From an uncultured delta proteobacterium (GTDB taxonomy: Bacteria > Desulfobacterota > Binatia > UBA9968), in the NCBI GenBank assembly GCA_963840855.1, contig CAWJBB010000024.1:1-64000 (forward strand): 64,000 bases of DNA, given 5' to 3'. A program made the position numbers and the translations under genes. Shown one piece after another: positions 1 to 64,000 of the stretch (its first letter is position 1; each line of letters begins with the position of its first letter). The notes beneath the pieces are model-generated. The model was not told the DNA's origin and did not search any database. It saw only the letters and a list, made by a program, of their open reading frames with translations.

Positions 1-137
1 CCAACCAGTTGGAGGTAGACCTTTCAGGCTTCCCCAACGTCGCGGCGCATTTTAAGCGCATGCAGGAGCGCCCGAGCGTCAAGAAGCTGCTCGCCTACGA
101 GAAAGGAGTGAACGAAGGCTTTGCCAAGACGGCTTAA
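1..137 (+). CDS. Glutathione S-transferase family protein, C-terminal end (5' truncated by window)
   Basis: Frame 3 reads NQLEVDLSGFPNVAAHFKRMQERPSVKKLLAYEK...TA* (TAA 135-137); the 'L..FPN..A...R...RPSV' pattern is typical of the GST C-terminal helix. Confidence 0.7.
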   Translation, partial: NQLEVDLSGFPNVAAHFKRMQERPSVKKLLAYEKGVNEGFAKTA

Positions 138-195
138 GCGATTGTCGAGGTTCGCAGATACACCCCCCGAGCAATCGAGCTTGAGGCAGCAGCCA

Positions 196-1401
196 ATGAA
201 ACGAAGCACTGAACGCATTCTTACCACCCATGTCGGCAGCCTGCCGCGGCCGGCGGACTTGCGCGCCATGTGGGCGAAACAAGCCGCCACGGCGGAGGAC
301 GAAGTCGCGTTGCAAACGCGGCTTCGCTCGGCCATCGGTGAAGTCGTGCGCACGCAGAAAGAGGTGGGCATCGACATTCCCAACGACGGCGAGTTCGGCA
401 AGCCCATGCGCGCGTCCACCGACCGGGGCGCTTGGGGCAATTACATCTTCCACCGCGTCTCCGGCTTCACGCCGACTTCGGCCGAGACCATTGCACCCGA
501 TACTGCCAACCCCGGCACGCCGATGCGCGTCGTCGGCGTGCGCTGGGAGCAGCGCGAGTTCGCTGAATTCTACGCCGACACCGGCTTGGGTGCGCCCAGC
601 ACCGCCGCGCTGCGCCCGACCTGCACCGGCCCGATCGCTTACACCGCGCAACAGTTTCTGCGCGACCAGCTCGTCAACTTGAAGCTTGCCGCCAACGCTG
701 CCGGCGTCGAGGAGGCCTTCGTGAGCGCCATCGCCCCCGGCAGCCTGGAGATGTTCTGCCGCGATCAGAACAGTTACTACCCGACCACCGAGAAATTCTT
801 AGAAGCGATTGCCGATGCGATGCGCGAAGAGTATCGCGCCATCGTCGACGCCGGCTTCATCCTCCAGCTCGATGACCCCGGTCTCCCCGGCGCCTGGGAC
901 ATGCTCGATCCCCAGCCAAGCGTCGAGGACTACCGGCGCTACGCGTCACAACGGGTTGAAATTCTGAATCACGCCCTCGAAGGCATCCCGGTCGATCGCG
1001 TGCGCTATCATATCTGCTGGGGAAGCTGGCACGGTCCGCACACCACCGATTTTCCGCTGCGCGACATCGTCGACGTCATGCTCCGTGTCGACGCCCAGGC
1101 GTATCTGATCGAAGCCGGCAACGTCCGCCACGAACATGAATACAAAGTCTGGCGCGACGTGAAACTCCCCGCCGGGAAGATCCTGATTCCGGGTGTTGTC
1201 AGCCACGCCACCGACCTCGTCGAGCACCCGGAACTGGTAGCCGATCGCCTCATCACGTTCGCTGAAATCGTCGGCCGAGAAAACGTCATCGCCGGCACCG
1301 ACTGCGGCCTGGGCGGCCGCGTCCATCCGCAAATCGCCCAAGCCAAGCTCCGTGCCCTGCGCGACGGCGCTGCCATCGCGAGCAAGAAGTTGTGGAGTTG
1401 A
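196..1401 (+). CDS. Cobalamin-independent methionine synthase II (core MetE-like) family protein
   Basis: Starts MKRSTERILTTHVGSLPRP; has DGE, LQLDDP, Zn ligands H-I-C-W and GTDCGLG; ~400 aa single barrel. ATG 196 preferred over 121. Confidence 0.9.
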   Translation: MKRSTERILTTHVGSLPRPADLRAMWAKQAATAEDEVALQTRLRSAIGEVVRTQKEVGIDIPNDGEFGKPMRASTDRGAWGNYIFHRVSGFTPTSAETIAPDTANPGTPMRVVGVRWEQREFAEFYADTGLGAPSTAALRPTCTGPIAYTAQQFLRDQLVNLKLAANAAGVEEAFVSAIAPGSLEMFCRDQNSYYPTTEKFLEAIADAMREEYRAIVDAGFILQLDDPGLPGAWDMLDPQPSVEDYRRYASQRVEILNHALEGIPVDRVRYHICWGSWHGPHTTDFPLRDIVDVMLRVDAQAYLIEAGNVRHEHEYKVWRDVKLPAGKILIPGVVSHATDLVEHPELVADRLITFAEIVGRENVIAGTDCGLGGRVHPQIAQAKLRALRDGAAIASKKLWS

Positions 1402-1501
1402 ATTCAAAAGTGCTGGCTTCGTTCGAGTGTAGGGAGTTTGTTTCTCCTTAATTCTCCTCGCTTGTGGTATTATCGCGGCCAAACATTGCGAGCTGACCGA
1501 T

Positions 1502-2239
1502 ATGCAAGCCGACCATTTCGATGTTTATGACATCGATGGAACTCTGACAATACCAGGCCATGACCTTTGGTATCTGTGCACGAGGAATCTTTCCGCGGAT
1601 AAAGATCTATTTGACAGGTATGTTGCCGAATGGAAGAGCGAAATTCAGAATGGAAAGGCTCCTTTTGATCGTTCTCTCACAATGATGAAGAGAGGCTTGG
1701 CACTTCTCAAAAATGGTGTCAGCTCCGAGCTGGTTGCCGATGAAGTTCAGCGAATAGCCAGCAATTTGATTGATGAGGAATTAGTCTGGCAGGAGGCGAT
1801 TAATTTTCTAAAGAGCAGAGTACGCGCTGGGAGCGGGGCGGTCTTTTCGACCACGAATTATCACGAGGGAGCTGTTGGGTTTCTCTTTGCTTTGCACCTC
1901 AGAGGTTGGATCAGCCAGACGGAATTGAAAAAAGTCGTCGTATCGGGTTCGAGGATTGATTGGAGCTCCAGGACTGTTGTTCATTTCAACATGGGTCCCA
2001 ACAAAGTTATGGGTCTGGTGGACGCCTTAGGAATCAGCGAAGAGGTAGTGAAAGCTAAGATAGACTACGTTTTCGGGGATGATCCCTCGGGCAGCGACCG
2101 AGAGTTGTTGGAGATTGCATCTTATCCCTATGTTATTAAGAATGAAAAAAATCGCCATTTGAATTTGCCCGATCGTGTAAAGTTGGTTACGTGGTCAGAG
2201 GTTGAAGCAATCCGTGTCAGAATCGACAGTGTTGCATAG
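1502..2239 (+). CDS. HAD-superfamily hydrolase
   Basis: Motif I DIDGTLT, motif II STT, Lys in GPNK, motif IV GDDPSGSD; visibly lower GC than flanking genes. Confidence 0.75.
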   Translation: MQADHFDVYDIDGTLTIPGHDLWYLCTRNLSADKDLFDRYVAEWKSEIQNGKAPFDRSLTMMKRGLALLKNGVSSELVADEVQRIASNLIDEELVWQEAINFLKSRVRAGSGAVFSTTNYHEGAVGFLFALHLRGWISQTELKKVVVSGSRIDWSSRTVVHFNMGPNKVMGLVDALGISEEVVKAKIDYVFGDDPSGSDRELLEIASYPYVIKNEKNRHLNLPDRVKLVTWSEVEAIRVRIDSVA

Positions 2240-2295
2240 TGACCCTGCGCGCAAGTAGCCCGAGTCGTCATTCTCAGTAGCCAACCATCCCGCCA

Positions 2296-2889
2296 CTAAT
2301 GTGGCCCGGATTCAGCAATCTTCGGGAGGAATGGATGAAACGTAAATTCGATTTCGCCCGCGCTCTGGTTCTCGTTGCGCTTCTGCCTGGTGATCTGGAT
2401 CGTGGCAAACCTGGGCTGAGCAGCGTTGATGAGATACACACTCATCGCGGTTAAATGCCGGTTCTCGAGCGTGAGCCTGTGGGGACCGGCCGCGAGCGGG
2501 TCGAAGATTGCAGAGAATTCAATCTGAATTGTTCCCGAACCGGTGCGGAGCTCTGCAGGCGGGACGAATTCAGACGCGGTGAGTTTCAATTCTAAATCTC
2601 GCCCGTCCATGCGCAGGGTGAGATCGCGCTTCAGCAACTCGGCATAGACTGCCGCTTCGTTCTTGGAAATCGCGCCGTCGCGGTTGCGGTCGATCTCGGC
2701 GATCACCTGTTCGGCGACAGCCACGCCCGGCGTAAGGTTGATTTGCAGCCGAACGCCACTCGGTTCGATGGCCATAAGCGTGGCTTGTAGATACTGGTCA
2801 TCCCGATGGGCGAAAACGGCGGACGGAAACGCAAATAACGCGAGCAGCAGCGGCAGACGACAAAGTTTCCTGGTCACGGCTTCCACCAT
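2296..2889 (-). CDS. Secreted hypothetical protein with EF-hand-like loop (DUF3500 partner)
   Basis: Signal peptide ending AFA-H; DRNRDGAISKNE EF-hand-like loop; overlaps the end of the DUF3500 gene. Confidence 0.7.
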   Translation of the reverse strand: MVEAVTRKLCRLPLLLALFAFPSAVFAHRDDQYLQATLMAIEPSGVRLQINLTPGVAVAEQVIAEIDRNRDGAISKNEAAVYAELLKRDLTLRMDGRDLELKLTASEFVPPAELRTGSGTIQIEFSAIFDPLAAGPHRLTLENRHLTAMSVYLINAAQPRFATIQITRQKRNENQSAGEIEFTFHPFLPKIAESGPH

Positions 2890-3890
2890 TTTACTCCATA
2901 ATCGTTCGTTGGATCGCGGTAAATCGTGTGGATGTGTTTTGTCGCGTCGCCCCCCAAGCGCTGTGGGGCGTATTCGATGATTACCGTCGGCCCTTGGATG
3001 CGGAAGTAAGCGGCGCCGCCTTTTTCAGTTGGGCCGCTCCACGCGAACCAGGTTTCGGCGATATTCTTTCTCATCTCGTCCATTTTCGCTTTCGCGACAG
3101 CTTCGTGCATGATGCCGGTCCATTCGCTGGCGAGATCCAACAGCATCTGGCGCTGCTTCTCGGTCAGGGCCGAGCCTTTGATTCCTTCCGGCTGAATCGT
3201 CTGCCCGTCGCGGCCGGGTCCGAGTACAAGGTCGCGCATCTGGAAGTCAAGGATGGCCTGCTTGCGCTGCGCTTCGTCCAGCGAACTAAGCAGGGCAAAC
3301 GCCTTGTCAGTCTCGCGACCGAGGGGGCGCACCGTCTTGCCTTCGAGTTCGTAAATCGCCGGCTGCGCGCCGGTGTGGCTGGGGGCCAGCGTGCGTTGCT
3401 CGCTGGCAAGCGTGATATTGAGGCCGAGATGGTGCCCGCCGAACTGAATCATCCAGGGCTCGGTGGTGGAAGGCTGGCCGAGGAACGAGACATAATATTC
3501 ATCGCGCCCGAACATCGTCTGGCCGCTCGATGTTCTCAACAACTCGTCGGCCTCGACGATCTGCAGAACCTTCTCGTACCCCTGCGGACTCAAGGCCGCC
3601 GCCAGAACCGCCAGCACGCCTTCGCGCTGCGGTTTTGTGAGGTCGCCGATGCGCAAGCCCTGCCGTTTGAAGATTGCTGTCGGAAGATTCGACCAGCGCT
3701 TGCGCTGCGCCTCATCTTTGAAATCAAAGACGACCTTGCCACGCTGGGCATCGTCAAGCGTGGCGAGGAATTTTTTCGTGGCTGCGACGATACCCGCGGT
3801 CGGCGCGCCGGGGGTAGAGTTCGCCTGAGCAAAGCTGTTTAACCCAGTGCCGAATAACAGGATCAAAACCAGCCCAATCTTTTGGTTCAT
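2874..3890 (-). CDS. DUF3500 domain-containing secreted protein
   Basis: RWSNLP, LSPQGY, QFGGHHLGLN, YFRIQGP, HIHTIYRDP motifs; signal peptide from MNQKIG (ATG 3890). Confidence 0.85.
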   Translation of the reverse strand: MNQKIGLVLILLFGTGLNSFAQANSTPGAPTAGIVAATKKFLATLDDAQRGKVVFDFKDEAQRKRWSNLPTAIFKRQGLRIGDLTKPQREGVLAVLAAALSPQGYEKVLQIVEADELLRTSSGQTMFGRDEYYVSFLGQPSTTEPWMIQFGGHHLGLNITLASEQRTLAPSHTGAQPAIYELEGKTVRPLGRETDKAFALLSSLDEAQRKQAILDFQMRDLVLGPGRDGQTIQPEGIKGSALTEKQRQMLLDLASEWTGIMHEAVAKAKMDEMRKNIAETWFAWSGPTEKGGAAYFRIQGPTVIIEYAPQRLGGDATKHIHTIYRDPTNDYGVKWWKP

Positions 3891-4127
3891 CGCTAAATTG
3901 AAACCTAATCCCAGCCACGGGTCAACACGCACGAGAGTTTATCGAATATATCCGAAACAGTGGAGTTAGCTCCGGACGGTCGGATTGCTGCGGGAAATCG
4001 AACGCTCGTCTCGGATGTGGCTTTGTCGCCTTAGCGACTGGGACATGAGTAGCGGGCCTTATGCGTGTCTGTCTCAAATACGCTCGTTAGGCCGTGATCT
4101 AGCCGTTGGCCGTGAACAGGCTACCGG

Positions 4128-5627
4128 TCATGTGAGGTCGGGCTCGGCCCATGCCTTCGATCGCCCAACCGCTTGGTGCCAATGGCGACGGAGCTTTTCC
4201 ATTTCCTCAGTTGCTCTCCCTGGCCGGAACTCCCTCTCAACTTTCCAGAGCGCTTGAATCTCTTCCAGATCCTTCCAAAAGCCAACGGCTAGACCCGCCA
4301 GAAATGCCGCTCCGAGAGACGTCGATTCCGCCCTGGCAGACCGAACGACCGGGATGCCCAGCAGGTCCGCCTGGAACTGTAGCAGCGTGTCGTTCCGCGC
4401 AGCTCCGCCATCGACTCGCAAGATTTCAATCGGAATGCCGGAATCCTCTTGCATTGCGTTCAACAGGTCCGCCACCTGGTACGCAATGCTTTCGAGCGCC
4501 GCCCGCGCGATGTGCCCGGGCTTTGTTCCACGAGTGATTCCGATGATGGCGCCGCGAGCAAGCGGATCCCAGTGCGGCGCTCCAAGTCCGGTGAATGCCG
4601 GGACCACATAGACACCGCCGTTATCCGGGACACTCAAAGCCAGCGCTTCGACTTCGTCCGCAGTTTTGATTATTCCGAGTCCATCCCTCAGCCATTGCAC
4701 GACCGAACCGGCAGCGAAGACACTACCCTCCATCGCATATTCAAGTTTGTTATCTCTTCGCCACGCCACAGTGGTGAGCAGGCGGTTCTTTGATTGCTTG
4801 GGCTCTGCGCCGAGAGTCTGCAACAGGAACGCTCCGGTGCCGTAAGTGCATTTGGCCATACCCGGACGGAAGCATGCTTGTCCGAATAAGGCTGCCTGCT
4901 GGTCTCCGGCCACGCCGCCGATCGGGACGCCGCCGAGCGCGAGACTGGTCGACACATGAGCATCATTGCTGATCGAAGAGCGCACCTCGGGGAGCAGAGA
5001 AACGGGAATATTCATCGCATCCAACAGCTCCCGGTCCCAGGCTCCTCCATGTATGTTGAACAGCATGGTACGCGAGGCGTTGCTGGCATCGATCGTGTGC
5101 AACTTCCCGCTGGTCAGATTCCATATCAACCAGCTGTCAACGGTCCCAAAAGCCAGTTCTCCGGCATTTGCCATCTCCCGCGCGCCTTGCACATTTTCGA
5201 GAATCCACATGATCTTACTAGCAGAGAAGTAAGCATCGATCAGCAATCCCGTCTTCTGTCTGACCGGTTCTTCGAGACCCTGCTCCCAGAGCTTTTTGCA
5301 GATGGGCGCCGTGCGCCGGTCTTGCCATACAATCGCGTTGTGCACCGGTTTACCTGTCTTGCGCTCCCACACAATCGTCGTCTCGCGCTGATTCGTGATG
5401 CCGAGGGCGGCAACGTCCCGCGGACGGGCATTGGCTCGACTCAGCGCTTCTACGGCAACGCTCATCTGCGATGCCCAAATCTCCTCCGGATCATGCTCGA
5501 CCCAACCGGCTTGCGGGTAAATCTGTTCTAACTCGCGTTGCGCGATGCTGCGGATCGTTCCATCCTCATCGTAAAGAATCGCCCGAGAACTTGTCGTTCC
5601 CTGATCCAACGCAAGGACGTATTCCAT
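4128..5627 (-). CDS. glpK: Glycerol kinase
   Basis: [61 protein letters not shown]; 499 aa. Confidence 0.97.
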
Positions 5628-5774
5628 GATTTTGCTCCCTTACGAGAAACACTTCGTAGGCCAAATCGATGTTTTACACGCTTTTGAAAAACTTGGAAGT
5701 GCTTTGAGAAAATCGGCACGAACGGAAAACGCCGCCAGTACAATGGGCGATTTTCTATGTGACGCCATTCTCGC

Positions 5775-5784
5775 TTGTATACAA
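5775..5784. promoter_or_regulatory. Palindrome TTGTATACAA, candidate GntR/FadR-type operator
   Basis: Perfect 10-bp palindrome in the divergent glpK/nitroreductase intergenic region, 12 bp upstream of the -35 box. Confidence 0.4.
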
Positions 5785-5796
5785 ACACTCATATGC

Positions 5797-5825
5797 TTGA
5801 CGGGTCGCGGGTTCGACGATACAGT
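5797..5825 (+). promoter_or_regulatory. Sigma70-type promoter for the nitroreductase gene
   Basis: TTGACG (5797-5802)-N17-TACAGT (5820-5825); AGGAG RBS before ATG 5876. Confidence 0.6.
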
Positions 5826-5875
5826 ACTAAGGATTTGCTATAAACATTAACGGCACAAGACCAGGAGATAAAATC

Positions 5876-6472
5876 ATGGCAACCACAACGGAGCGCCCTC
5901 TCGCTGATGCGCTCACCGCAATCAAGACACGCCGCTCGGTGAAGGAGTACGTTTCCACCGAGATTCCTCGGGAGTGGATCGAGGAGCTACTCGACGCCGC
6001 CCACTGGGCACCCAACCACAAATTGACCCATCCGTGGCGTTTTCACGTGTTCTCCGGAGAGGGGCGCGAGCGATTGGTCGGAGCCCGACAGGCGGCGGTA
6101 CGTTGGGCTGCGGAGAAAAAGGGTCAGCAGGCGAGCGAAGAGGCTCTCGGCTTCGCTCGGGCTAAGTGTTATTCGTCATCAGTCATCATCGTCGTTTCCA
6201 TGGTGGGCGATGAGAACAAAATCGTTGACCAGGAGAACTTCGCGGCCTGCTGGTGCGCGATTCAGAACCTGCTGGTCGCCGCGAGCGCGCGAGGCCTGGG
6301 CAGCTATCCCAGCACGGGCGCCTGGATCGACCAAAACTTCGTTGGCCCAGTCCTCGGACTCACAGAGAAAGAACGGCCCGTGGCGTGCATTTTCTTGGGG
6401 TACTCTGATCAGAAGACTATGGCCAAGCGCCTGCCCGTGGAGCGCCATACCACCTGGTACACCGAGGCCTGA
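5876..6472 (+). CDS. Nitroreductase family protein (YdjA-like)
   Basis: IKTRRSVK, AAHWAPNHKLTHPWRF, AIQNLLVAASARGLGSYPSTG. Confidence 0.92.
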   Translation: MATTTERPLADALTAIKTRRSVKEYVSTEIPREWIEELLDAAHWAPNHKLTHPWRFHVFSGEGRERLVGARQAAVRWAAEKKGQQASEEALGFARAKCYSSSVIIVVSMVGDENKIVDQENFAACWCAIQNLLVAASARGLGSYPSTGAWIDQNFVGPVLGLTEKERPVACIFLGYSDQKTMAKRLPVERHTTWYTEA

Positions 6473-6495
6473 AGGGAGTTTAAGGGGACCGGCTA

Positions 6496-7058
6496 CACTG
6501 CTATCCAAAATAATCTAAGTTGCACGATCTCCTTTACATGAAATCAAGGATTTAAGACGGGTTAAAGCGCTCTTTGGCATTGAGGTTGTCGTTTCCTGTT
6601 GTTCAACGTTTCTATTCGAGCAGTGTCATTTGCTCGCCCTGTGGAATCAAGATCGGAATTTCAAAGGGCGCATCAAGCCAGGCCCACAAATCGCGGTAAC
6701 TCAACAGATTAAATCGCAGCAGGGCAGCCAAATTCGATAGGCTCCAAGCCCAGGTGGACTTGAGCTGAAGGTATTTAAGCAACAGCATGGCGATCAATGC
6801 TGTCCAAATCTGCACGTTCACAGCGTTGTCACTGGTTCCCACAAAGGTCTTGATCTTTAGGTTCTGCTTGAGCGCCTTGAAAAATAATTCGATCTGCCAT
6901 CGATCGCTCCGATCGTGCTTGCCGCGAGGTGAAAAATATTACTGAGAAAGACCAACTCACGCTCGTTCGGCATCCCATCCCACCACTTGCCGCAACCGGC
7001 TCGTGCAACGCTCCCGCGCATGCTCGCTCGTTAACTCAATGGTCTGGTCTTTCTTGAC
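6496..7058 (-). mobile_element. IS4-family insertion sequence remnant (3' part of transposase plus probable right end)
   Basis: Minus strand gives VKKDQTIEL...LRQV...LVFLSN...RWQIELFFKALKQNLKIKTFVGTSDNAVNVQIWTALIA across frameshifts (IS4 Y-R-E-K region). CACTGCTATCCAAAATAA at 6496-6513 resembles an IS4 end. Confidence 0.85.
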
Positions 7059-7287
7059 GTTGCCTCGTTTCGCCACCGCGTGCTTTTCCAGCACTTTATA
7101 CAGCATGTTGGTTTATCGTCGGCGTCAAAGAAAGGCAACCAACAAATCTTCAAGGCGCGAAAATGAGTCATGGGATTGAAGTCTATGAGGCTCTCGCGAT
7201 ACAGTCCCAGTCTGCGCTGCCGGAGTGCCAGGGGTCCGAGCCTGTTCGATATTTTGGGCCAATTGCCCATGTGCAGGAGACTTAACC

Positions 7288-8238
7288 ATGCCTAGTCCCA
7301 AATTGCGCTTTTATTTCCGCGAACCGACCATCGACACGAACATTCCGATCACCGACGGCACGATCAAAATCGAAGGCTTCGAATGGGAATTTGTCCCCAA
7401 GGAAGATGACGCCGACGCCTGGGATTGCGGCTTTGCCGCCCGCTTACGCGCTCACGCAACCAACCAGCCGCATATTTCCATCCCGGCTTTTCCCAATCGG
7501 AAATTCCGCCAGGCCTATATCTTCGTCAACAGCAAGGCCGGCATCGAAGCGGCGAAGGACTTGGAAGGCAGACGCGTCGGCATCATGCAGTGGGACAACA
7601 CCGCAGGTGTCTGGGCGCGGGGCGCGTTGCAGCATTACTACGGCGTCGATCTCAAACGCATCAACTGGCTATCGCCGCGCGTAAAGAAAGAGGGTGTGGC
7701 GGATGGATTTCGCATCGAAAAGATCGATGCCGCAGGCAACGCGGACACGATGCTCGATAATCTGTTGGTCGAAGGCAAAATCGACGCGGTGATCGGCCCC
7801 AACGTTTTACCATCGATCTCGGCGCGCGATCCGCGCACGCGCCGGCTGTTCCGCGACTACCGCGCCGAAGAACAAAACTATTTTAGAAAGACCGGCATTT
7901 TCCCCACCAGTCACATAGTGACGTTGAAACAAGCTTTTGTCGATAAGCATGCCAACGCGCCGGTGGCGCTGCTCAAGGCGTTTCGCGCGTCGCGCGACGA
8001 AGCCTTCAATCGCCTCGAAGGTCCCGACCCACAGGTGATAGTCTACCCATGGATGGCGGCGGCGATCGCCGAGCAGCGGGAACTCATGGGCGAAAACTAT
8101 TGGTCGTACAACGTCGCCGATAACCGCAACGAGCTCGAAGCCATCACCCAGTACGGTTTCGAGCAAGGCCTATCGCCGGCGAAAATCGATTACAGGTCGT
8201 TTTTCCATCCCGAGGCGGCGGCGTTAGAGGGTACCTAG
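7288..8238 (+). CDS. 4,5-dihydroxyphthalate decarboxylase-like (PBP2 fold) protein
   Basis: IPAFPNRKFR, DLEGRRVGI, TAGVWARGALQHYYGVD, RRLFRDY, TGIFPTSHIV; AGGAG RBS; no signal peptide. Confidence 0.8.
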   Translation: MPSPKLRFYFREPTIDTNIPITDGTIKIEGFEWEFVPKEDDADAWDCGFAARLRAHATNQPHISIPAFPNRKFRQAYIFVNSKAGIEAAKDLEGRRVGIMQWDNTAGVWARGALQHYYGVDLKRINWLSPRVKKEGVADGFRIEKIDAAGNADTMLDNLLVEGKIDAVIGPNVLPSISARDPRTRRLFRDYRAEEQNYFRKTGIFPTSHIVTLKQAFVDKHANAPVALLKAFRASRDEAFNRLEGPDPQVIVYPWMAAAIAEQRELMGENYWSYNVADNRNELEAITQYGFEQGLSPAKIDYRSFFHPEAAALEGT

Positions 8239-8435
8239 ACGCGGTTGACGGTTCCGCGTTCGAAATTTGGACCCGAAACATTAGAAACCGGCACGCGGAA
8301 CCTATATATATGGCAGGTATTGAAACCCACTCCGTTCGCTCTTCGTGAGCCTCAGGGCGATTTGTCAATGAATTTTAGTTCCAGGACACTAGTAGGCTTT
8401 TGCGTTATCGCCCCGTAGGTTATAATGATGTCATT

Positions 8436-9455
8436 ATGAAATCCAAACAATCCTTGCTGCCGTCGTCCGTGACATCTTTGCTTTTGCTTGCTCTCTGGCT
8501 ATTCAGTGGGCCGGTATACGCCGCCGAGAACATCAAAAAACTCAGATTGGCCTATGCCGGTTGGGAACTGGGAACCGCAGTCTCCTACGTCGGCGTCGAC
8601 GCCGGCCTGTTCAAGAAAAATGGTTTGAACATAGAAGAGATCCCGATACGGGACACGCTCTCGGCGGGAGTTCAATCACTGCTCGGAGTCGATTTACTGA
8701 TTGGTTTCGGTAGTCCCTTGGCGATCTTGCAACCGGTGGCGGCGGGCGCTGATATCACGCTTATCGGCACGCATGTGAGCTTGGATGAATTCGGCATGGG
8801 GGTTGGAAATGGGATTACTAGCGTTAAGGATTTGAAAGGTAAAAAGGTCGGTGTCTCGGCGCTCGGCTCAAGGTCCGATTTGGTTGCCCGGGTCATTCTG
8901 CGCCGGGCAGGGCTCGACCCGGCGCGAGATGTCGAAGTCGTTGCCGCAGGTTTGTCGCCCGCGCGTGCCCTGGCGGTTTCGAAGAATTTGGTTCAAGGCG
9001 CGCCGTTGACCCGCGAGGTTGCCGACGAGGCGAAAAAGTTGGGGATCAAAATTCTCGAACTCAATACGGTGCCGATTGTTACCGATATGTTCATCACCAC
9101 GCGCTCTTATGTAAAACGCGAAGAGGAAACGATGCGGCGCTTCATGAAAGGCTACGCCGCGGCCATTCATCATTTTGTCACCCGCCGCGACGAGAGCTTG
9201 ACGATCCTAAAAAAATATTTCCCGGCGAGCCAGGGTCTAAGTCTGGATGCCATGTACGACAGCTTCCTGCCGCGCCTGCGGCCGTTGCCGGAACTTAATC
9301 GCGAAGCGATCCAGGCTCTAGTGGACGTGGGCCCGGTTGTGGATCAAAAGACCAAATCCCTGAAGCCCGCGGATATTATGGAACCTCGCTTTCTCGACGA
9401 ACTCAAAGGGAGCAGGTTTCTCAAGGATCTCTACACCGAAAAAGTCAGCCTCTAG
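8436..9455 (+). CDS. ABC transporter substrate-binding protein, NMT1/SsuA-like
   Basis: Signal peptide; GLFKKNGL, DLKGKKVGVS, GLDPARDV. TATAAT at 8421-8426 lies just upstream. Confidence 0.88.
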   Translation: MKSKQSLLPSSVTSLLLLALWLFSGPVYAAENIKKLRLAYAGWELGTAVSYVGVDAGLFKKNGLNIEEIPIRDTLSAGVQSLLGVDLLIGFGSPLAILQPVAAGADITLIGTHVSLDEFGMGVGNGITSVKDLKGKKVGVSALGSRSDLVARVILRRAGLDPARDVEVVAAGLSPARALAVSKNLVQGAPLTREVADEAKKLGIKILELNTVPIVTDMFITTRSYVKREEETMRRFMKGYAAAIHHFVTRRDESLTILKKYFPASQGLSLDAMYDSFLPRLRPLPELNREAIQALVDVGPVVDQKTKSLKPADIMEPRFLDELKGSRFLKDLYTEKVSL

Positions 9456-9597
9456 CGGACTGCTGAAAAAGACTCACCTCGCTCCAATTCGTTTTCGTGG
9501 TACGTGGTCGTGCTCGTGCAGAATTCACGGTCACGTTTTCACGGCCACGATCACGATGAATGCGCGCCGTGCGTTCGAGATTTTTTGAACGGCCCGC
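9455..9597. repeat. MITE-like element with imperfect terminal inverted repeats and internal hexamer repeats
   Basis: GCGGACTGCTGAAAAA (9455-9470) versus TTTTTGAACGGCCCGC (9582-9597), 12/16 complementary; internal CGTGNT units followed by CACG units. Confidence 0.55.
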
Positions 9598-9679
9598 GCA
9601 CGGCATTGTTCTGCACCCGACTAGACGTTTAAGCGGGTGTTTGCTATGCAGCAAGAAGACACATCCACGGAGGAAATAT

Positions 9680-10426
9680 ATGAGACTGGAAAATCAAATA
9701 GCGATCGTCACTGGAGCCGGACGCAATATCGGAGAGGACGTCGCTAAGCTGTTCGTGCAAGAAGGCGCTAAAGTGGCGGTGGTGGATCTCGACCCGGGGC
9801 GCGGGAACCGCGTTGCCGCAGAAATTAACGCGCGGAATCCCGGCAAAGCCATTGCCGTCGTATGCGACGTGGCGTCGCCAGGTTCCGTCGATCAGATGGT
9901 GCAAACCGTCGTCAAAGCTTTCGGTGGCGTCGATATTCTGGTCAACAACGCTGCGTGGACCGACCACAAGACGCTATTCGATATCAGCGAAGAAGAGTGG
10001 GATCGGGTGATGAACGTTTGTCTGCGCAGTGTATGGTACTGCACCCGCGCCGCCGCCAAGGTCATGATCGAGCAGAAGCGCAAAGGAAAAATAATCAATA
10101 TAGCCTCCACCTCGGGTCATTGGGGCCGCAAGGAAGCTACCGCCTATACGACGGCTAAGGCCGGAGTGCTGAATTTTACCCGCTCCATCGCCGTCCAGTT
10201 GGCGCCGGAGGGGATTCGCGTGAATTCCATTTCGCCGAACCGAATCGGTTCGCCCGTGGGCCAGGAAGAGGTTCCGGAAAACCGCTTTGTGCGCAATCTG
10301 GCCGGACGCCGGGGCGTTCCAATGGACATCGCCAAGGCGGTGGTCTTCTTCGCCTGCGATGAATCGGATTTTATCTACGCGGTGGATTTGCCCGTGGACG
10401 GCGGCGCCCTGGCCGTGCGCGAATGA
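9680..10426 (+). CDS. Short-chain dehydrogenase/reductase (SDR)
   Basis: TGAGRNIG, DILVNNA, YTTAK, IRVNSISP; GGAGG RBS before ATG 9680. Confidence 0.93.
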   Translation: MRLENQIAIVTGAGRNIGEDVAKLFVQEGAKVAVVDLDPGRGNRVAAEINARNPGKAIAVVCDVASPGSVDQMVQTVVKAFGGVDILVNNAAWTDHKTLFDISEEEWDRVMNVCLRSVWYCTRAAAKVMIEQKRKGKIINIASTSGHWGRKEATAYTTAKAGVLNFTRSIAVQLAPEGIRVNSISPNRIGSPVGQEEVPENRFVRNLAGRRGVPMDIAKAVVFFACDESDFIYAVDLPVDGGALAVRE

Positions 10427-10611
10427 CGATCGCTGCCCGGTTGTCGATAGGAAAATCACGCGCATCTGTGCGCGCCCTTAAATTTCGCAAAACTTGATTC
10501 TATCTAAAGCCCGCCACTTGAGGCGGGAACAACATTATGGGGTTTCCGACGGGGGCGAGCATTCCCTTTAATCAAGGGCGGGGCCAAAACCCGCCCGCGA
10601 AGGGGCTTCGT

Positions 10612-11118
10612 TTATTGATGCGATCGATGAGGTCGATGGGCGGATGGTATTACCGCTTCTTGCCCCCCTGCGACGGCAGATTTTTCGATCTGGGAAACAA
10701 CCTGGTCGGCGGTTTTGTCCCATTCCAAGTTGCGTAACTGCGTGCGCACGCGGTTCAACAGGTCATTGTTATTGACGGGTTTGGTGACGAATTCGCTCAC
10801 GCCGAGGTCCATGGCCGCCGCCCTTGTCGCCATATCGTCGCGCGCCGTGAGCAAGATCACCGGCGTCAGCGGCGCGACCCTCTTCAATTCCTGGCAGAGT
10901 TGGAGCCCGTTCATCGCCGGCATCATGACGTCGGAAATGATTAGATCCACGGTCCGCCGCCCTACGATGTCAATACACTCGTGGCCGCTACCGGCGCCGA
11001 TGGCGTTGTAACCATGTTTCGAAAGCAGGAGCACGAGAAATTCAAGAACGCCTCTGTTATCATCCACTACCAGCAGCGTTGCCGGGTTACTCTCCACAGC
11101 CTGGACATCGTTTCCCAT
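10612..11118 (-). CDS. Stand-alone response regulator (receiver domain with short tail)
   Basis: LVVDD, IISDVMMP, LLTA, VTKP. Confidence 0.9.
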   Translation of the reverse strand: MGNDVQAVESNPATLLVVDDNRGVLEFLVLLLSKHGYNAIGAGSGHECIDIVGRRTVDLIISDVMMPAMNGLQLCQELKRVAPLTPVILLTARDDMATRAAAMDLGVSEFVTKPVNNNDLLNRVRTQLRNLEWDKTADQVVSQIEKSAVAGGQEAVIPSAHRPHRSHQ

Positions 11119-11149
11119 CTATTCGTTCTCCCGCGCCAAAATTGATTTC

Positions 11150-12199
11150 CTAAAGCTGTTTACCCCGCTCGCCCGTCGCTAGCAGGGTATCGAAAGTTTC
11201 TTGCCGGTCTTCTATATCGGCCGCGCACTCCTCTTTCGGGCGCCCTGACTGCTTGCGCAGTTTAGCAACTAACGTGGTCCGTTTCAGACCGAGAATCTTT
11301 GCCGCCGCGCTCTTGTTCCCTTTGGTGAGGCGTAGGGCTTCATCCATGAGGCGCAATTGCAGTTGATCGGTGGCCTCGCGTAGGTCTACCTGTTCTCCGC
11401 TTAGTGTAGGTTTGGGATTTTTTTTGTCCGACACGAAGGCGCGAATATTGACGGGCAGGTCCTGCCATTCCGCCGCGCCGTTTTCGCTTAAGATAACCAG
11501 GCGCTCGATCAGATTTTCCAGCTCGCGAATGTTCCCCGGCCAATCATACTCCCAAAGATAGATCATCGCTTCGCGGGAAATCGTCACGGAAAGTCCATGT
11601 CTTGAATTTGCTTTTTCGAGGAAGTGCTGGGTCAGAATCGGAATGTCGGAGCGTCGCCCTCTTAAGGGTGGAAGATGAATTGGGATAACCTGGAGCCGGA
11701 AAAAGAGGTCCTCGCGGAAGGAACCTTTTTCTACCTGGTGCGCCAATTCCTTATTGGTCGCGGTGATCACTCGTACATGTACCGCGACGCTATGATCCGT
11801 CCCAACGGGCCGGACTTCGCCGTCTTGCAAGACGCGTAACAGTTTGGCTTGCAGGGGCAGCGGCAATTCCCCGACCTCGTCGAGAAAAATCGTGCCGTGG
11901 TTCGCCAATTGAAACATTCCCAAGCGCGAGGCGTGCGCGCCGGTAAACGCGCCGCGGACATGGCCGAACAGTTCGCTTTCCAGGAGATTTTCCGGAATCG
12001 CCGCGCAGTTTACTGGGACGAAGGGGCGCGTCGCGCGCGGACTCGCCGAGTGAATAGCCCGCGCCACCAATTCTTTCCCCGTTCCGCTTTCGCCGGAGAT
12101 CAACACCGTTGCGTCGGTCGGCGCCACTCTCCTGGTTATTTCGTGCACTTTTTTGATCGACGGATGCTCGCCGATCATGTTGGTGGGCGCGATTGACAT
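11150..12199 (-). CDS. Sigma54-dependent Fis-family activator lacking an N-terminal sensory domain
   Basis: [51 protein letters not shown]; start uncertain (12199 or 12259). Confidence 0.92.
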
Positions 12200-12780
12200 T
12201 TGTTTGTCTATTTCGAGGACTACTCGAAGTTTATCGCTGCTCCGGATGCTTGAAGGCAAAAATTACGCGCCATCGGTTGAGTGCGGTCATGACGGCGGTC
12301 GCGCATGAAAACAATAATTTCCGTTGACACGGGAGTATAAATGTATTTATCGGAAAATGTCAACAAATTTTACACTTGGAGCCAAAATACCAGAGGTCAC
12401 AGCCACCCACAAGCCATTGCAAGCCCGAAGGCTGCGGCACTGTGAACACGAGTTTTGGCACAATTTGCCGTCCACAAACAATGGATGAAAAAGAGTGATG
12501 ATTTGCCGCAGCGCGAAGAATAGTTCAATTCTTCCTAGACCGGAGTCGTCGATATTTTTCATCAATAAACCTGGAAAATTAACAGGTTCTGAAATAAAAC
12601 TTTATTTTGACTTCGACGAACAAAAAACTATCCGGTGCGGCCGGGGGCGCGAAGCGTGGTGCTATGCTACGGAAAATCGTTGCTTTGGAGCGGGAAAATA
12701 GCAGGGCGACAGCCGGGGAGCCACCTTGAGGACAGTGTCCACCCCCGGCCGTCTGCAGAGTGCCGTATGAATTATCCCTA

Positions 12781-13754
12781 CTATGCTTGCTGGACTGCGG
12801 TGAGCTTCCATGGGTTCGGACCAACGGGACGCGTGAAGGTCCAATATTCGTTGAATTCAATCGGTTCTGAATTGTTGCCGGAAATTACGGCGCCGCTCTT
12901 TGCATCGACTGTATAGTCGACAAGATTGGCGTGGAGGCGAACGGTAATATAGTCTTGACCGCTTTCCGTCCATACTTCGGTAATCTCGCTTTCCCGAAGG
13001 GCGATATTTTCCATTTTGTTCTGGTGACCGCGAGCCTGCAGGTCTTTCAGCTCCTGCTCCCATGTTTGCATCAACTCCGATCCGCATAGGGAACGCAGAG
13101 TGGTCGTATCCTGCTTGTTCCACGCGCCCTGGACTTTGAAAAAGATATCTTGAGCTGTTTTTAGAAACTGATTGGGATCAAAGCTTCGGTCCATCATCGT
13201 GAGGGACCGATAATCGACATCGTTGTACGGCAGCGCTTCTTGTATCGGAGCGCTTGACGGCGCATTGTAACCTAAATTGGCCGGCTCCTGATATTGAGTG
13301 CTTCGATACTCCATTGAACCGTGATTCGTCGCCGCAGCGGAGCTTCTAAACTTTCGGTAAAGGAAGTACCCCAGCCCCGCCAACAGCAGCATCTCGATCA
13401 TGCCAAAGCCGCTGCCGCCAAGGCCACCGAGTCCGCCTAAGCCGGCGCCAGCTAGACCGGAAAAAAGCATCGAGCCCACAAGTCCGCCAAGCATGGCCAT
13501 GCCGAATGTGCGCATGAAACCGCCAGCTTGCGGCGCAAAGGACAGGTTGTTGAGCTGGAGTTGCTTCTCTTCTCGGTTGGGACGGCTGAGCGGGTCTGCT
13601 GGGCGATTGATAACTTCTCGATCCGCGAAAGCCGCCCGAACGGCCTCCGCCTGCGCGCGCATCCGCGTAACTTTCGAGCCAAATCTGCGAGAGGCCAACA
13701 AGAACGAAAAGGCCCAAGGCGGCAAGCGGCTGTCTGGCGATTCAATAGTCTCAT
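12781..13754 (-). CDS. Tim44 domain-containing protein (two apparent frameshifts in the 5' part)
   Basis: AGGAGG RBS then ATG 13754 (MRLLNRQ). ADARAGGGRSGGFRGSRS lies in a second frame; the Gly-rich TM segment and Tim44 domain (FDPNQF, QGAW, EYWTFTR, WKLTAVQQ) lie in a third. Confidence 0.85.
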
Positions 13755-13933
13755 CGGATTTGTCCTCCTGTGCTCAAAGGCTAGAGGAATCCGGCCTGTT
13801 TTGCAAGGCGCTGCCATCATCGTTCAACTCAACGCGGGCCAAGGAAGTTATCCAAGGTCGGAAAGTCTGCCGGTTGGCAGATCAAGAAATTGACGCCGGC
13901 CCACCGTCTCGAAATGGGTTCGGATTTTCGAAC

Positions 13934-15886
13934 TTACAGCCGGTTTGTGTCCATCCGAGTGAGGACGGGCGCGCCTGCGGGTCTATGACTCCATTCCCAG
14001 AAAATAAACAGCACGCCGAGGGCAAGTCCCAGGGCGTCAACGATGAGCCATACTCCGCTCCAGGTAGGAAGGAGCAGCAGCAGGCAGGCAAGCCAGAGAA
14101 TTCCACGCTTGACCCAGCCCAAGGGTCGGAACAAATATCCCGCGCACCCAATGCCGAGAAAGATTACCCCGATCGATGCCGTGGCCACAGCGATGATGAT
14201 TTCCTCGCCTGTTCCCATGAGGATCAAGGCTGGATGGACGGCGAAGACGAAGGGGACGATGTATGCGGCAATGCCCAATCTCATGCCGGTCCAGCCGGTT
14301 TTCCAGAAATCCGAGTGCGCGATGGCAGCCGCCGTGTAAGTGGCGAGACAATCAGGCGGAGTAATCAGGGAAAGCATGCCAAAGTAAAAAAGGAAGAGGT
14401 GGGCCGCGAGGGGAACAATACCGAGCTGAGTGAGAGCGGGCCCGACCAACACCGCCAAAGTGATGTACACGACCGTGGTGGGCAGAGACATGCCGAGCAG
14501 GATGCAGACAACCGCTGTGAGAGCCAGGAGAAACAAAACGTTCCCGCCGGTGACCGTCACCAGGAGGAGCGAGAGCTTAAAAGTAAGCCCTGAAAGTTGC
14601 AGCGAGCCGATGACGAGGCCGGCCAGCGCCGTAACAACGATTATGTCTAGGAGAGTCTGACCGGTTTCCTCGATGCTGGTGAGGATTGCGCGAAACGTCG
14701 GCCGCGTCTCTTTCTGGAGCGCGCCGACCACAAAGGTCGCAATGACGGCCACCATGCCGGCTTTGCCCGCTTCCCAGTTGGCGATCATTAGAGTGTAAAT
14801 CAAGAGCGAAAGTGGAATTACAAAAACCCAACCGCGCCGCATCGTCGTCTGGAATTTCGGAATCTGCTCGCTGGGTAGCCCGACCAGGCCATGCTTCGCC
14901 GCCTCCAGGTCCACCTGGGTGAACAGGGCCAGATAATATAGGAAAGCGGGAATCGCCGCCGCGAGTGCCACCTGGCCGTAAGAGATATTGAGAAATTCGG
15001 CGATGAGAAAAGCAGCCGCGCCCATCACTGGGGGCGTGATCTGCCCGCCGTTTGACGCCACCGCCTCGATGGCCGCCGCTACATGAGATGGGTAGCCGGT
15101 GCGTTTCATCATCGGGATGGTAATGGCGCCGTCCACTGCCACGTTGGCGACCGCGCTTCCCGAGACGGTGCCAAAGAGGGAGGAGGATACTATGGAGACC
15201 TTGGCGGCGCCGCCGCGATAGCGCCCCATAGCCTTCAGGGCCACATCGGTCAAGAACTTGTCTCCTCCCACCGCATAAAGCGCCCGCCCAAAGAAGATGA
15301 ACGCTACGATGATGCTTGCGGCCACGTTCAAAGGGAGGCCAAGGATTCCGCTGGCGTCGAGGTAGAGGTAGGTGGCGATGCGCTCCCACGAAGAACCTTT
15401 CGCAAAAAGAAGGCCGGGAAACAGATACGCAAACTTAGCGTAGAGAATACATGGCACGGCGCACCACACTAGACCCCAGCCGGCGATGCGGCGCGTGGCT
15501 TCGAGGATTAAAAGGATAGCCAGTCCGCCTAAAATCCATCGTTCCGGAGTTAGGACGCCGAGCCGGTAAGCGATAGTGGGATACATGACGGTGACATAGA
15601 GGCCGATAAAAAAACCGCCTGCCGCAAGGAGCCAGTCATACCAAGGGATCCTATCGCCGCGCTCCTTTGGATGCGCTCTCATGCCGAGGAAGATGCTCCC
15701 AAGCCCGAGGGCCAAGAAGAGACCGAGGTATTGTTCTTTGAAAAAAGCAAAGGCAAGGCTGTGATGAATCTCCAAGGCCCACAGGGACCCCAGGAGCGTG
15801 AGAGCGTAGAGAAGTCCCCTCAGGAGCACCCCGGATAGGCCGCCAAGCGTTCTGAACTTGGGCGTGATGATATAGTCGTCGCTCAT
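13934..15886 (-). CDS. TRAP transporter fused 4TM/12TM permease (TAXI-type)
   Basis: GTVSGSAVAN, AAAIEAVASNGGQITPPVMGAAAF, LGMSLPTT, AAHLFLFYFG, LITPP. Confidence 0.95.
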   Translation of the reverse strand: MSDDYIITPKFRTLGGLSGVLLRGLLYALTLLGSLWALEIHHSLAFAFFKEQYLGLFLALGLGSIFLGMRAHPKERGDRIPWYDWLLAAGGFFIGLYVTVMYPTIAYRLGVLTPERWILGGLAILLILEATRRIAGWGLVWCAVPCILYAKFAYLFPGLLFAKGSSWERIATYLYLDASGILGLPLNVAASIIVAFIFFGRALYAVGGDKFLTDVALKAMGRYRGGAAKVSIVSSSLFGTVSGSAVANVAVDGAITIPMMKRTGYPSHVAAAIEAVASNGGQITPPVMGAAAFLIAEFLNISYGQVALAAAIPAFLYYLALFTQVDLEAAKHGLVGLPSEQIPKFQTTMRRGWVFVIPLSLLIYTLMIANWEAGKAGMVAVIATFVVGALQKETRPTFRAILTSIEETGQTLLDIIVVTALAGLVIGSLQLSGLTFKLSLLLVTVTGGNVLFLLALTAVVCILLGMSLPTTVVYITLAVLVGPALTQLGIVPLAAHLFLFYFGMLSLITPPDCLATYTAAAIAHSDFWKTGWTGMRLGIAAYIVPFVFAVHPALILMGTGEEIIIAVATASIGVIFLGIGCAGYLFRPLGWVKRGILWLACLLLLLPTWSGVWLIVDALGLALGVLFIFWEWSHRPAGAPVLTRMDTNRL

Positions 15887-16001
15887 GTTTTTATTCGTTC
15901 AAAACGTTCAAGTGGTTCAAATCGTTTTTGCTAAGTCAGATCATATTTCTAAGCACGCGCCTCGCATTACCTCGGGACTCAAGACCCGAAACTGTTTACC
16001 G

Positions 16002-17027
16002 TTACGGATTCAATGCGAGAAGTTTTTTTTGCGCGTCATCCATTTCTTTTTTCCAAATTCCCTTTTCCTGGTAAAATTTGATCGCCGCTGGATGATAAGG
16101 CATTGTCACGTCGGCGCCGGCGGCGCGATCGCGCGTCCATTCTTTGAAGCCCGGGTGCATTGGCGGGAGTTTGTCAGCGTTGTCCCAGATCGACTTCAAA
16201 ATGGCGGTCACCAACTGATCGGATGCCGCTTTGTGGGTGGCAAAGTAGATGTCGTAAGCGACCGTGCAGGTGTCTTCGACCACGGCGGCGGCCCCGCCGG
16301 ACTTGATGATTCTAGTATAGTAGCCAGGCACAGCCTGACGAACCCGCTTATCGCCTGCCGGCGAGCAGTCCAGCGAAAGGTGGCGCACCCCGATGGACGA
16401 ATCGGCTTCTCTGATCTTGGCCATGTTGAGCGCGCCGGCGGTAACTTCAGCGCGCCCTTGAACGAGCGCGTCGATGCCGTCATTGACCGCGGGTACGGGA
16501 ACGACAGTGACATCTTTCCAGGTGAGCCCAGCGCTCGCCAGCATGCCGAACATGTTAAACCAGACCGCCTGATGAGCTGGGTACTCGCCGGTTACCCGCT
16601 TCCCCTTGACGTCATGCACGGATTTCAAGGGGGAGTCCTTTTTTACCAGCAGACCGATGATCAACGGAGCGCCGCGCATTACCAGCCGGGTATTGGGTGA
16701 GTGTGGAAAATCGTTTTTTCCGGCGACCCTGAGCCTCTGGGGTCCCTGGTACGCCATCCCCATGTCCACGCCGTTTACGATGCCGAAGTCAAGTTCTCCG
16801 CTATCAAGAAGAGGGAGAAAGGTGCTGGTGCCGGTGTACGGCTGGACCGATGCCTGAACCGGCCCCGACTCGCTGGCGATCTTGGCAAGCCCGCTCGCCA
16901 GGGCGTAGAAAACCGTTCCCGGCGTGTTCGTCCCGATGACAGCCGACTTGGGCAACTGCGCCCATGTGGTCTGTATCAGGAAAGTCGTCAGCGAAAAAAT
17001 TATTCCTGCAACGGTTTTTAGCAACAT
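16002..17027 (-). CDS. TAXI family TRAP solute-binding subunit (permease-proximal copy)
   Basis: IGTNTPGTVFY, QPYTGTSTF, DVKGKRV, MPYHPAA; AAGGAGG RBS. Confidence 0.92.
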   Translation of the reverse strand: MLLKTVAGIIFSLTTFLIQTTWAQLPKSAVIGTNTPGTVFYALASGLAKIASESGPVQASVQPYTGTSTFLPLLDSGELDFGIVNGVDMGMAYQGPQRLRVAGKNDFPHSPNTRLVMRGAPLIIGLLVKKDSPLKSVHDVKGKRVTGEYPAHQAVWFNMFGMLASAGLTWKDVTVVPVPAVNDGIDALVQGRAEVTAGALNMAKIREADSSIGVRHLSLDCSPAGDKRVRQAVPGYYTRIIKSGGAAAVVEDTCTVAYDIYFATHKAASDQLVTAILKSIWDNADKLPPMHPGFKEWTRDRAAGADVTMPYHPAAIKFYQEKGIWKKEMDDAQKKLLALNP

Positions 17028-17048
17028 CAATTCCTCCTTGATTTGATA

Positions 17049-18095
17049 CTACGGGTTCAGAGCGAGCAATTTCTTCTGCGCTTCATCCATCTTGGCTGAC
17101 CAGAGCTTTTGCTCTTTATAAAACTCGATCGCCGCAGGGTGGTAGGGCATGGTTACATCAGGGGCAACCGCACGGTCCCGCGTCCACTCCTTGAAGATGG
17201 GGTGAACCGGGACAAGCTTCTCCAAATTGTCCCAGATCGCTTTGAGGGAGCCGCTGACAACTTGATCCACGGCCGCTTTGTGAGTCGAGAGATAAATATC
17301 ATAGGCGAGCACACAAGTATCCTCGATTATGGCCGCGGCGGTCCCAGCTTTCATAAGCCGCATGTAATATCCGGGAACGGCCCGGCCCAGGCGCTGCTCA
17401 CCCTGGGGCGAACAATCGCTGGAGAGGTGGCGCACCCCAACGGAGGTATCCGCCTCTCGGATCTTGGCAGAGTTGACAGCGTGCATAGTCACATCGGCCC
17501 GTCCCTGCACTAGAGCGTCTACGCCCTCGTTGGCGGCCGGCACTGGAACTACCTTAACATCGGACCAGGTCAGCCCGGCGCTGGCCAAATGGCCGAAGAG
17601 GTTATACCACACGGCGAGCTGAGCCGGATATTCTCCGGTGACCCGTTTGCCTTTGATGTCATGCACCGATTTGAGCGGCGAATCCTTGCGCACCAGGAGG
17701 CCTACCAACAGGGGCGCGCCGCGCATCACCAGGCGCGCGTTAGGCGTATGAGCAAATGGATTGCGGCCGCCGATTTTCAGCCGTTCCGGACCCTGATACG
17801 AGAGCGCCATGTCTACAGCGTTGTTGACGCCGAAGTCTATTTCTCCGTTGTTCAAAAGCGGCAGGAACGTGCTGGTGCCGGTGTACGGCTGAACAGTCAT
17901 TTGGAAGGATGTGCTTTCGCTGACGGCTTTGGAAAAGGCGCTCGCGACCGCATAGAAGACGGTACCCGCGGGGTTGGAGGCGATCGTCACAGCGCGGGTA
18001 GCTTGCTGCGCCAGTGCCGCGGCGCCACCGGTTAGAAGCATCATCACGACGTTCATTGCCAGAATGAGATTGCCTGTCGGTCTTCGCTTATGCAT
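17049..18095 (-). CDS. TAXI family TRAP solute-binding subunit
   Basis: ASNPAGTVFY, QPYTGTSTF, MPYHPAA; AAGGAG RBS before ATG 18095. Confidence 0.92.
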   Translation of the reverse strand: MHKRRPTGNLILAMNVVMMLLTGGAAALAQQATRAVTIASNPAGTVFYAVASAFSKAVSESTSFQMTVQPYTGTSTFLPLLNNGEIDFGVNNAVDMALSYQGPERLKIGGRNPFAHTPNARLVMRGAPLLVGLLVRKDSPLKSVHDIKGKRVTGEYPAQLAVWYNLFGHLASAGLTWSDVKVVPVPAANEGVDALVQGRADVTMHAVNSAKIREADTSVGVRHLSSDCSPQGEQRLGRAVPGYYMRLMKAGTAAAIIEDTCVLAYDIYLSTHKAAVDQVVSGSLKAIWDNLEKLVPVHPIFKEWTRDRAVAPDVTMPYHPAAIEFYKEQKLWSAKMDEAQKKLLALNP

Positions 18096-18156
18096 CGGTG
18101 AGCTCCTTATTCCCCATTTTTGTTCTCGAGCTTGAATCAACCCGGGACCCGGGATC

Positions 18157-18243
18157 GTCACTCTCGCCCTTCGACAAGGCTCAGGACAAGCTCCAGCGGG
18201 AGTCCAGACGTGGGTTACTGGATTCCGTTTGCACGGGAATGAC
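18157..18243. repeat. REP-like palindromic element (GTCA...GGAATGAC type) with nested CTTCGACAAGGCTCAG unit
   Basis: GTCACTCTCG...GGGAGTCCAG pairs with CTGGATTCC...CGGGAATGAC; related sequence at ~40698, 42035-42130 and ~62000. Confidence 0.6.
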
Positions 18244-18335
18244 GTGCGAAAGATGCAGCCATGCTCATCTCCACTCTCGCAGTGGGCTTTATAGCCAACA
18301 GATTTCTACCCCCCTTGCTTTGCAGGCCTAGCGCG

Positions 18336-19381
18336 TCAATTCAACGCTAGCAGTTTCTTTTGCACCTCGTCCATTTTCGTCGACCAGACTCCTTTTTCTC
18401 GATAGAACTGCTGCGCCGCCGGATGATAGGGAATTGTTACATCAGCCGAGGCCGACCGCTCCCGCGTCCAGTCGTTGAATTGCGGGTGCAAGGGAGGAAG
18501 CTTGGCGATATTGTCCCAAAGCGCTTTGAGCGTCGCCTGAACGACGTCGGCGGAAAGCGCTTTGTGACCGACGAAGTAAATGTCATAGGTGACTGCACAC
18601 AAGTGTCGCCGACGATGCCAGTAGAAAATCCGGATTTAAGCTATCGTCAGATAGTAACCGGGAACAGCTTTTCATACGCGCTCTTGACCCTGGGCGAACA
18701 GTCCAGCGAAACGTAGCGCACGCCGACGGTGGCATCCGCTTCTTTAACTTTTGCTGAGCCCACCGCGTGGTTGCCCACATCCGCACGGCCCTGAACCAGC
18801 GCGTCGATGCCGTCATTGACGGCGGGGACCGGCACGACTTTAACGTCGTCCCAAGTCAATCCTCCGCTGGCCGAGGCTGCCGAAGACGCTGTACCAGACC
18901 GCCAGATGGGGCCGGATACTCTCCGGTCACGCGCTTGCCTTTGACGTCGTAGACGGTCTTGATGGTCGACTCCTTTTTGGATACCAGGCTGGCCATCAAC
19001 GGTGATCCGCGCATCAGCAGGCGCGTGTTTGGGACATGGGGAAAAGGATTTCGGCCGCCGGCTTTCAATCGCTGACGGACCTTGATACGCGAGGCTCATG
19101 TCGACGGCGTTGACGACGCCAAAATCGATCTCCCCATTATCGAGAAGGGGCAAGAAGGTGCTCGTGCCGGTATAGGGTTGGACCACCGACTGCATGGCGC
19201 CGGCGCCGCTGATCGCTTTGGCGAGACCGCTCGCCACCGAGTAAAAAACGGTGCCGGCCGGATTGGTCCCCATCGTCGTAGAGCTGGGGAGTTTTTGCGC
19301 TGCAGCAGGACCAATACAGACGAAAACTATCACCACAGTGGCAGCAGTCCGCACAACGCTTCTACTTAGTCCCGTGCGCAT
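18336..19381 (-). CDS. TAXI family TRAP solute-binding subunit, several apparent frameshifts
   Basis: Full-length TAXI sequence is spread over ORFs 18647-19381, 18856-19068 and 18336-18602, and is colinear with the 19475-20518 paralog. Confidence 0.85.
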
Positions 19382-19474
19382 AACTCCTCCGTCGCTGTAT
19401 CGCAGTCCCAGGTCTAGCGTCCAGGGTCCCGCGTTAACCCCAGACTCAAGACACGAGACACCAAACCGTGTCCC

Positions 19475-20518
19475 TCACGGGTTCAAGGCCAACAACCGTT
19501 TTTGCGCCTCGTCCATTTTTGTGTTCCACAAATTTTTCTCTTTATAGAACTGTATCGCGGCGGGATGATAGGGAATGGTCACATCGGCGGATACCGCGCG
19601 TTCGCGCGTCCAATCCTGAAACTGCGCGTGCAAGGGGGGCAGCTTGGCGATGTTGTCCCAAACCGCTTTGAGCGTAGCTTGAACGACGTCGCCGGGCAGC
19701 GCTTTGTGACCGACGAGGTAAATGTCGTAGGTGAGGACGCAAGTGTCGCCGACTACGCCAGTGGATGAGCCTGACTTGACTGTGGTGACATAATAGCCGG
19801 GCACCGCCTTTCTTACGCGGGCCTCGCCCTGAGCTGAACAGTCCAGCGATAGGTAACGGACGCCAACGGAAGTATCAGCTTCCTTTATTTTGGCGGCGCC
19901 GATCGCATGGTTGCTGACATCGGCCCGTCCCTGCACCAACGCGTCGACGCCGTCATTGACGGCGGGGACGGGCACGACTTTAACATCGTCCCAGGTCATT
20001 CCCGCGCCCGCCAAGGCGGTGTAGATATGGTACCAGATGGCGATGTTAGCCGGATATTCACCCGTCACGCGCTTTCCCTTAACATCGTAAACGGTCTTGA
20101 TCGGGGAGTCCTTCTTGACTACCAGGCTAACCGACAAAGGCGAGCCGCGCATGATCAGTCTTGTATTCGGCACATGAGGCAGCGGATTTTTGCCGCCGAT
20201 CTTCAACTTTGCCGGCCCCTGGTAGGCAAGGTTCATTTCGACGGCGTTGATGATGCCAAAATCGATCTCCCCATTATCGAGCAGGGGCAAAAAAGTGCTG
20301 GTGCCGGTGTAGGGCTGAATCACCGCCTGAAACGGCGCGGCGCCGCTTATGACACTGGCCAAGCCGCCGCCGACGGCATAGAAAACAGTCCCCGCCGGAT
20401 TGGTGCCGACCGTTACAGACTTGGTCGGCTGCTGGGCGTGGGTGGCGACCGAAAACAAATTTAGCGCAAAAAAAACCACCACCACAGGTACAGATAATTG
20501 CTTCCAGCGGCTGTCCAT
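19475..20518 (-). CDS. TAXI family TRAP solute-binding subunit (first gene of the operon)
   Basis: VGTNPAGTVFY, IPYHPAA; AAGGAGG RBS. Confidence 0.92.
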   Translation of the reverse strand: MDSRWKQLSVPVVVVFFALNLFSVATHAQQPTKSVTVGTNPAGTVFYAVGGGLASVISGAAPFQAVIQPYTGTSTFLPLLDNGEIDFGIINAVEMNLAYQGPAKLKIGGKNPLPHVPNTRLIMRGSPLSVSLVVKKDSPIKTVYDVKGKRVTGEYPANIAIWYHIYTALAGAGMTWDDVKVVPVPAVNDGVDALVQGRADVSNHAIGAAKIKEADTSVGVRYLSLDCSAQGEARVRKAVPGYYVTTVKSGSSTGVVGDTCVLTYDIYLVGHKALPGDVVQATLKAVWDNIAKLPPLHAQFQDWTRERAVSADVTIPYHPAAIQFYKEKNLWNTKMDEAQKRLLALNP

Positions 20519-20792
20519 TGGCGCGCCTCCTTGAACGTGGCGACGAATTTAATCCGATGGCTTTCGTTGTGTCAACGGCGACGTCGTAAATTGACGATTG
20601 TTCCGTGACCGGTTCACGCGATTGATCTTTTTCGACGGTCGGTGTGAACTTGATTCCAAGAGCTCTGGAATTCCCCTGCGCGAGTCGAGATACGTTAGAC
20701 GACTATCGCCCTTAATTCGGCGGCGAGAAATTCACCAAGGTGTGACGGTAGCAAAACTTTGTGTTGCGGAGGCGAGTCGCATGGACACCAGC

Positions 20793-21305
20793 TTACTCTA
20801 CCTTCTTATCTTCCTCCTTGGCTTCCTCCATGGCTTCCGGTTCCAACTCTTCCGCACTGCGGTTCAAGCGAATAAACACGCCCCAGGCGACCAGCAGCAC
20901 GCCGGCCACCAGGCCTACGGAGGCGGCATAGGGCAACTGTTCGGGAGCGTCATGGCTCACCCGGAAGACCAACACCAGCGATTCAATCGACAGCGACACC
21001 ACGAGCACGACCAGGAAGCGCGACAAGAACCGCCGCACCCGGGTGGGCGCGCTCATGTGGGCCTCCCGTTGCACTTCTTCTTCGAGAATGGTTTGGCCCA
21101 GCTCCAGGGCCGCGACGGCGACGGTGAGCAAGGCGATACTTTCCAACACAGCATTCAGCCGTTGATTGAGGGCGAGACCGCCCCCCAGTTGGAGCGCTTG
21201 CCAGAGTTGCACGGCGGCCAGGAAGATGAGGGCGAGTGCGCAGACGACGAACAGCAGGCTGATGATGAAGTGACCGAAAGGAAAGAGCTTGCGAAAGAGT
21301 TTCAT
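20793..21305 (-). CDS. Conserved hypothetical 4-TM membrane protein
   Basis: Four hydrophobic segments, acidic tail, GAGG RBS, high-GC codon usage. Confidence 0.75.
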   Translation of the reverse strand: MKLFRKLFPFGHFIISLLFVVCALALIFLAAVQLWQALQLGGGLALNQRLNAVLESIALLTVAVAALELGQTILEEEVQREAHMSAPTRVRRFLSRFLVVLVVSLSIESLVLVFRVSHDAPEQLPYAASVGLVAGVLLVAWGVFIRLNRSAEELEPEAMEEAKEEDKKVE

Positions 21306-21546
21306 CGCGGGTCTACCTCAGCACTAGGACGCCTGATGCGTTTCGGCAGTGCAGTAAACCTTTTTCAGTTTGAGAAAGCAAAATCTGCTGCAATATCCAT
21401 CATGAGTTTAGGCATTGTCAATCTCTCTCCCGCCAAACGCCAGCTCGGGGCAAGGTATCCATCCGATAATCAGCCCGCTGTGATAGCGGATCATTTTACT
21501 TATCGCTCAGTCTCCGATGCGCCGAAGGCTATGCATTTGAAATTCC

Positions 21547-22699
21547 CTACCGTCCCCAAAGCTCCTTGGTCGCCAGCCGCGCGCCTTCGGCCATCGCTTC
21601 GAACTTCGCCCAGCAGATCTGCGCGCTGCCGACTCGCGGGCCGAGGCCGCAGTCGGTGCCGGCCATGACATTTTCGCGCCCGACGATTTTCCCGTAGCGC
21701 ACCAGCCGGTCGGCGATGGCTTGCGGATGTTCGACGATATCCGTTGCATGGCCGACCACGCCGGGCACCAACACCTTGGCGGCGGGAAGTTTCACTTCCT
21801 CCCACACGCGCCACTCATGCTCGTGGCGCGGATTGGCCGCCTCAATGGAGATCGTGTTGGCCTTCACTTTTAAGAATCAGATCGATGATGTCGCGCAGCG
21901 GAATGTCGTACTTGTGCGGGCCGTGATAGCTGCCCCAGCAGGTGTGAAAACGGACGCGATCGGCGGGAATATCTCTCAGGCCGTGGTTCAGCGCGTCGAC
22001 GCGGAGCTCGGCGTATTTGCGGTACTCCGGCACGCTCATCCGCGACATGAACTGCCAGCCGTCGGGGAGGTCCGGATCGTCGATTTGCAATAAGAAACCG
22101 GCATCGACGATGGCTTTGTACTCTTCGCGCATGGCGTCGGCGATGGCCATCAAATAGGCCTCGTCGCTGGGGTAATAATCGTTCTTCATCCAGTGTTCGA
22201 TGGTGCCGGGAGCGATGGCGGGAAGAAAGGCTTCTTCATATTTCTGGCCCTGGAGCCCTACTTTGAAATCCTCAATCTCGGCTGTTAGCGAGGCCTGGCC
22301 GATGTACTTGAGCGGCGCGTTGCAGAACACCCGCCTGAGATTGTCGCCCCGGTGCGAAGTGCGCGCATTGAAATAGTCGGCGAACTCAACGACATCGCGT
22401 TCATAGATCGTCGAGGGGCGATCCTCCGCCCGCACGTCTCTTTCAATGAAACCGCTCAGGCGCTCGCGGGCGTAGCGCGAGAAGTTCGATTTGCCCACTT
22501 CGCCGTCGTTGATGATGTCGATGCCGCAGGCGATCTGTTTTCGCACCGCTTCCGATACGGCGTCGCGCACGCGCTTCTCGAAGGCTTCTCTCTCCACCGG
22601 CTTTCCAGCAGCCTGCGCGGCGTGCATTTCTTTCAAATCAGGCGGCTGCGGCAACGCGCCGGCATGGGTCGTCAAAATACGATCGGTGCTGTACTTCAT
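21547..22699 (-). CDS. Cobalamin-independent methionine synthase II family protein (frameshift near 21868)
   Basis: MKYSTDRILTTHAGALP, DGE, H-T-C-W, then EAANPRHEHEW...GTDCGLG in the next frame. Confidence 0.88.
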
Positions 22700-22782
22700 T
22701 CGATTATCCTTTCGTAAAAACTTTGGAACATTTGGAACGAATTGGAACCACATTAGCAACCGTTCCAACAGTGGCACGCTAA

Positions 22783-23775
22783 TTATTTGAGCGAGTCGGC
22801 AACTTTTTGCGCGAAGGTGAAATCGAAGACTCGCTCCGGCGGCGCCAGTTCCTTGGGTTTGACACGCTGAGCCGCCACCGCGATCATTTCGCGTTGAAGC
22901 TTTTCATCCACGGCGCCTGACTGCAGATAGTACTGTAGCGCCGCTTCGTAAACGCGCTCGGCGTGCCGCTCACGTTCCTTGCCCAGGTCGAGATAAGGTC
23001 CTTTGATGAACTCTGTGGCGTACTTCCTGTCGTTGCGAATTAAGCGTAACGCGCGCTGTGTTGCACGGATCGTTTTGGTGACCAGCTCGGGCCGCTCCGA
23101 AATCGTTGCCTTGGTGGTCGTCAGGCCGCCCTGCACGGCGCGGTAAACGTCCGCGCCCGCGGCCAGTTTTCGAAACCCCTCGTCTTGGGCGAGAAATGTC
23201 TGCGGGATCTGGAGCATAGTAGCGTCGATGGTCCCGGCCTTCAAAGCGATGTAGAGCACATCGCTGGTGCCGAGCGGAAGAAACGTGACTTGCTCCGGCG
23301 GAATTTTATTGGCAATGAAGATTTGGCGCGCGAGAATTTCGGCCAGAGCGCCGAACGCGGTGATGCCGATCTTTTTGCCGCGCATTTGTTGGACGTTCGT
23401 GATGCTCGGCAGGGCGATCAGATCGAAGGATGGTTTGTCGGTTAAAGCGAAGACGACCCTGACATCTACGCCACTGACCGCAGCCGCGACGGCGGTCCCT
23501 GTGGCCGTGCCGAGATCGATGCCGCCGGCCAACATGGCCGGAATCGTTTGAGCGGCTTTAATGAAAATGAGCTCGGGCTCCAGGCCCTCTTCGCGGAACA
23601 AACCTCGGTCGCGGGCGATGATAAAAGGCATATCCAGGATGCTGCGCGAAACGTAGCCGATGCGCACGGCGGCGAGCTTGGCGGATTTTTCAGCGGCCCA
23701 TAAGCCTCCGGTCCGGAATGCAAGCACTTGGAAAAGGATAAATGAGAGCAATGCCATTCGAGGCATGATCTTCAT
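22783..23775 (-). CDS. ABC transporter substrate-binding protein, NMT1/SsuA-like
   Basis: Signal peptide; GLFREEGL, RGKKIGI, ALKAGTIDA, VFDFTF. Confidence 0.88.
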   Translation of the reverse strand: MKIMPRMALLSFILFQVLAFRTGGLWAAEKSAKLAAVRIGYVSRSILDMPFIIARDRGLFREEGLEPELIFIKAAQTIPAMLAGGIDLGTATGTAVAAAVSGVDVRVVFALTDKPSFDLIALPSITNVQQMRGKKIGITAFGALAEILARQIFIANKIPPEQVTFLPLGTSDVLYIALKAGTIDATMLQIPQTFLAQDEGFRKLAAGADVYRAVQGGLTTTKATISERPELVTKTIRATQRALRLIRNDRKYATEFIKGPYLDLGKERERHAERVYEAALQYYLQSGAVDEKLQREMIAVAAQRVKPKELAPPERVFDFTFAQKVADSLK

Positions 23776-23863
23776 AGTTCGTACCCCGCAAAACTCCTTG
23801 GCCCGCTGCGCCGTTGTGGCTGGGAAACGCTAGACTCTGAGCTCTAGACGCGAGACCCTAGAT

Positions 23864-24532
23864 TTATTTATATGTGTCGTAGATGCCATCGAACTTGGCC
23901 AGCTTGAAGCGCACCATGTTCTTCGCCGCCACGCGCACCAGCTCTTTCTCTCTCTCGCTGTTGGCGTTTCTCGCGATGGTTTCAGCCGCCATCGCGGTAT
24001 GCTCTTTGTCGACTTTGCCGTGTACGATGAAAAACGTTCTGGCCCGGCTATCGAGGCCATAGTGTTTTTCGAGCGCCGTGTCGAATTCTTCGGAATAGCG
24101 GCACACCATGGTTTCGTTGACGAGCGCGCCGGCGCGGGTCTCGGCGGGCATGCCGACGAACATGCCGCGTATGATCGCCGCAGTGTGGGCCACACACTCG
24201 AAAATCATGATGCCGTTTTTGAAGTCCTCGTCATTCAACCCGATGGCTTCGCCGAAACGTTTCATCAACCCAGGGTGTGACTGCTCTTCGGTGAAGAGTT
24301 CGGCGAACTGCTCGTACATCGGTTGGTTGTTGGCATTTCTAACCATCAGGAAGGCGAGTCCTTTGTTGATCACATGGTTCGAAAGATAGTGCTGCACGGC
24401 AAATCCTTGGAGCCGCCGCTTCGAGAGCTCCCCGGCTCTGAGCTCAGTGAAGAAGCGGCTGTTCATGAGCTGCTCGACTCCCGGGTTCACAATCTCGCGC
24501 ATCAGATCTTCGATAAAAGCTTGGTTATCCAT
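23864..24532 (-). CDS. Heme-oxygenase-like diiron redox enzyme (CADD/PqqC/TenA fold)
   Basis: EEQSH and FFIVHGKVDKEH (HxxxDxxH) metal-ligand motifs; 222 aa, helical. Confidence 0.82.
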   Translation of the reverse strand: MDNQAFIEDLMREIVNPGVEQLMNSRFFTELRAGELSKRRLQGFAVQHYLSNHVINKGLAFLMVRNANNQPMYEQFAELFTEEQSHPGLMKRFGEAIGLNDEDFKNGIMIFECVAHTAAIIRGMFVGMPAETRAGALVNETMVCRYSEEFDTALEKHYGLDSRARTFFIVHGKVDKEHTAMAAETIARNANSEREKELVRVAAKNMVRFKLAKFDGIYDTYK

Positions 24533-24765
24533 AATTGGCTTCCTTGGCTGCTAACTGGCAGAGCAGAGGAACAGTGACAAAGCAGCGAGAAGGTGTCAAG
24601 GGGAATAGAGCAGCCAGAGCGGACTCAAAGTACTCGACGCGGGGCTCGCCGCGAAAGCACGCGAAGTAATTCTTCTCCGTGCTTCGGCATTGTCTCTTTG
24701 CTCGATTGGTTGCGGCTTTGCCACGCTAGGTTTTCTGTGGTTAAAAGGTCTCGAGGTGTCAGTCA

Positions 24766-25608
24766 ATGCCAACGGCGCATGTCGGCGATATCGAAATTTA
24801 TTATGAAGAACAAGGAAGCGGCGAGCCAGTATTGCTCGCGCCGGCTTCTTGGTGGCCGTCCGACACGTGGAATGTCGGCGTCGTGGCGTTTCTCTCGAAG
24901 CAGTTTAAAACTATCATCTTCGATTGCCGGGGAACCGGGCGGAGCAGCAAGCCTGAGAGCGGCTATACCGTGCCTCAATTCGCTCGAGATTGCATCGGGT
25001 TATTGGCCGAGCTTGGCATCTCGCGCTGCCATGCGGTGGGTTTCGCGCTGGGCGGACAAATCGTTCAGGCGATGGCCATCGAGCGGCCGGATCTAGTAGC
25101 AACTCTCACCATCGCCGCCTCGGGGTCGGGCGCCAGAACGCTGAGCGGCGGCCCGAGGATTGTGTCGCCTGATACGGACCGCGAAATTCGCGATATGGGG
25201 TTTGAGCGTTACATCCGCGCTTACATAGAAAACGACACCATGGCGTTTAACCCGAATTTTTATCGCGACCATTCCGACGTTGTCAGCGCTCTGGCCAACG
25301 CCGTGTGGTCGGGACAAAGTACGGCTGAAATGTTTCGCCGCCACGAGGATGCGCGTCTCACTTGGGACACGCTGGCGCAGGCGGCCGCGGTGAAAGTGCC
25401 GGCGCTGATTCTCTGCGGCGCCGACGACGATGTGAGCCGGCGCGGCAGCACGCCGGTGGATACCGCAAAGCGTTTGGCGCAATTGACGCCCGGCGCGGAA
25501 CTATTTTTGATTCCGAATGTGAAGCATATGACGTTTTGGGATGGGACCGGTGGGCTTACCGCGCTGGAAGATTTCTTGGTCCGCCACCCGATTGAAGCGC
25601 GTCGATGA
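24766..25608 (+). CDS. Alpha/beta-fold hydrolase homolog with Ala at the nucleophile position
   Basis: IYYEEQGSGEPV, FDCRGTGRS, elbow HAVGFALGG, PALILCGADD, KHMTFW. Confidence 0.88.
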   Translation: MPTAHVGDIEIYYEEQGSGEPVLLAPASWWPSDTWNVGVVAFLSKQFKTIIFDCRGTGRSSKPESGYTVPQFARDCIGLLAELGISRCHAVGFALGGQIVQAMAIERPDLVATLTIAASGSGARTLSGGPRIVSPDTDREIRDMGFERYIRAYIENDTMAFNPNFYRDHSDVVSALANAVWSGQSTAEMFRRHEDARLTWDTLAQAAAVKVPALILCGADDDVSRRGSTPVDTAKRLAQLTPGAELFLIPNVKHMTFWDGTGGLTALEDFLVRHPIEARR

Positions 25609-26656
25609 TTTTCATGTTTAATTGCGTGAGGAGAGTTGGAACCGTCGCGCGGCACAACGGCTGTTGGTTGAGCCGATGTGTCGCGTCCAGTGTAATTTGT
25701 GGTTGTCTCACTATGGCGTTGCCGACGGCCTCGGTCGAAGCCCAAAGCAAAAAAGTACGTGTGGCGCTGCCGGGCTATACCATCGCCGCGCTTTCCTTTC
25801 TTGCCGCCAAGATGAACAACTATTATGTCGCCGAGGGTTTAGACGTCGAGCTGATCGCGATGCGGGCGCCGACCGCTAATCTGGCAGTACTGAGCGGCAG
25901 CGTGGAGTTCTCCGGCGTTCCACTCGCCGGTCTCACTACAGCGCTGCGTGGCGGCGGGGTAAAATTATTGTTCTGCCAGTTCGACAAACCACAGCATGCC
26001 TTGTTCGCCAAACCGGAATTTCAAAACGTCAAAGCTCTGCGCGGTAAAAAACTCGCAGTCGCGGGTATCGGCACCATCGACGATATTTTGCTGCGTGAAG
26101 TGCTTGGCGCCAACGGGCTCGATCCCGCGCGTGACGTGACGATTCTCGCGATGGGGGCGGCAGATACCCGATTTAGCGCTCTGGTCAGCGGCGCCATCGA
26201 GGCCTCGGTGCTCATTGCCCCGACCTCTTTTTACGCCAAGGATCAGGGATTCAGGGAATTGGCTGCGTTTCAAGATTTAGGTTTTGTTTTGCCCAGCGGT
26301 GGCATCGTTGCCCGCGACGAAATTTTAAAAGCCGATCCTCTCACCGCGGAACGATTCGTCCGGGCCACGATTATGGGCTTTTTGTTCATGCGTGACAATC
26401 GTCCGGGAACGCTCAAGGTCATGTCGCGCATGCTGAGAATCGATGAACCGACCGCGGCCAAGCTTTACGATTCATCCCGGCCACCCTGACCGCCGACGGT
26501 ACCGTTACAGGGGACACCGAAAAAAGGATGACCGGATTCATACTCAAGATCGCCGGCGTGAAAGATGCTCCACCCGCCGACAAGCTCTATGATTTTTCGC
26601 TTGTGAGGAAAGCGCATCTCGCGCTACAAGCGAAAGGCTGGCAACCGGGCCCATAA
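25605..26656 (+). CDS. ABC transporter substrate-binding protein, NMT1/SsuA-like (frameshifts near the 3' end)
   Basis: AEGLDVELI, LRGKKLAV, GLDPARDV; continues in another frame to LYDFSLVRKA...WQPGP* (TAA 26654-26656). Confidence 0.82.
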
Positions 26657-26704
26657 TTGAATGAGGGTTACGGGAGTCGTGCAATCCAAGATGCGAGGTG
26701 TGAT

Positions 26705-27544
26705 ATGCCCACCGCAAAGATCAGCGACATCGACATTTACTATGAGGAGCAAGGCCGAGGCGAGCCGGTGTTGCTTGCGCCGCCGTCCTGGTGGCCGTGC
26801 GATACCTGGAAGGTTGGCGTCGTGCCGTTTCTTTCCAAACGTTACCGGACGATCATATTCGATTGCCGGGGCACGGGTTTCAGCGGCAAGCCGGATCACG
26901 GCTACACCATCGAACAATTCGCCAAGGATTGCGCGGGGCTGTTGGAGCATCTGAAAGTCGCGCGCTGTCACGCCGTGGGTTTCGCATTGGGTGGGCAGAT
27001 CGTGCAAGCGCTGGCGATTGAGCGTCCCGACCTGGTGGCCACGCTGACCATCGCGGCGACCGGGGCAGGCGTGAAAACGACGAGCGGCGCGCCGCGTCAA
27101 ACGATCAATACCGACGAAGACGAAATTCGCGCCCATGGGTTCGAGCGATTCATCCGCGGCCATGTCGAAAACACCCACATGGCGTTCAACGAACGGTTTT
27201 TTCATGCGCATCCTGAAGCGGTCCAGGCGTTATCCGACGCTTTATGGCAGCGGCAAACCAGTCCGGAACAACATCGATATCATTATGATGCCCGCCGCAC
27301 CTGGGACACCCTCGGCAACGCGCCGAAGGTGAAAGTGCCGACTCTGATACTCTGCGGCGCGGCCGATGACGTCAATCGCGGCGGCAGCACGCCGGCCGGA
27401 ACGGCGCGCAAGCTTGGCGAATTAGTGCCTGGGTGCGAGCTTGCGCTGGTGCCAAACGTCAAGCATATGACTTTCTGGGACGGCGACGGAGCGCTGATCG
27501 CATTGCAGGAGTATCTGGAGCGCCATCCTATTCATCAGAATTAA
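26705..27544 (+). CDS. Alpha/beta-fold hydrolase homolog with Ala at the nucleophile position (paralog of 24766)
   Basis: Same motifs, including HAVGFALGG and NVKHMTFWDG; GAGGTG RBS before ATG 26705. Confidence 0.88.
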   Translation: MPTAKISDIDIYYEEQGRGEPVLLAPPSWWPCDTWKVGVVPFLSKRYRTIIFDCRGTGFSGKPDHGYTIEQFAKDCAGLLEHLKVARCHAVGFALGGQIVQALAIERPDLVATLTIAATGAGVKTTSGAPRQTINTDEDEIRAHGFERFIRGHVENTHMAFNERFFHAHPEAVQALSDALWQRQTSPEQHRYHYDARRTWDTLGNAPKVKVPTLILCGAADDVNRGGSTPAGTARKLGELVPGCELALVPNVKHMTFWDGDGALIALQEYLERHPIHQN

Positions 27545-27596
27545 CCCCTGCCAACATTGAACGTTGAACTTTGCACGGACTGATTTGAGGAGATCG

Positions 27597-28659
27597 ATGT
27601 TGAGAGAAATGTGCGCAGGACGGAAGTTTTTGACCGGGCCGTTGATTGCAACTGCCTCTTGATCGTAATGATGTGCGGTGCGGCATACGCGCAAGAGAAA
27701 GGCAAACGGGCAACGACCTGTGGCCCAGCTCTACGCGACGCCAGGAAAGAAGGGGTCGTGGTCATTTGGGGCACGGATGCGTCATCTATCAGAGGGCGCA
27801 GGCGGTACTGACAAACAATACAGGGCATCAAGATCGAGCACTTAGAGAGTATTCCAGAACCTCTGGTGCAGAGAATCATCGCCGAAAGTCAGGCGGCAAG
27901 ACGGCGCCGTGGATATTATTCAGTCCGGATCGCTGCGCGCGTTGCGCCCTTTGATAGACCGCGACATGCTATCCGACTACCCGGGATGGGAAAAGGATTT
28001 TGGTCTTGACGCGGTGTATGACGGCCAACGTTTTGTCGGCGCCTATAATCTCACTTTGCCGATCGCTTACAACACCAAAATGGTGAGCGCGCAGGAGCGC
28101 GAAGAGCTGGGAGGATCTCGCCGATACAAAATGGAAGGGAAGAAAGCTGATTATCGAGGCTCGATTAGTTCCTTTCGCCATGCTCGGCACCGAGTGGGGC
28201 AAGGGAAAGGAGACTGAGTTAGTCAAGAAAGTACTTGCGCAGCAGCGGATAATCGCTCAGGGCGGCACCACGGTTGCCAAAGCTCTGGCCGGAGGACAAG
28301 TCCATATCGCCGTTGGCACCTACGCCTACAAGATTGAAGGGTTGAAAAAACAAGGGGCGCCGGTGGACTGGGTCGCCGCCTCCACTTTGCCGGTGCTAAA
28401 TACGGCGCTGGGAGTGATTAAAACCGCGCCGCATCCCAATGCCGCGCGTTTTTTTGCCGGTTGGTTGGGTGGGGCAGAGGGGCAAAAGATCAGGTATTCG
28501 ACTTCGGCCAGGCCATCGAGGTGGGCAAAAACGCGATTGGCGCCGTCGCCGAAAGAATCAAAACCACTCAGCCGACGATCATATTGGAACCGAAAAGACT
28601 TTGCGACAATTCTCGAGATTCAGCGCGAGCTGGGCAAGCTGCTCGGCGCTTTGCGCTAA
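27597..28659 (+). CDS. Extracellular solute-binding protein (Fe3+/thiamine ABC type), multiple frameshifts
   Basis: Fragments ARKEGVVVIW, IAYNTKMV, GAPVDWV, APHPNAARFF in different frames; GAGGAG RBS. Confidence 0.75.
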
Positions 28660-28811
28660 GGATCTTTGGCGATGACAGCGGGATTTTTCTGCGCGCTGTA
28701 AGGGGCGCAGCATGCTGCGCCCCTACTCCGCGCCCTTCGCCCAGCTCTTACGTCAATGAATGTAACACCATCCACTCTCGCCAAAAATGTTCATGTCCGA
28801 CCTGGTCGTCG

Positions 28812-30546
28812 ATGCGCAAGCTATCGGTTCGGACCTTTGCCTTTGGCTCGACTATCGCCGTGGTCAGCTATCTCGTCCTGGTACCGCTGTTCATGTTGCT
28901 CTATGCCAGCGTCAAGAGCACGGCAGATAAATTGCCGTTCGAGTCTACGGTCACGACGATCTCCAATTACACCGACGTTCTGACTAGACCCTCGACACTG
29001 CCGATTTTTTTCAACACGTTTTTCTTTACCGCCGGGTCGCTGGCCGTGGGGTTGCCGCTGGCGATCTTCATGGCGTGGCTTTTGGAACGCACCGCCATGC
29101 CGGCGCGCCGGTGGATTGCCGCTCTCATTCTCGTGCCGATGACGATTCCGTCGCTGCTATCGGCGATCGCTTGGATTCAATTGCTCGATCCGCGCATCGG
29201 TCTGGTCAACGTGGTGTTGCGAAGCGTCCTCGGTTTGTCGGGCGACACCGGGCCCTTTGATATTTATTCACTCTACGGCATGTGCTTCGTTCAAGGCTTA
29301 AGGCTGGTGCCGTCGGCTTTTCTGATGATCGCGGCCTCGTTTCGCGCCATGGACGAGTCCTTGGAAGAACAGAGCGCGATGGCGGGACGCGGCGTGGCTC
29401 AAACGACGCTGCGCATTACGCTGCCGATCATGCGTCCGGCGCTGCTCGCCGCGCTGATCTATTACATTATCGTCGTCATCGAATCCTTCGACATCCCCGG
29501 ACTGCTCGGCTTTACCGCGCGCATTCGCGTGTTGAGCACGGCGATTTACTGGGCGACCCACTCGGAAGTCGGCTTGCCCGACTACGGCTTGGCCTCGGCT
29601 TTGGGGGCGATGGTCTTGGCCGTGGCGCTGCTGCTCATGTGGATCTATCAGCGCTTGACGGCGCATCAGGAAAGATTCGCCACGATCACGGGCAAGGGAT
29701 ACCGGCCCCGGCAAATCAATCTCGGCGCCTGGACGGCCACGGCCACCGCGCTCTGCGTATTCTACTTGGCGATGGCGTGGTACTGCCGTTCCTGATGCTG
29801 ATCTGGACCAGCGTGCAGCCGTTCTACGCGATCCCATCGGCGGAATCCCTCGCGCGGGCGAGCTTCGAGGCGTACTTGAAGATTTGGCAAGACAGCAGTG
29901 TGATGCGGGCGCTGTGGAACACGACAATATTGGCGCTGGTCACCGCCGGGGCGACGATTTTTCTCGCCGTGCTGGTGAGCTGGTTCGTGGTCCGGCGCGG
30001 CAAAACGGCGGACGGGCTTTCGCATTATCTCGCCACAGTGTCATTCTTGCGCAGTGCGTGCCGAGCATCGTTATCGGTTTAGCCTTTATCTTCGTTTATG
30101 TCCGCTTTCCGATCCCGATTTACGGCACGCTGTGGATCATCGCGCTGGCGATGACGACCCGCTATCTTGCCTATAGCTCGCGCGCCATGACCTCCGCTCT
30201 CATGCAGGTGCACGGCGAATTGGAAGAAGCGTCGCAAATGGCCCGCGCACCATGGGCGCGAACGCTCCGCAGAGTCACGGTGCCGCTTTTGGCGCCGGCA
30301 ATGATCAACGTGTTTTTTTGGGTGGCGGTGCACGCGATGCAGGAGCTATCGATGGCGCTGATGCTGTACAATCCGGAGACCGTCGTCGTGTCGACGATGA
30401 TCTGGAGCATGTGGCAAAACGGCCGAACCGCGGATGCGGCGGTTTTGGGCGTAATCTTGATTCTGCTGTCCGCAATCTTGCTCCTCGGCGGCCAGGCAGT
30501 TTCGTATTTGCGGCGGAGCTCCGATTCTTGGAAGGCCCCCGAATGA
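28812..30546 (+). CDS. ABC transporter permease (FbpB-like, two domains), frameshifted
   Basis: MDESLEEQSAMAG, ITLPIMRPA, ATITGKGYRP, LMQVHGELEEASQ; split near 29775 and 30050. Confidence 0.88.
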
Positions 30547-31575
30547 TCAGCGTAAGAGATTTGGAAAAGTCATTTGCCGGCGCGCGGGGGAAGTGCGGGC
30601 TCTGCGCGGCGTTCCTTCGAGGTGGGTAAGGGAGAACTGTTCACACTGCTCGGTCCGAGCGGTTGCGGCAAGACGACGACGCTGCGCTGCATTGCCGGAT
30701 TGGAACAACCGCGGTCGGGAGAAATCCTGTCGATGATCTGCCCGGTGTTCAACGCCGCCGAGGGTACGTTCATTGCGCCGGAGCGGCGCAATATCGGCAT
30801 GGTCTTTCAATCCTACGCCATCTGGCCGCACATGACGGTGTTTCAGAACGTCGCCTATCCGCTGGCGAGCGATTTCAGCCGCGCGCAGATCGCCGAACGG
30901 GTGGAACAAATCCTCGGGCGCCTGGGGCTCGGCAGTCTGGCCGATCGGCTCGCGCCTAATTTGAGCGGTGGACAGCAACAGCGAGTCGCGTTGGCGCGGG
31001 CGCTGGTGGCTCAACCTGAGGTGCTGCTGTTGGATGAACCGCTCAGCAACCTCGACGCCAAGCTGCGCGAACAGATGCGCTTCGAGCTCAAAGCTTTGCA
31101 GGAGTCCTTCGGTATAACCACGGTCTATGTCACTCACGACCAGGAAGAGGCGATGGCGCTCTCTGACCGGATCGCTCTGATGCACGACGGCGCATTGCTG
31201 GAAGCCGGGACGCCCGCGGATCTCTATCTTCGTCCCGCCCATAGAATTACCGCCGACTTTCTTGGCACGTCCAACTTCGTTCCCAGCACGGTTGAGAACG
31301 TCGGCAGCCTGGCAGGGGCGGAAGTTTTGCTGGATTCACCGTTGGGTAGATTCATCGCGCGGCGCAGCGTCGAATGGCAGCCGGGATCGCTGTCGGAACT
31401 TTTTTTCCGGCCCGAGAACGTCGACTTGTTGGATGACTCCGCTGCCAATGGATTAAATCGAGGCAGCGGAGTCGTGGAACGGGCGACGTTTCTCGGTAAT
31501 GCCGCCGACCTCGTGCTGCGCTGCGGCGACATCGCCGTGCGCGTGCGCGCGCATCGAGGTCGGAGCCGTCCGTAG
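30543..31575 (+). CDS. ABC transporter ATP-binding protein (FbpC/PotA-like), frameshifted ends
   Basis: GPSGCGKTT, VFQSYAIWPH, LSGGQQQRVALAR, LLLDEP, YVTHDQ; ATGA overlap with the permease; true 3' end uncertain. Confidence 0.9.
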
Positions 31576-31773
31576 GACAGCGAGTTGGTTTTTCCGTGGC
31601 TGCGCAATCCTGCCTTTTGTTTCCGGTGTAGGAGCCGTAACGAGCGCGAAATCTCTAGATAGCCTCGCCCACGAAGTGGGAGAGGGAAGCGGTGAAGGTC
31701 TCTCTCTTTCCGAAGGAGGGCGAGGAAGTAATCGCACAAAGGAATGCTTGAATGGATCATCGATAAGGAGACA

Positions 31774-32856
31774 GTGAATGCAACTCCATGAACGCGACAG
31801 AGGATTGAGGAAGATAGTCTCGGATGGCGTCTCTATCACAACATGCTCGTCACGCGAAGCTTCGAAGATGCACTGATCCGCTGGGAGCATGAAGGGAAGA
31901 TTGCCGCGCAAACGTTTCCGAGCAAGGGCCAGGAAGCCATCGCCATCGGCTGCTGCCTGGCGCTGGAGCAAGGCGACGATGTCATCCCGTCTTTTCGCAC
32001 CCGCGGCGCGATGGTCGGCATGGGCGTGAGCATCGCTGAGCAAATTCGCGAGTTCATTCACAGCCCGCTAGCGGCAGGCGACTCGCGCGATGCGCCGCAT
32101 CATGCATCATGGCCTGACCGCGGTGTCATGCCAGGCTCGACGATGATCGGCGGCCATCTCGCCATGGCTGCGGGCATCGCCTTGGCGATGCAATGCGAAA
32201 AGCAAAACCAAGTCGGCGTCGCTTTCTTTGGCGACGGGACGCTCGGTTCCGGCGACCTGCACGAGACCATGCACATCGCCGGCGCGTGGGGGCTGCCATT
32301 AATCTTGGTCTGCGAGAACAACGGCTGGGAAATGGCTACTCCCTGGCACAAAGTGCGCAAGCAACGCTCGCTGATTCCCTATGCTGAGCCTTTCGGATTC
32401 GCCACGCGGAGTGTCGATGGCAACGATGTCTGGGATGTGTATCACTCAGCGCGCTGGGCGCGTGAGACGGCATTGGCAGGACAAGCGGTGTTTCTTGATT
32501 GTCTGACGTTCCGGGCGGGCCTCTACAGCTCGCATTTCGGCGAAGTCCGTCCGGGAGTCGAGCAGGAACTGTCCGAATGGGAAACGCGTGATCCGCTAAA
32601 ACGCATGGCCGATTGGCTGATTGGGAATGGTTTAGCTTCGGCGGACGAGTTGGAGGAACTGCAGCGTGAAGAAGAACGGCGCATTGAAGAAACTTTTGAG
32701 CAAGTGCTCTCTGAGGTGAGGTGCTGCCAGTTTCTCGGCAGGTGGCTTTTTCAGAAGCAGACTTTCGTGAATCGTGTTCGTGATTCGTGTTCGCACGAGC
32801 ACGAGAAACGGAGCATGTCGGTTTCCGCTTTCGCGAGAGGCGCAATATATCGATGA
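31774..32856 (+). CDS. ThDP-dependent dehydrogenase E1 alpha-like subunit (5' frameshift; atypical motifs)
   Basis: GQEA, FFGDG...CENN ThDP-binding motif, VDGND, RDPL; AAGGAG RBS at 31765. Confidence 0.85.
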
Positions 32857-33836
32857 ATGTTATAGACAGCGTTAATCTAAAGAGATGGTCAGCACTGAGT
32901 TATCGGGACGCCGTCGGCAAGGCGCTGCAAGATTCCATGCGCCATGAGCCGCGCTTGATTTTGATAGGTCAGAATCTCGCGGCCCACGCCTTGAAACCAT
33001 TGGCGCTGACTTACGGCGAAGCTCGAGTGCGCGACACCAGCATCAGCGAAAGCGCGATGGTCGGCATGGCCGTCGGCGCGGCCATGAAAGGAATGAAAGT
33101 CGTCGTTATGATCGCCTATGCCGATATTGCTTCGGTCTGTCACATGGCGATCGTGCAAAGCGCAGCGAAGCTTCACTACTTGACCAACGGCCGTTTGAAT
33201 TGCCCGGTCATCATTCGCCTGCCAATAGCGCGCTTTCGCGGGCATGGACCGGAAGGCAATGAAGTCGGAGCGTCATGGTTTTACAACGTGCCGGACTTGA
33301 ACATCGCGCTGCCGGGCTCGGCGAACGAGGCGTATTGGAGCTTTCGCGAGGCGCTCACGCGGCCGACGCCGACATTATTCTTCGAGGACCGTTCGATCCA
33401 TCCTCGATCGGGTGAAGTTGCCGACAATAATCCCAAAGGTAAAGCCCAGATCACCCGCTCGGGCGAGCGCTTGACGATCGTCGCAGCCGGACGCGCGGCG
33501 GCGCTGGCTGAAGATGCGGCTGATGAATTGGCGAAGCAAGGATACAGTGGCGCGGTAGAGGTCGTCAGCCTGGGATTCATCAAGCCGCTGGACAAACAAA
33601 CGGTTCTAAAATCCGCGAGTAAGACCGGCAGAGTGCTAATCGTACAGGACGAGCCGGAATGGGGCGGCTACGCGCCGGTGGTGCGTTGTTTGTTGGATGA
33701 GCTGGCGCCGGGGAAGCTCGTAAAAATGCCGCGTATTATCGGCGGGGCCGACCAATATTTACCCTATTGGGACGAGAAGCCTTTCCTACCGTCTCTTCAA
33801 AGCGTTATGGCCGCCGGCAAGGAGATAATTGGATAG
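32853..33836 (+). CDS. ThDP-dependent dehydrogenase E1 beta-like subunit
   Basis: RVRDTSISESAMVG, IKPLD, KTGRVLIV. Confidence 0.87.
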   Translation: MNVIDSVNLKRWSALSYRDAVGKALQDSMRHEPRLILIGQNLAAHALKPLALTYGEARVRDTSISESAMVGMAVGAAMKGMKVVVMIAYADIASVCHMAIVQSAAKLHYLTNGRLNCPVIIRLPIARFRGHGPEGNEVGASWFYNVPDLNIALPGSANEAYWSFREALTRPTPTLFFEDRSIHPRSGEVADNNPKGKAQITRSGERLTIVAAGRAAALAEDAADELAKQGYSGAVEVVSLGFIKPLDKQTVLKSASKTGRVLIVQDEPEWGGYAPVVRCLLDELAPGKLVKMPRIIGGADQYLPYWDEKPFLPSLQSVMAAGKEIIG

Positions 33837-33913
33837 AACTCTTGACCTCAAGCATCCATAGATCATAAAGTTTTTTCGTAAACCGTGCGACGTTTCGGTG
33901 TTTAAGTAATCTC

Positions 33914-34954
33914 ATGCACGAAGAGTTGTCAGAGATCTTCGAGCGCTTCGCGAGAGAAGAATTTCATAACTCTTCGCCGCTCTATGAACAACTTTCCAGG
34001 GCAATCGCGAAAGATCCTGAGCTGCTTTCTCTTGCGGCGCGGTGCCGGAAGGGAGAGCGGATACCTAATTTGCTTTTCGCTGCGGTCCATTACCTGCTGC
34101 TAAAAGGTTTCTCTCACCCTGTTTCTCGATTCTACAAAAGTCTTGGTGGGTCTTTTGACGGCCGTGAGGACCCCTACCCTGAGTTTCAGTCGTTTTGCTC
34201 GCAGCATGTTGAGAGCATTCGTCAGCTAATCGCTGTTCGAATGGTCCAGACTAACGAAGTGAGCCGTTGTGCCGGACTGATGCCTGCTTTTGCTACCGCG
34301 TCAAAAAAAGTTCCAGATGAATCGCTGTATCTGGTGGACATCGGGGCAAGCGCGGGCCTTAACCTGTTCTGGGATCACTACGGCTACAAATACGGGGACT
34401 TGATCGAATGCGGCGATAGAGAGTCGCCGGTTCAGATCAACTGTGTTCTCAAAGGGACAGAGGTTCCGTCGCTTCCAGCGTCATTTCCTCGAGTCGCGGG
34501 GCGCGTGGGGCTGGACTTGCATCCTCTCGACGTGCGAGGCTCGGACGACGCGCTTTGGTTAAGGGCTTTGATTTGGCCGGAGCATGAGGCGCGGGCTGAT
34601 CTCTTGCGCAAGGCAATCGAGGTTGTGCGGCAACAACCGCTGAAACTGTTAGCGGGGAATGGCGTTGACTTGCTGAGGGGTATATTGAGCACCGTTCCCG
34701 CCGACTCTGTCCTATGCATCGTCCGGATCTTTACCCAGCTTTCGCAAGAGGACCGCGATCGGCTTTCGGCATTAATCTTAGAATACAGTACGAAACGAGA
34801 TGTCATCACAATTTCACTTCGACGCCATGGCGGAGATGATTCAGAAATTCGCCTGACTTCGTTTATCAAAGGCAATAGAACCGACGAGGGTCTAGCCTAC
34901 TTGCAGAACCACGGCGAATGGATCGAGTGGTTGGATGAGGCGCATAGCGGTTGA
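33914..34954 (+). CDS. DUF2332 domain-containing protein
   Basis: SPLY, LLFAAVHYLL, VQTNEVSRC, DIGASAGLNL, GLDLHPLD, WLRALIWPE, HGEWIEW. Confidence 0.88.
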   Translation: MHEELSEIFERFAREEFHNSSPLYEQLSRAIAKDPELLSLAARCRKGERIPNLLFAAVHYLLLKGFSHPVSRFYKSLGGSFDGREDPYPEFQSFCSQHVESIRQLIAVRMVQTNEVSRCAGLMPAFATASKKVPDESLYLVDIGASAGLNLFWDHYGYKYGDLIECGDRESPVQINCVLKGTEVPSLPASFPRVAGRVGLDLHPLDVRGSDDALWLRALIWPEHEARADLLRKAIEVVRQQPLKLLAGNGVDLLRGILSTVPADSVLCIVRIFTQLSQEDRDRLSALILEYSTKRDVITISLRRHGGDDSEIRLTSFIKGNRTDEGLAYLQNHGEWIEWLDEAHSG

Positions 34955-34993
34955 GTCGCAGCGAAAATTTCCGACGGAGGTTCAAAGGTCAAT

Positions 34994-36010
34994 ATGAGGT
35001 TAAGCATCTTTTCAATTGCCGCCCTGTCAATGGTCTGTGTCGCCCCGGCTCGCGCGCAGATCAGTAATTCCGATTTGCTTGCCCAGGCCAAAAAAGAAGG
35101 ACGGGTCGTCTGGTACACAACGGTGTCGATTCCGGAAAGCCAGGAATTTGCCGCGCTGTTCAAGCGTCAATTTCCTTCGATCAACGTGGATATTATTCGC
35201 ACCGGTTCCAGCGCGTTGGTGAATCGCCTCATCAGCGAGCATAATGCGAAAAAGTATCTCGCGGACGTGCTTCAAGGATTTTCCAGTCGCGGCGGATACG
35301 GCGCGCTCAAGCAAAGGGGAATTCTCGGCCGGTACGAATCGCCAGAGTATAAATATCTTCCGCCAGACCTGAGGGACCCGGCAGGTTACTGGGGCTCCCA
35401 GTACCAGAACACTTTTGTGCTGGCTTACAACACACGCATGGTCAAACCGCCTGACGTTCCAAAAACGTACGACGATCTGCTCAAGCCGATGTGGAAGGGG
35501 AAAAAGATTCTTAACGACACGGAAAACCACGAGTGGTTCGACGGGCTCTTGCACTATTGGGGCAAGGAAAAAGGCATTGCTTATTTTCGCAAGCTCGCGC
35601 AGCAGGAGCAAGTCTTTCAGCGCGGCGCCCGCGGCCGCGTTCAACTCGTGGCGGCGGGAGAATTTCCGTTGACGATCGGCTACGGACCCCATGTGCAGAG
35701 TTTCGTCAACAAAGGGGCGCCCGTGGATTGGATTCCATTAGAGCCCGTGGTCACCATTATCAATACCGTGAGTATTGCCGACAAAGCTCCACACCCGGCC
35801 GCAGCGCGCCTGTTCATCGATTTTCTCTTTTCAAGGCCGGCGCAGCTTAAGTTGCGGGAGATGAGCCGTATCCCAGCGCGCGAGGACGTCGATGCTGATC
35901 CGCCGCGGCTTTTCAAAGGATTTAAAAAAATAGCTCAGGATCTAGAGAACGATACCATGAAGGAGTCTGCCGAATTGTATCAGCAAATCTTTGGTTTGAG
36001 CGCGCAATAA
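34994..36010 (+). CDS. Extracellular solute-binding protein (Fe3+/thiamine ABC type)
   Basis: AKKEGRVVWY, AYNTRMV, DLLKPMWKGK, APHPAAARLFIDF. Confidence 0.9.
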   Translation: MRLSIFSIAALSMVCVAPARAQISNSDLLAQAKKEGRVVWYTTVSIPESQEFAALFKRQFPSINVDIIRTGSSALVNRLISEHNAKKYLADVLQGFSSRGGYGALKQRGILGRYESPEYKYLPPDLRDPAGYWGSQYQNTFVLAYNTRMVKPPDVPKTYDDLLKPMWKGKKILNDTENHEWFDGLLHYWGKEKGIAYFRKLAQQEQVFQRGARGRVQLVAAGEFPLTIGYGPHVQSFVNKGAPVDWIPLEPVVTIINTVSIADKAPHPAAARLFIDFLFSRPAQLKLREMSRIPAREDVDADPPRLFKGFKKIAQDLENDTMKESAELYQQIFGLSAQ

Positions 36011-36102
36011 CAACCACGGCGCTCTTGCGCGACAAGAGCAAACCGAAGGACAGCAAAGGGGCCGCGCGAGGAACAGAAGAGTTTTGATCTCACCGCCAAA
36101 GG

Positions 36103-36130
36103 AAGGGCGGGTTTAAAACCCGCCCTTTCT
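36103..36130 (+). terminator. Hairpin, probable intrinsic terminator (or REP-like unit)
   Basis: AAGGGCGGGTTT / AAACCCGCCCTT inverted repeat followed by T-rich sequence, between convergent genes. Confidence 0.55.
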
Positions 36131-36219
36131 ATTTTGTGAACTTCGTACTACTATGTTTAAGAGTTTTCGCGGCTCGCGCAAATTTTCCGGTAACCTGAAA
36201 TACTCGAATGCGGGGATTG

Positions 36220-36380
36220 ACTCGCGCCAAGGCGCAAAGCACGCCAAGTTCGGAAGGGAAAGATTGATAATCTTACAAACGATCTTCACCATTTTTCTCC
36301 GACCTTTGCGGCCTTGGCGTCTTTGCGCGAGATATTCCTAGTTTTGGTTGCGGCCCTGCCGCGCTAGGCCCTTTGCGGTT
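36220..36380. repeat. Intergenic palindromic element with 9-nt periodic arms and a TTGGTTGCGGC...CGCTAGG terminus
   Basis: CTCGCGCCAAGGCGCAAAGCACGCCAAG pairs with CTTTGCGGCCTTGGCGTCTTTGCGCGAG; terminus shared with 24706-24730 and 47952-47968. Confidence 0.6.
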
Positions 36381-36394
36381 AAATTGTTTCTTTC

Positions 36395-37249
36395 TTATCC
36401 TGCGAACTTCGCCGCCGCCGTCATCGAGATATTGCCATTCGGATCGATGGCCCACAGCGTAGCTTCTTTGCCGTCGGCTGACGGCGCGCCGGCGATGGTG
36501 AAGTTGCCGGTATCGTAGGTCTGGCGTACCGTTTGAAACCCGAACGAAGTCAGCGGGCTAGTGACTTCTTTGCGGCACATTTCAATTAACAACTGGCAGA
36601 TAAGCGATGTCTGCACCACCAGACCCGGAAGCTTTTCAACTTTGGTCACGTAGTCGCGATCGTAGTGGATGCGGTGGCTGTTGAAGCGGATCGCGGAAAA
36701 GCGAAACAACAGCGCCGCCTTGGGTTCGAACACCTGCTTCCATTTGGCCTCGCCCGGAACCGCGGGCGCGGCTTTGGGCGCGACATCCGCTCGCGCTTCA
36801 CTCAGAAACACCATATCGCGCTCTTCAACCACCGCCAGTCCGCGGCTGCTGGAGATGCTGCCTTTTTCAATGATGGTCACCATTGCGCCGTTTGGCCCGT
36901 CGTCGATCTGCAGGTCGGCGATCTCGGTAACTTTTTTGATTTCGTCGCCGACCCGGAGCGGATCATGAAAAGTCATGCGGGTGCCGCCGATGCGCCGGCG
37001 TGGTAGAGGAATCGCCGGGACCAGGCCGCCGCCGGACGCCTGGCCGTCCTCGCGCATCTGCGCAGGCCGGTGCGACGGCGGAAAAAAGCCGCCGTGCCAG
37101 CCGGGCGGCACCAGCTCGCCTTTATCCATAGGCGCCTTTTCCAGTCCCAAAGTCGCGGCGAATTTTAACATCACCGACCCTGTGACGACGTCCGTAGCCG
37201 TTTCACTCTTGCCGATATACTGTTTAAAGCTCTCCAACGATTCTGCCAT
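36395..37249 (-). CDS. Double hot-dog MaoC-like dehydratase (HTD2 / mesaconyl-C4-CoA hydratase-like)
   Basis: VPPGWH, LPRRRIGG, LLFRFSAIRFNSHRIHYDRDY, PGLVV. Confidence 0.85.
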   Translation of the reverse strand: MAESLESFKQYIGKSETATDVVTGSVMLKFAATLGLEKAPMDKGELVPPGWHGGFFPPSHRPAQMREDGQASGGGLVPAIPLPRRRIGGTRMTFHDPLRVGDEIKKVTEIADLQIDDGPNGAMVTIIEKGSISSSRGLAVVEERDMVFLSEARADVAPKAAPAVPGEAKWKQVFEPKAALLFRFSAIRFNSHRIHYDRDYVTKVEKLPGLVVQTSLICQLLIEMCRKEVTSPLTSFGFQTVRQTYDTGNFTIAGAPSADGKEATLWAIDPNGNISMTAAAKFAG

Positions 37250-37429
37250 GGCATACACCTCCGTCTGGATTTGATTACGCTATCGAGCCTAGTCCGGCAG
37301 GGTTCGGCGTGTCAAGTTAAGAATTGGTTGATCCGCCGTGACACCCGGCGACGGAGGATCAACGCATTGACGTGGTCAATGATCATCGTCGCTACCGCAA
37401 GTTCAAACCTCTCTTCGATGTGGGCCTGA

Positions 37430-38032
37430 TCACGAAATGAAAAAATCTCTGAAGAGCATGAACAGTGGCGGATCGTGCCATGGCACACGAATCAAGTAGC
37501 CATAGACGCCGACGATCAGGCCGAGGAACAAAAAGGCAATACTTCCCGCCAAGAGAAAATTCGCCCTTCCAAACCAGACCATGTAGATAAATATCCAGCA
37601 GGGCAACGCGATGTGGAATCCGACGGCCCAGATTCCCAGGTAGAGGACCCCGATAGCGGAAAGGATGCGGATCCACCGCTTACGCTCCTCCTTAGGATCG
37701 TCACCGACTCTAAAACCCATGTCCATTATCTGGCTGGGCGTCACCGATGATGCTGTGCGGCTCCAGAATAGGACGCGGAGCACGTAGATGACTCGTAGAA
37801 TGAGAAATGGGGTGCCGATGCCGATCGCGATTTGTGGCATGAGGCGCGCACCCCATGCCCAGTCCAGCGAAGGAATGAACATGTAAATGAAGAAGGCAGT
37901 CACTGCAATAAGCAGGATGATCTCGCCGGTGACCTCCACCGTCAGCTGCTTTCGCAGCAGAACTGTGTCTAGCGTCGTCTTCTCTTTGTTGAGAGGGCTA
38001 TTGCCAATAGAGGGTTCCTGTTCCTGCTGCAT
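37430..38032 (-). CDS. tctB: Tripartite tricarboxylate transporter small subunit (TctB family)
   Basis: ARLMP followed by 4-5 TM segments, GFHIALP; overlaps the end of tctA. Confidence 0.75.
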   Translation of the reverse strand: MQQEQEPSIGNSPLNKEKTTLDTVLLRKQLTVEVTGEIILLIAVTAFFIYMFIPSLDWAWGARLMPQIAIGIGTPFLILRVIYVLRVLFWSRTASSVTPSQIMDMGFRVGDDPKEERKRWIRILSAIGVLYLGIWAVGFHIALPCWIFIYMVWFGRANFLLAGSIAFLFLGLIVGVYGYLIRVPWHDPPLFMLFRDFFIS

Positions 38033-39572
38033 CGCGCCCTGCGTTGTCTCTGCTCACTGGCTCCACGGGCATCGATGCCATCGCCTGGTGCATCCCTCGC
38101 TGGACCCGCAGCGACCCGCCTATGATCAGGAGCATGAAGGCCACGATGGCAAGGAACTGCGGCCTAGCGAGCATGGACGCTCCATACGCAGACACCGAAG
38201 AATACGTGAACCGCTCCAAGCTCTCGCCGAGGACGGCTGCGATGAGGATTGGGGGGCGCGGCCAGCCGTAGCGCTTCATGAATACCCCCAGCACCGCGAA
38301 GCCAAGTGCAACCATCAGGTCACCCAGAGAATAGCTGGCCATGAAGGCGGACAGGGTGACGAAGCCAATGACCACCGGCGCAATTAAGTTGGGCGGAATA
38401 GTCGCGATCTTCGCGATGATCGGGCTGGCTGCTAACATGATGGGCACCACGATGATGTTGGCCAAAGCGATGACGTAGACGAAACTCACAGTCAAATCGA
38501 GGTGGGTCGTAAGCATCGCCGGACCCGGCTGGATCCCGTACAGGATGAACATCGCCAAAAGAAGCGCCATGCCGCCGCTTCCTGGGATACCGAAGCCGAC
38601 GGTGGGGATGAGATCGCCGCCGTCGACGGAATTGTTGGATGATTCTGCTGCTATGACACCACGAATATCACCTTTACCAAAGGACTCCTTCGCGTCTTTT
38701 TCCGTCGCGCGTGCCTGCGCATAAGCAATCCAGTGCGCAACCGATCCTCCTACCCCAGGGAGCGCGCCAACAAACACACCAATGAGCGATGATCGCACGG
38801 TTAACCACTTATGGTTTAGCGCGATCTTCATGCCGCGATAGACGTCCTTGCCTATACCCTTCAGCATCTCCTCTATGCGTTGCATGGCGATGGGGGTATT
38901 GCCGACCACCAGATCAATCGCCTCCGGAATCGCGAAGATACCGACCACGAGGGGAACCAGCGGTATGCCATCCCAGAGGTAATGAATGCCAAAATCAGCC
39001 CGTACGACACCTCCGATCGGGGAGTAGCCGATCATGGCGATGGCGAGACCCAACATGGCGGTCAGCATGCCCTTAACGAACGCCCCGGAGCTGACGATGG
39101 CTACGGTCATCATGCCCATCAGTGAGAGCAGAAAGAATTCGGCCGAACCGAACATAAACAACAGTTCACGCATGACAGGCAAGGAAATTAGCAGTGCCGC
39201 CGCGCCAACGAGACCGCCAATGAGTGAGGCGGTGTAGCTGGCGCCGATCGCCACACCAGCGAGCCCTTGTCGAGTCATCGGATAACCGTCGAGAATGGTT
39301 GCCTGCGAGGCCCGCGAGCTGGGGATCCCCATCAGGATCGAGGGCAGCGGCTCGCTGGCGTCGTTCGCGGCGCTTTGGAACACGACAATTGTGATGGCTA
39401 CCCACGGGTCGAGAAAACCCACGAACCCAAGGACGATAGCCGTGATAGGCAGCCCGCCACCCGGCATGAGTCCCGATATCAGGGCTATGGGCAAAACGGC
39501 CAGCATGCCTAAAATAGGGCCCGGCGCGAACAGTTGTTGCGCTGCGGAGATCGCAGCTTCGAGCATGGACAT
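37998..39572 (-). CDS. tctA: Tripartite tricarboxylate transporter permease
   Basis: ILMGIP, ATILDGYPM, GALPGVGG, GVIAAESSNNS, GFGIPGS, GIQPGP. Confidence 0.93.
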   Translation of the reverse strand: MSMLEAAISAAQQLFAPGPILGMLAVLPIALISGLMPGGGLPITAIVLGFVGFLDPWVAITIVVFQSAANDASEPLPSILMGIPSSRASQATILDGYPMTRQGLAGVAIGASYTASLIGGLVGAAALLISLPVMRELLFMFGSAEFFLLSLMGMMTVAIVSSGAFVKGMLTAMLGLAIAMIGYSPIGGVVRADFGIHYLWDGIPLVPLVVGIFAIPEAIDLVVGNTPIAMQRIEEMLKGIGKDVYRGMKIALNHKWLTVRSSLIGVFVGALPGVGGSVAHWIAYAQARATEKDAKESFGKGDIRGVIAAESSNNSVDGGDLIPTVGFGIPGSGGMALLLAMFILYGIQPGPAMLTTHLDLTVSFVYVIALANIIVVPIMLAASPIIAKIATIPPNLIAPVVIGFVTLSAFMASYSLGDLMVALGFAVLGVFMKRYGWPRPPILIAAVLGESLERFTYSSVSAYGASMLARPQFLAIVAFMLLIIGGSLRVQRGMHQAMASMPVEPVSRDNAGRDAAGTGTLYWQ

Positions 39573-39589
39573 GAGCCTACTGCTTCATT

Positions 39590-40660
39590 TTACGTATCCA
39601 ACATGCTTGCCGGGTAAATCTCTTCCAGCTTCATTTGCCGTGGCGTCACCCCCTGCTCATAGGTGTACTGGAGCCACGTATCCAGCACCTTCTTGTTGAA
39701 CCGGATACCGTGGCGCGCAAGCGGCTTCTGCAACGCCTTGTCGGCCTCGGGCGGGAGCAACCCTATCTCCAGGTGGTAGCCCACGTAAGCCATGCGTTGT
39801 TTGTCGGCCAGCTCAGCCGCCTGCTGAAAAGCGTTGAACAGGTTCAGAACCGCCCACGGGTGCTTCTCGACAATTTCCCGTTTGATCACGCCCCCGTGAT
39901 TGATGGGATATAGTCCCGTCTTCTCGTAGTAACGGGCGCACTCAGCATACACGTTCGGGAAAAGTTGGCGGACATCGGGGTGCTTCGTCGCGTGCGGTTC
40001 TATCAACGCGGCCTGCAACTCGCCTGACTCAAGCATAGATACAACGCTCTTACCCGAAGGAATGTCATTGACCTTCACGTCCGTAGGAGGTGTAAACCGC
40101 GGGTGAGGCTGGAACCCCACGGCGCTGTCCTCTTCTACTTCTCTCCAGAAAATCATGTCCCTGGGGTGTACGCCGTAGTCGTGCTGGAACATGCCGCGGT
40201 TCCATACTCCCGGCACAGACTGATACGTCGCAATGCCGACTCGCTTGCCCCTGAGATCTTCGGGCTTCTCTATGCCCGCGTCCTTTCGCACCAGGATGTC
40301 CATGTGAAAGAAGCGCCGGCTCATGAAAACCGGAAAACCAACCCAGCGATTATCGCCCTGCGCGATCGACATAATGAGCCGTGTCATAGACATCTCCGAC
40401 ATGTCGAAGTCTGCGTACATGAGCTGCCGCGCGAAAAGTTGCCCCGGCCCGCCTGAGACCTTATGCACGACGCTGCCGGGACCGTGTTTGTATATCTCCT
40501 CCGCAGCTACTCCCATGTTAGGAATAGTCTCCATTCCGAAATGCGGCTCACGAAAAACGGTCGGGATTAAATCTATGCCCTGCGGCTCGATAGTGCCGTT
40601 GAGGATCGGCCACGTCCGGGAATTGGACACCACTCCCATGCTTAGCTGAAGCTTCTTCAT
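39590..40660 (-). CDS. 4,5-dihydroxyphthalate decarboxylase-like protein, tandem copy B
   Basis: QLFARQL, FDMSEMS, PVFMSRRFFH, DLRGKRVG, TGLYPINH, HPW. Confidence 0.83.
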   Translation of the reverse strand: MKKLQLSMGVVSNSRTWPILNGTIEPQGIDLIPTVFREPHFGMETIPNMGVAAEEIYKHGPGSVVHKVSGGPGQLFARQLMYADFDMSEMSMTRLIMSIAQGDNRWVGFPVFMSRRFFHMDILVRKDAGIEKPEDLRGKRVGIATYQSVPGVWNRGMFQHDYGVHPRDMIFWREVEEDSAVGFQPHPRFTPPTDVKVNDIPSGKSVVSMLESGELQAALIEPHATKHPDVRQLFPNVYAECARYYEKTGLYPINHGGVIKREIVEKHPWAVLNLFNAFQQAAELADKQRMAYVGYHLEIGLLPPEADKALQKPLARHGIRFNKKVLDTWLQYTYEQGVTPRQMKLEEIYPASMLDT

Positions 40661-40742
40661 CTAACACCTCCCTCTAGTGTGCTGGAACGGTTTTAGCGTC
40701 ATCCCGCGGAAGCGGAATCCAGAAGGGGCCACTTCCATCGAT

Positions 40743-41834
40743 TTACGTTTCCATCATGCTTGCCGGATAAATCTCTTCCAGCTTCATTTGCCGTGGCGTT
40801 ATTCCTTGCTCATAGGTGTACTGAAGCCAGGTGTCCAGCACCTTCCTGTTGAACCGGATACCGTGGCGCGCAAGCGGCTGCTGCAACGCCTTGTCGGCCT
40901 CGGGCGGGAGCAGCCCTGCCTCCAGGTGGTAGCCCACGTAAGCCATGCGTTGCTTGTCGGCGAGCTCAGCCGCTTGCTGAAAAGCGTTGAACAGGTTCAG
41001 GACCGCCCACGGGTGCTTCTCGACAATTTCCCGTTTGATCACGCCGCCGTGATTGATGGGATACAGCCCGGTCTTCTCGTAGTAACGTACGCACTCGACA
41101 TACACGTTCGGGAAAAGTTGGCGGACGTCGGGAACGTCGACTCCTGGGCGATGCCCGGCGTCTACCGGCGCTTCCAGCGCCGCTTGCAGCTCGCCCGACT
41201 TTAACATGGAGACAACGCTCTTACCCGAAGGAATGTCATTGACCTTCACGTCCGCAGGAGGCGTAAACCGCGGGAAAGCTACGAACCCCGCGGGGTGATG
41301 GTCCTCCTCTTTATCTCTCCAGAAAATCATGTCCCTGGGGTGTACGCCGTAATCGTGCTGGAACATGCCGCGGTTCCATACCCCCGGCACAGACTGATAC
41401 GTCGCAATGCCAACTCGCTTACCCCTGAGATCTTCGGGCTTCTCTATGCCCGCGTCCTTTCGCACCAGGATGTCCATGTGAAAGAAGCGCCGGCTCATAA
41501 ACACCGGAAAACCCATCCAGCGATCGTCACCCTGCGCCATCGACATGATGAGCCGGGTCATGGACATCTCCGAAACGTCAAAGTCGCCGTACATGAGCTG
41601 GCGGGCGAAAAGCTGGCCCGGACCGCCTGAGACCCGGTGTACAATACTGCCGGGACCGTGTTTGTATATCTCCTCCGCAGCTACTCCCATGTTAGGAATA
41701 GTCTCCATTCCGAAATGCGGCTCACGAAAAACGGTCGGGATTAAATCTATGCCCTGCGGCTCGATAGTGCCGTTGAGGATCGGCCACGTCCGGGGATTGG
41801 ACACCACTCCCATGCTTAGCTGAAGCTTCTTCAT
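40743..41834 (-). CDS. 4,5-dihydroxyphthalate decarboxylase-like protein, tandem copy A
   Basis: Near-identical paralog of 39590-40660; GGAGG RBS. Confidence 0.83.
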   Translation of the reverse strand: MKKLQLSMGVVSNPRTWPILNGTIEPQGIDLIPTVFREPHFGMETIPNMGVAAEEIYKHGPGSIVHRVSGGPGQLFARQLMYGDFDVSEMSMTRLIMSMAQGDDRWMGFPVFMSRRFFHMDILVRKDAGIEKPEDLRGKRVGIATYQSVPGVWNRGMFQHDYGVHPRDMIFWRDKEEDHHPAGFVAFPRFTPPADVKVNDIPSGKSVVSMLKSGELQAALEAPVDAGHRPGVDVPDVRQLFPNVYVECVRYYEKTGLYPINHGGVIKREIVEKHPWAVLNLFNAFQQAAELADKQRMAYVGYHLEAGLLPPEADKALQQPLARHGIRFNRKVLDTWLQYTYEQGITPRQMKLEEIYPASMMET

Positions 41835-42034
41835 CTAACACCTCCTTATAGATAGATAGAGACCTGTTGAGTTAGCGGGTTACTGAAAAGAGCTACGGAA
41901 TGCTTCGAGAACCAGCATGAACGGAATTTTCTCAATCATTTTCAAAATTTCGTCCGTTCGTCCAGGCACTGTCGCTGCTCCCTCCAAGCCAGCGCCAATG
42001 TTCGACGGGGTTTTTGGCCATCGGTAGAGACTCC

Positions 42035-42130
42035 GTCATGCCGGCATGGATTGCCGGCATCCAGGCCCGCAGGATGCGTCCGGAGACATCCATGTCAGCC
42101 TGGGTTCCGGCTGTCCATGCCGGAACGACG
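42035..42130. repeat. REP-like palindromic element
   Basis: CGTCATGCCGGCATGGA...CATCCAGG pairs with CCTGGGTTCCGGC...TCCATGCCGGAACGACG. Confidence 0.65.
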
Positions 42131-42219
42131 GGCTCGCACCGTAATCTTATGCAAAGCTAGCAAGTCTAATGGAAACATCTCTCCACTCGGATCAAATTTC
42201 AAAGAAATAGCAGTGCGAA

Positions 42220-43605
42220 TCATGTCCGGACTGAGTCCAAAGAATGGGCTCCCAGCCCGAGCAACTCGGTCAGGTTGGAGACGGACTTTAGCCGTTCGAG
42301 CTCACTGACCAATGAGTCAATCCGGCCCGCTTGGCTCACTCCCACCACAGGCACGGCGCAGTCATAGAACTTGGCCTGGATCTCGTCATACGTCGTGAGT
42401 TCTCTCTTATCCCGGGTTATGTCCTCCTGGTAAACCTCACCACTCACCGTCTTTACCCGAATAAAACCGTCAGCATGGTTAGCCTCATACCCGGGCGGCT
42501 TTTCGACGTAGACGGTTTTCGCAAGAAGAGACTGGACATCGCTTCGCCTCAGGAACGAATCGGTGGAATTTTGGAGATTCACTTCGCCATCTATCAAGGT
42601 CGCTACCAGGCTAAAGTCCGCGCTGAACTTACTTTCCAGGTTCGTCTTGGGATATGGGCATCTCAGAGACTTCGACGGGGTGCATTCGATGGACTCCACA
42701 GCTTCAGCAGTTAATCCATATCGGGACCTTAGTAAGCGCATGGTCTCGATATAACGATGAGCAGGACTGACGCACGGATACCGCTTGAACGACAAGCGCC
42801 CAGCGATACCAAGATGATCGCGCAGCTTCTCCGCCGCTGAAGCGATACAGCCTGGCGCTAAATCGTAGGCTTCGGCAAATCCCCCCGACGCGGTGAAAAT
42901 GGTCTCATCCGCCGTAAATCCCTGGCTCGCTAACGTACTTGCCAAAACACCGTTTCGAGCAGCGTTGCCGGCGTGGAGGGGCTTTGTCATCGAGCCGCGA
43001 TTAGCCCATAGGCCAGCACTTAAAGAGGCGGCGATACCAAAGGCATGACACGTGGCTTGGGGATCGAGACCGAGTATTTTCGCCGAAGCCGCGGTGGCAC
43101 CAATGGAACCATCCACTCCAACAGAGTGCCAGCCGCGGTTTCGCGGCCCCGATGCCTCTCCAGCGCTGGAATGGAAGGTCCCCGAACATTCCATCAGGCG
43201 CGAACAAATCTCTCGACCGACGATATAGGCCATGATTAGCCGTTCTCCGGACGCACCTAGCGCTCCCCCGACAGCCAGTGCAGCGATCAACGTGTGAGTG
43301 GGAATGTGCCCATCGCCATCGTAATCATGAGCGTGGGCCATGACGCCGTTGGCGAGCGCGGCAAGTTCTGCGGAGGTTTGAAACTCGGCGCCAACCACAG
43401 CGGCGGGGCCTGCCGGACAGTTGGCGCGCACATAGTCGGTGATGAGGCGGCCGACCTCATGCCTGGAACCCGCGAACATCACTCCTATGGTATCAAGAAC
43501 GACCAACTTGGCGTTGGCAATCGCCTGCTGCGGGAGGTCTTGATAAGAGATTCCACCATGCACGTATTCGGCGATTGCGAGTGTGGGATTCGGTGCCATC
43601 GACAT
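42220..43605 (-). CDS. MmgE/PrpD family protein
   Basis: VLDTIGV, AALANGVMAHAHDYD, RGWH, MTKPLHAGNAARNG, FKRYPC, ESKFS; AAAGGAG RBS before MSMAP. Confidence 0.92.
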   Translation of the reverse strand: MSMAPNPTLAIAEYVHGGISYQDLPQQAIANAKLVVLDTIGVMFAGSRHEVGRLITDYVRANCPAGPAAVVGAEFQTSAELAALANGVMAHAHDYDGDGHIPTHTLIAALAVGGALGASGERLIMAYIVGREICSRLMECSGTFHSSAGEASGPRNRGWHSVGVDGSIGATAASAKILGLDPQATCHAFGIAASLSAGLWANRGSMTKPLHAGNAARNGVLASTLASQGFTADETIFTASGGFAEAYDLAPGCIASAAEKLRDHLGIAGRLSFKRYPCVSPAHRYIETMRLLRSRYGLTAEAVESIECTPSKSLRCPYPKTNLESKFSADFSLVATLIDGEVNLQNSTDSFLRRSDVQSLLAKTVYVEKPPGYEANHADGFIRVKTVSGEVYQEDITRDKRELTTYDEIQAKFYDCAVPVVGVSQAGRIDSLVSELERLKSVSNLTELLGLGAHSLDSVRT

Positions 43606-43725
43606 ATCGATGCTCCTTTCAGCGCGCTTCTTCACTATCCTCAGTCGCGGATCGCTAACCCGCATTAATCACGCAGCGAGGAAAAGTCGCGACAGACTGT
43701 AAGCCCAAAGAGTAAGTCTCGATTT

Positions 43726-44874
43726 CTATTTCTTGCCCGTGCTCAATTCTTCCCCCGAAAGCAATGCCAAAAACATCTTTTTTTCTTCTGGACCAAGCTC
43801 CAGTACTGCCTTGTGCATGGCAAGCACTTTCTCTCGCGGGGTATATCCTAGATCTGTGGCTGAGAGCCCAGCCGCCAATAACCTTTTCTTCCATTCAGAG
43901 TCCTTTGGCACCTCAGCCATGGTTCTTTCCCAAAATTGTCTGATATGCACCGGTGTGCCTGGAGGCACGGCATAGCTGCCACGATGTATCGCGACGGCTT
44001 CGGTAGCTACCGTAAATGCTACCCGCATATTTTTCTCGACCTTGAAGGCGTCAAACAGGTTAGGAGGGTTCTCGGTTACGCCCCCAGCCTTGAGGAGGTC
44101 CGCCCATTCTTCAAAATCGCGCGGAGCAAGCTCCCCCCACCACAGTACAGGAACGATCTCCCGGCGCTTGATAAGCTCGGGAAAGTGCCTTGCGATGGTC
44201 CATCCGGCATGCAATTTAGTTTCATGCCGCGCGAAGGCAGCCGCTCTGTCTCTGCTGCCCGGCGCATAGCCCCAAATAATCTTGATAGGAGCACCCAACA
44301 TCGTTGCGAGATGTGGTCCTGACTCGGAGGCTTCGCCGCCGAACCTTTCACCCGCTGCCAGTGTCAGGCAGCAAGGCATAGCCATTATTTGATCCCAAGA
44401 AGTGGCGATATCCCGCCAAACCCACAAAAGGTGGCCGGTTTGTCTGGACCTCAACGCAGCCACAAATTGCTTCTCAGGGTCATAATACGGGTGCGGCTTG
44501 CCGAGGATAGCGTCTAGAAAAAACCGACCATGAACCGGCATAATAAACGTGCCATCCCGTGGGGTCTGGCGGTCTCCCAATCGTCGAAGAGCTCTATCAC
44601 CATCACCTCCCGGGATGTTTTGCACCACGACTCGGGGATTTCCGGGTAGGATTTTTTGCAGGGTCAATGCTGTGGATCTTGCCCCAGTGTCCCACCCGCC
44701 CCCTGCCGAACTGCCGACGATGATCGTTATCGTTTTTCCCTTAAAGTCGACAGCCTTTGACGTATCCTTTACGGGTGCAGGCGTTTGCGCTCCAGTATCC
44801 GTGGCAAAGCCCAGACCGCTCAGCGCCATGATCACAGCACACCCTAGCGCTACTGTTGCCCTTGCGATTCGCAT
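43726..44874 (-). CDS. Divergent TctC/Bug-family tripartite tricarboxylate transporter substrate-binding protein
   Basis: Signal peptide; FKGKTITIIVGSSAGGGWD, VVQNIPGG, AVPPGTP; AGGAGG RBS. Confidence 0.8.
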   Translation of the reverse strand: MRIARATVALGCAVIMALSGLGFATDTGAQTPAPVKDTSKAVDFKGKTITIIVGSSAGGGWDTGARSTALTLQKILPGNPRVVVQNIPGGDGDRALRRLGDRQTPRDGTFIMPVHGRFFLDAILGKPHPYYDPEKQFVAALRSRQTGHLLWVWRDIATSWDQIMAMPCCLTLAAGERFGGEASESGPHLATMLGAPIKIIWGYAPGSRDRAAAFARHETKLHAGWTIARHFPELIKRREIVPVLWWGELAPRDFEEWADLLKAGGVTENPPNLFDAFKVEKNMRVAFTVATEAVAIHRGSYAVPPGTPVHIRQFWERTMAEVPKDSEWKKRLLAAGLSATDLGYTPREKVLAMHKAVLELGPEEKKMFLALLSGEELSTGKK

Positions 44875-44924
44875 ATATCCTTAACCTCCTAACGTATGAC
44901 GTCTTATCCCTGATGGGGATGTTG

Positions 44925-44983
44925 ACCCGTGGGCGTTCCGGACCGCAATGTGGGAGTGATTGGTTTTCTTTTTCGGTGAACAT
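44925..44983 (-). pseudogene. 5' remnant of a Rieske aromatic oxygenase (phthalate 4,5-dioxygenase-like N-terminus)
   Basis: Reads MFTEKENQSLPHCG; restoring one G in GGTCCGGAACGCCCACGGGT gives GPGTPTG, matching the 'ML..EEN..L..VGPGTP.G' family start. Very short. Confidence 0.5.
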
Positions 44984-44999
44984 GACTTTCGCTTCTTGA

Positions 45000-46220
45000 G
45001 AGTTGGATACAAAACTTACCAGTATTGAGGATAGGTGAGGATTTGTGGAGGTAAGATTGAGGATTGGGATATGGGGGGAGACGGAGTGTAGGATTTGTAG
45101 AGCAGGAAGTGACGAATGGTTGGGACGGAAAAAGAGAGAGCGCAGAGTCATAGTAGAGCAGCTAGGGTATCGCAACGGTTACGGCAAGCCGAGGCGATTT
45201 GCGATGAGCCTGGGGACGATGGAGATCCGCCGGCCGCGGGTAAGAGATTTGGAGGAGCGATTTAAGTAGATGTTGCAGCTGTTTAAGCGGCAAAGCAAAG
45301 AGGTGTGGGAGTTGATACAGGAGCTTTATTTGCACGGGCTGGCGAGAGGAGATTTTGAGTTAGCGCTAAGGGAAATATTGGGAGAAGAGGAGATGCTATA
45401 GGCCTCTAGTTACAGCGGCTAAGGAGAAGAGAAAAGGAGAATAAGAGCAGTGGAAAGGAAAGGGGATTGAAGAGAAGAAATGGGCGTATTTTTGGGTGGA
45501 TGGGATTTATGTAAAAGAGAGGATGGGAAAGGAGAAGGCAGCGCTGTTGGTAGTGATAGGAGTTAAGGAGGACGGAAAGAAGCGATTTGGCGCTGGAGCC
45601 GGGATATAGAGAGAGCAAGGAGTCATGAGCTTTGATATTGAGACAGTTAAAAACGCGAGAGGTAAAAAGCGCCAGGCTATTTGTCGGAGATGGCAATTGG
45701 GATTGTGAGCAGCGATTGGTGAGATTTATCCACAATCCCAAGAGCAGCTATGCTGGAATCACAAGATGCTCAACGTGATCGATGCGATGAGCAAAAAAGA
45801 CAAAGTCGAAGTAATAAAGCAATTACCGCCATGATGTACGCCAATAGCTAAAAAGAGACGTTAAAAGAACGAAAGAAATTAGAGCAAGCCTTTCGACACA
45901 ACCCCAAGACGATCAAGACGATAATGAAAAACTAAGAGCGACTGACAACATACTATGATTTTCCCAGAGAGCACTAAAAACACTTAAGAACTTCCAGAAG
46001 TGAAATAACCTTTAAACAAATCAAACTAAGAAAAAAGACCTCAAAAAGATATAAATAGCAAATCAATGCCACCAACTAGATCTAAAAAAAGATGATAATA
46101 AAAAAGATGAGCTTTAAAAAACTAAATGCACCATATAAAATAAAAAAAAAAGCAAATGAAAAGAAAAAAGAAAAAGAAAAGGAAAAAAGAGAAAAAGAAA
46201 AAAAAAAAAAAAAAAAAGAG
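45000..46220 (+). mobile_element. Degenerate IS256-family transposase, A-biased
   Basis: GYRNGYGKPR, RPRVRDLEERF, ELYLHGLA.GDFELAL, WVDGIYVK, VGDG, QLCWNHK, YYDFPREH*KHLRT; many stops; ends in an A-tract. Confidence 0.9.
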
Positions 46221-46450
46221 AGGTGAAACTATTCGAAATGCTTATATGGTGTCAATGTTAGAGCGGTGAGCAAAAGTACTCTGACCCCGTCTTACTACGG
46301 TTTTCTCAAAGCTTGAACGTGAAACGCTGATGAAAGGAAAAAAGAAAGCGGTCGCGGGAGCTCGTTTTTCCCCTGAGCTATCATAGCGGCCGAGCAGGCG
46401 ACTTCGCTGACGGCATTGCCTAAGCCAAAGCGCAACCTGCGCGCCAGACA

Positions 46451-46489
46451 CCCGCGCCGCCGGGTCCAGTCACGGATCGGCGGCGCGGG
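46451..46489 (-). terminator. GC-rich 12-bp stem downstream of the dienelactone hydrolase gene
   Basis: CCCGCGCCGCCG...CGGCGGCGCGGG perfect inverted repeat; weak U-tract. Confidence 0.4.
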
Positions 46490-46517
46490 AGGCGAACTCT
46501 TTCAGCTCAACTGGATT

Positions 46518-47436
46518 TTACGATTTCAACGTTTTGTTGAAATGGTCGATGGTGCGTTGCCAGGCGAGTTTGGCCGCGGCTTCGTCAAATCGCGGCGTCG
46601 TGTCGTTATGAAAACCGTGGTTCGTTTTCGGATACACGTACGCTACATATTTGACATTGTTGGCTTTCAGTGCGGCTTCGTATTCCGGCCAGCGCTTGTT
46701 GATGTTGGGATCCTCCTCGGCGAACTGCAGCAGCAGCGCGGCCTTAATCTTCGGCACGTCCTCAACAGCAGGCGCCGCGCCGTAGAAGGGAACGGCGGCG
46801 GCGAGCTGCGGCAGCCGGACCGCCAGCGTGTTAACCATGCCGCCGCCGAAACAAAAGCCGACCGCGCCAAGTTTGCCGGTGGATTGCGGATGCTTCTGCA
46901 GAAACTCTGCAGCGGCGACAAAGTCCTCGGTGATCTTTTCGCGGTCGAGCTTTGTCTGCATCGCGCGCGCTTTGTCATCGGCGTCCGCGCCGTACTTGTC
47001 CACGCTCGGATAACCGCCAAGAGGCCAAATCGCATCGGGACCCAGCGTCATGAATCCGGCCGCCGCGAGACGTCGCACGACGTCCTCAATATAAGGATTC
47101 AGGCCGCGGTTTTCGTGAACCACCACGACGACGGGAAATTTATCGCCGGTCGCGGGACGGGCGAGCAAGCCCCGCATAGTCCCATTGGACGCGTTGCCAT
47201 TGGGCGAGGGGTACATCGTATACTCGGCCTGGATGCGCTTGTCGTCCTTGGCTACCTGCTGCGCCAGGGTATAGTTGGGCCGGAGCATGTCCCACAAGCG
47301 CCGCTACGGTCAGGCCGCCGACGGCAAATTTGGCAGCGCCGTCCAAAAACTCGCGGCGGTTGATGCCGCCATGCACGTATCTGTGAAAAAGACTGAGCAG
47401 TTGCGGATCGAAATCACTCGCTTTTTTTCTTTCCAT
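46518..47436 (-). CDS. Dienelactone hydrolase family protein (YghX-like), frameshift near 47295
   Basis: [10 protein letters not shown]...[44 protein letters not shown]. Confidence 0.9.
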
Positions 47437-47576
47437 ACGATGGGCTCCTTTCAGGGTATTGATTTCGGTTGGAGGCTACCTCAAACAGCGCGACAGATCA
47501 ATTCCATATGCGGGCTCACCGGCTCCGGTTAATCTGTCGCTAAAGTTCTCTCCATTCCCAAAATTTCGGAGACCGG

Positions 47577-47867
47577 CTAGCGAGTTCGGTTATATTCGTA
47601 GTCTTCGCGCTCGCCTCTGCCGATGCGCAGCTCGGCGTTGAGCGAGGGACGGGTGCTGTTCACTTTTGCGTGCACGTCCAGAGCCGCCTTGTCGCTCCAG
47701 CGTTCGAGGATCGCGAGCTTGTCGGGGTTCACCACGCTCTGGAATACCTCGAACTGTTCGCAGCCCGGCTCTGACATTACTTCCGCGCAGCGGATCTTGT
47801 AGCCCTGAGCCAGCTCAGAACCTTTCCCGGGTGCCGCATTGATCGTTACAACGAGTCGAATTGCCAT
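47577..47867 (-). CDS. Antibiotic biosynthesis monooxygenase (ABM) family protein
   Basis: AAPGKG, EPGCEQFEV, ILERWSDKAALDVH; GGAGG RBS. Confidence 0.85.
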   Translation of the reverse strand: MAIRLVVTINAAPGKGSELAQGYKIRCAEVMSEPGCEQFEVFQSVVNPDKLAILERWSDKAALDVHAKVNSTRPSLNAELRIGRGEREDYEYNRTR

Positions 47868-48141
47868 ACTGTTTCCTCCGTGGGCCGTTAAACCGGCGTA
47901 GTTGTGCGTCGAACAGAGTGAAATATCGTTCAGATGGATGGATCGTGTCAAGGCAAAGCCGCAACCAAACAGCCGGATTCAATAGCTCAAGCGTTCAAAG
48001 CGCGCAAAGCCGTCAGAGCAAATGGATTGAAAACTGAACGTATTGACGTTTGAACATCCTGAGCGCGAAGACATACTCGCGGAATGCATTTGCAAATAAA
48101 GGGCAAAAGCCACCGGAAAAATTTGCGCAAGCTGCGATAGT

Positions 48142-48804
48142 TCAGCTGTTGCTCAGGCTGCGCAATACCGGCTCCAATACCTTCCACACATTCGCGGCGA
48201 CGATTTCCTGGCCTTTGGCCGTGGGGTGAATGCCGTCGGGAAGATTCAACTCGCGCATGCCGCCGACGCCTTCTAGGACGAAGGGGATGAGCGCGGCCTT
48301 GTTTCGTTTGGCCAGGTCGCGAAAGGTGGCCTCGAATTTCGCGCCGTATTCGCGACCCATGTTGGGCGGTACCTTCATGCCGGCGAGGATTACTTTGGCA
48401 TGGGGGTATTTTTTTTTGGTCCGGTCAATAATGGCTTGAAGATTTTTGCCCATGGTTTCGACGGGCAAGCCACGCAGGCCATCGTTGCCGCCGAGTTCGA
48501 GCACCAATACATCAACGCGATTTTTTAGCAGCCAGTCCAGCCTTCCCAGTCCGCCGGCGCTGGTGTCGCCGCTCTGGCCAGCGTTAACGACTCTGAAGTT
48601 CCCGCCTTGGGCATCGATTTTTTTCTGCAGGAGAGCGGGGTACGATTGGTCGGGGTCGAGTCCGTAGCCCGCCGTAATACTATCCCCCAGGCATAAGATC
48701 ACGCCGGGCGCCGGCTGGGCCGCACCCGTAAGAAAGATTGCGCCGAGCAAAACGCCAGTTAATGACTTTTCCAGCCGGGTGAGTTGTCTAGTGATCATAA
48801 ACAT
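48142..48804 (-). CDS. tesA: Arylesterase / thioesterase I (SGNH-GDSL)
   Basis: LGDSITAGYG, NAGQSGDT, ELGGNDGLRG, DGIHP; divergent from ybbAP, the usual arrangement. Confidence 0.92.
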   Translation of the reverse strand: MFMITRQLTRLEKSLTGVLLGAIFLTGAAQPAPGVILCLGDSITAGYGLDPDQSYPALLQKKIDAQGGNFRVVNAGQSGDTSAGGLGRLDWLLKNRVDVLVLELGGNDGLRGLPVETMGKNLQAIIDRTKKKYPHAKVILAGMKVPPNMGREYGAKFEATFRDLAKRNKAALIPFVLEGVGGMRELNLPDGIHPTAKGQEIVAANVWKVLEPVLRSLSNS

Positions 48805-48885
48805 TCTACTCTTGAAGCATTCAATGATTCCTCAGTCTTGCCGATTTCCATCCCACTCGAGCGCTTGCCGCGTTCGCCATCGGCC

Positions 48886-49614
48886 ATGAACAAGAACATG
48901 ATCCTCAGCGTAGAGCATTTGACCAAGCTTTTTAAGAGCGGCGCGCAAACGCTTACAGTTCTCGACGATATTTCGTTCGCCGTTGAGGCCGGGAGCGCCT
49001 GCGCCATCGTCGGGCCCTCGGGGAGCGGCAAGACGACTCTGATCGCCATCTGCGCCGGTCTGGAGCGGCCCAACCAGGGAGCGGTGCACTTTGATGGCGT
49101 CGCCTTGGATCGCGCCAGCGAAGAGGAGCTCGCGCGCATCCGCAATCAGTCCGTCGGCTTTGTCTTTCAGAGCTTTCAGCTTTTGCCTTCGCTCACTGCG
49201 CTGGAAAACGTCATGGTCCCCGCGGAAATACGCGGCGAGAACCATGCGCGCAGCCGCGCCGCGGATTTACTCAAAAGGGTCGGCCTCGAAGGGCGTCTTG
49301 ACCATTATCCCATCCAACTTTCCGGCGGCGAGCAGCAGCGCGTCGCCGTTGCGCGCGCCTTCATGAACCGGCCGAAAATACTTTTCGCCGACGAGCCCAC
49401 GGGCAATCTCGACGCCGAAACCGCGCGCGCCATCGTGGCTTTGATCTACGAGCTCAACGCGACTATGGGAACGACGTTGATGCTCGTGACTCATGACCAC
49501 GACTTGACCCAACAGGCCGGGCGCGTCATTGCGCTCAAAGGCGGCCGAGTCGTCAGCGATGGCTCCCCCTCTGAGGACGCGCTGGACAGCAAGATCGAAG
49601 GCCGCGATGTTTAA
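48886..49614 (+). CDS. ybbA: ABC transporter ATP-binding protein YbbA
   Basis: [37 protein letters not shown]. Confidence 0.9.
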
Positions 49615-52135
49615 GCGTTGGATATGGCGCATGGCTTGGCGCGACGCGCGGCGCGACCTAAAGCCTCTTCTTTTGGCCACGCTCTGCGTTGTCCTGGGTG
49701 TCGGCTCCGTCGTCACCGCTTATTCGTTCCGCGATAATCTCCATTCGAGCATCCGCACCCAATCGAAGAGCCTGCTCGGCGCCGACCTGTCCATTGAAAG
49801 CCGGGAGGCTTTTTCGCCCGACGACGAAGCGCTGATCGCTTCCATCGGCGGCGAGCAATCGCGCCAGATCAGTTTTTCATCCATGGTTTACGTTCCCGCG
49901 ACGGGCGCGTCGCGCCTTGTTCAAGTGCGCGGCCTCAGCGGCGGGTTTCCTTACTACGGAGCTTTGGAAACAGAGCCGGCGAACGCGGCGCGCGATTTTC
50001 ACCGTGGCGCTAACGCGCTGGTGGATGAAAACGTGATGCTCCAGTTGGGCGCGCGGGTGGGCGATATTTTGAAGATCGGCGAACGGGAGTTTCGCATCGC
50101 GGCAAAGCTGCGCAAGATTCCCGGCGAGACCCTGGCCTTTTCGTTGATCAGCCCGCGGGTGTACGTTCCGCTGGATTATCTGAACCAGACACAGCTCCTG
50201 CAAAAGGGCAGCCTGGTGCGTTATCGGACGTTCTTTAAGTTGGCCCCATCGGTAGACGCGGACAATCTTGTCGAAAACATCTCGGCGCGGTTGCGAAGCC
50301 TGCGCCTGGAAGCCGACACGGTGAGCCGGCGCACGGCCGGCATCGCGGCCTCCATGGAAAATCTCTCGCGTTATCTCCGCCTGGCGGTTTTCATCGCTGT
50401 GTTGCTCTCGGGCGTCGGCATCGCCAGCGGGGTGCATGTGTTCGCCAATGGGAAGATCGCCGCGGTGGCGGTGCTACGCTGCATCGGCGCCCAGCCCCGC
50501 GAAACCGTCATGGTTTACTTGCTGCAAACCTTCTTGCTCGCGTTTGCCGGCGCTGTCGCCGGCGCCCTCGCGGGTTCCGCATTGCAGTTGCTATTGCCGC
50601 TGGCGCTCAAGGATTTCCTGCCGGTCAACACGGTCATCACCGTAGCGCCCGCTGGCATTGGCGCCGGCATGGCCGTCGGTCTCGGCACGGCGCTGCTTTT
50701 TTCTCTGATCCCGCTCCTGCCGCTGAGAAATATCTCGCCGCTGCTGGCGCTGCGCGCGTCCTATGAGACTGCGCCGCGGCGCCGTGACCCGCTCAGCTGG
50801 GTGATGGTTAGCGTTATCGTCGCTGGCGTCATTGGTTTCGCCGTGAGCACCACGGCGAGCTGGACCTTCGGTCTGTGGTTTACCGCGGCGGTGGCGATCG
50901 CCTTCGGGCTGCTCGCGGCCGTCGCCAAGGGCCTCACGGCATTGCTGAAAACACTTTTGATCGGATTTTTGCCTTTCCCATGGCGCCAGGGCCTCGCCAA
51001 CCTGCACCGCCCGAACAATCAGACCACCGCCGTCATGCTCGCCGTCGGCCTGGCGACCTTTCTACTGCTCACTCTCTATAACGTACGCCACCAACTGGTC
51101 CGGCAGGCGGCGGAAAGGGGCGGCGACGGCGAACCGAATCTGGTCCTTTTCGACGTGCAACGGGAGCAAAGGCAAGAGCTGGCACAGCTGCTAGCCTCAC
51201 TAAACATTGACCTGCGCGATCAAGTGCCGGTGGTGACGATGCGTCTTGCCGCCGTCAAGGGCAGGAGGATCGAAGAGCTGCGCGCCGACGGCGCGGCGCG
51301 CGTTCCCGATTGGGCGCTGCGCCGGGAGTACCGTTCGACTTACCGCGGCGATTTAGCCGGCACGGAGAAAGTTGTCAAAGGAACCTGGCACCGGAGCTTC
51401 AACGGCGACGCGCAGCCGATTCCCGTTTCCGTTGAAAAAGGCATCGCCGAGTCGTTGCGCGTGGATATCGGGGATTCTCTGGAATTTGAAATTCAGGGCG
51501 TGCCGTTGCGGACGCGGGTGGCCAACTTGCGTGAAGTTGACTGGCAGCGCGTGCGGCCCAACTTTTTCGTGGTGTTTCCCGAAGGCGTTTTGGAAACGGC
51601 GCCGCAGTTTTATGTGATGGCGGCGCGCGCCGGCAGCGCTGCGGCCGCGGCCAAGCTTCAGCGCGAAGTCGTCGAGCATTTCGGCAATATTTCCGTGATC
51701 GATTTGACCCTGATTCTAAACACCGTCAACGCGATTCTCGGCCGAATTTCTTATGCCGTTCGATTCGTCGCGCTGTTTACGATCTTGACGGGTTTCGCCG
51801 TGCTCGCCGGGGCGATTCTGTTGAGCCGCGGGCAGCGCATCAAAGAAAGTATCCTGCTTCGAATCCTCGGCGCACCGCGCTCGCAAATCGTCACCGGCGT
51901 GATTGCCGAGTATATTATTGCCGGGGCGGTGGCTGCCGCCACCGGGACGTTAGTTGCGCTCGCCGCGAGTTGGGGTCTGAGCCTTTATTTTTTTAGAACC
52001 GTGGCACACGTGTCCGGCATCTCGTTGACCGTGATTCCGCTGCTGGTGACGTTGGTCACGGTGAGCGCTGGCGTTCTAGGTTGTTGGGGAATTTTTCGGC
52101 GCTCGGCGCTCGACACCCTGCGCGCGGAAGCATAG
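49607..52135 (+). CDS. ybbP: FtsX-like ABC permease YbbP
   Basis: MAWRDARR, LLGADL, FPYYG, PNLVLFDVQ, VDWQRVRPNFFVVF. Confidence 0.9.
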   Translation: MFKRWIWRMAWRDARRDLKPLLLATLCVVLGVGSVVTAYSFRDNLHSSIRTQSKSLLGADLSIESREAFSPDDEALIASIGGEQSRQISFSSMVYVPATGASRLVQVRGLSGGFPYYGALETEPANAARDFHRGANALVDENVMLQLGARVGDILKIGEREFRIAAKLRKIPGETLAFSLISPRVYVPLDYLNQTQLLQKGSLVRYRTFFKLAPSVDADNLVENISARLRSLRLEADTVSRRTAGIAASMENLSRYLRLAVFIAVLLSGVGIASGVHVFANGKIAAVAVLRCIGAQPRETVMVYLLQTFLLAFAGAVAGALAGSALQLLLPLALKDFLPVNTVITVAPAGIGAGMAVGLGTALLFSLIPLLPLRNISPLLALRASYETAPRRRDPLSWVMVSVIVAGVIGFAVSTTASWTFGLWFTAAVAIAFGLLAAVAKGLTALLKTLLIGFLPFPWRQGLANLHRPNNQTTAVMLAVGLATFLLLTLYNVRHQLVRQAAERGGDGEPNLVLFDVQREQRQELAQLLASLNIDLRDQVPVVTMRLAAVKGRRIEELRADGAARVPDWALRREYRSTYRGDLAGTEKVVKGTWHRSFNGDAQPIPVSVEKGIAESLRVDIGDSLEFEIQGVPLRTRVANLREVDWQRVRPNFFVVFPEGVLETAPQFYVMAARAGSAAAAAKLQREVVEHFGNISVIDLTLILNTVNAILGRISYAVRFVALFTILTGFAVLAGAILLSRGQRIKESILLRILGAPRSQIVTGVIAEYIIAGAVAAATGTLVALAASWGLSLYFFRTVAHVSGISLTVIPLLVTLVTVSAGVLGCWGIFRRSALDTLRAEA

Positions 52136-52394
52136 CAGGCTGCTGTATTCTCGAGTCTCGGGTCTCGGGTTAGCACCCGACTCCAAACCTGAACACTGAA
52201 ACCCGAAACCTGAATACTCATGGCCCGCCCATTGGCTCTGTCAGCGGCCGCGACCAGGACTGAATCCTCTCACGTAACAAGCCTCTGATGAGATTGCCAA
52301 TCGTTGAGTTGCGGCGACGCTGACGGTACGATTGAGCCAGCGCTTCGAGCATGTAAATCAGCGCGCCATTTCTAGCGGAGCGAGGAAAAAACCC

Positions 52395-54942
52395 ATGGCG
52401 GACCAAAGATCCCATCGATTGCCTACAACCGTAACGCCGGAACGCTATCAAATCCGGCTGACCCCCGATTTGACGACCTGGACGTTTACCGGTGAAGAAA
52501 GCGTCTCGGTAAAAATTCACGAACCGGTGCGCGAGGTCGTTCTCAATGCCGCCGAGCTGCGAGTTTGATGCCGTGACGGCGACAGCAGCAAACGGCAAAA
52601 CCATCGGCGGCACTGTGACGTTGGACGCCGAGAACGAACGAGCGGTTGTCACTTTTTCCGAGCCACTGGCGGCCGGAAACTCAAAGCTGGAGATAAAATT
52701 TTCCGGCATCTTGAATGACAAGCTGCACGGCTTTTACCGGAGCACCTATAAAGACGCCGATGGCAACAACAAGCCGCTGGCGTCGACCCAGTTCGAATCC
52801 ACCGACGCGCGGCGCGCCTTCCCCTGTTGGGACGAGCCGGCGTTCAAGGCGGTCTTCCAGGTCGCGCTGGTAGTTGATCAAGGGTTGACGGCAATTTCCA
52901 ACGCGCGGGTCGTGCGCGAGATTCCGCTGCCGGGGACCGGCAAGAAGGAAGTTGTCTTCGCCGACACCATCAAGATGTCGACCTATCTGGTCGCCTTCAT
53001 CGTCGGCGAGTTCGAGGCGACGGAGCCTGTGATGGTTGGCGATGCGCCGCTGCGGGTGATCGCTGTGCCCGGCAAGAAACAACTCGCCGGCTTCGCGCTG
53101 GAAATCGGCAAAGCGTCGCTGGAACATTTCAGCCGTTACTACGGCATTCCCTATCCCGGCGACAAATTGGATTTGATCGCCATACCGGACTTTGCCTCCG
53201 GTGCCATGGAAAATCTCGGCGCCATCACCTTTCGCGAAACCGCCCTCTTGGTTGATTCGGCGAAAGCCACCCGAGCCGAGCTCGAACGGGTTGCCGACGT
53301 GGTGTCCCACGAAAATGCTCATATGTGGTTCGGCGATCTGGTGACGATGAAATGGTGGAACGGCCTCTGGTTGAACGAAGCGTTCGCGACTTTCATGGAG
53401 ATGCTCGCAGTGGATGCCTGGAGGCCGGAGTGGCGCCGCTGGGATAGTTTCACGATTTCGCGGGCGGCGGCGATGCAGGTAGACGGTCTGAAAAGCACGC
53501 GGCCCATCGAGTTTCCTGTGGAAAAGCCCGAGGAAGCGGCGGGTATGTTCGACGTGCTCACCTACGAGAAGGGCGCGTCGGTGCTGCGCATGCTGGAGCA
53601 ATATCTCGGCGCGGAAGCGTTTCGCGACGGCATTCGTTTGTATTTAAGACGCCACGAGTTTGCCAATGCCGAAACGACGGACCTCTGGGATGCGCTGGAA
53701 GATTCCACGAAGCAGCCGGTGCGGGCTCTGATGGACAGCTGGATTTTTCAGCCCGGTTATCCGCTGATCAGCGTCGAGCTGGACGGGCGCAATCTTGTCA
53801 TTGCGCAACAGCTCTTTCGCTATTTGCAGGACGGCGATATCCCGGACCGCAAATATCACGTGCCGGTGTTCGTGCGCGCGGGCACGAAAGGCGCCGTCGT
53901 CCAAAAGACGTTGCTTCTCACCGACCGTGAGCTGCGTCTCGCGTTCTCGGACGATATCGAGTGGGCCGTCGTTAACGCCGGCGGGCATGGCTTTTACCGC
54001 GTGCGCTACGGTCGCGATCTGCTTGGAGCACTCAAACAAGGACTGCAAGTAAATCTCTCGGCGGTGGAGCGCTTCGGACTGGTGAATGACAGTTGGGCGG
54101 CAACCCTCGCAGGCCTGACGCCGTTGCCGGAGTATCTGGATCTCGTCGATTTACTGCGCGACGAAAGCGACATCAACGTCTGGACTACGCTGATCGGTTC
54201 GTTTTACCACTTGCGCCGCATTCTCGATGAACCGCAATGTGTCGTTCTTGAAGCGCGGCTGCGCGCCGTGCTGCGCCCGGCGCTGGCGCGGGTGGGCTGG
54301 ACGCCGAAGGAAGGGGAGCCGGCACTGGTCAGCCAACTCCGCGGTGACCTGATCGGCGCCCTCGGCACCGCGGCGCAAGATAAAGCCTGCCAGGAGCGGG
54401 CGCGCGAGTTGTACGCCCGGTATGAAATAGATGCCGATGCCGTGGAACGCAACCTGGTTCCGGCCTTGGTGTCGATCGTCGCCCACACCGGCAACGCAGC
54501 CGATTACGAAAAGTTTTACAATAAATATAAAAGCGCGAAAACCCCACAGGAAGAGACGCGCTATCTGTTCGCGCTGGGCGCCTTTCGCCCGCCGGAGTTG
54601 GTCGACCGGACTCTAACGATGACAGTCAGCGGCGAAGTGCGCACGCAGAACTCACCTTACTTGCTGCGCGGCATTCTCTTTAACAAGGACGCTCGCGAGA
54701 AAGCCTGGGCGTTCATGAAAGCGCATTGGGAAGAAATGTTGCGCCTGTACCCTGACAACTCCATCCCGCGCATGTGCGAAGGCATAATCGGACTGGTCTC
54801 ACCGGAGCTTGAAGCCGACGTGAAGCAATTTTTTGCCCGCCATCCGGTAAAGCAGGGAGCCAAGCAGATTGAACAGCACCTCGAACGGCTTCGCATCGCG
54901 GTCGCGTCTCAAGCGCGCTGGAAGGGGCTGCTGCGGTCTTAA
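52395..54942 (+). CDS. M1 family aminopeptidase (puromycin-sensitive/ERAP-like), frameshift near 52560
   Basis: HRLP..V.P..Y, TQFESTDARRAFPCWDEP, GAMEN, HENAH...WLNE, YEKG. Confidence 0.95.
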
Positions 54943-55131
54943 CTGGTTCAAAGTTCAAACGTTCAAGGTTCAAAGTCAGGGATTGCGCTCGTGCGGTTCA
55001 TAAACGGGCGAAATATGTTGAACGCTTGAACTTTGAACGGGCTGCGACAAGCAGCGGTTTTCCCGTTCAACCCGCCGTCTCCCGCCTGCGGCGCAAATTT
55101 TTTGCCGACGCTGCGCCCGGTTTGATGCCGA

Positions 55132-55149
55132 AGTAAGTAAATGCTAACT
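55132..55149. promoter_or_regulatory. Candidate TetR operator 1 (autoregulatory)
   Basis: AGTAAGTAAATGCTAACT imperfect palindrome 7 nt before the tetR ATG; matches the site at 55860. Confidence 0.6.
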
Positions 55150-55156
55150 TGTTTGC

Positions 55157-55846
55157 ATGAAGAAGACAGTGCGGCTATCGGCACAAGAGCGGCGCCGGGA
55201 TATCGTCGACGCTGTTCGCGATGTTTTCGCCGACAAGGGCTTTGACGGCACGACAACCCGAGATCTGGCGAAATCGGCCGGGGTTTCGGAGGCGCTGCTC
55301 TACCGATATTTTCCTAGCAAAGAATCCCTTTACGCGGCGATGTTGGATGCCTGCGCCAAGGGCCCAAGCTTCGCTGAGTACAAACGCATTCTCGCCCTCG
55401 AACCCTCGGCGTCAACGCTCGTTATAATGGTGCACTTCGTCATTTCCGGCTACGTTCAGGGGCGGCAGGGCGATGCCCATCGCACGGCCTTCAATGCTTT
55501 GCTCGTCCGCAGCCTGCTCGACGACGGCGAGTTCGTGCGGCTGACCCATAGGAAATATGCATCGGTCTGGATCCAGAAATTCCAAGCCTGCTTGAACGAA
55601 GCGGCACGCGCCGGCGACATGAAGTTTTTGCCTTTGCGCCCGCATCTGTGCGTCTGGTTCGTGCAACACGTCGGTTTTTCGCTGATGCTTCATTTGCGTC
55701 CTAAAGTTCCGGCGATCAATTACAAGGTCTCGAAGGAAGAACTCGTTGAGCAGGCAACCTGGTTTGCGCTGCGCGGGCTTGGCCTGAAGGAAACGGCGAT
55801 TCAGAGCTTTTATAATCCCAAAGCGTTATCATTGCTGGCAAGTTGA
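55157..55846 (+). CDS. TetR/AcrR family transcriptional regulator
   Basis: FADKGFDGTTTRDLAKSAGVSEALLYRYFPSKESLY. Confidence 0.95.
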   Translation: MKKTVRLSAQERRRDIVDAVRDVFADKGFDGTTTRDLAKSAGVSEALLYRYFPSKESLYAAMLDACAKGPSFAEYKRILALEPSASTLVIMVHFVISGYVQGRQGDAHRTAFNALLVRSLLDDGEFVRLTHRKYASVWIQKFQACLNEAARAGDMKFLPLRPHLCVWFVQHVGFSLMLHLRPKVPAINYKVSKEELVEQATWFALRGLGLKETAIQSFYNPKALSLLAS

Positions 55847-55859
55847 CCGTTTGGAGTAT

Positions 55860-55875
55860 GTAAGTAAATACTTAC
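55860..55875. promoter_or_regulatory. Candidate TetR operator 2 overlapping the RND operon promoter
   Basis: Perfect GTAAGTA-AA-TACTTAC palindrome; TTGACC at 55843-55848 would place the -10 inside it. Confidence 0.7.
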
Positions 55876-55978
55876 TCGATAATAAGCTGAGGGTTCTGCG
55901 CACGCGGCTCAAGGGTGAACGATAGGAACGCTCACGCACTAAGAACGCAACGTTAGGACGTGGAGCAGCTGACGGCTG

Positions 55979-57268
55979 ATGAATTGTTTTTTCCAAAAAT
56001 TTTTTTTGCGCTTTGCTCGGTCACGATGCGCGTTGACGTCTAATGTCGAGTCAAATGCAGGACATTGGCGGGACCGGCGAGAGCGATTTCCCGGGTGGCA
56101 GCGTTGCTGCAAAAATTCGGGCGCAGGGGTGCGGAGCGTTTATCTTGGCCTCGGCGCGGTTTTGATTCTCGGAGCGGCCACCGGCGGATGCGATAAAAAA
56201 GCACCCGTGCCGTTGGAACGGCCGCCGGCACCGGTCACCGTCGCTGCGGCGACGACCGAAGACGTGCCGTTTTACATCGATGCGGTGGGACACATCGTCG
56301 CTCGCGAAGTCGTTTCCGTACAGCCTCAGGTCTCGGGGCGGATTGTCAAAATTCAATTCGCCGACGGCGCTGATGTCAAAGCCGGCGAAGTGCTGTTTGC
56401 CATCGACGCCCGCCCTTTTCAAGCCCAGCTGAACCAAGCGGAGGCGAATCTCGCAGAGGCCCAGGCGGCGCTGAATCTCGCCAAAACCAATTTCGCGCGC
56501 GTGGAAAGCATCACCGATCCGCGCGCCGTCTCCAGGCAGGATTACGACACCAAGAAAAATGCCGTCGATATCGCCGAGGCCCAGGTCAGGCAGAACCGCG
56601 CCGCGGTGGAACGCGCCCGACTCGATCTCGAATATTGCACGATTCGCGCGCCCATCGATGGCCGGGCGGGGCAGCGTCTAGTGGATGTCGGCAACATCGT
56701 TAGCGCTAACAACCGTGCCCTCTTGGTAATCCAGCGCCTGGACCCGATCTACGTCGATTTCACGGTGACCGAGCATGATTTGAGCGCCGTCCAGCGCAAC
56801 ATGGCGCGGCGAACTCTGCGGGTTGAAGTAAACTTGCCGGATGAAGCCGGCGAGCCGCGCCGAGGAAACCTAACTTTTCTCGACAACGCGGTGCAAGAGG
56901 GCAGCGGCACGGTGAAACTGCGGGCGACCATCCCCAATGCCGACCGTCGCTTCTGGCCCGGGCGCTTCGTCAAAGTGCGGTTGGTGTTGGACTCCCGGCC
57001 ACAAGCCGTGCTCGTCCCGGCGAGCGCCCCGCAAATGTCGGCTACGGGGTCGTTCGTCTACGTGGTCAAGCAAGACTCCACAGCGGAATTGCGGCAGGTC
57101 AAGCTTGGCCAGCGGCAAGGTGATTTCGTAGTCGTCGATGAAGGTCTGAAGTCCGGCGAGCGCGTCGTGGTGCGGGGCCAGCTCGGCGTGACCCCTGGCG
57201 GTAAGGTTCGTATCCCTTCATCCGGCGACGGCTCACCAGGGGCGAAACAGCCAGAGGGCCGATCATGA
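55979..57268 (+). CDS. RND efflux periplasmic adaptor (MdtA-like); start uncertain
   Basis: VQPQVSG, LFAIDARP, IRAPIDGRAG, GTVKLRA, WPGRFV. Confidence 0.93.
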   Translation: MNCFFQKFFLRFARSRCALTSNVESNAGHWRDRRERFPGWQRCCKNSGAGVRSVYLGLGAVLILGAATGGCDKKAPVPLERPPAPVTVAAATTEDVPFYIDAVGHIVAREVVSVQPQVSGRIVKIQFADGADVKAGEVLFAIDARPFQAQLNQAEANLAEAQAALNLAKTNFARVESITDPRAVSRQDYDTKKNAVDIAEAQVRQNRAAVERARLDLEYCTIRAPIDGRAGQRLVDVGNIVSANNRALLVIQRLDPIYVDFTVTEHDLSAVQRNMARRTLRVEVNLPDEAGEPRRGNLTFLDNAVQEGSGTVKLRATIPNADRRFWPGRFVKVRLVLDSRPQAVLVPASAPQMSATGSFVYVVKQDSTAELRQVKLGQRQGDFVVVDEGLKSGERVVVRGQLGVTPGGKVRIPSSGDGSPGAKQPEGRS

Positions 57269-60200
57269 ACTTTTCCGAGGCGTTCATTCGCAGACCGGTG
57301 ATGACGACGGTGCTCACCGTGTCGGTGATTCTCTTCGGCTTGATGAGTTATTTTCGCCTCCCCGTCAATGACTTGCCAACGGTGGATTATCCGGTCATTC
57401 AGGTGCAGGCGAGCTATCCGGGGGCAAGTCCCGACACGGTCGCCAACGCCATCGCAACGCCGCTCGAACGCCAGTTCATGCAAATCAATGGATTGGAGCT
57501 GGTGATCTCCAAGAGCACGCAAGGCCACACCAGTCTCACGCTGCAGTTTGCGCTCGATAAAAGCATCGATGCCGCCGCCACCGACGTCCAGACCGCCATC
57601 TCCCAAGCGACGGGCAGTCTTCCGGCAGATCTGCCGTCGCCGCCGAGTTATTCCAAGACCAATCCCAACGACCAGCCGATTATGTACATCGCTTTGACCA
57701 GTGATTCTGTGACACCGGGCCAGCTTTACGATTACGCCAGCACGCAGGTCGGCCAGCGCATCGCCCTCGTGCCCGGGGTTAGCCGGGTCGGCGTCTTCGG
57801 CGCTAAGTCGGCGGTGCGCATCAAAGCCGATCCCTCGAAGATGTGGGCGCGCGGTATTTCCGTCGAAGATCTCTCCACCGCTATTAAAAACGGCACGAGC
57901 ACGGTGGGGGCGGGGCAGTTGGACGGTAAGGCGGGCACGGTATTGCTCAAGCCCGATGGCCAGCTGGAGACCGCCGAAGGCTACCGGGACCTGATCGTCA
58001 GCACCAAGAACGGCGCCCCGGTATACCTGCGCGACGTCGCCGAAGTGGAAAATTCCATTCAAGACGAGCGCATCAAAATGCGCTTCTGGGTGCGGGGATA
58101 TCCCGAGCCGGGCGCCACAGTGGTGGTTGCCGTTAACCGCCAAGCCGGCGCCAATGCCGTCGAAGTGGCGCGCAACGTGCGCGACCTGCTGCCCTTGGTC
58201 AGCACGGAGCTGCCGGGTTCGGTGCGCGTCACGCCGATCTATGACCGCTCGCAAACCATTTTGCATTCCATCTTGGACGTGCAATTGACCCTGGTGATCG
58301 CCTTTACCCTGGTCGTCATCGTGATCTTCGCGTTCCTCGGTAGGGCCTCGGATACCTTGATCCCGGCGGCGGCATTGCCGCTTTCCTTGCTCATCACCTT
58401 CGTCGCCATGGACCTCCTGGATTATAGCCTCGACAATTTGTCTTTGATGGCGATTACACTGGCTATCGGTTTTCTCGTGGACGACGCCATCGTTTTTCTC
58501 GAGAACACCGTGCGCCGCATGGAGCATGGCGAAGGCGCCCTCGACGCGACCATCAACAGCGCCAAGGAAATTAGTTTCACGATCGTTTCGATGACGGTTT
58601 CCCTGGCCGCGGTTTTTATCCCTCTGGTTTTCATGTCGGGGCTGGTGGGACGGATCTTTCGCGAGTTCGCGGTGACCATCGTGATCGCCATCCTTGCCTC
58701 AGGGTTGGTGTCGTTGACCCTGACGCCGTTGATGTGCGCGCGGCTGCTCAAGGAGCGCGGCCAGGGAGCCAGGAAAACCTGGGTGGAGCGGGTCATCGGC
58801 GGCATCGAGCGGCGCGTGCTCGGAGTCTATAGCAAGTCGCTGTGGTGGTTTCTCCGCTTTCGCTGGGTGTCCGCGCTGATTTGGCTTATCTGCCTGGCCG
58901 GCACTATCGGCCTGTTCATGATCGTACCGAAGGCGTTTTTACCCGCCGGCGACAGCAGTTTTATCTGGGGCGTGATGATCGGTCGCGAGGGGTCATCGCC
59001 CGAGCAAATGCACGCTCTACGGGATCAGGCGGATGCGGTGCTGCGGCAAGATCCGAGCGTCGCGGCGACGTTTACGATGACGGGCAACTCTCAATTCCTT
59101 TCGTCGAATCAGGGATTGTTGCTGGCCTTTCTCAAACCACCTGAAGATCGGACGCCGATCGAGGAAACCGCGGGTCGCATGATGGGAAACCTTGCCGGCA
59201 TTCCAGGTGTAATGCCGTTCATGCGCGCTCGCCCCGTGCTCGAGATCAGCACCGGCGCTACCAGCCAGAACCAGGGACAATTTGCGTTCTCCTTGTCCGG
59301 CGTCAATCCGGCGCAAACCTATGACACCGCCGCAAGGCTCATGGCGAGACTCAGCGCGTATCCCGGCTTCGCGACGCTATCGTCGGATTTTTTCAACAAT
59401 ACGCCGAACCTCGACATCGAGATCCGCCGTGAGCAGGCCCGCTTCTACGGTGTCTCCGAGGCGCGGATTCTCAGCCTGCTGCGCAGCGCCTATTCGCAGA
59501 ACTATCTCTATCTGATCAAGAAGCCCGAGGATCAGTATCAAGTGATTCTCGAGGCCAAGGATTCGGCTCGCTCCGAGCCCCAGGATCTTTCGCTTCTTTA
59601 CATAAGATCGGACGACGGCAAACAGCTGGTACCGTTGAACGCGCTGGTCACGTGGCGCAAATCTCTCGGCCCTCAAGCAGTCAACCACATGAACCAGTTT
59701 AGCAGCGTTACGCTATTCTTTAATCTCAAGCCCGGTGTCGCCATCGGCGAGGCCACCGACTTCATCAATCAAGCGGCGGCGGAGGTGGTGCCGCCCTCGA
59801 TGCGCGCGAGCCTGCAGGGCGAGGCGCTGACCTTTCAGAATACCGTGCGGGATCTCACGCTGCTCATGGCGTTGGCGGTGTTCGTCATGTACGTGATCCT
59901 GGCGATTCTCTACGAAAGCTATCTGCACCCGTTGACCGTGCTCTCGACCTTGCCCACGGCGCTGGTGGGCGGGCTCTTGACGCTTTTTTTGTTCGGCGAG
60001 CAGGCCTCGCTCTATGCCTTTGTCGGCATGTTCATGCTGATGGGCATCGTGAAAAAAAATGGCATCATGATCGTCGACTTCGCGCGGCACCGCGTAGCCG
60101 CTGGCGAGTCGGCGGAAAAAGCGATCCACGACGCTAGCATGGACCGCTTCCGGCCGATTCTCATGACCACTCTCGCCGCCGTCTTCGGCGCCCTGCCCAT

Positions 60201-60405
60201 CGCTCTCGGTTTTGGCGCCGACGGCGCTTCGCGCCGCCCCCTCGGATTGGTCATCGTCGGCGGCTTGATCGTTTCACAGTTCATCACCTTGTACATCACG
60301 CCGGTGATTTATCTCTACCTCGAGCAGTTTCAAGAAAAGGTGCTCGACCGCACCGCGTTTTTCCGTTCCGAGCGCGCCGGTGTCGTTAACGGAAGGAAAG
60401 CGTGA
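57265..60405 (+). CDS. RND efflux permease (MdtB/C-like)
   Basis: FIRRPV, LPTVDYP, GFLVDDAIV, GIVKKNGIM, RFRPILMTT; 1046 aa. Confidence 0.96.
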   Translation: MNFSEAFIRRPVMTTVLTVSVILFGLMSYFRLPVNDLPTVDYPVIQVQASYPGASPDTVANAIATPLERQFMQINGLELVISKSTQGHTSLTLQFALDKSIDAAATDVQTAISQATGSLPADLPSPPSYSKTNPNDQPIMYIALTSDSVTPGQLYDYASTQVGQRIALVPGVSRVGVFGAKSAVRIKADPSKMWARGISVEDLSTAIKNGTSTVGAGQLDGKAGTVLLKPDGQLETAEGYRDLIVSTKNGAPVYLRDVAEVENSIQDERIKMRFWVRGYPEPGATVVVAVNRQAGANAVEVARNVRDLLPLVSTELPGSVRVTPIYDRSQTILHSILDVQLTLVIAFTLVVIVIFAFLGRASDTLIPAAALPLSLLITFVAMDLLDYSLDNLSLMAITLAIGFLVDDAIVFLENTVRRMEHGEGALDATINSAKEISFTIVSMTVSLAAVFIPLVFMSGLVGRIFREFAVTIVIAILASGLVSLTLTPLMCARLLKERGQGARKTWVERVIGGIERRVLGVYSKSLWWFLRFRWVSALIWLICLAGTIGLFMIVPKAFLPAGDSSFIWGVMIGREGSSPEQMHALRDQADAVLRQDPSVAATFTMTGNSQFLSSNQGLLLAFLKPPEDRTPIEETAGRMMGNLAGIPGVMPFMRARPVLEISTGATSQNQGQFAFSLSGVNPAQTYDTAARLMARLSAYPGFATLSSDFFNNTPNLDIEIRREQARFYGVSEARILSLLRSAYSQNYLYLIKKPEDQYQVILEAKDSARSEPQDLSLLYIRSDDGKQLVPLNALVTWRKSLGPQAVNHMNQFSSVTLFFNLKPGVAIGEATDFINQAAAEVVPPSMRASLQGEALTFQNTVRDLTLLMALAVFVMYVILAILYESYLHPLTVLSTLPTALVGGLLTLFLFGEQASLYAFVGMFMLMGIVKKNGIMIVDFARHRVAAGESAEKAIHDASMDRFRPILMTTLAAVFGALPIALGFGADGASRRPLGLVIVGGLIVSQFITLYITPVIYLYLEQFQEKVLDRTAFFRSERAGVVNGRKA

Positions 60406-60406
60406 G

Positions 60407-61862
60407 ATGAAACGCATCCGTCTAACGGCAGCGTCGCGCGCCGGCGTCGCCGTCCTCGCGCTACTGACAGCGGGTTGCACCGTCGGTCCCGATTATCGGC
60501 GCCCCGACACTCCGGTCCCCGCCATGTGGAGCGAAGCGCGTTATGACGGCATCGACACCCGGCCGGCTGATCTGGCGCGCTGGTGGGAAGAGTTCAACGA
60601 TCCGGTGTTGACGCGGCTGGTCAATCGAGCGGCGGGCGCCAATCTGGATTTGCGCCTGGCGGAATCGCGTATTCGCGAAGCTCGGGCATTGCGGCGAGTC
60701 GCCGAGTCCGGGGCATGGCCGAGCGTCGATGTGAGCGGCTCTTACAGCCGCAGCCGCACCAGCGAGAACGCCATTGCGCCCTCGTCGCAAGGGAGCGGCG
60801 GCTCGCCTTTCTTTCGCGGCAGCAACAATGGACAGGATCTTTTCCGGTCCGGATTCGACTCGAGCTGGGAGATCGATGTCTTCGGCGGCGTGCGGCGCAG
60901 CGTCGAGTCTGCCGACGCCACGGTCGAGGCGACGATAGAGGACCGCCGCGACGTCCTGGTGACGCTGCTCGGCGACATCGCGCGAAACTATATAGACCTG
61001 CGCGGCTTTCAGCGGCGTTTGGCCGTGGCCAGAAGCAATCTCAAGGCGCAACAAGAATCGCTGGAAATCATTCGAGTGCGCTTTCAAGCCGGGCTGGCGA
61101 GCGATCTTCAAGTCGCCCAGGCGGAGGCACAGGTCAACACGACGGCGGCGGAGATTCCCGCGTTAGAAGCTCTAGCGAAACAAGCCGCGCACCGGCTCGA
61201 CGTGCTCCTTGGAATTCAGCCCGGCGCCCTGTGGGCCGAGTTGTCGGCGGAAGCGCCGATTCCCGCGCTTCCTCCCCGAAGCTCGCGTCGGCTTGCCGTC
61301 GGAACTTCTAAGGCGGCGTCCCGATATTCGGCGCGCGGAGCGCCAGCTCGCCGCGGCCAACGCCGAGATCGGCGTTGCGACGGCGGATCTTTACCCGAAG
61401 TTTTCCCTTTCCGGCGTCTTTGGCGTAACCAGCATTTCCGCGAGCGATTGGTTTTCGGCGCCAAGCCGCTTCTGGTCCATTGGCCCGACCATTCGCTGGC
61501 CCGTCTTCGACGCCGGAAGAATCCGCGCCAACATCGAAGTGCGCACGGCGCGGCAAGAGCAGGCCTTGACGCAGTACGAAAAAACCGTGCTTACGGCCTT
61601 CGAAGACGTGGAAAACGCGCTGGTGAGCTACGCCAAGGAACAGACGCGCTATCGGTCTTTGACGGATGCAGTGGTTGCCAACCGCCGTGCCCTGGCCCTG
61701 GCCGACGACCTTTACAAAAACGGGCTGATCGATTTTCTCAACGTGCTGGATTCCCAACGCGCACTTAACGCCGCCGAGAACGATCTCGCCCAGAGCGAGG
61801 CGACGATGTCGACGAATCTCGTCGCGCTATACAAGGCGTTAGGCGGCGGCTGGGAAAACTAA
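60407..61862 (+). CDS. RND outer membrane lipoprotein (NodT/OprM family), frameshift near 61275
   Basis: Lipobox LTAGC-TVGPDY, WW..F.DP.L, WEIDVFG; continues GLPSELLRRRPDIR...LYKALGGGW in the next frame. Confidence 0.93.
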
Positions 61863-62072
61863 ATAATAGCGGCGCTTCGCGCCTGCGTTCCAGTCGTTCA
61901 AAACGTTCAAGCCGTTCAAATCGTTGACGGACCCTACCTCGGAGTCTTTGAGCGGCCAGAAAAATCAAGGTTTCATAAAAAAGTCGAGAGTCCGAGTTCC
62001 GTCATTGCTCGCGGGCGCGGGAATCCAGGACTGTCTTGACACCGTCAATGCGCCGTCTTTAATCTTCCCGAT

Positions 62073-62778
62073 ATGATTCGCTCCGTTATGAGCCCCGAGA
62101 TGGTTATCATTCCCGCGGGAAGCTTTCTGATGGGAAGCGATCAGGGACAGGAAAACGAACAACCCGTGCACCGCGTCTGGATCGATGCTTTCGCCATCGG
62201 CAAATTTCCCGTCACCAACCGGGAATACAAAATATACGTTGAAGGCAAGGCCGCGCCGGCGCCGCCGTTTTGGACCGAGCCGATGTTTGCCCACCCCGAG
62301 AAGCCGGTGGTCGGAGTCACTTGGGATGACGCGACGGCGTACTGCCAGTGGTTGAGCGAACGGCTGGGGCAAGCCTTTCGATTGCCCACGGAGGCGGAAT
62401 GGGAGCGCGCCGCGCGCGGCCGAGCGCGAGGGCGCGCTCTATCCGTGGGGAGACGAGCCGCCGTGGGAAAGACCGTATCCGGGATTTGACGGCGAAACCG
62501 GCGGCCCGCAGCAGGTCGGCGTGGGCGAGCCCAACGGCTTCGGCCTCTACGACATGAGCGAAGGCGTGCACGAGTGGTGCAGCGATTACTTTGATTATCA
62601 CTATTATCGCTATGCGCCGGAGAAAAATCCGCAAGGCCCCGCCAGCGGCCAGCGCCGCGCCTCCCGCGGCGGTTCGTGGCGCCACCGGATCAAATTCAGC
62701 CGCTGCGCCGCGCGCAGCTCCTTGCCGCCCGCTTTCAAGTACGCGGATTATGGGTTTCGGATAGCGCTGACGCTGTAA
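62073..62778 (+). CDS. FGE-sulfatase (SUMF1/EgtB/PvdO) domain protein, frameshift near 62420
   Basis: IPAGSFLMGS, PVTN, RLPTEAEWE, PNGFGLYDM, RGGSW, YGFR; lacks the FGE catalytic Cys pair. Confidence 0.88.
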
Positions 62779-62937
62779 AACGGTTCCAGCCGTTCCAATC
62801 GTTCCAGTAGTTCGAATCGTTTTGATTTTCTCATCTTTCGCGGTGTATAAAGCGCGGTAACTCTACACGCACACTCGCACAGCTCGAACCACATCCGCGT
62901 CTACGAACGGAGCGATGATCTATTAGACCTCAAGGAG

Positions 62938-64000
62938 ATGCGTGCGATGAAGTTGTTCCTCAGCACACTTGCTTATTTCCTGCTTCTCACAATTGCCTTG
63001 CCGATCATGGCTGCAGGCGACTGGCGTGAAGAATGGGAGAAAGTACTCGGCGCGGGCAAACAAGAAGGGAGACTCGTCCTTTACACGTTTCCGGGGCAGG
63101 AGCTTGTGTTCCAAGAATTTCAGAAAAATTTTCCCGACATCAAGCTGGTCGAAGTGACGCGTCCGAGGGTCGGAACGGGTGACAAGAATTGTGTCTGAAC
63201 GGCGGGCAGGCAAATACCTCGCCGACATCCTTATCGGCGGAGTCGGCTCCGCCCAGTCCGGCCTGCTCAAAGCCGGGCTCCTCGACCCCATTAAGCCAGC
63301 GCTGATTCTCCCAGAGGTTTTGGACGAGTCGAAATGGTGGCAGGGTAAGCATGTCTACGGCGACGACGAGGACAAATATATCTTCTCCTTTGCCGGGGCA
63401 CCACTTTATTATTTCCACTACAACACCACGCTGGTAAACCCCCAGGAATTCAAATCCTATTGGGATTTTCTCAACCCTAAGTGGAAGGGGAAAATAGTTG
63501 TCGCTGAGCCTCTAACTGGCGGAACCCAAGAGCCGTTGCAGTTTTTATATCACAATAAGGAACTGGGGCCTGAATTTGTCCGGCGATTTCTGACCGAAAT
63601 GGATCTCGGCGTAAGCCGTGATATGCGACAGCTCTTGGACTGGGTCGCCCAAGGTAAATACGCCATGTCGGCTTTGCAAAACACAGATCGCATAAGATTA
63701 TGGGATGCGAAAAAGCAGGGTTTACCGGTCAACGCGTTCGAAACCGACAAATTCAAGGAAGGCGGCCTGGTCGGCTCGGGCGGCGGCAACATCGCTTTGA
63801 TCAACCGCGCGCCACACCCCAATGCAGCGAAAGTTTTTATCAACTGGTTTCTCTCACGTGAAGGCCAAATCGCCAATCAAAAATTTGTCCAGGGCGGCAG
63901 AAACTCTCTCAGAATCGATATCCCGAAGGAGGATGTGCCGCTCCACGCGCGCATCAAACCGGGCGCCAAGTATACTCTCGTCGATGATATCGGCTACAGC
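62938..64000 (+). CDS. Extracellular solute-binding protein (ABC), frameshift near 63160, runs off the window
   Basis: WEKVLGAGKQEG, ERRAGKYLAD, YNTTLV, LNPKWKGK, APHPNAAKVFINWFLS; AAGGAG RBS. Confidence 0.85.

Follow-up and report, generated by a model that had tools for sequence, protein, structure and literature searches.

The 64,000-nucleotide stretch of DNA analysed here (the window) carries two genes on its plus strand, ABH1 and ABH2, whose products are members of the alpha/beta-hydrolase fold superfamily (Table 1). An ungapped alignment of the two proteins over 277 residues shows 65% identity, and both were matched by the Pfam models Abhydrolase_1 (65.4 and 68.2 bits for the two proteins, against a gathering cut-off of 25.8) and Abhydrolase_6 (59.3 and 54.5 bits, cut-off 26.3). 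An AlphaFold (AF2) model of ABH1, with a pLDDT of 95.4, has a core beta-sheet with helices and a cap; a Foldseek search with this model returned at least 500 matches at E ≤ 0.001, the best being the esterase Est1 (PDB 6eb3/8v16, TM 0.83). The second open reading frame spans 26657..27544 on the plus strand, and the most likely start of ABH2 within it is the internal ATG, since the protein would then begin MPTAKISD, in parallel with MPTAHVGD of ABH1, and GAGGTG precedes both ATGs.

Table 1 Genes and residues at the ABH locus (positions in the window)
Feature	Position	Strand	Remarks
MetE-like (Meth_synt_2)	21550..22777	−	Frame-shifted in this assembly, near 21870
NMT1/SsuA-like solute-binding protein	22783..23775	−	
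Haem-oxygenase-like (HDO/CADD-like) protein	23864..24532	−	Divergent from ABH1; Pfam Haem_oxygenas_2, 57 bits
ABH1	24766..25608	+	280-aa alpha/beta-hydrolase-fold protein, Ala elbow; ORF, Pfam, AF2, Foldseek
P-A-S-W-W-P loop of ABH1	24841..24858	+	Replaces HG/oxyanion loop; Est1 alignment
Ala94 of ABH1, GCG	25045..25047	+	Nucleophile-elbow position; aligned with Ser of Est1
Asp221 of ABH1, GAC	25426..25428	+	Triad acid
His254 of ABH1, CAT	25525..25527	+	Triad base
NMT1/SsuA-like solute-binding protein	25605..26656	+	Between the ABH genes; 4-nt overlap with ABH1 stop; Pfam NMT1
ABH2	26705..27544	+	279-aa paralogue of ABH1; ORF opens at TTG 26657, likely start ATG 26705
Ala94 of ABH2, GCA	26984..26986	+	
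Asp221 of ABH2, GAT	27365..27367	+	
His254 of ABH2, CAT	27464..27466	+	
Fbp/PhnS-class solute-binding protein	27659..28656	+	Several frames in this assembly
Fused double ABC permease	28803..30546	+	592 aa in related locus L017; two frame shifts here
ABC ATPase with TOBE domain (PotA/PhnT2/FbpC-like)	30574..31575	+	
PDH-like thiamine-diphosphate E1 alpha and beta	31843..33836	+	
DUF2332 gene and second Fbp/PhnS-class solute-binding protein gene	33914..36010	+	

The solute-binding protein gene between ABH1 and ABH2 is frame-shifted at about 26480, where tblastn matches ran in frame 1 and then in frame 3 and a run of C is one base short compared with a related locus (L014). The frame shifts in the importer genes of the window are either assembly errors or decay. 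The haem-oxygenase-like protein can be aligned with 4-aminobenzoate synthase 9pj4 at its ExxH and HxxxDxxH motifs. A promoter and terminator scan gave nothing useful on the plus strand ahead of the ABH genes; its three promoter-like sites were all on the minus strand (1.5 expected). Short contigs from four RNA libraries (three studies) matched parts of both ABH genes at 93–100% identity, a weak hint of expression that cannot show transcription or its level, as the contigs are short and such libraries can contain DNA.

Alanine at the nucleophile elbow

Canonical Ser-His-Asp hydrolases of this fold carry Ser, Cys or Asp at the elbow (G-x-Nu-x-G). In ABH1 and ABH2 the elbow is C-H-A-V-G-F-A-L-G-G, with Ala94 at this position in both proteins and a different codon in each (Table 1), exactly as the earlier note on this DNA had stated. 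In the HMMER alignment with Est1, Ala94 stands opposite the esterase's Ser, in G-V-S-M-G-G, and residue 94 sits between strand 88–93 and helix 95–106 in the AlphaFold model. The remainder of the triad is in its canonical place and, as the earlier note also held, has been retained: the acid, Asp221, follows strand 7, within GADDD in ABH1 and GAADD in ABH2, and the base, His254, follows the last core strand, within NVKHMTFW.

After strand 3, where an HG-type oxyanion loop is canonical, both proteins have a P-A/P-S-W-W-P loop by alignment with Est1, the H-G positions of Est1 corresponding to P26-A27 in ABH1 and P26-P27 in ABH2, with Ser28 as the next residue. The proposal that AP(A/P)SWWP replaces the HG motif calls for a small correction of register, which by the Est1 alignment would be P26-A27/P27 rather than A25-P26. 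An alignment with the dioxygenase HOD (MAFFT, 17% identity) differs from this placing, pairing W29 with W36 of HOD instead. We had first supposed that Pro27 deprives ABH2 of an oxyanion NH, and withdrew this, as it is residue 28, not 27, that occupies this position in the Est1 alignment.

Ala94 is fixed and the ABH genes are under purifying selection

The core clade, taken as the non-redundant, full-length relatives sharing at least 55% identity, comprised 186 sequences, all of them with Ala94, Asp221, His254 and Pro26 and 185 with W29-W30; G-F-A-L-G-G was likewise found in all 120 best matches of the first homologue search. Ser, Asp or Cys at the elbow, which in close relatives would have spoken against the earlier note, occurred in none of the 186, and the alignments offered no other elbow nucleophile. 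Across 71 genomic copies the Ala codon was GCC (30), GCG (23), GCT (13) or GCA (5), and although each of these is a single base change from a Ser codon, Ser was seen in none of the copies. Values of dN/dS were 0.07–0.19 for ABH1 and ABH2 against orthologues with 76–95% identical proteins, with a median of 0.195 over 798 pairs. Together, these results show that Ala94 is fixed and that the ABH genes are intact and under purifying selection. The suggestion that Ala is no sequencing error and has been maintained is borne out by its presence throughout the clade, by the four codons and by dN/dS of about 0.07–0.2. The single-base gaps in neighbouring genes of this assembly might still point to a sequencing error at Ala94, or to the ABHs being pseudogenes; this explanation is refuted by the full length of both ABHs, by Ala in every relative across many assemblies and by dN/dS of about 0.1–0.2, and we give it almost no credence.

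Clade history and genomic context

We built a quick tree of 119 rows, including 22 core representatives, 8 distant sequences with the WWP loop and a group of 27 rows with Ser at the elbow. The core representatives and the distant WWP sequences fell on one branch (SH-aLRT 95), with the 27-row Ser group as its sister (support for both together, 99). At the elbow, seven of the distant WWP sequences have Ala and one has Thr, and 88 of the 89 rows outside the core clade and these distant relatives have Ser. The tree fits a putative single, old replacement of Ser by Ala. Compared with the Ser sister group, the core clade shows four changes (H93 to F, S94 to A, H230 to P and G255 to M) and five gains (W29, W30, W181, R225 and T229), and has kept H193, R197, D221 and H254; in all eight distant WWP members, across about 35% identity, residue 221 is Asp or Glu and residue 254 is His. 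No solved relative of the Ser sister clade more specific than Est1 and the AHL-lactonase Est816 was found. Members of this sister clade in the window's own genome lie in varied catabolic islands.

These comparisons bear on the possibility, in our view an improbable one, that the ABHs are still hydrolases, cleaving an activated ester, thioester or lactone by means of another nucleophile (Ser28, Cys54 or Cys217), a group of the substrate, or water activated by the His-Asp pair. Ser28 is found in 183 of the 186 core sequences, and Cys54, Cys88 and Cys217 in 180–185 of them; the best family-model matches, moreover, were the enol-lactonase PcaD and RutD, both far below their cut-offs. Ser or Thr at position 28 is, however, equally frequent in the Ser-bearing sister group, and so would not be a replacement nucleophile. 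The distant Ala clade does without the three Cys residues (at 54 it has His, Gln or Asn instead, and Cys stands at 88 in one and at 217 in two of the eight), Cys88 would be at the start of strand 88–93, far from the elbow, judging from the strands of the model, and the changes adjoining the elbow are all towards more hydrophobic residues.

The core clade was present in 30 of 300 other genomes sampled from the class, in two families of one order only, and a phylum-wide sample of 300 other genomes yielded none with a match at E ≤ 1e-60, which left the class sample as the informative one. The clade is genetically linked to an Fbp/Phn/Pot-type ABC importer, which was encoded in the same locus at 36 of 59 distinct core-clade loci. 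Two gene orders occur, and in the second the ABH gene is followed, 25 nt on, by a co-oriented ATPase gene. The solute-binding proteins are nearest to binders of Fe3+, sugar-phosphate, PLP and aminoethylphosphonate. Within the window's family, the neighbours of ABH genes also include a diiron HDO-like gene and, in some genomes, genes for a PDH-like E1. These links to HDO and E1 do not hold generally: of the 30 other ABH-bearing genomes in the class sample, just 4 yielded E1 orthologues, and in family f99 the HDO paralogues are tens of kilobases away from ABH. We dropped the idea that ABH acts, like AcoC, as an E2-like partner of E1 as a general explanation, given this low co-occurrence and the NF011457 model, whose ABH matches all scored below its cut-off, both in the window's own genome and in control genomes.

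Co-orientation with the ABC ATPase gene at a distance of 25 nt would also suit a reading in which the ABHs are non-catalytic, ligand-binding proteins (pseudoenzymes), binding the imported compound as its receptor or chaperone, or regulating the ABC ATPase or neighbouring enzymes as a partner, with the His-Asp pair retained for structure or ligand contact. We consider this unlikely, though a serious competitor. The nucleophile has gone and the HG loop is replaced; pocket and cap residues (I141, I150, W181, H193, R197 and R225) are strongly conserved, as specific binding predicts; and His is described as often kept in non-catalytic members of the superfamily in the ESTHER paper (PMC3531081). What speaks against this reading is the invariance of Asp221 and His254 in 186 of 186 sequences, together with Asp/Glu and His in eight of eight distant WWP members. 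Searches at E ≤ 1e-20 found no longer forms of ABH and none fused to a partner domain, which is weak evidence in the same direction.

Proposed function and comparison with known systems

Because Ala occupies the usual site of the catalytic Ser, ABH1 and ABH2 probably have a function other than the ordinary hydrolysis of esters. Our preferred reading, to which we assign a little less than an even chance, is that the clade consists of selected, nucleophile-free enzymes with a predicted activity in which a His-Asp general base acts on an imported small molecule. A single old replacement of the Ser nucleophile by Ala would have spared the His-Asp pair along with a conserved pocket. The ABHs would then be cytoplasmic enzymes in which no acyl-enzyme intermediate could form, and the imported small molecule, which is probably anionic, would be acted on by His254-Asp221 as general base. 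Candidate reactions are the direct activation of water, or else proton abstraction with oxygenation, decarboxylation, elimination or tautomerisation as its outcome; such chemistry might resemble that of the AqdC dioxygenase or the MKS1 decarboxylase, which naturally bear Ala.

The earlier note had proposed a new His-Asp dyad enzyme or ligand-binding subfamily, which our results support in part. That a distinct nucleophile-free subfamily exists is established by its single branch in the tree, purifying selection, the retained His-Asp pair and the complete lack of Ser, Asp or Cys at the elbow among the 186 relatives, but its novelty has to be tempered because natural Ala-elbow enzymes have already been described (AqdC and MKS1). 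A more novel reading is a long shot: the ABHs could form a new cofactor-free family of oxygenases, decarboxylases or C-C/C-P lyases that use only His-Asp, in a Trp-lined pocket, on an organophosphate, phosphonate or similar anion brought in by the adjacent Fbp/Phn-type importer. If true, soil Binatia would have a catabolic route that was not known until now.

Nucleophile-free enzymes with this fold are rare cases of a hydrolase scaffold turned to other chemistry, and AqdC and MKS1, as described, are single enzymes or shallow lineages. The ABH clade, by contrast, is deep, with hundreds of members that keep Ala and His-Asp even where identity has fallen to about 35%; a clear sister group with Ser is available to compare it with, and the importer linkage could reveal the substrate. 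As the hosts are uncultured soil bacteria, any ABH function found would add to scant metabolic knowledge. Judged by the elbow sequence, the names ‘enol-lactonase’ and ‘pimeloyl-ACP methyl ester carboxylesterase’, given automatically to these proteins, cannot be right where they imply catalysis by a covalently acting serine.

Among solved structures, those of the metagenomic esterase Est1 (6eb3, 8v16) and of Est816 (5egn) come closest in both sequence (E 1e-29, with about 30% identity according to Foldseek) and fold (TM 0.83). They share with ABH1 the layout of core and cap and the acid and His sites, but have G-x-S-M-G-G with Ser, where the ABHs have G-F-A-L-G-G and the P-A/P-S-W-W-P loop. In general, the nearest structures solved share about 30% identity or less with the ABHs; they belong to ordinary Ser esterases, lactonases and perhydrolases and hint at no special reaction. 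The best NCBIfam match was the 3-oxoadipate enol-lactonase PcaD (TIGR02427; PDB 2xua), at the same ABH subfamily level; the two proteins scored 93.9 and 111.9 bits, below the equivalog cut-off of 255.85, and unlike PcaD they lack the elbow Ser and a pca gene context.

The best mechanistic analogues, from what is described of them, are the cofactor-independent dioxygenases HOD, QDO and AqdC, which have the same fold and are characterised by O2-dependent ring cleavage of 3-hydroxy-4(1H)-quinolones. In HOD the His-Asp pair alone is needed, an S101A variant keeping its kcat, and the elbow of AqdC naturally carries Ala (PMC10548524); this agrees with the earlier note's statement that the fold supports nucleophile-independent chemistry. 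BLASTP gave 24% identity between ABH1 and HOD over 99 residues (E 3e-4). In the MAFFT alignment HOD has no Asp opposite D221 of ABH1, its acid, D126, being earlier in the chain (PMC10548524). HOD was absent both from the Foldseek matches listed and from the 60 best sequence matches listed for the PDB, and no quinolone-pathway genes lie near the ABH genes. On sequence we rejected membership of ABH1 in the HOD/QDO family, given the 17% identity and the different chain position of the acid; only the fold is shared.

The non-catalytic proteins with this fold named in the ESTHER paper, including neuroligins and CCG1-interacting factor B, lost the nucleophile and retained the fold (PMC3531081), and those listed are mostly eukaryotic adhesion or regulatory proteins; the ABH clade differs in its invariant acid and His and in its genes, which are part of bacterial clusters for uptake and catabolism. 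In tomato, methylketone synthase 1 (MKS1) has a natural Ala87, within GHALG, and is an active 3-ketoacid decarboxylase (PMC3531081, PMC11644291). By description it belongs to the plant MES/hydroxynitrile-lyase subfamily, with an Ala-His-Asn triad and a recent substitution, whereas the ABH clade is bacterial, with Ala-His-Asp and an old one. The principle of an Ala elbow is thus already known from AqdC and MKS1, and the ABH clade is a variant of it.

Alanine at the elbow of ABH1 and ABH2

ABH1 and ABH2, neighbouring paralogues of the alpha/beta-hydrolase fold, share 65% identity in an ungapped alignment of 277 residues, and the ABH2 start in the table is favoured because its MPTAKISD... parallels MPTAHVGD... 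of ABH1, with GAGGTG before both ATGs. Both exceeded the Pfam cut-offs for Abhydrolase_1 and Abhydrolase_6; their top NCBIfam model, the enol-lactonase PcaD, has a cut-off of 256 bits, above their scores of 94 and 112, which leaves them outside every curated NCBIfam family. The AlphaFold model of ABH1 (mean pLDDT 95.4; input alignment of 129 rows) had the usual core and helical cap, and its Foldseek matches were ordinary esterases, an AHL lactonase, PcaD and perhydrolases, with the Ser esterase Est1 (8v16/6eb3) at the top (TM 0.83, ~30% identity).

The elbow reads C-H-A-V-G-F-A-L-G-G in both proteins, with the two Ala codons that the earlier note had reported. Ala94 (ABH1 numbering) lies opposite the Ser of G-V-S-M-G-G in Est1 (HMMER alignment) and, in the ABH1 model, between strand 88–93 and helix 95–106. 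The acid and His that the same note had described as retained are Asp221 (GADDD in ABH1, GAADD in ABH2) and His254, within NVKHMTFW. Judged from the alignment with Est1, the HG loop is replaced, its H-G positions being occupied by P26-A27 (ABH1) or P26-P27 (ABH2) with Ser28 next. A low-identity alignment with the comparison enzyme HOD differs, placing W29 opposite HOD W36, whose main-chain amide lines the HOD oxyanion site according to PMC10548524.

Features of the window
Feature	Position	Strand	Remarks
Fused DctM-type TRAP permease, then four NMT1_3 (TAXI-like) binding-protein genes	13934-20518	-	one binding-protein gene short
MetE-like gene	21550-22777		split vs L014/L017 orthologues
Haem-oxygenase-like (CADD-like) protein, HDO	23864-24532	-	diiron ligand motifs apparently intact
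ABH1	24766..25608	+	ORF, 280 aa
Cys54 / Cys88 / Cys217 codons of ABH1	24925-27 / 25027-29 / 25414-16	+	window sequence
Ala94 codon of ABH1	25045-47	+	GCG, DNA sequence
NMT1-type binding protein	25605-26656		split vs L014/L017 orthologues
ABH2	26657..27544	+	ORF; most likely start ATG 26705, 279 aa
Ala94 codon of ABH2	26984-86	+	GCA, DNA sequence
Fbp/PhnS-class binding protein	27659-28656		split vs L014/L017 orthologues
Fused permease	28803-30546		split vs L014/L017 orthologues
DUF2332 protein	33914-34954	+	Pfam 331 bits

A first search found 1,316 homologues (E ≤ 1e-5), of which the best 120 (80–99% identical) all carried G-F-A-L-G-G. For a wider comparison, the listed homologues were joined by translated ORFs of 71 related genomic loci and by the 150 top-ranking cluster representatives; with duplicates and rows of under 220 aligned positions removed, 283 rows remained. 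Among the 186 rows at least 55% identical to ABH1 (the core clade), Ala94, Asp221, His254 and Pro26 were present in every one and W29-W30 in 185, bearing out the elbow observation of the earlier note and answering its question of whether Ala is invariant. The elbow residue was Ala in 8, Thr in 1 and Ser in 22 of the 31 rows at 33–55% identity, and Ser in 66/66 rows below 33%. Cys54, Cys88 and Cys217 were likewise almost always kept within the core clade (in 180, 183 and 185 of the 186 rows, respectively), and were not so among distant Ala-bearing relatives.

In 71 genomic copies the Ala94 codon was GCC (30), GCG (23), GCT (13) or GCA (5) and never a Ser codon, though every Ala codon is one base from Ser. 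Nei–Gojobori dN/dS was 0.07–0.19 for the window's ABH genes against orthologues (proteins 76–95% identical), with a median of 0.195 over 798 pairs at dS 0.2–1.5. On this evidence the ABH genes are functional; Ala94 is either favoured by selection or, at the minimum, tolerated in strongly constrained genes, and an artefact is barely conceivable. In four RNA libraries belonging to three studies, short contigs matched parts of both ABH genes at 93–100% identity, one with GCC, not GCG, at the Ala codon; as such libraries may contain DNA, this is a weak hint of transcription only.

Origin of the Ala elbow

A tree of 119 rows was made by a quick maximum-likelihood run (LG+G4, with SH-aLRT as the sole support measure and midpoint rooting for display); 22 of the rows represent the core (189 rows collapsed at 80% identity) and the other 97 are the rest. 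On one branch (SH-aLRT 95) the core clade was joined by eight distant x-W-W-P sequences (seven Ala, one Thr), from Chloroflexota- and Alphaproteobacteria-labelled MAGs and metagenomes; the sister of this branch was a group of 27 Ser rows reading G-H-S-M-G-G-R at the elbow (SH-aLRT 99 for both together). Relative to this Ser group, the Ala clade carries the changes H93F, S94A, H230P and G255M, and has gained W29, W30, W181, R225 and T229, while W35, H193, R197, D221 and H254 are common to both; the elbow surroundings have thus become more hydrophobic, with the cap His/Arg pair and the catalytic pair retained. Ser/Thr28 occurs in both groups and so is not a replacement nucleophile. A hydrolase using another nucleophile or direct water activation is a reading that we consider improbable.

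The Thr sequence in the x-W-W-P group, P0137, reads G-F-T-I-G. Another homologue, P0192, has G-F-A-L-G-G without the WWP loop and groups among Ser sequences, indicating an independent loss of Ser. The distant hits P0124, P0136, P0154, P0155 and P0171 (526–1027 aa) contain two to five tandem ABH domains, several with non-Ser elbows (G-N-K-D-G and G-W-A-D-S in P0155, for example).

Distribution and gene neighbourhood

In the genome that contains the window (7.1 Mb in 93 contigs; completeness 94%, contamination 8%), ABH1 and ABH2 are the only Ala copies, alongside several Ser paralogues. At E ≤ 1e-60 a core-clade gene was found in 30/300 other genomes sampled from the class, all in two families of one order (f1, 11/25; f99, 19/21); it was not found in the 254 sampled genomes of the other 18 families, nor in any of 300 genomes sampled phylum-wide, zero counts in such samples being no proof of absence. 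Public records with close copies were mostly titled Candidatus Binatia or ‘Deltaproteobacteria’ MAGs, and a few bore other phylum labels.

We compared 59 distinct core-clade loci, three overlapping ones having been merged. The window-like order (26/59) runs from MetE-like, NMT1-type binding-protein and HDO genes on the minus strand to a divergent ABH, which a binding-protein gene and another ABH sometimes follow. Next come an Fbp/PhnS-class binding protein, a fused double permease, a TOBE-type ATPase, PDH-like E1 alpha/beta, DUF2332 and a second binding protein, with a third ABH in some loci. In a second order (18/59), ABH follows an SLT_2 transglycosylase gene; after it comes a same-class ATPase, at a distance of 25 nt, or else a permease and binding-protein pair in convergent orientation. 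These loci seem to be those of family f99, since the contig positions agree with those of genus g210 matches. Neither order was seen in 15/59, of which 10 were <14 kb. For the second order, the stretches L026:62-1009 and L026/L037 ~6300-7900 were noted, in two related loci; in L026 there is also a MbnB/TglH/ChrH-type RiPP-modification gene and an ABC exporter a few kilobases upstream.

HDO keeps its ExxH and HxxxDxxH motifs aligned with 4-aminobenzoate synthase (CADD). Its relatives at ≥47% identity occurred in 41/300 other class genomes, 14 of them lacking ABH, within families f1, f99 and f100 only, and lay tens of kilobases from ABH in f99. E1 alpha orthologues were found in only 4/300, all four with ABH. 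With the importer class beside ABH in 36/59 loci and HDO and E1 patchy, the general link is of ABH with the importer; in the window's family HDO, MetE-like and E1 come on top of this. Among solved proteins, the cluster's binding proteins came closest to binders of Fe3+, sugar phosphate (AfuA) and pyridoxal phosphate, and among models to aminoethylphosphonate ones, all at low scores.

Elsewhere in the window's genome lies a 50%-identical HDO paralogue (G000:C68:113332-113994). Related loci, too, keep the DctM/NMT1_3 run upstream of the cluster. The DUF2332 protein comes after the E1 genes in the window and in locus L048; it matched no NCBIfam model, and sequence comparison gave no relative of solved structure.

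ABH1, ABH2 and HDO are all intact in the window. Against orthologues, frame shifts affect the genes lying between the ABH pair and after it, where single bases are missing from short C/G runs (one base each at 26480, 29775 and 30049), and the four split genes around the pair each spread over two or three reading frames. Assembly indels could explain these shifts, as could genuine decay of this genome's importer.

Function and known Ala-elbow proteins

Ala94 excludes an acyl-enzyme mechanism. We tentatively favour, at somewhat short of an even chance, a general-base enzyme in which His254-Asp221 would act on an imported compound; such an enzyme would fit with this pair being invariant across the clade, with strong constraint on the genes, with a site remodelled to be rich in tryptophan and with a position beside an uptake system that recurs between loci. 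The main rival, a non-catalytic binding protein (pseudoenzyme), seems less likely; His is, according to the ESTHER paper (PMC3531081), often conserved in non-catalytic members of the fold. Of the earlier proposal of a His-Asp dyad enzyme or ligand-binding subfamily, a distinct nucleophile-free clade with His-Asp retained stands, and the findings fit both an enzyme and a ligand-binding protein.

Its premise of nucleophile-independent chemistry in this fold is backed by HOD, which needs the His-Asp pair alone and retains kcat as S101A, and by AqdC, with a natural Ala at the elbow (PMC10548524); together with tomato MKS1, a 3-ketoacid decarboxylase with Ala87 (PMC3531081, PMC11644291), they give the general-base reading a direct precedent. 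ABH1 does not belong to the HOD family (17% identity; pairwise E 3e-4 over 99 residues), and in the alignment no Asp of HOD lies opposite its D221. The clade is a new, deep bacterial variant of an already known Ala-elbow theme.
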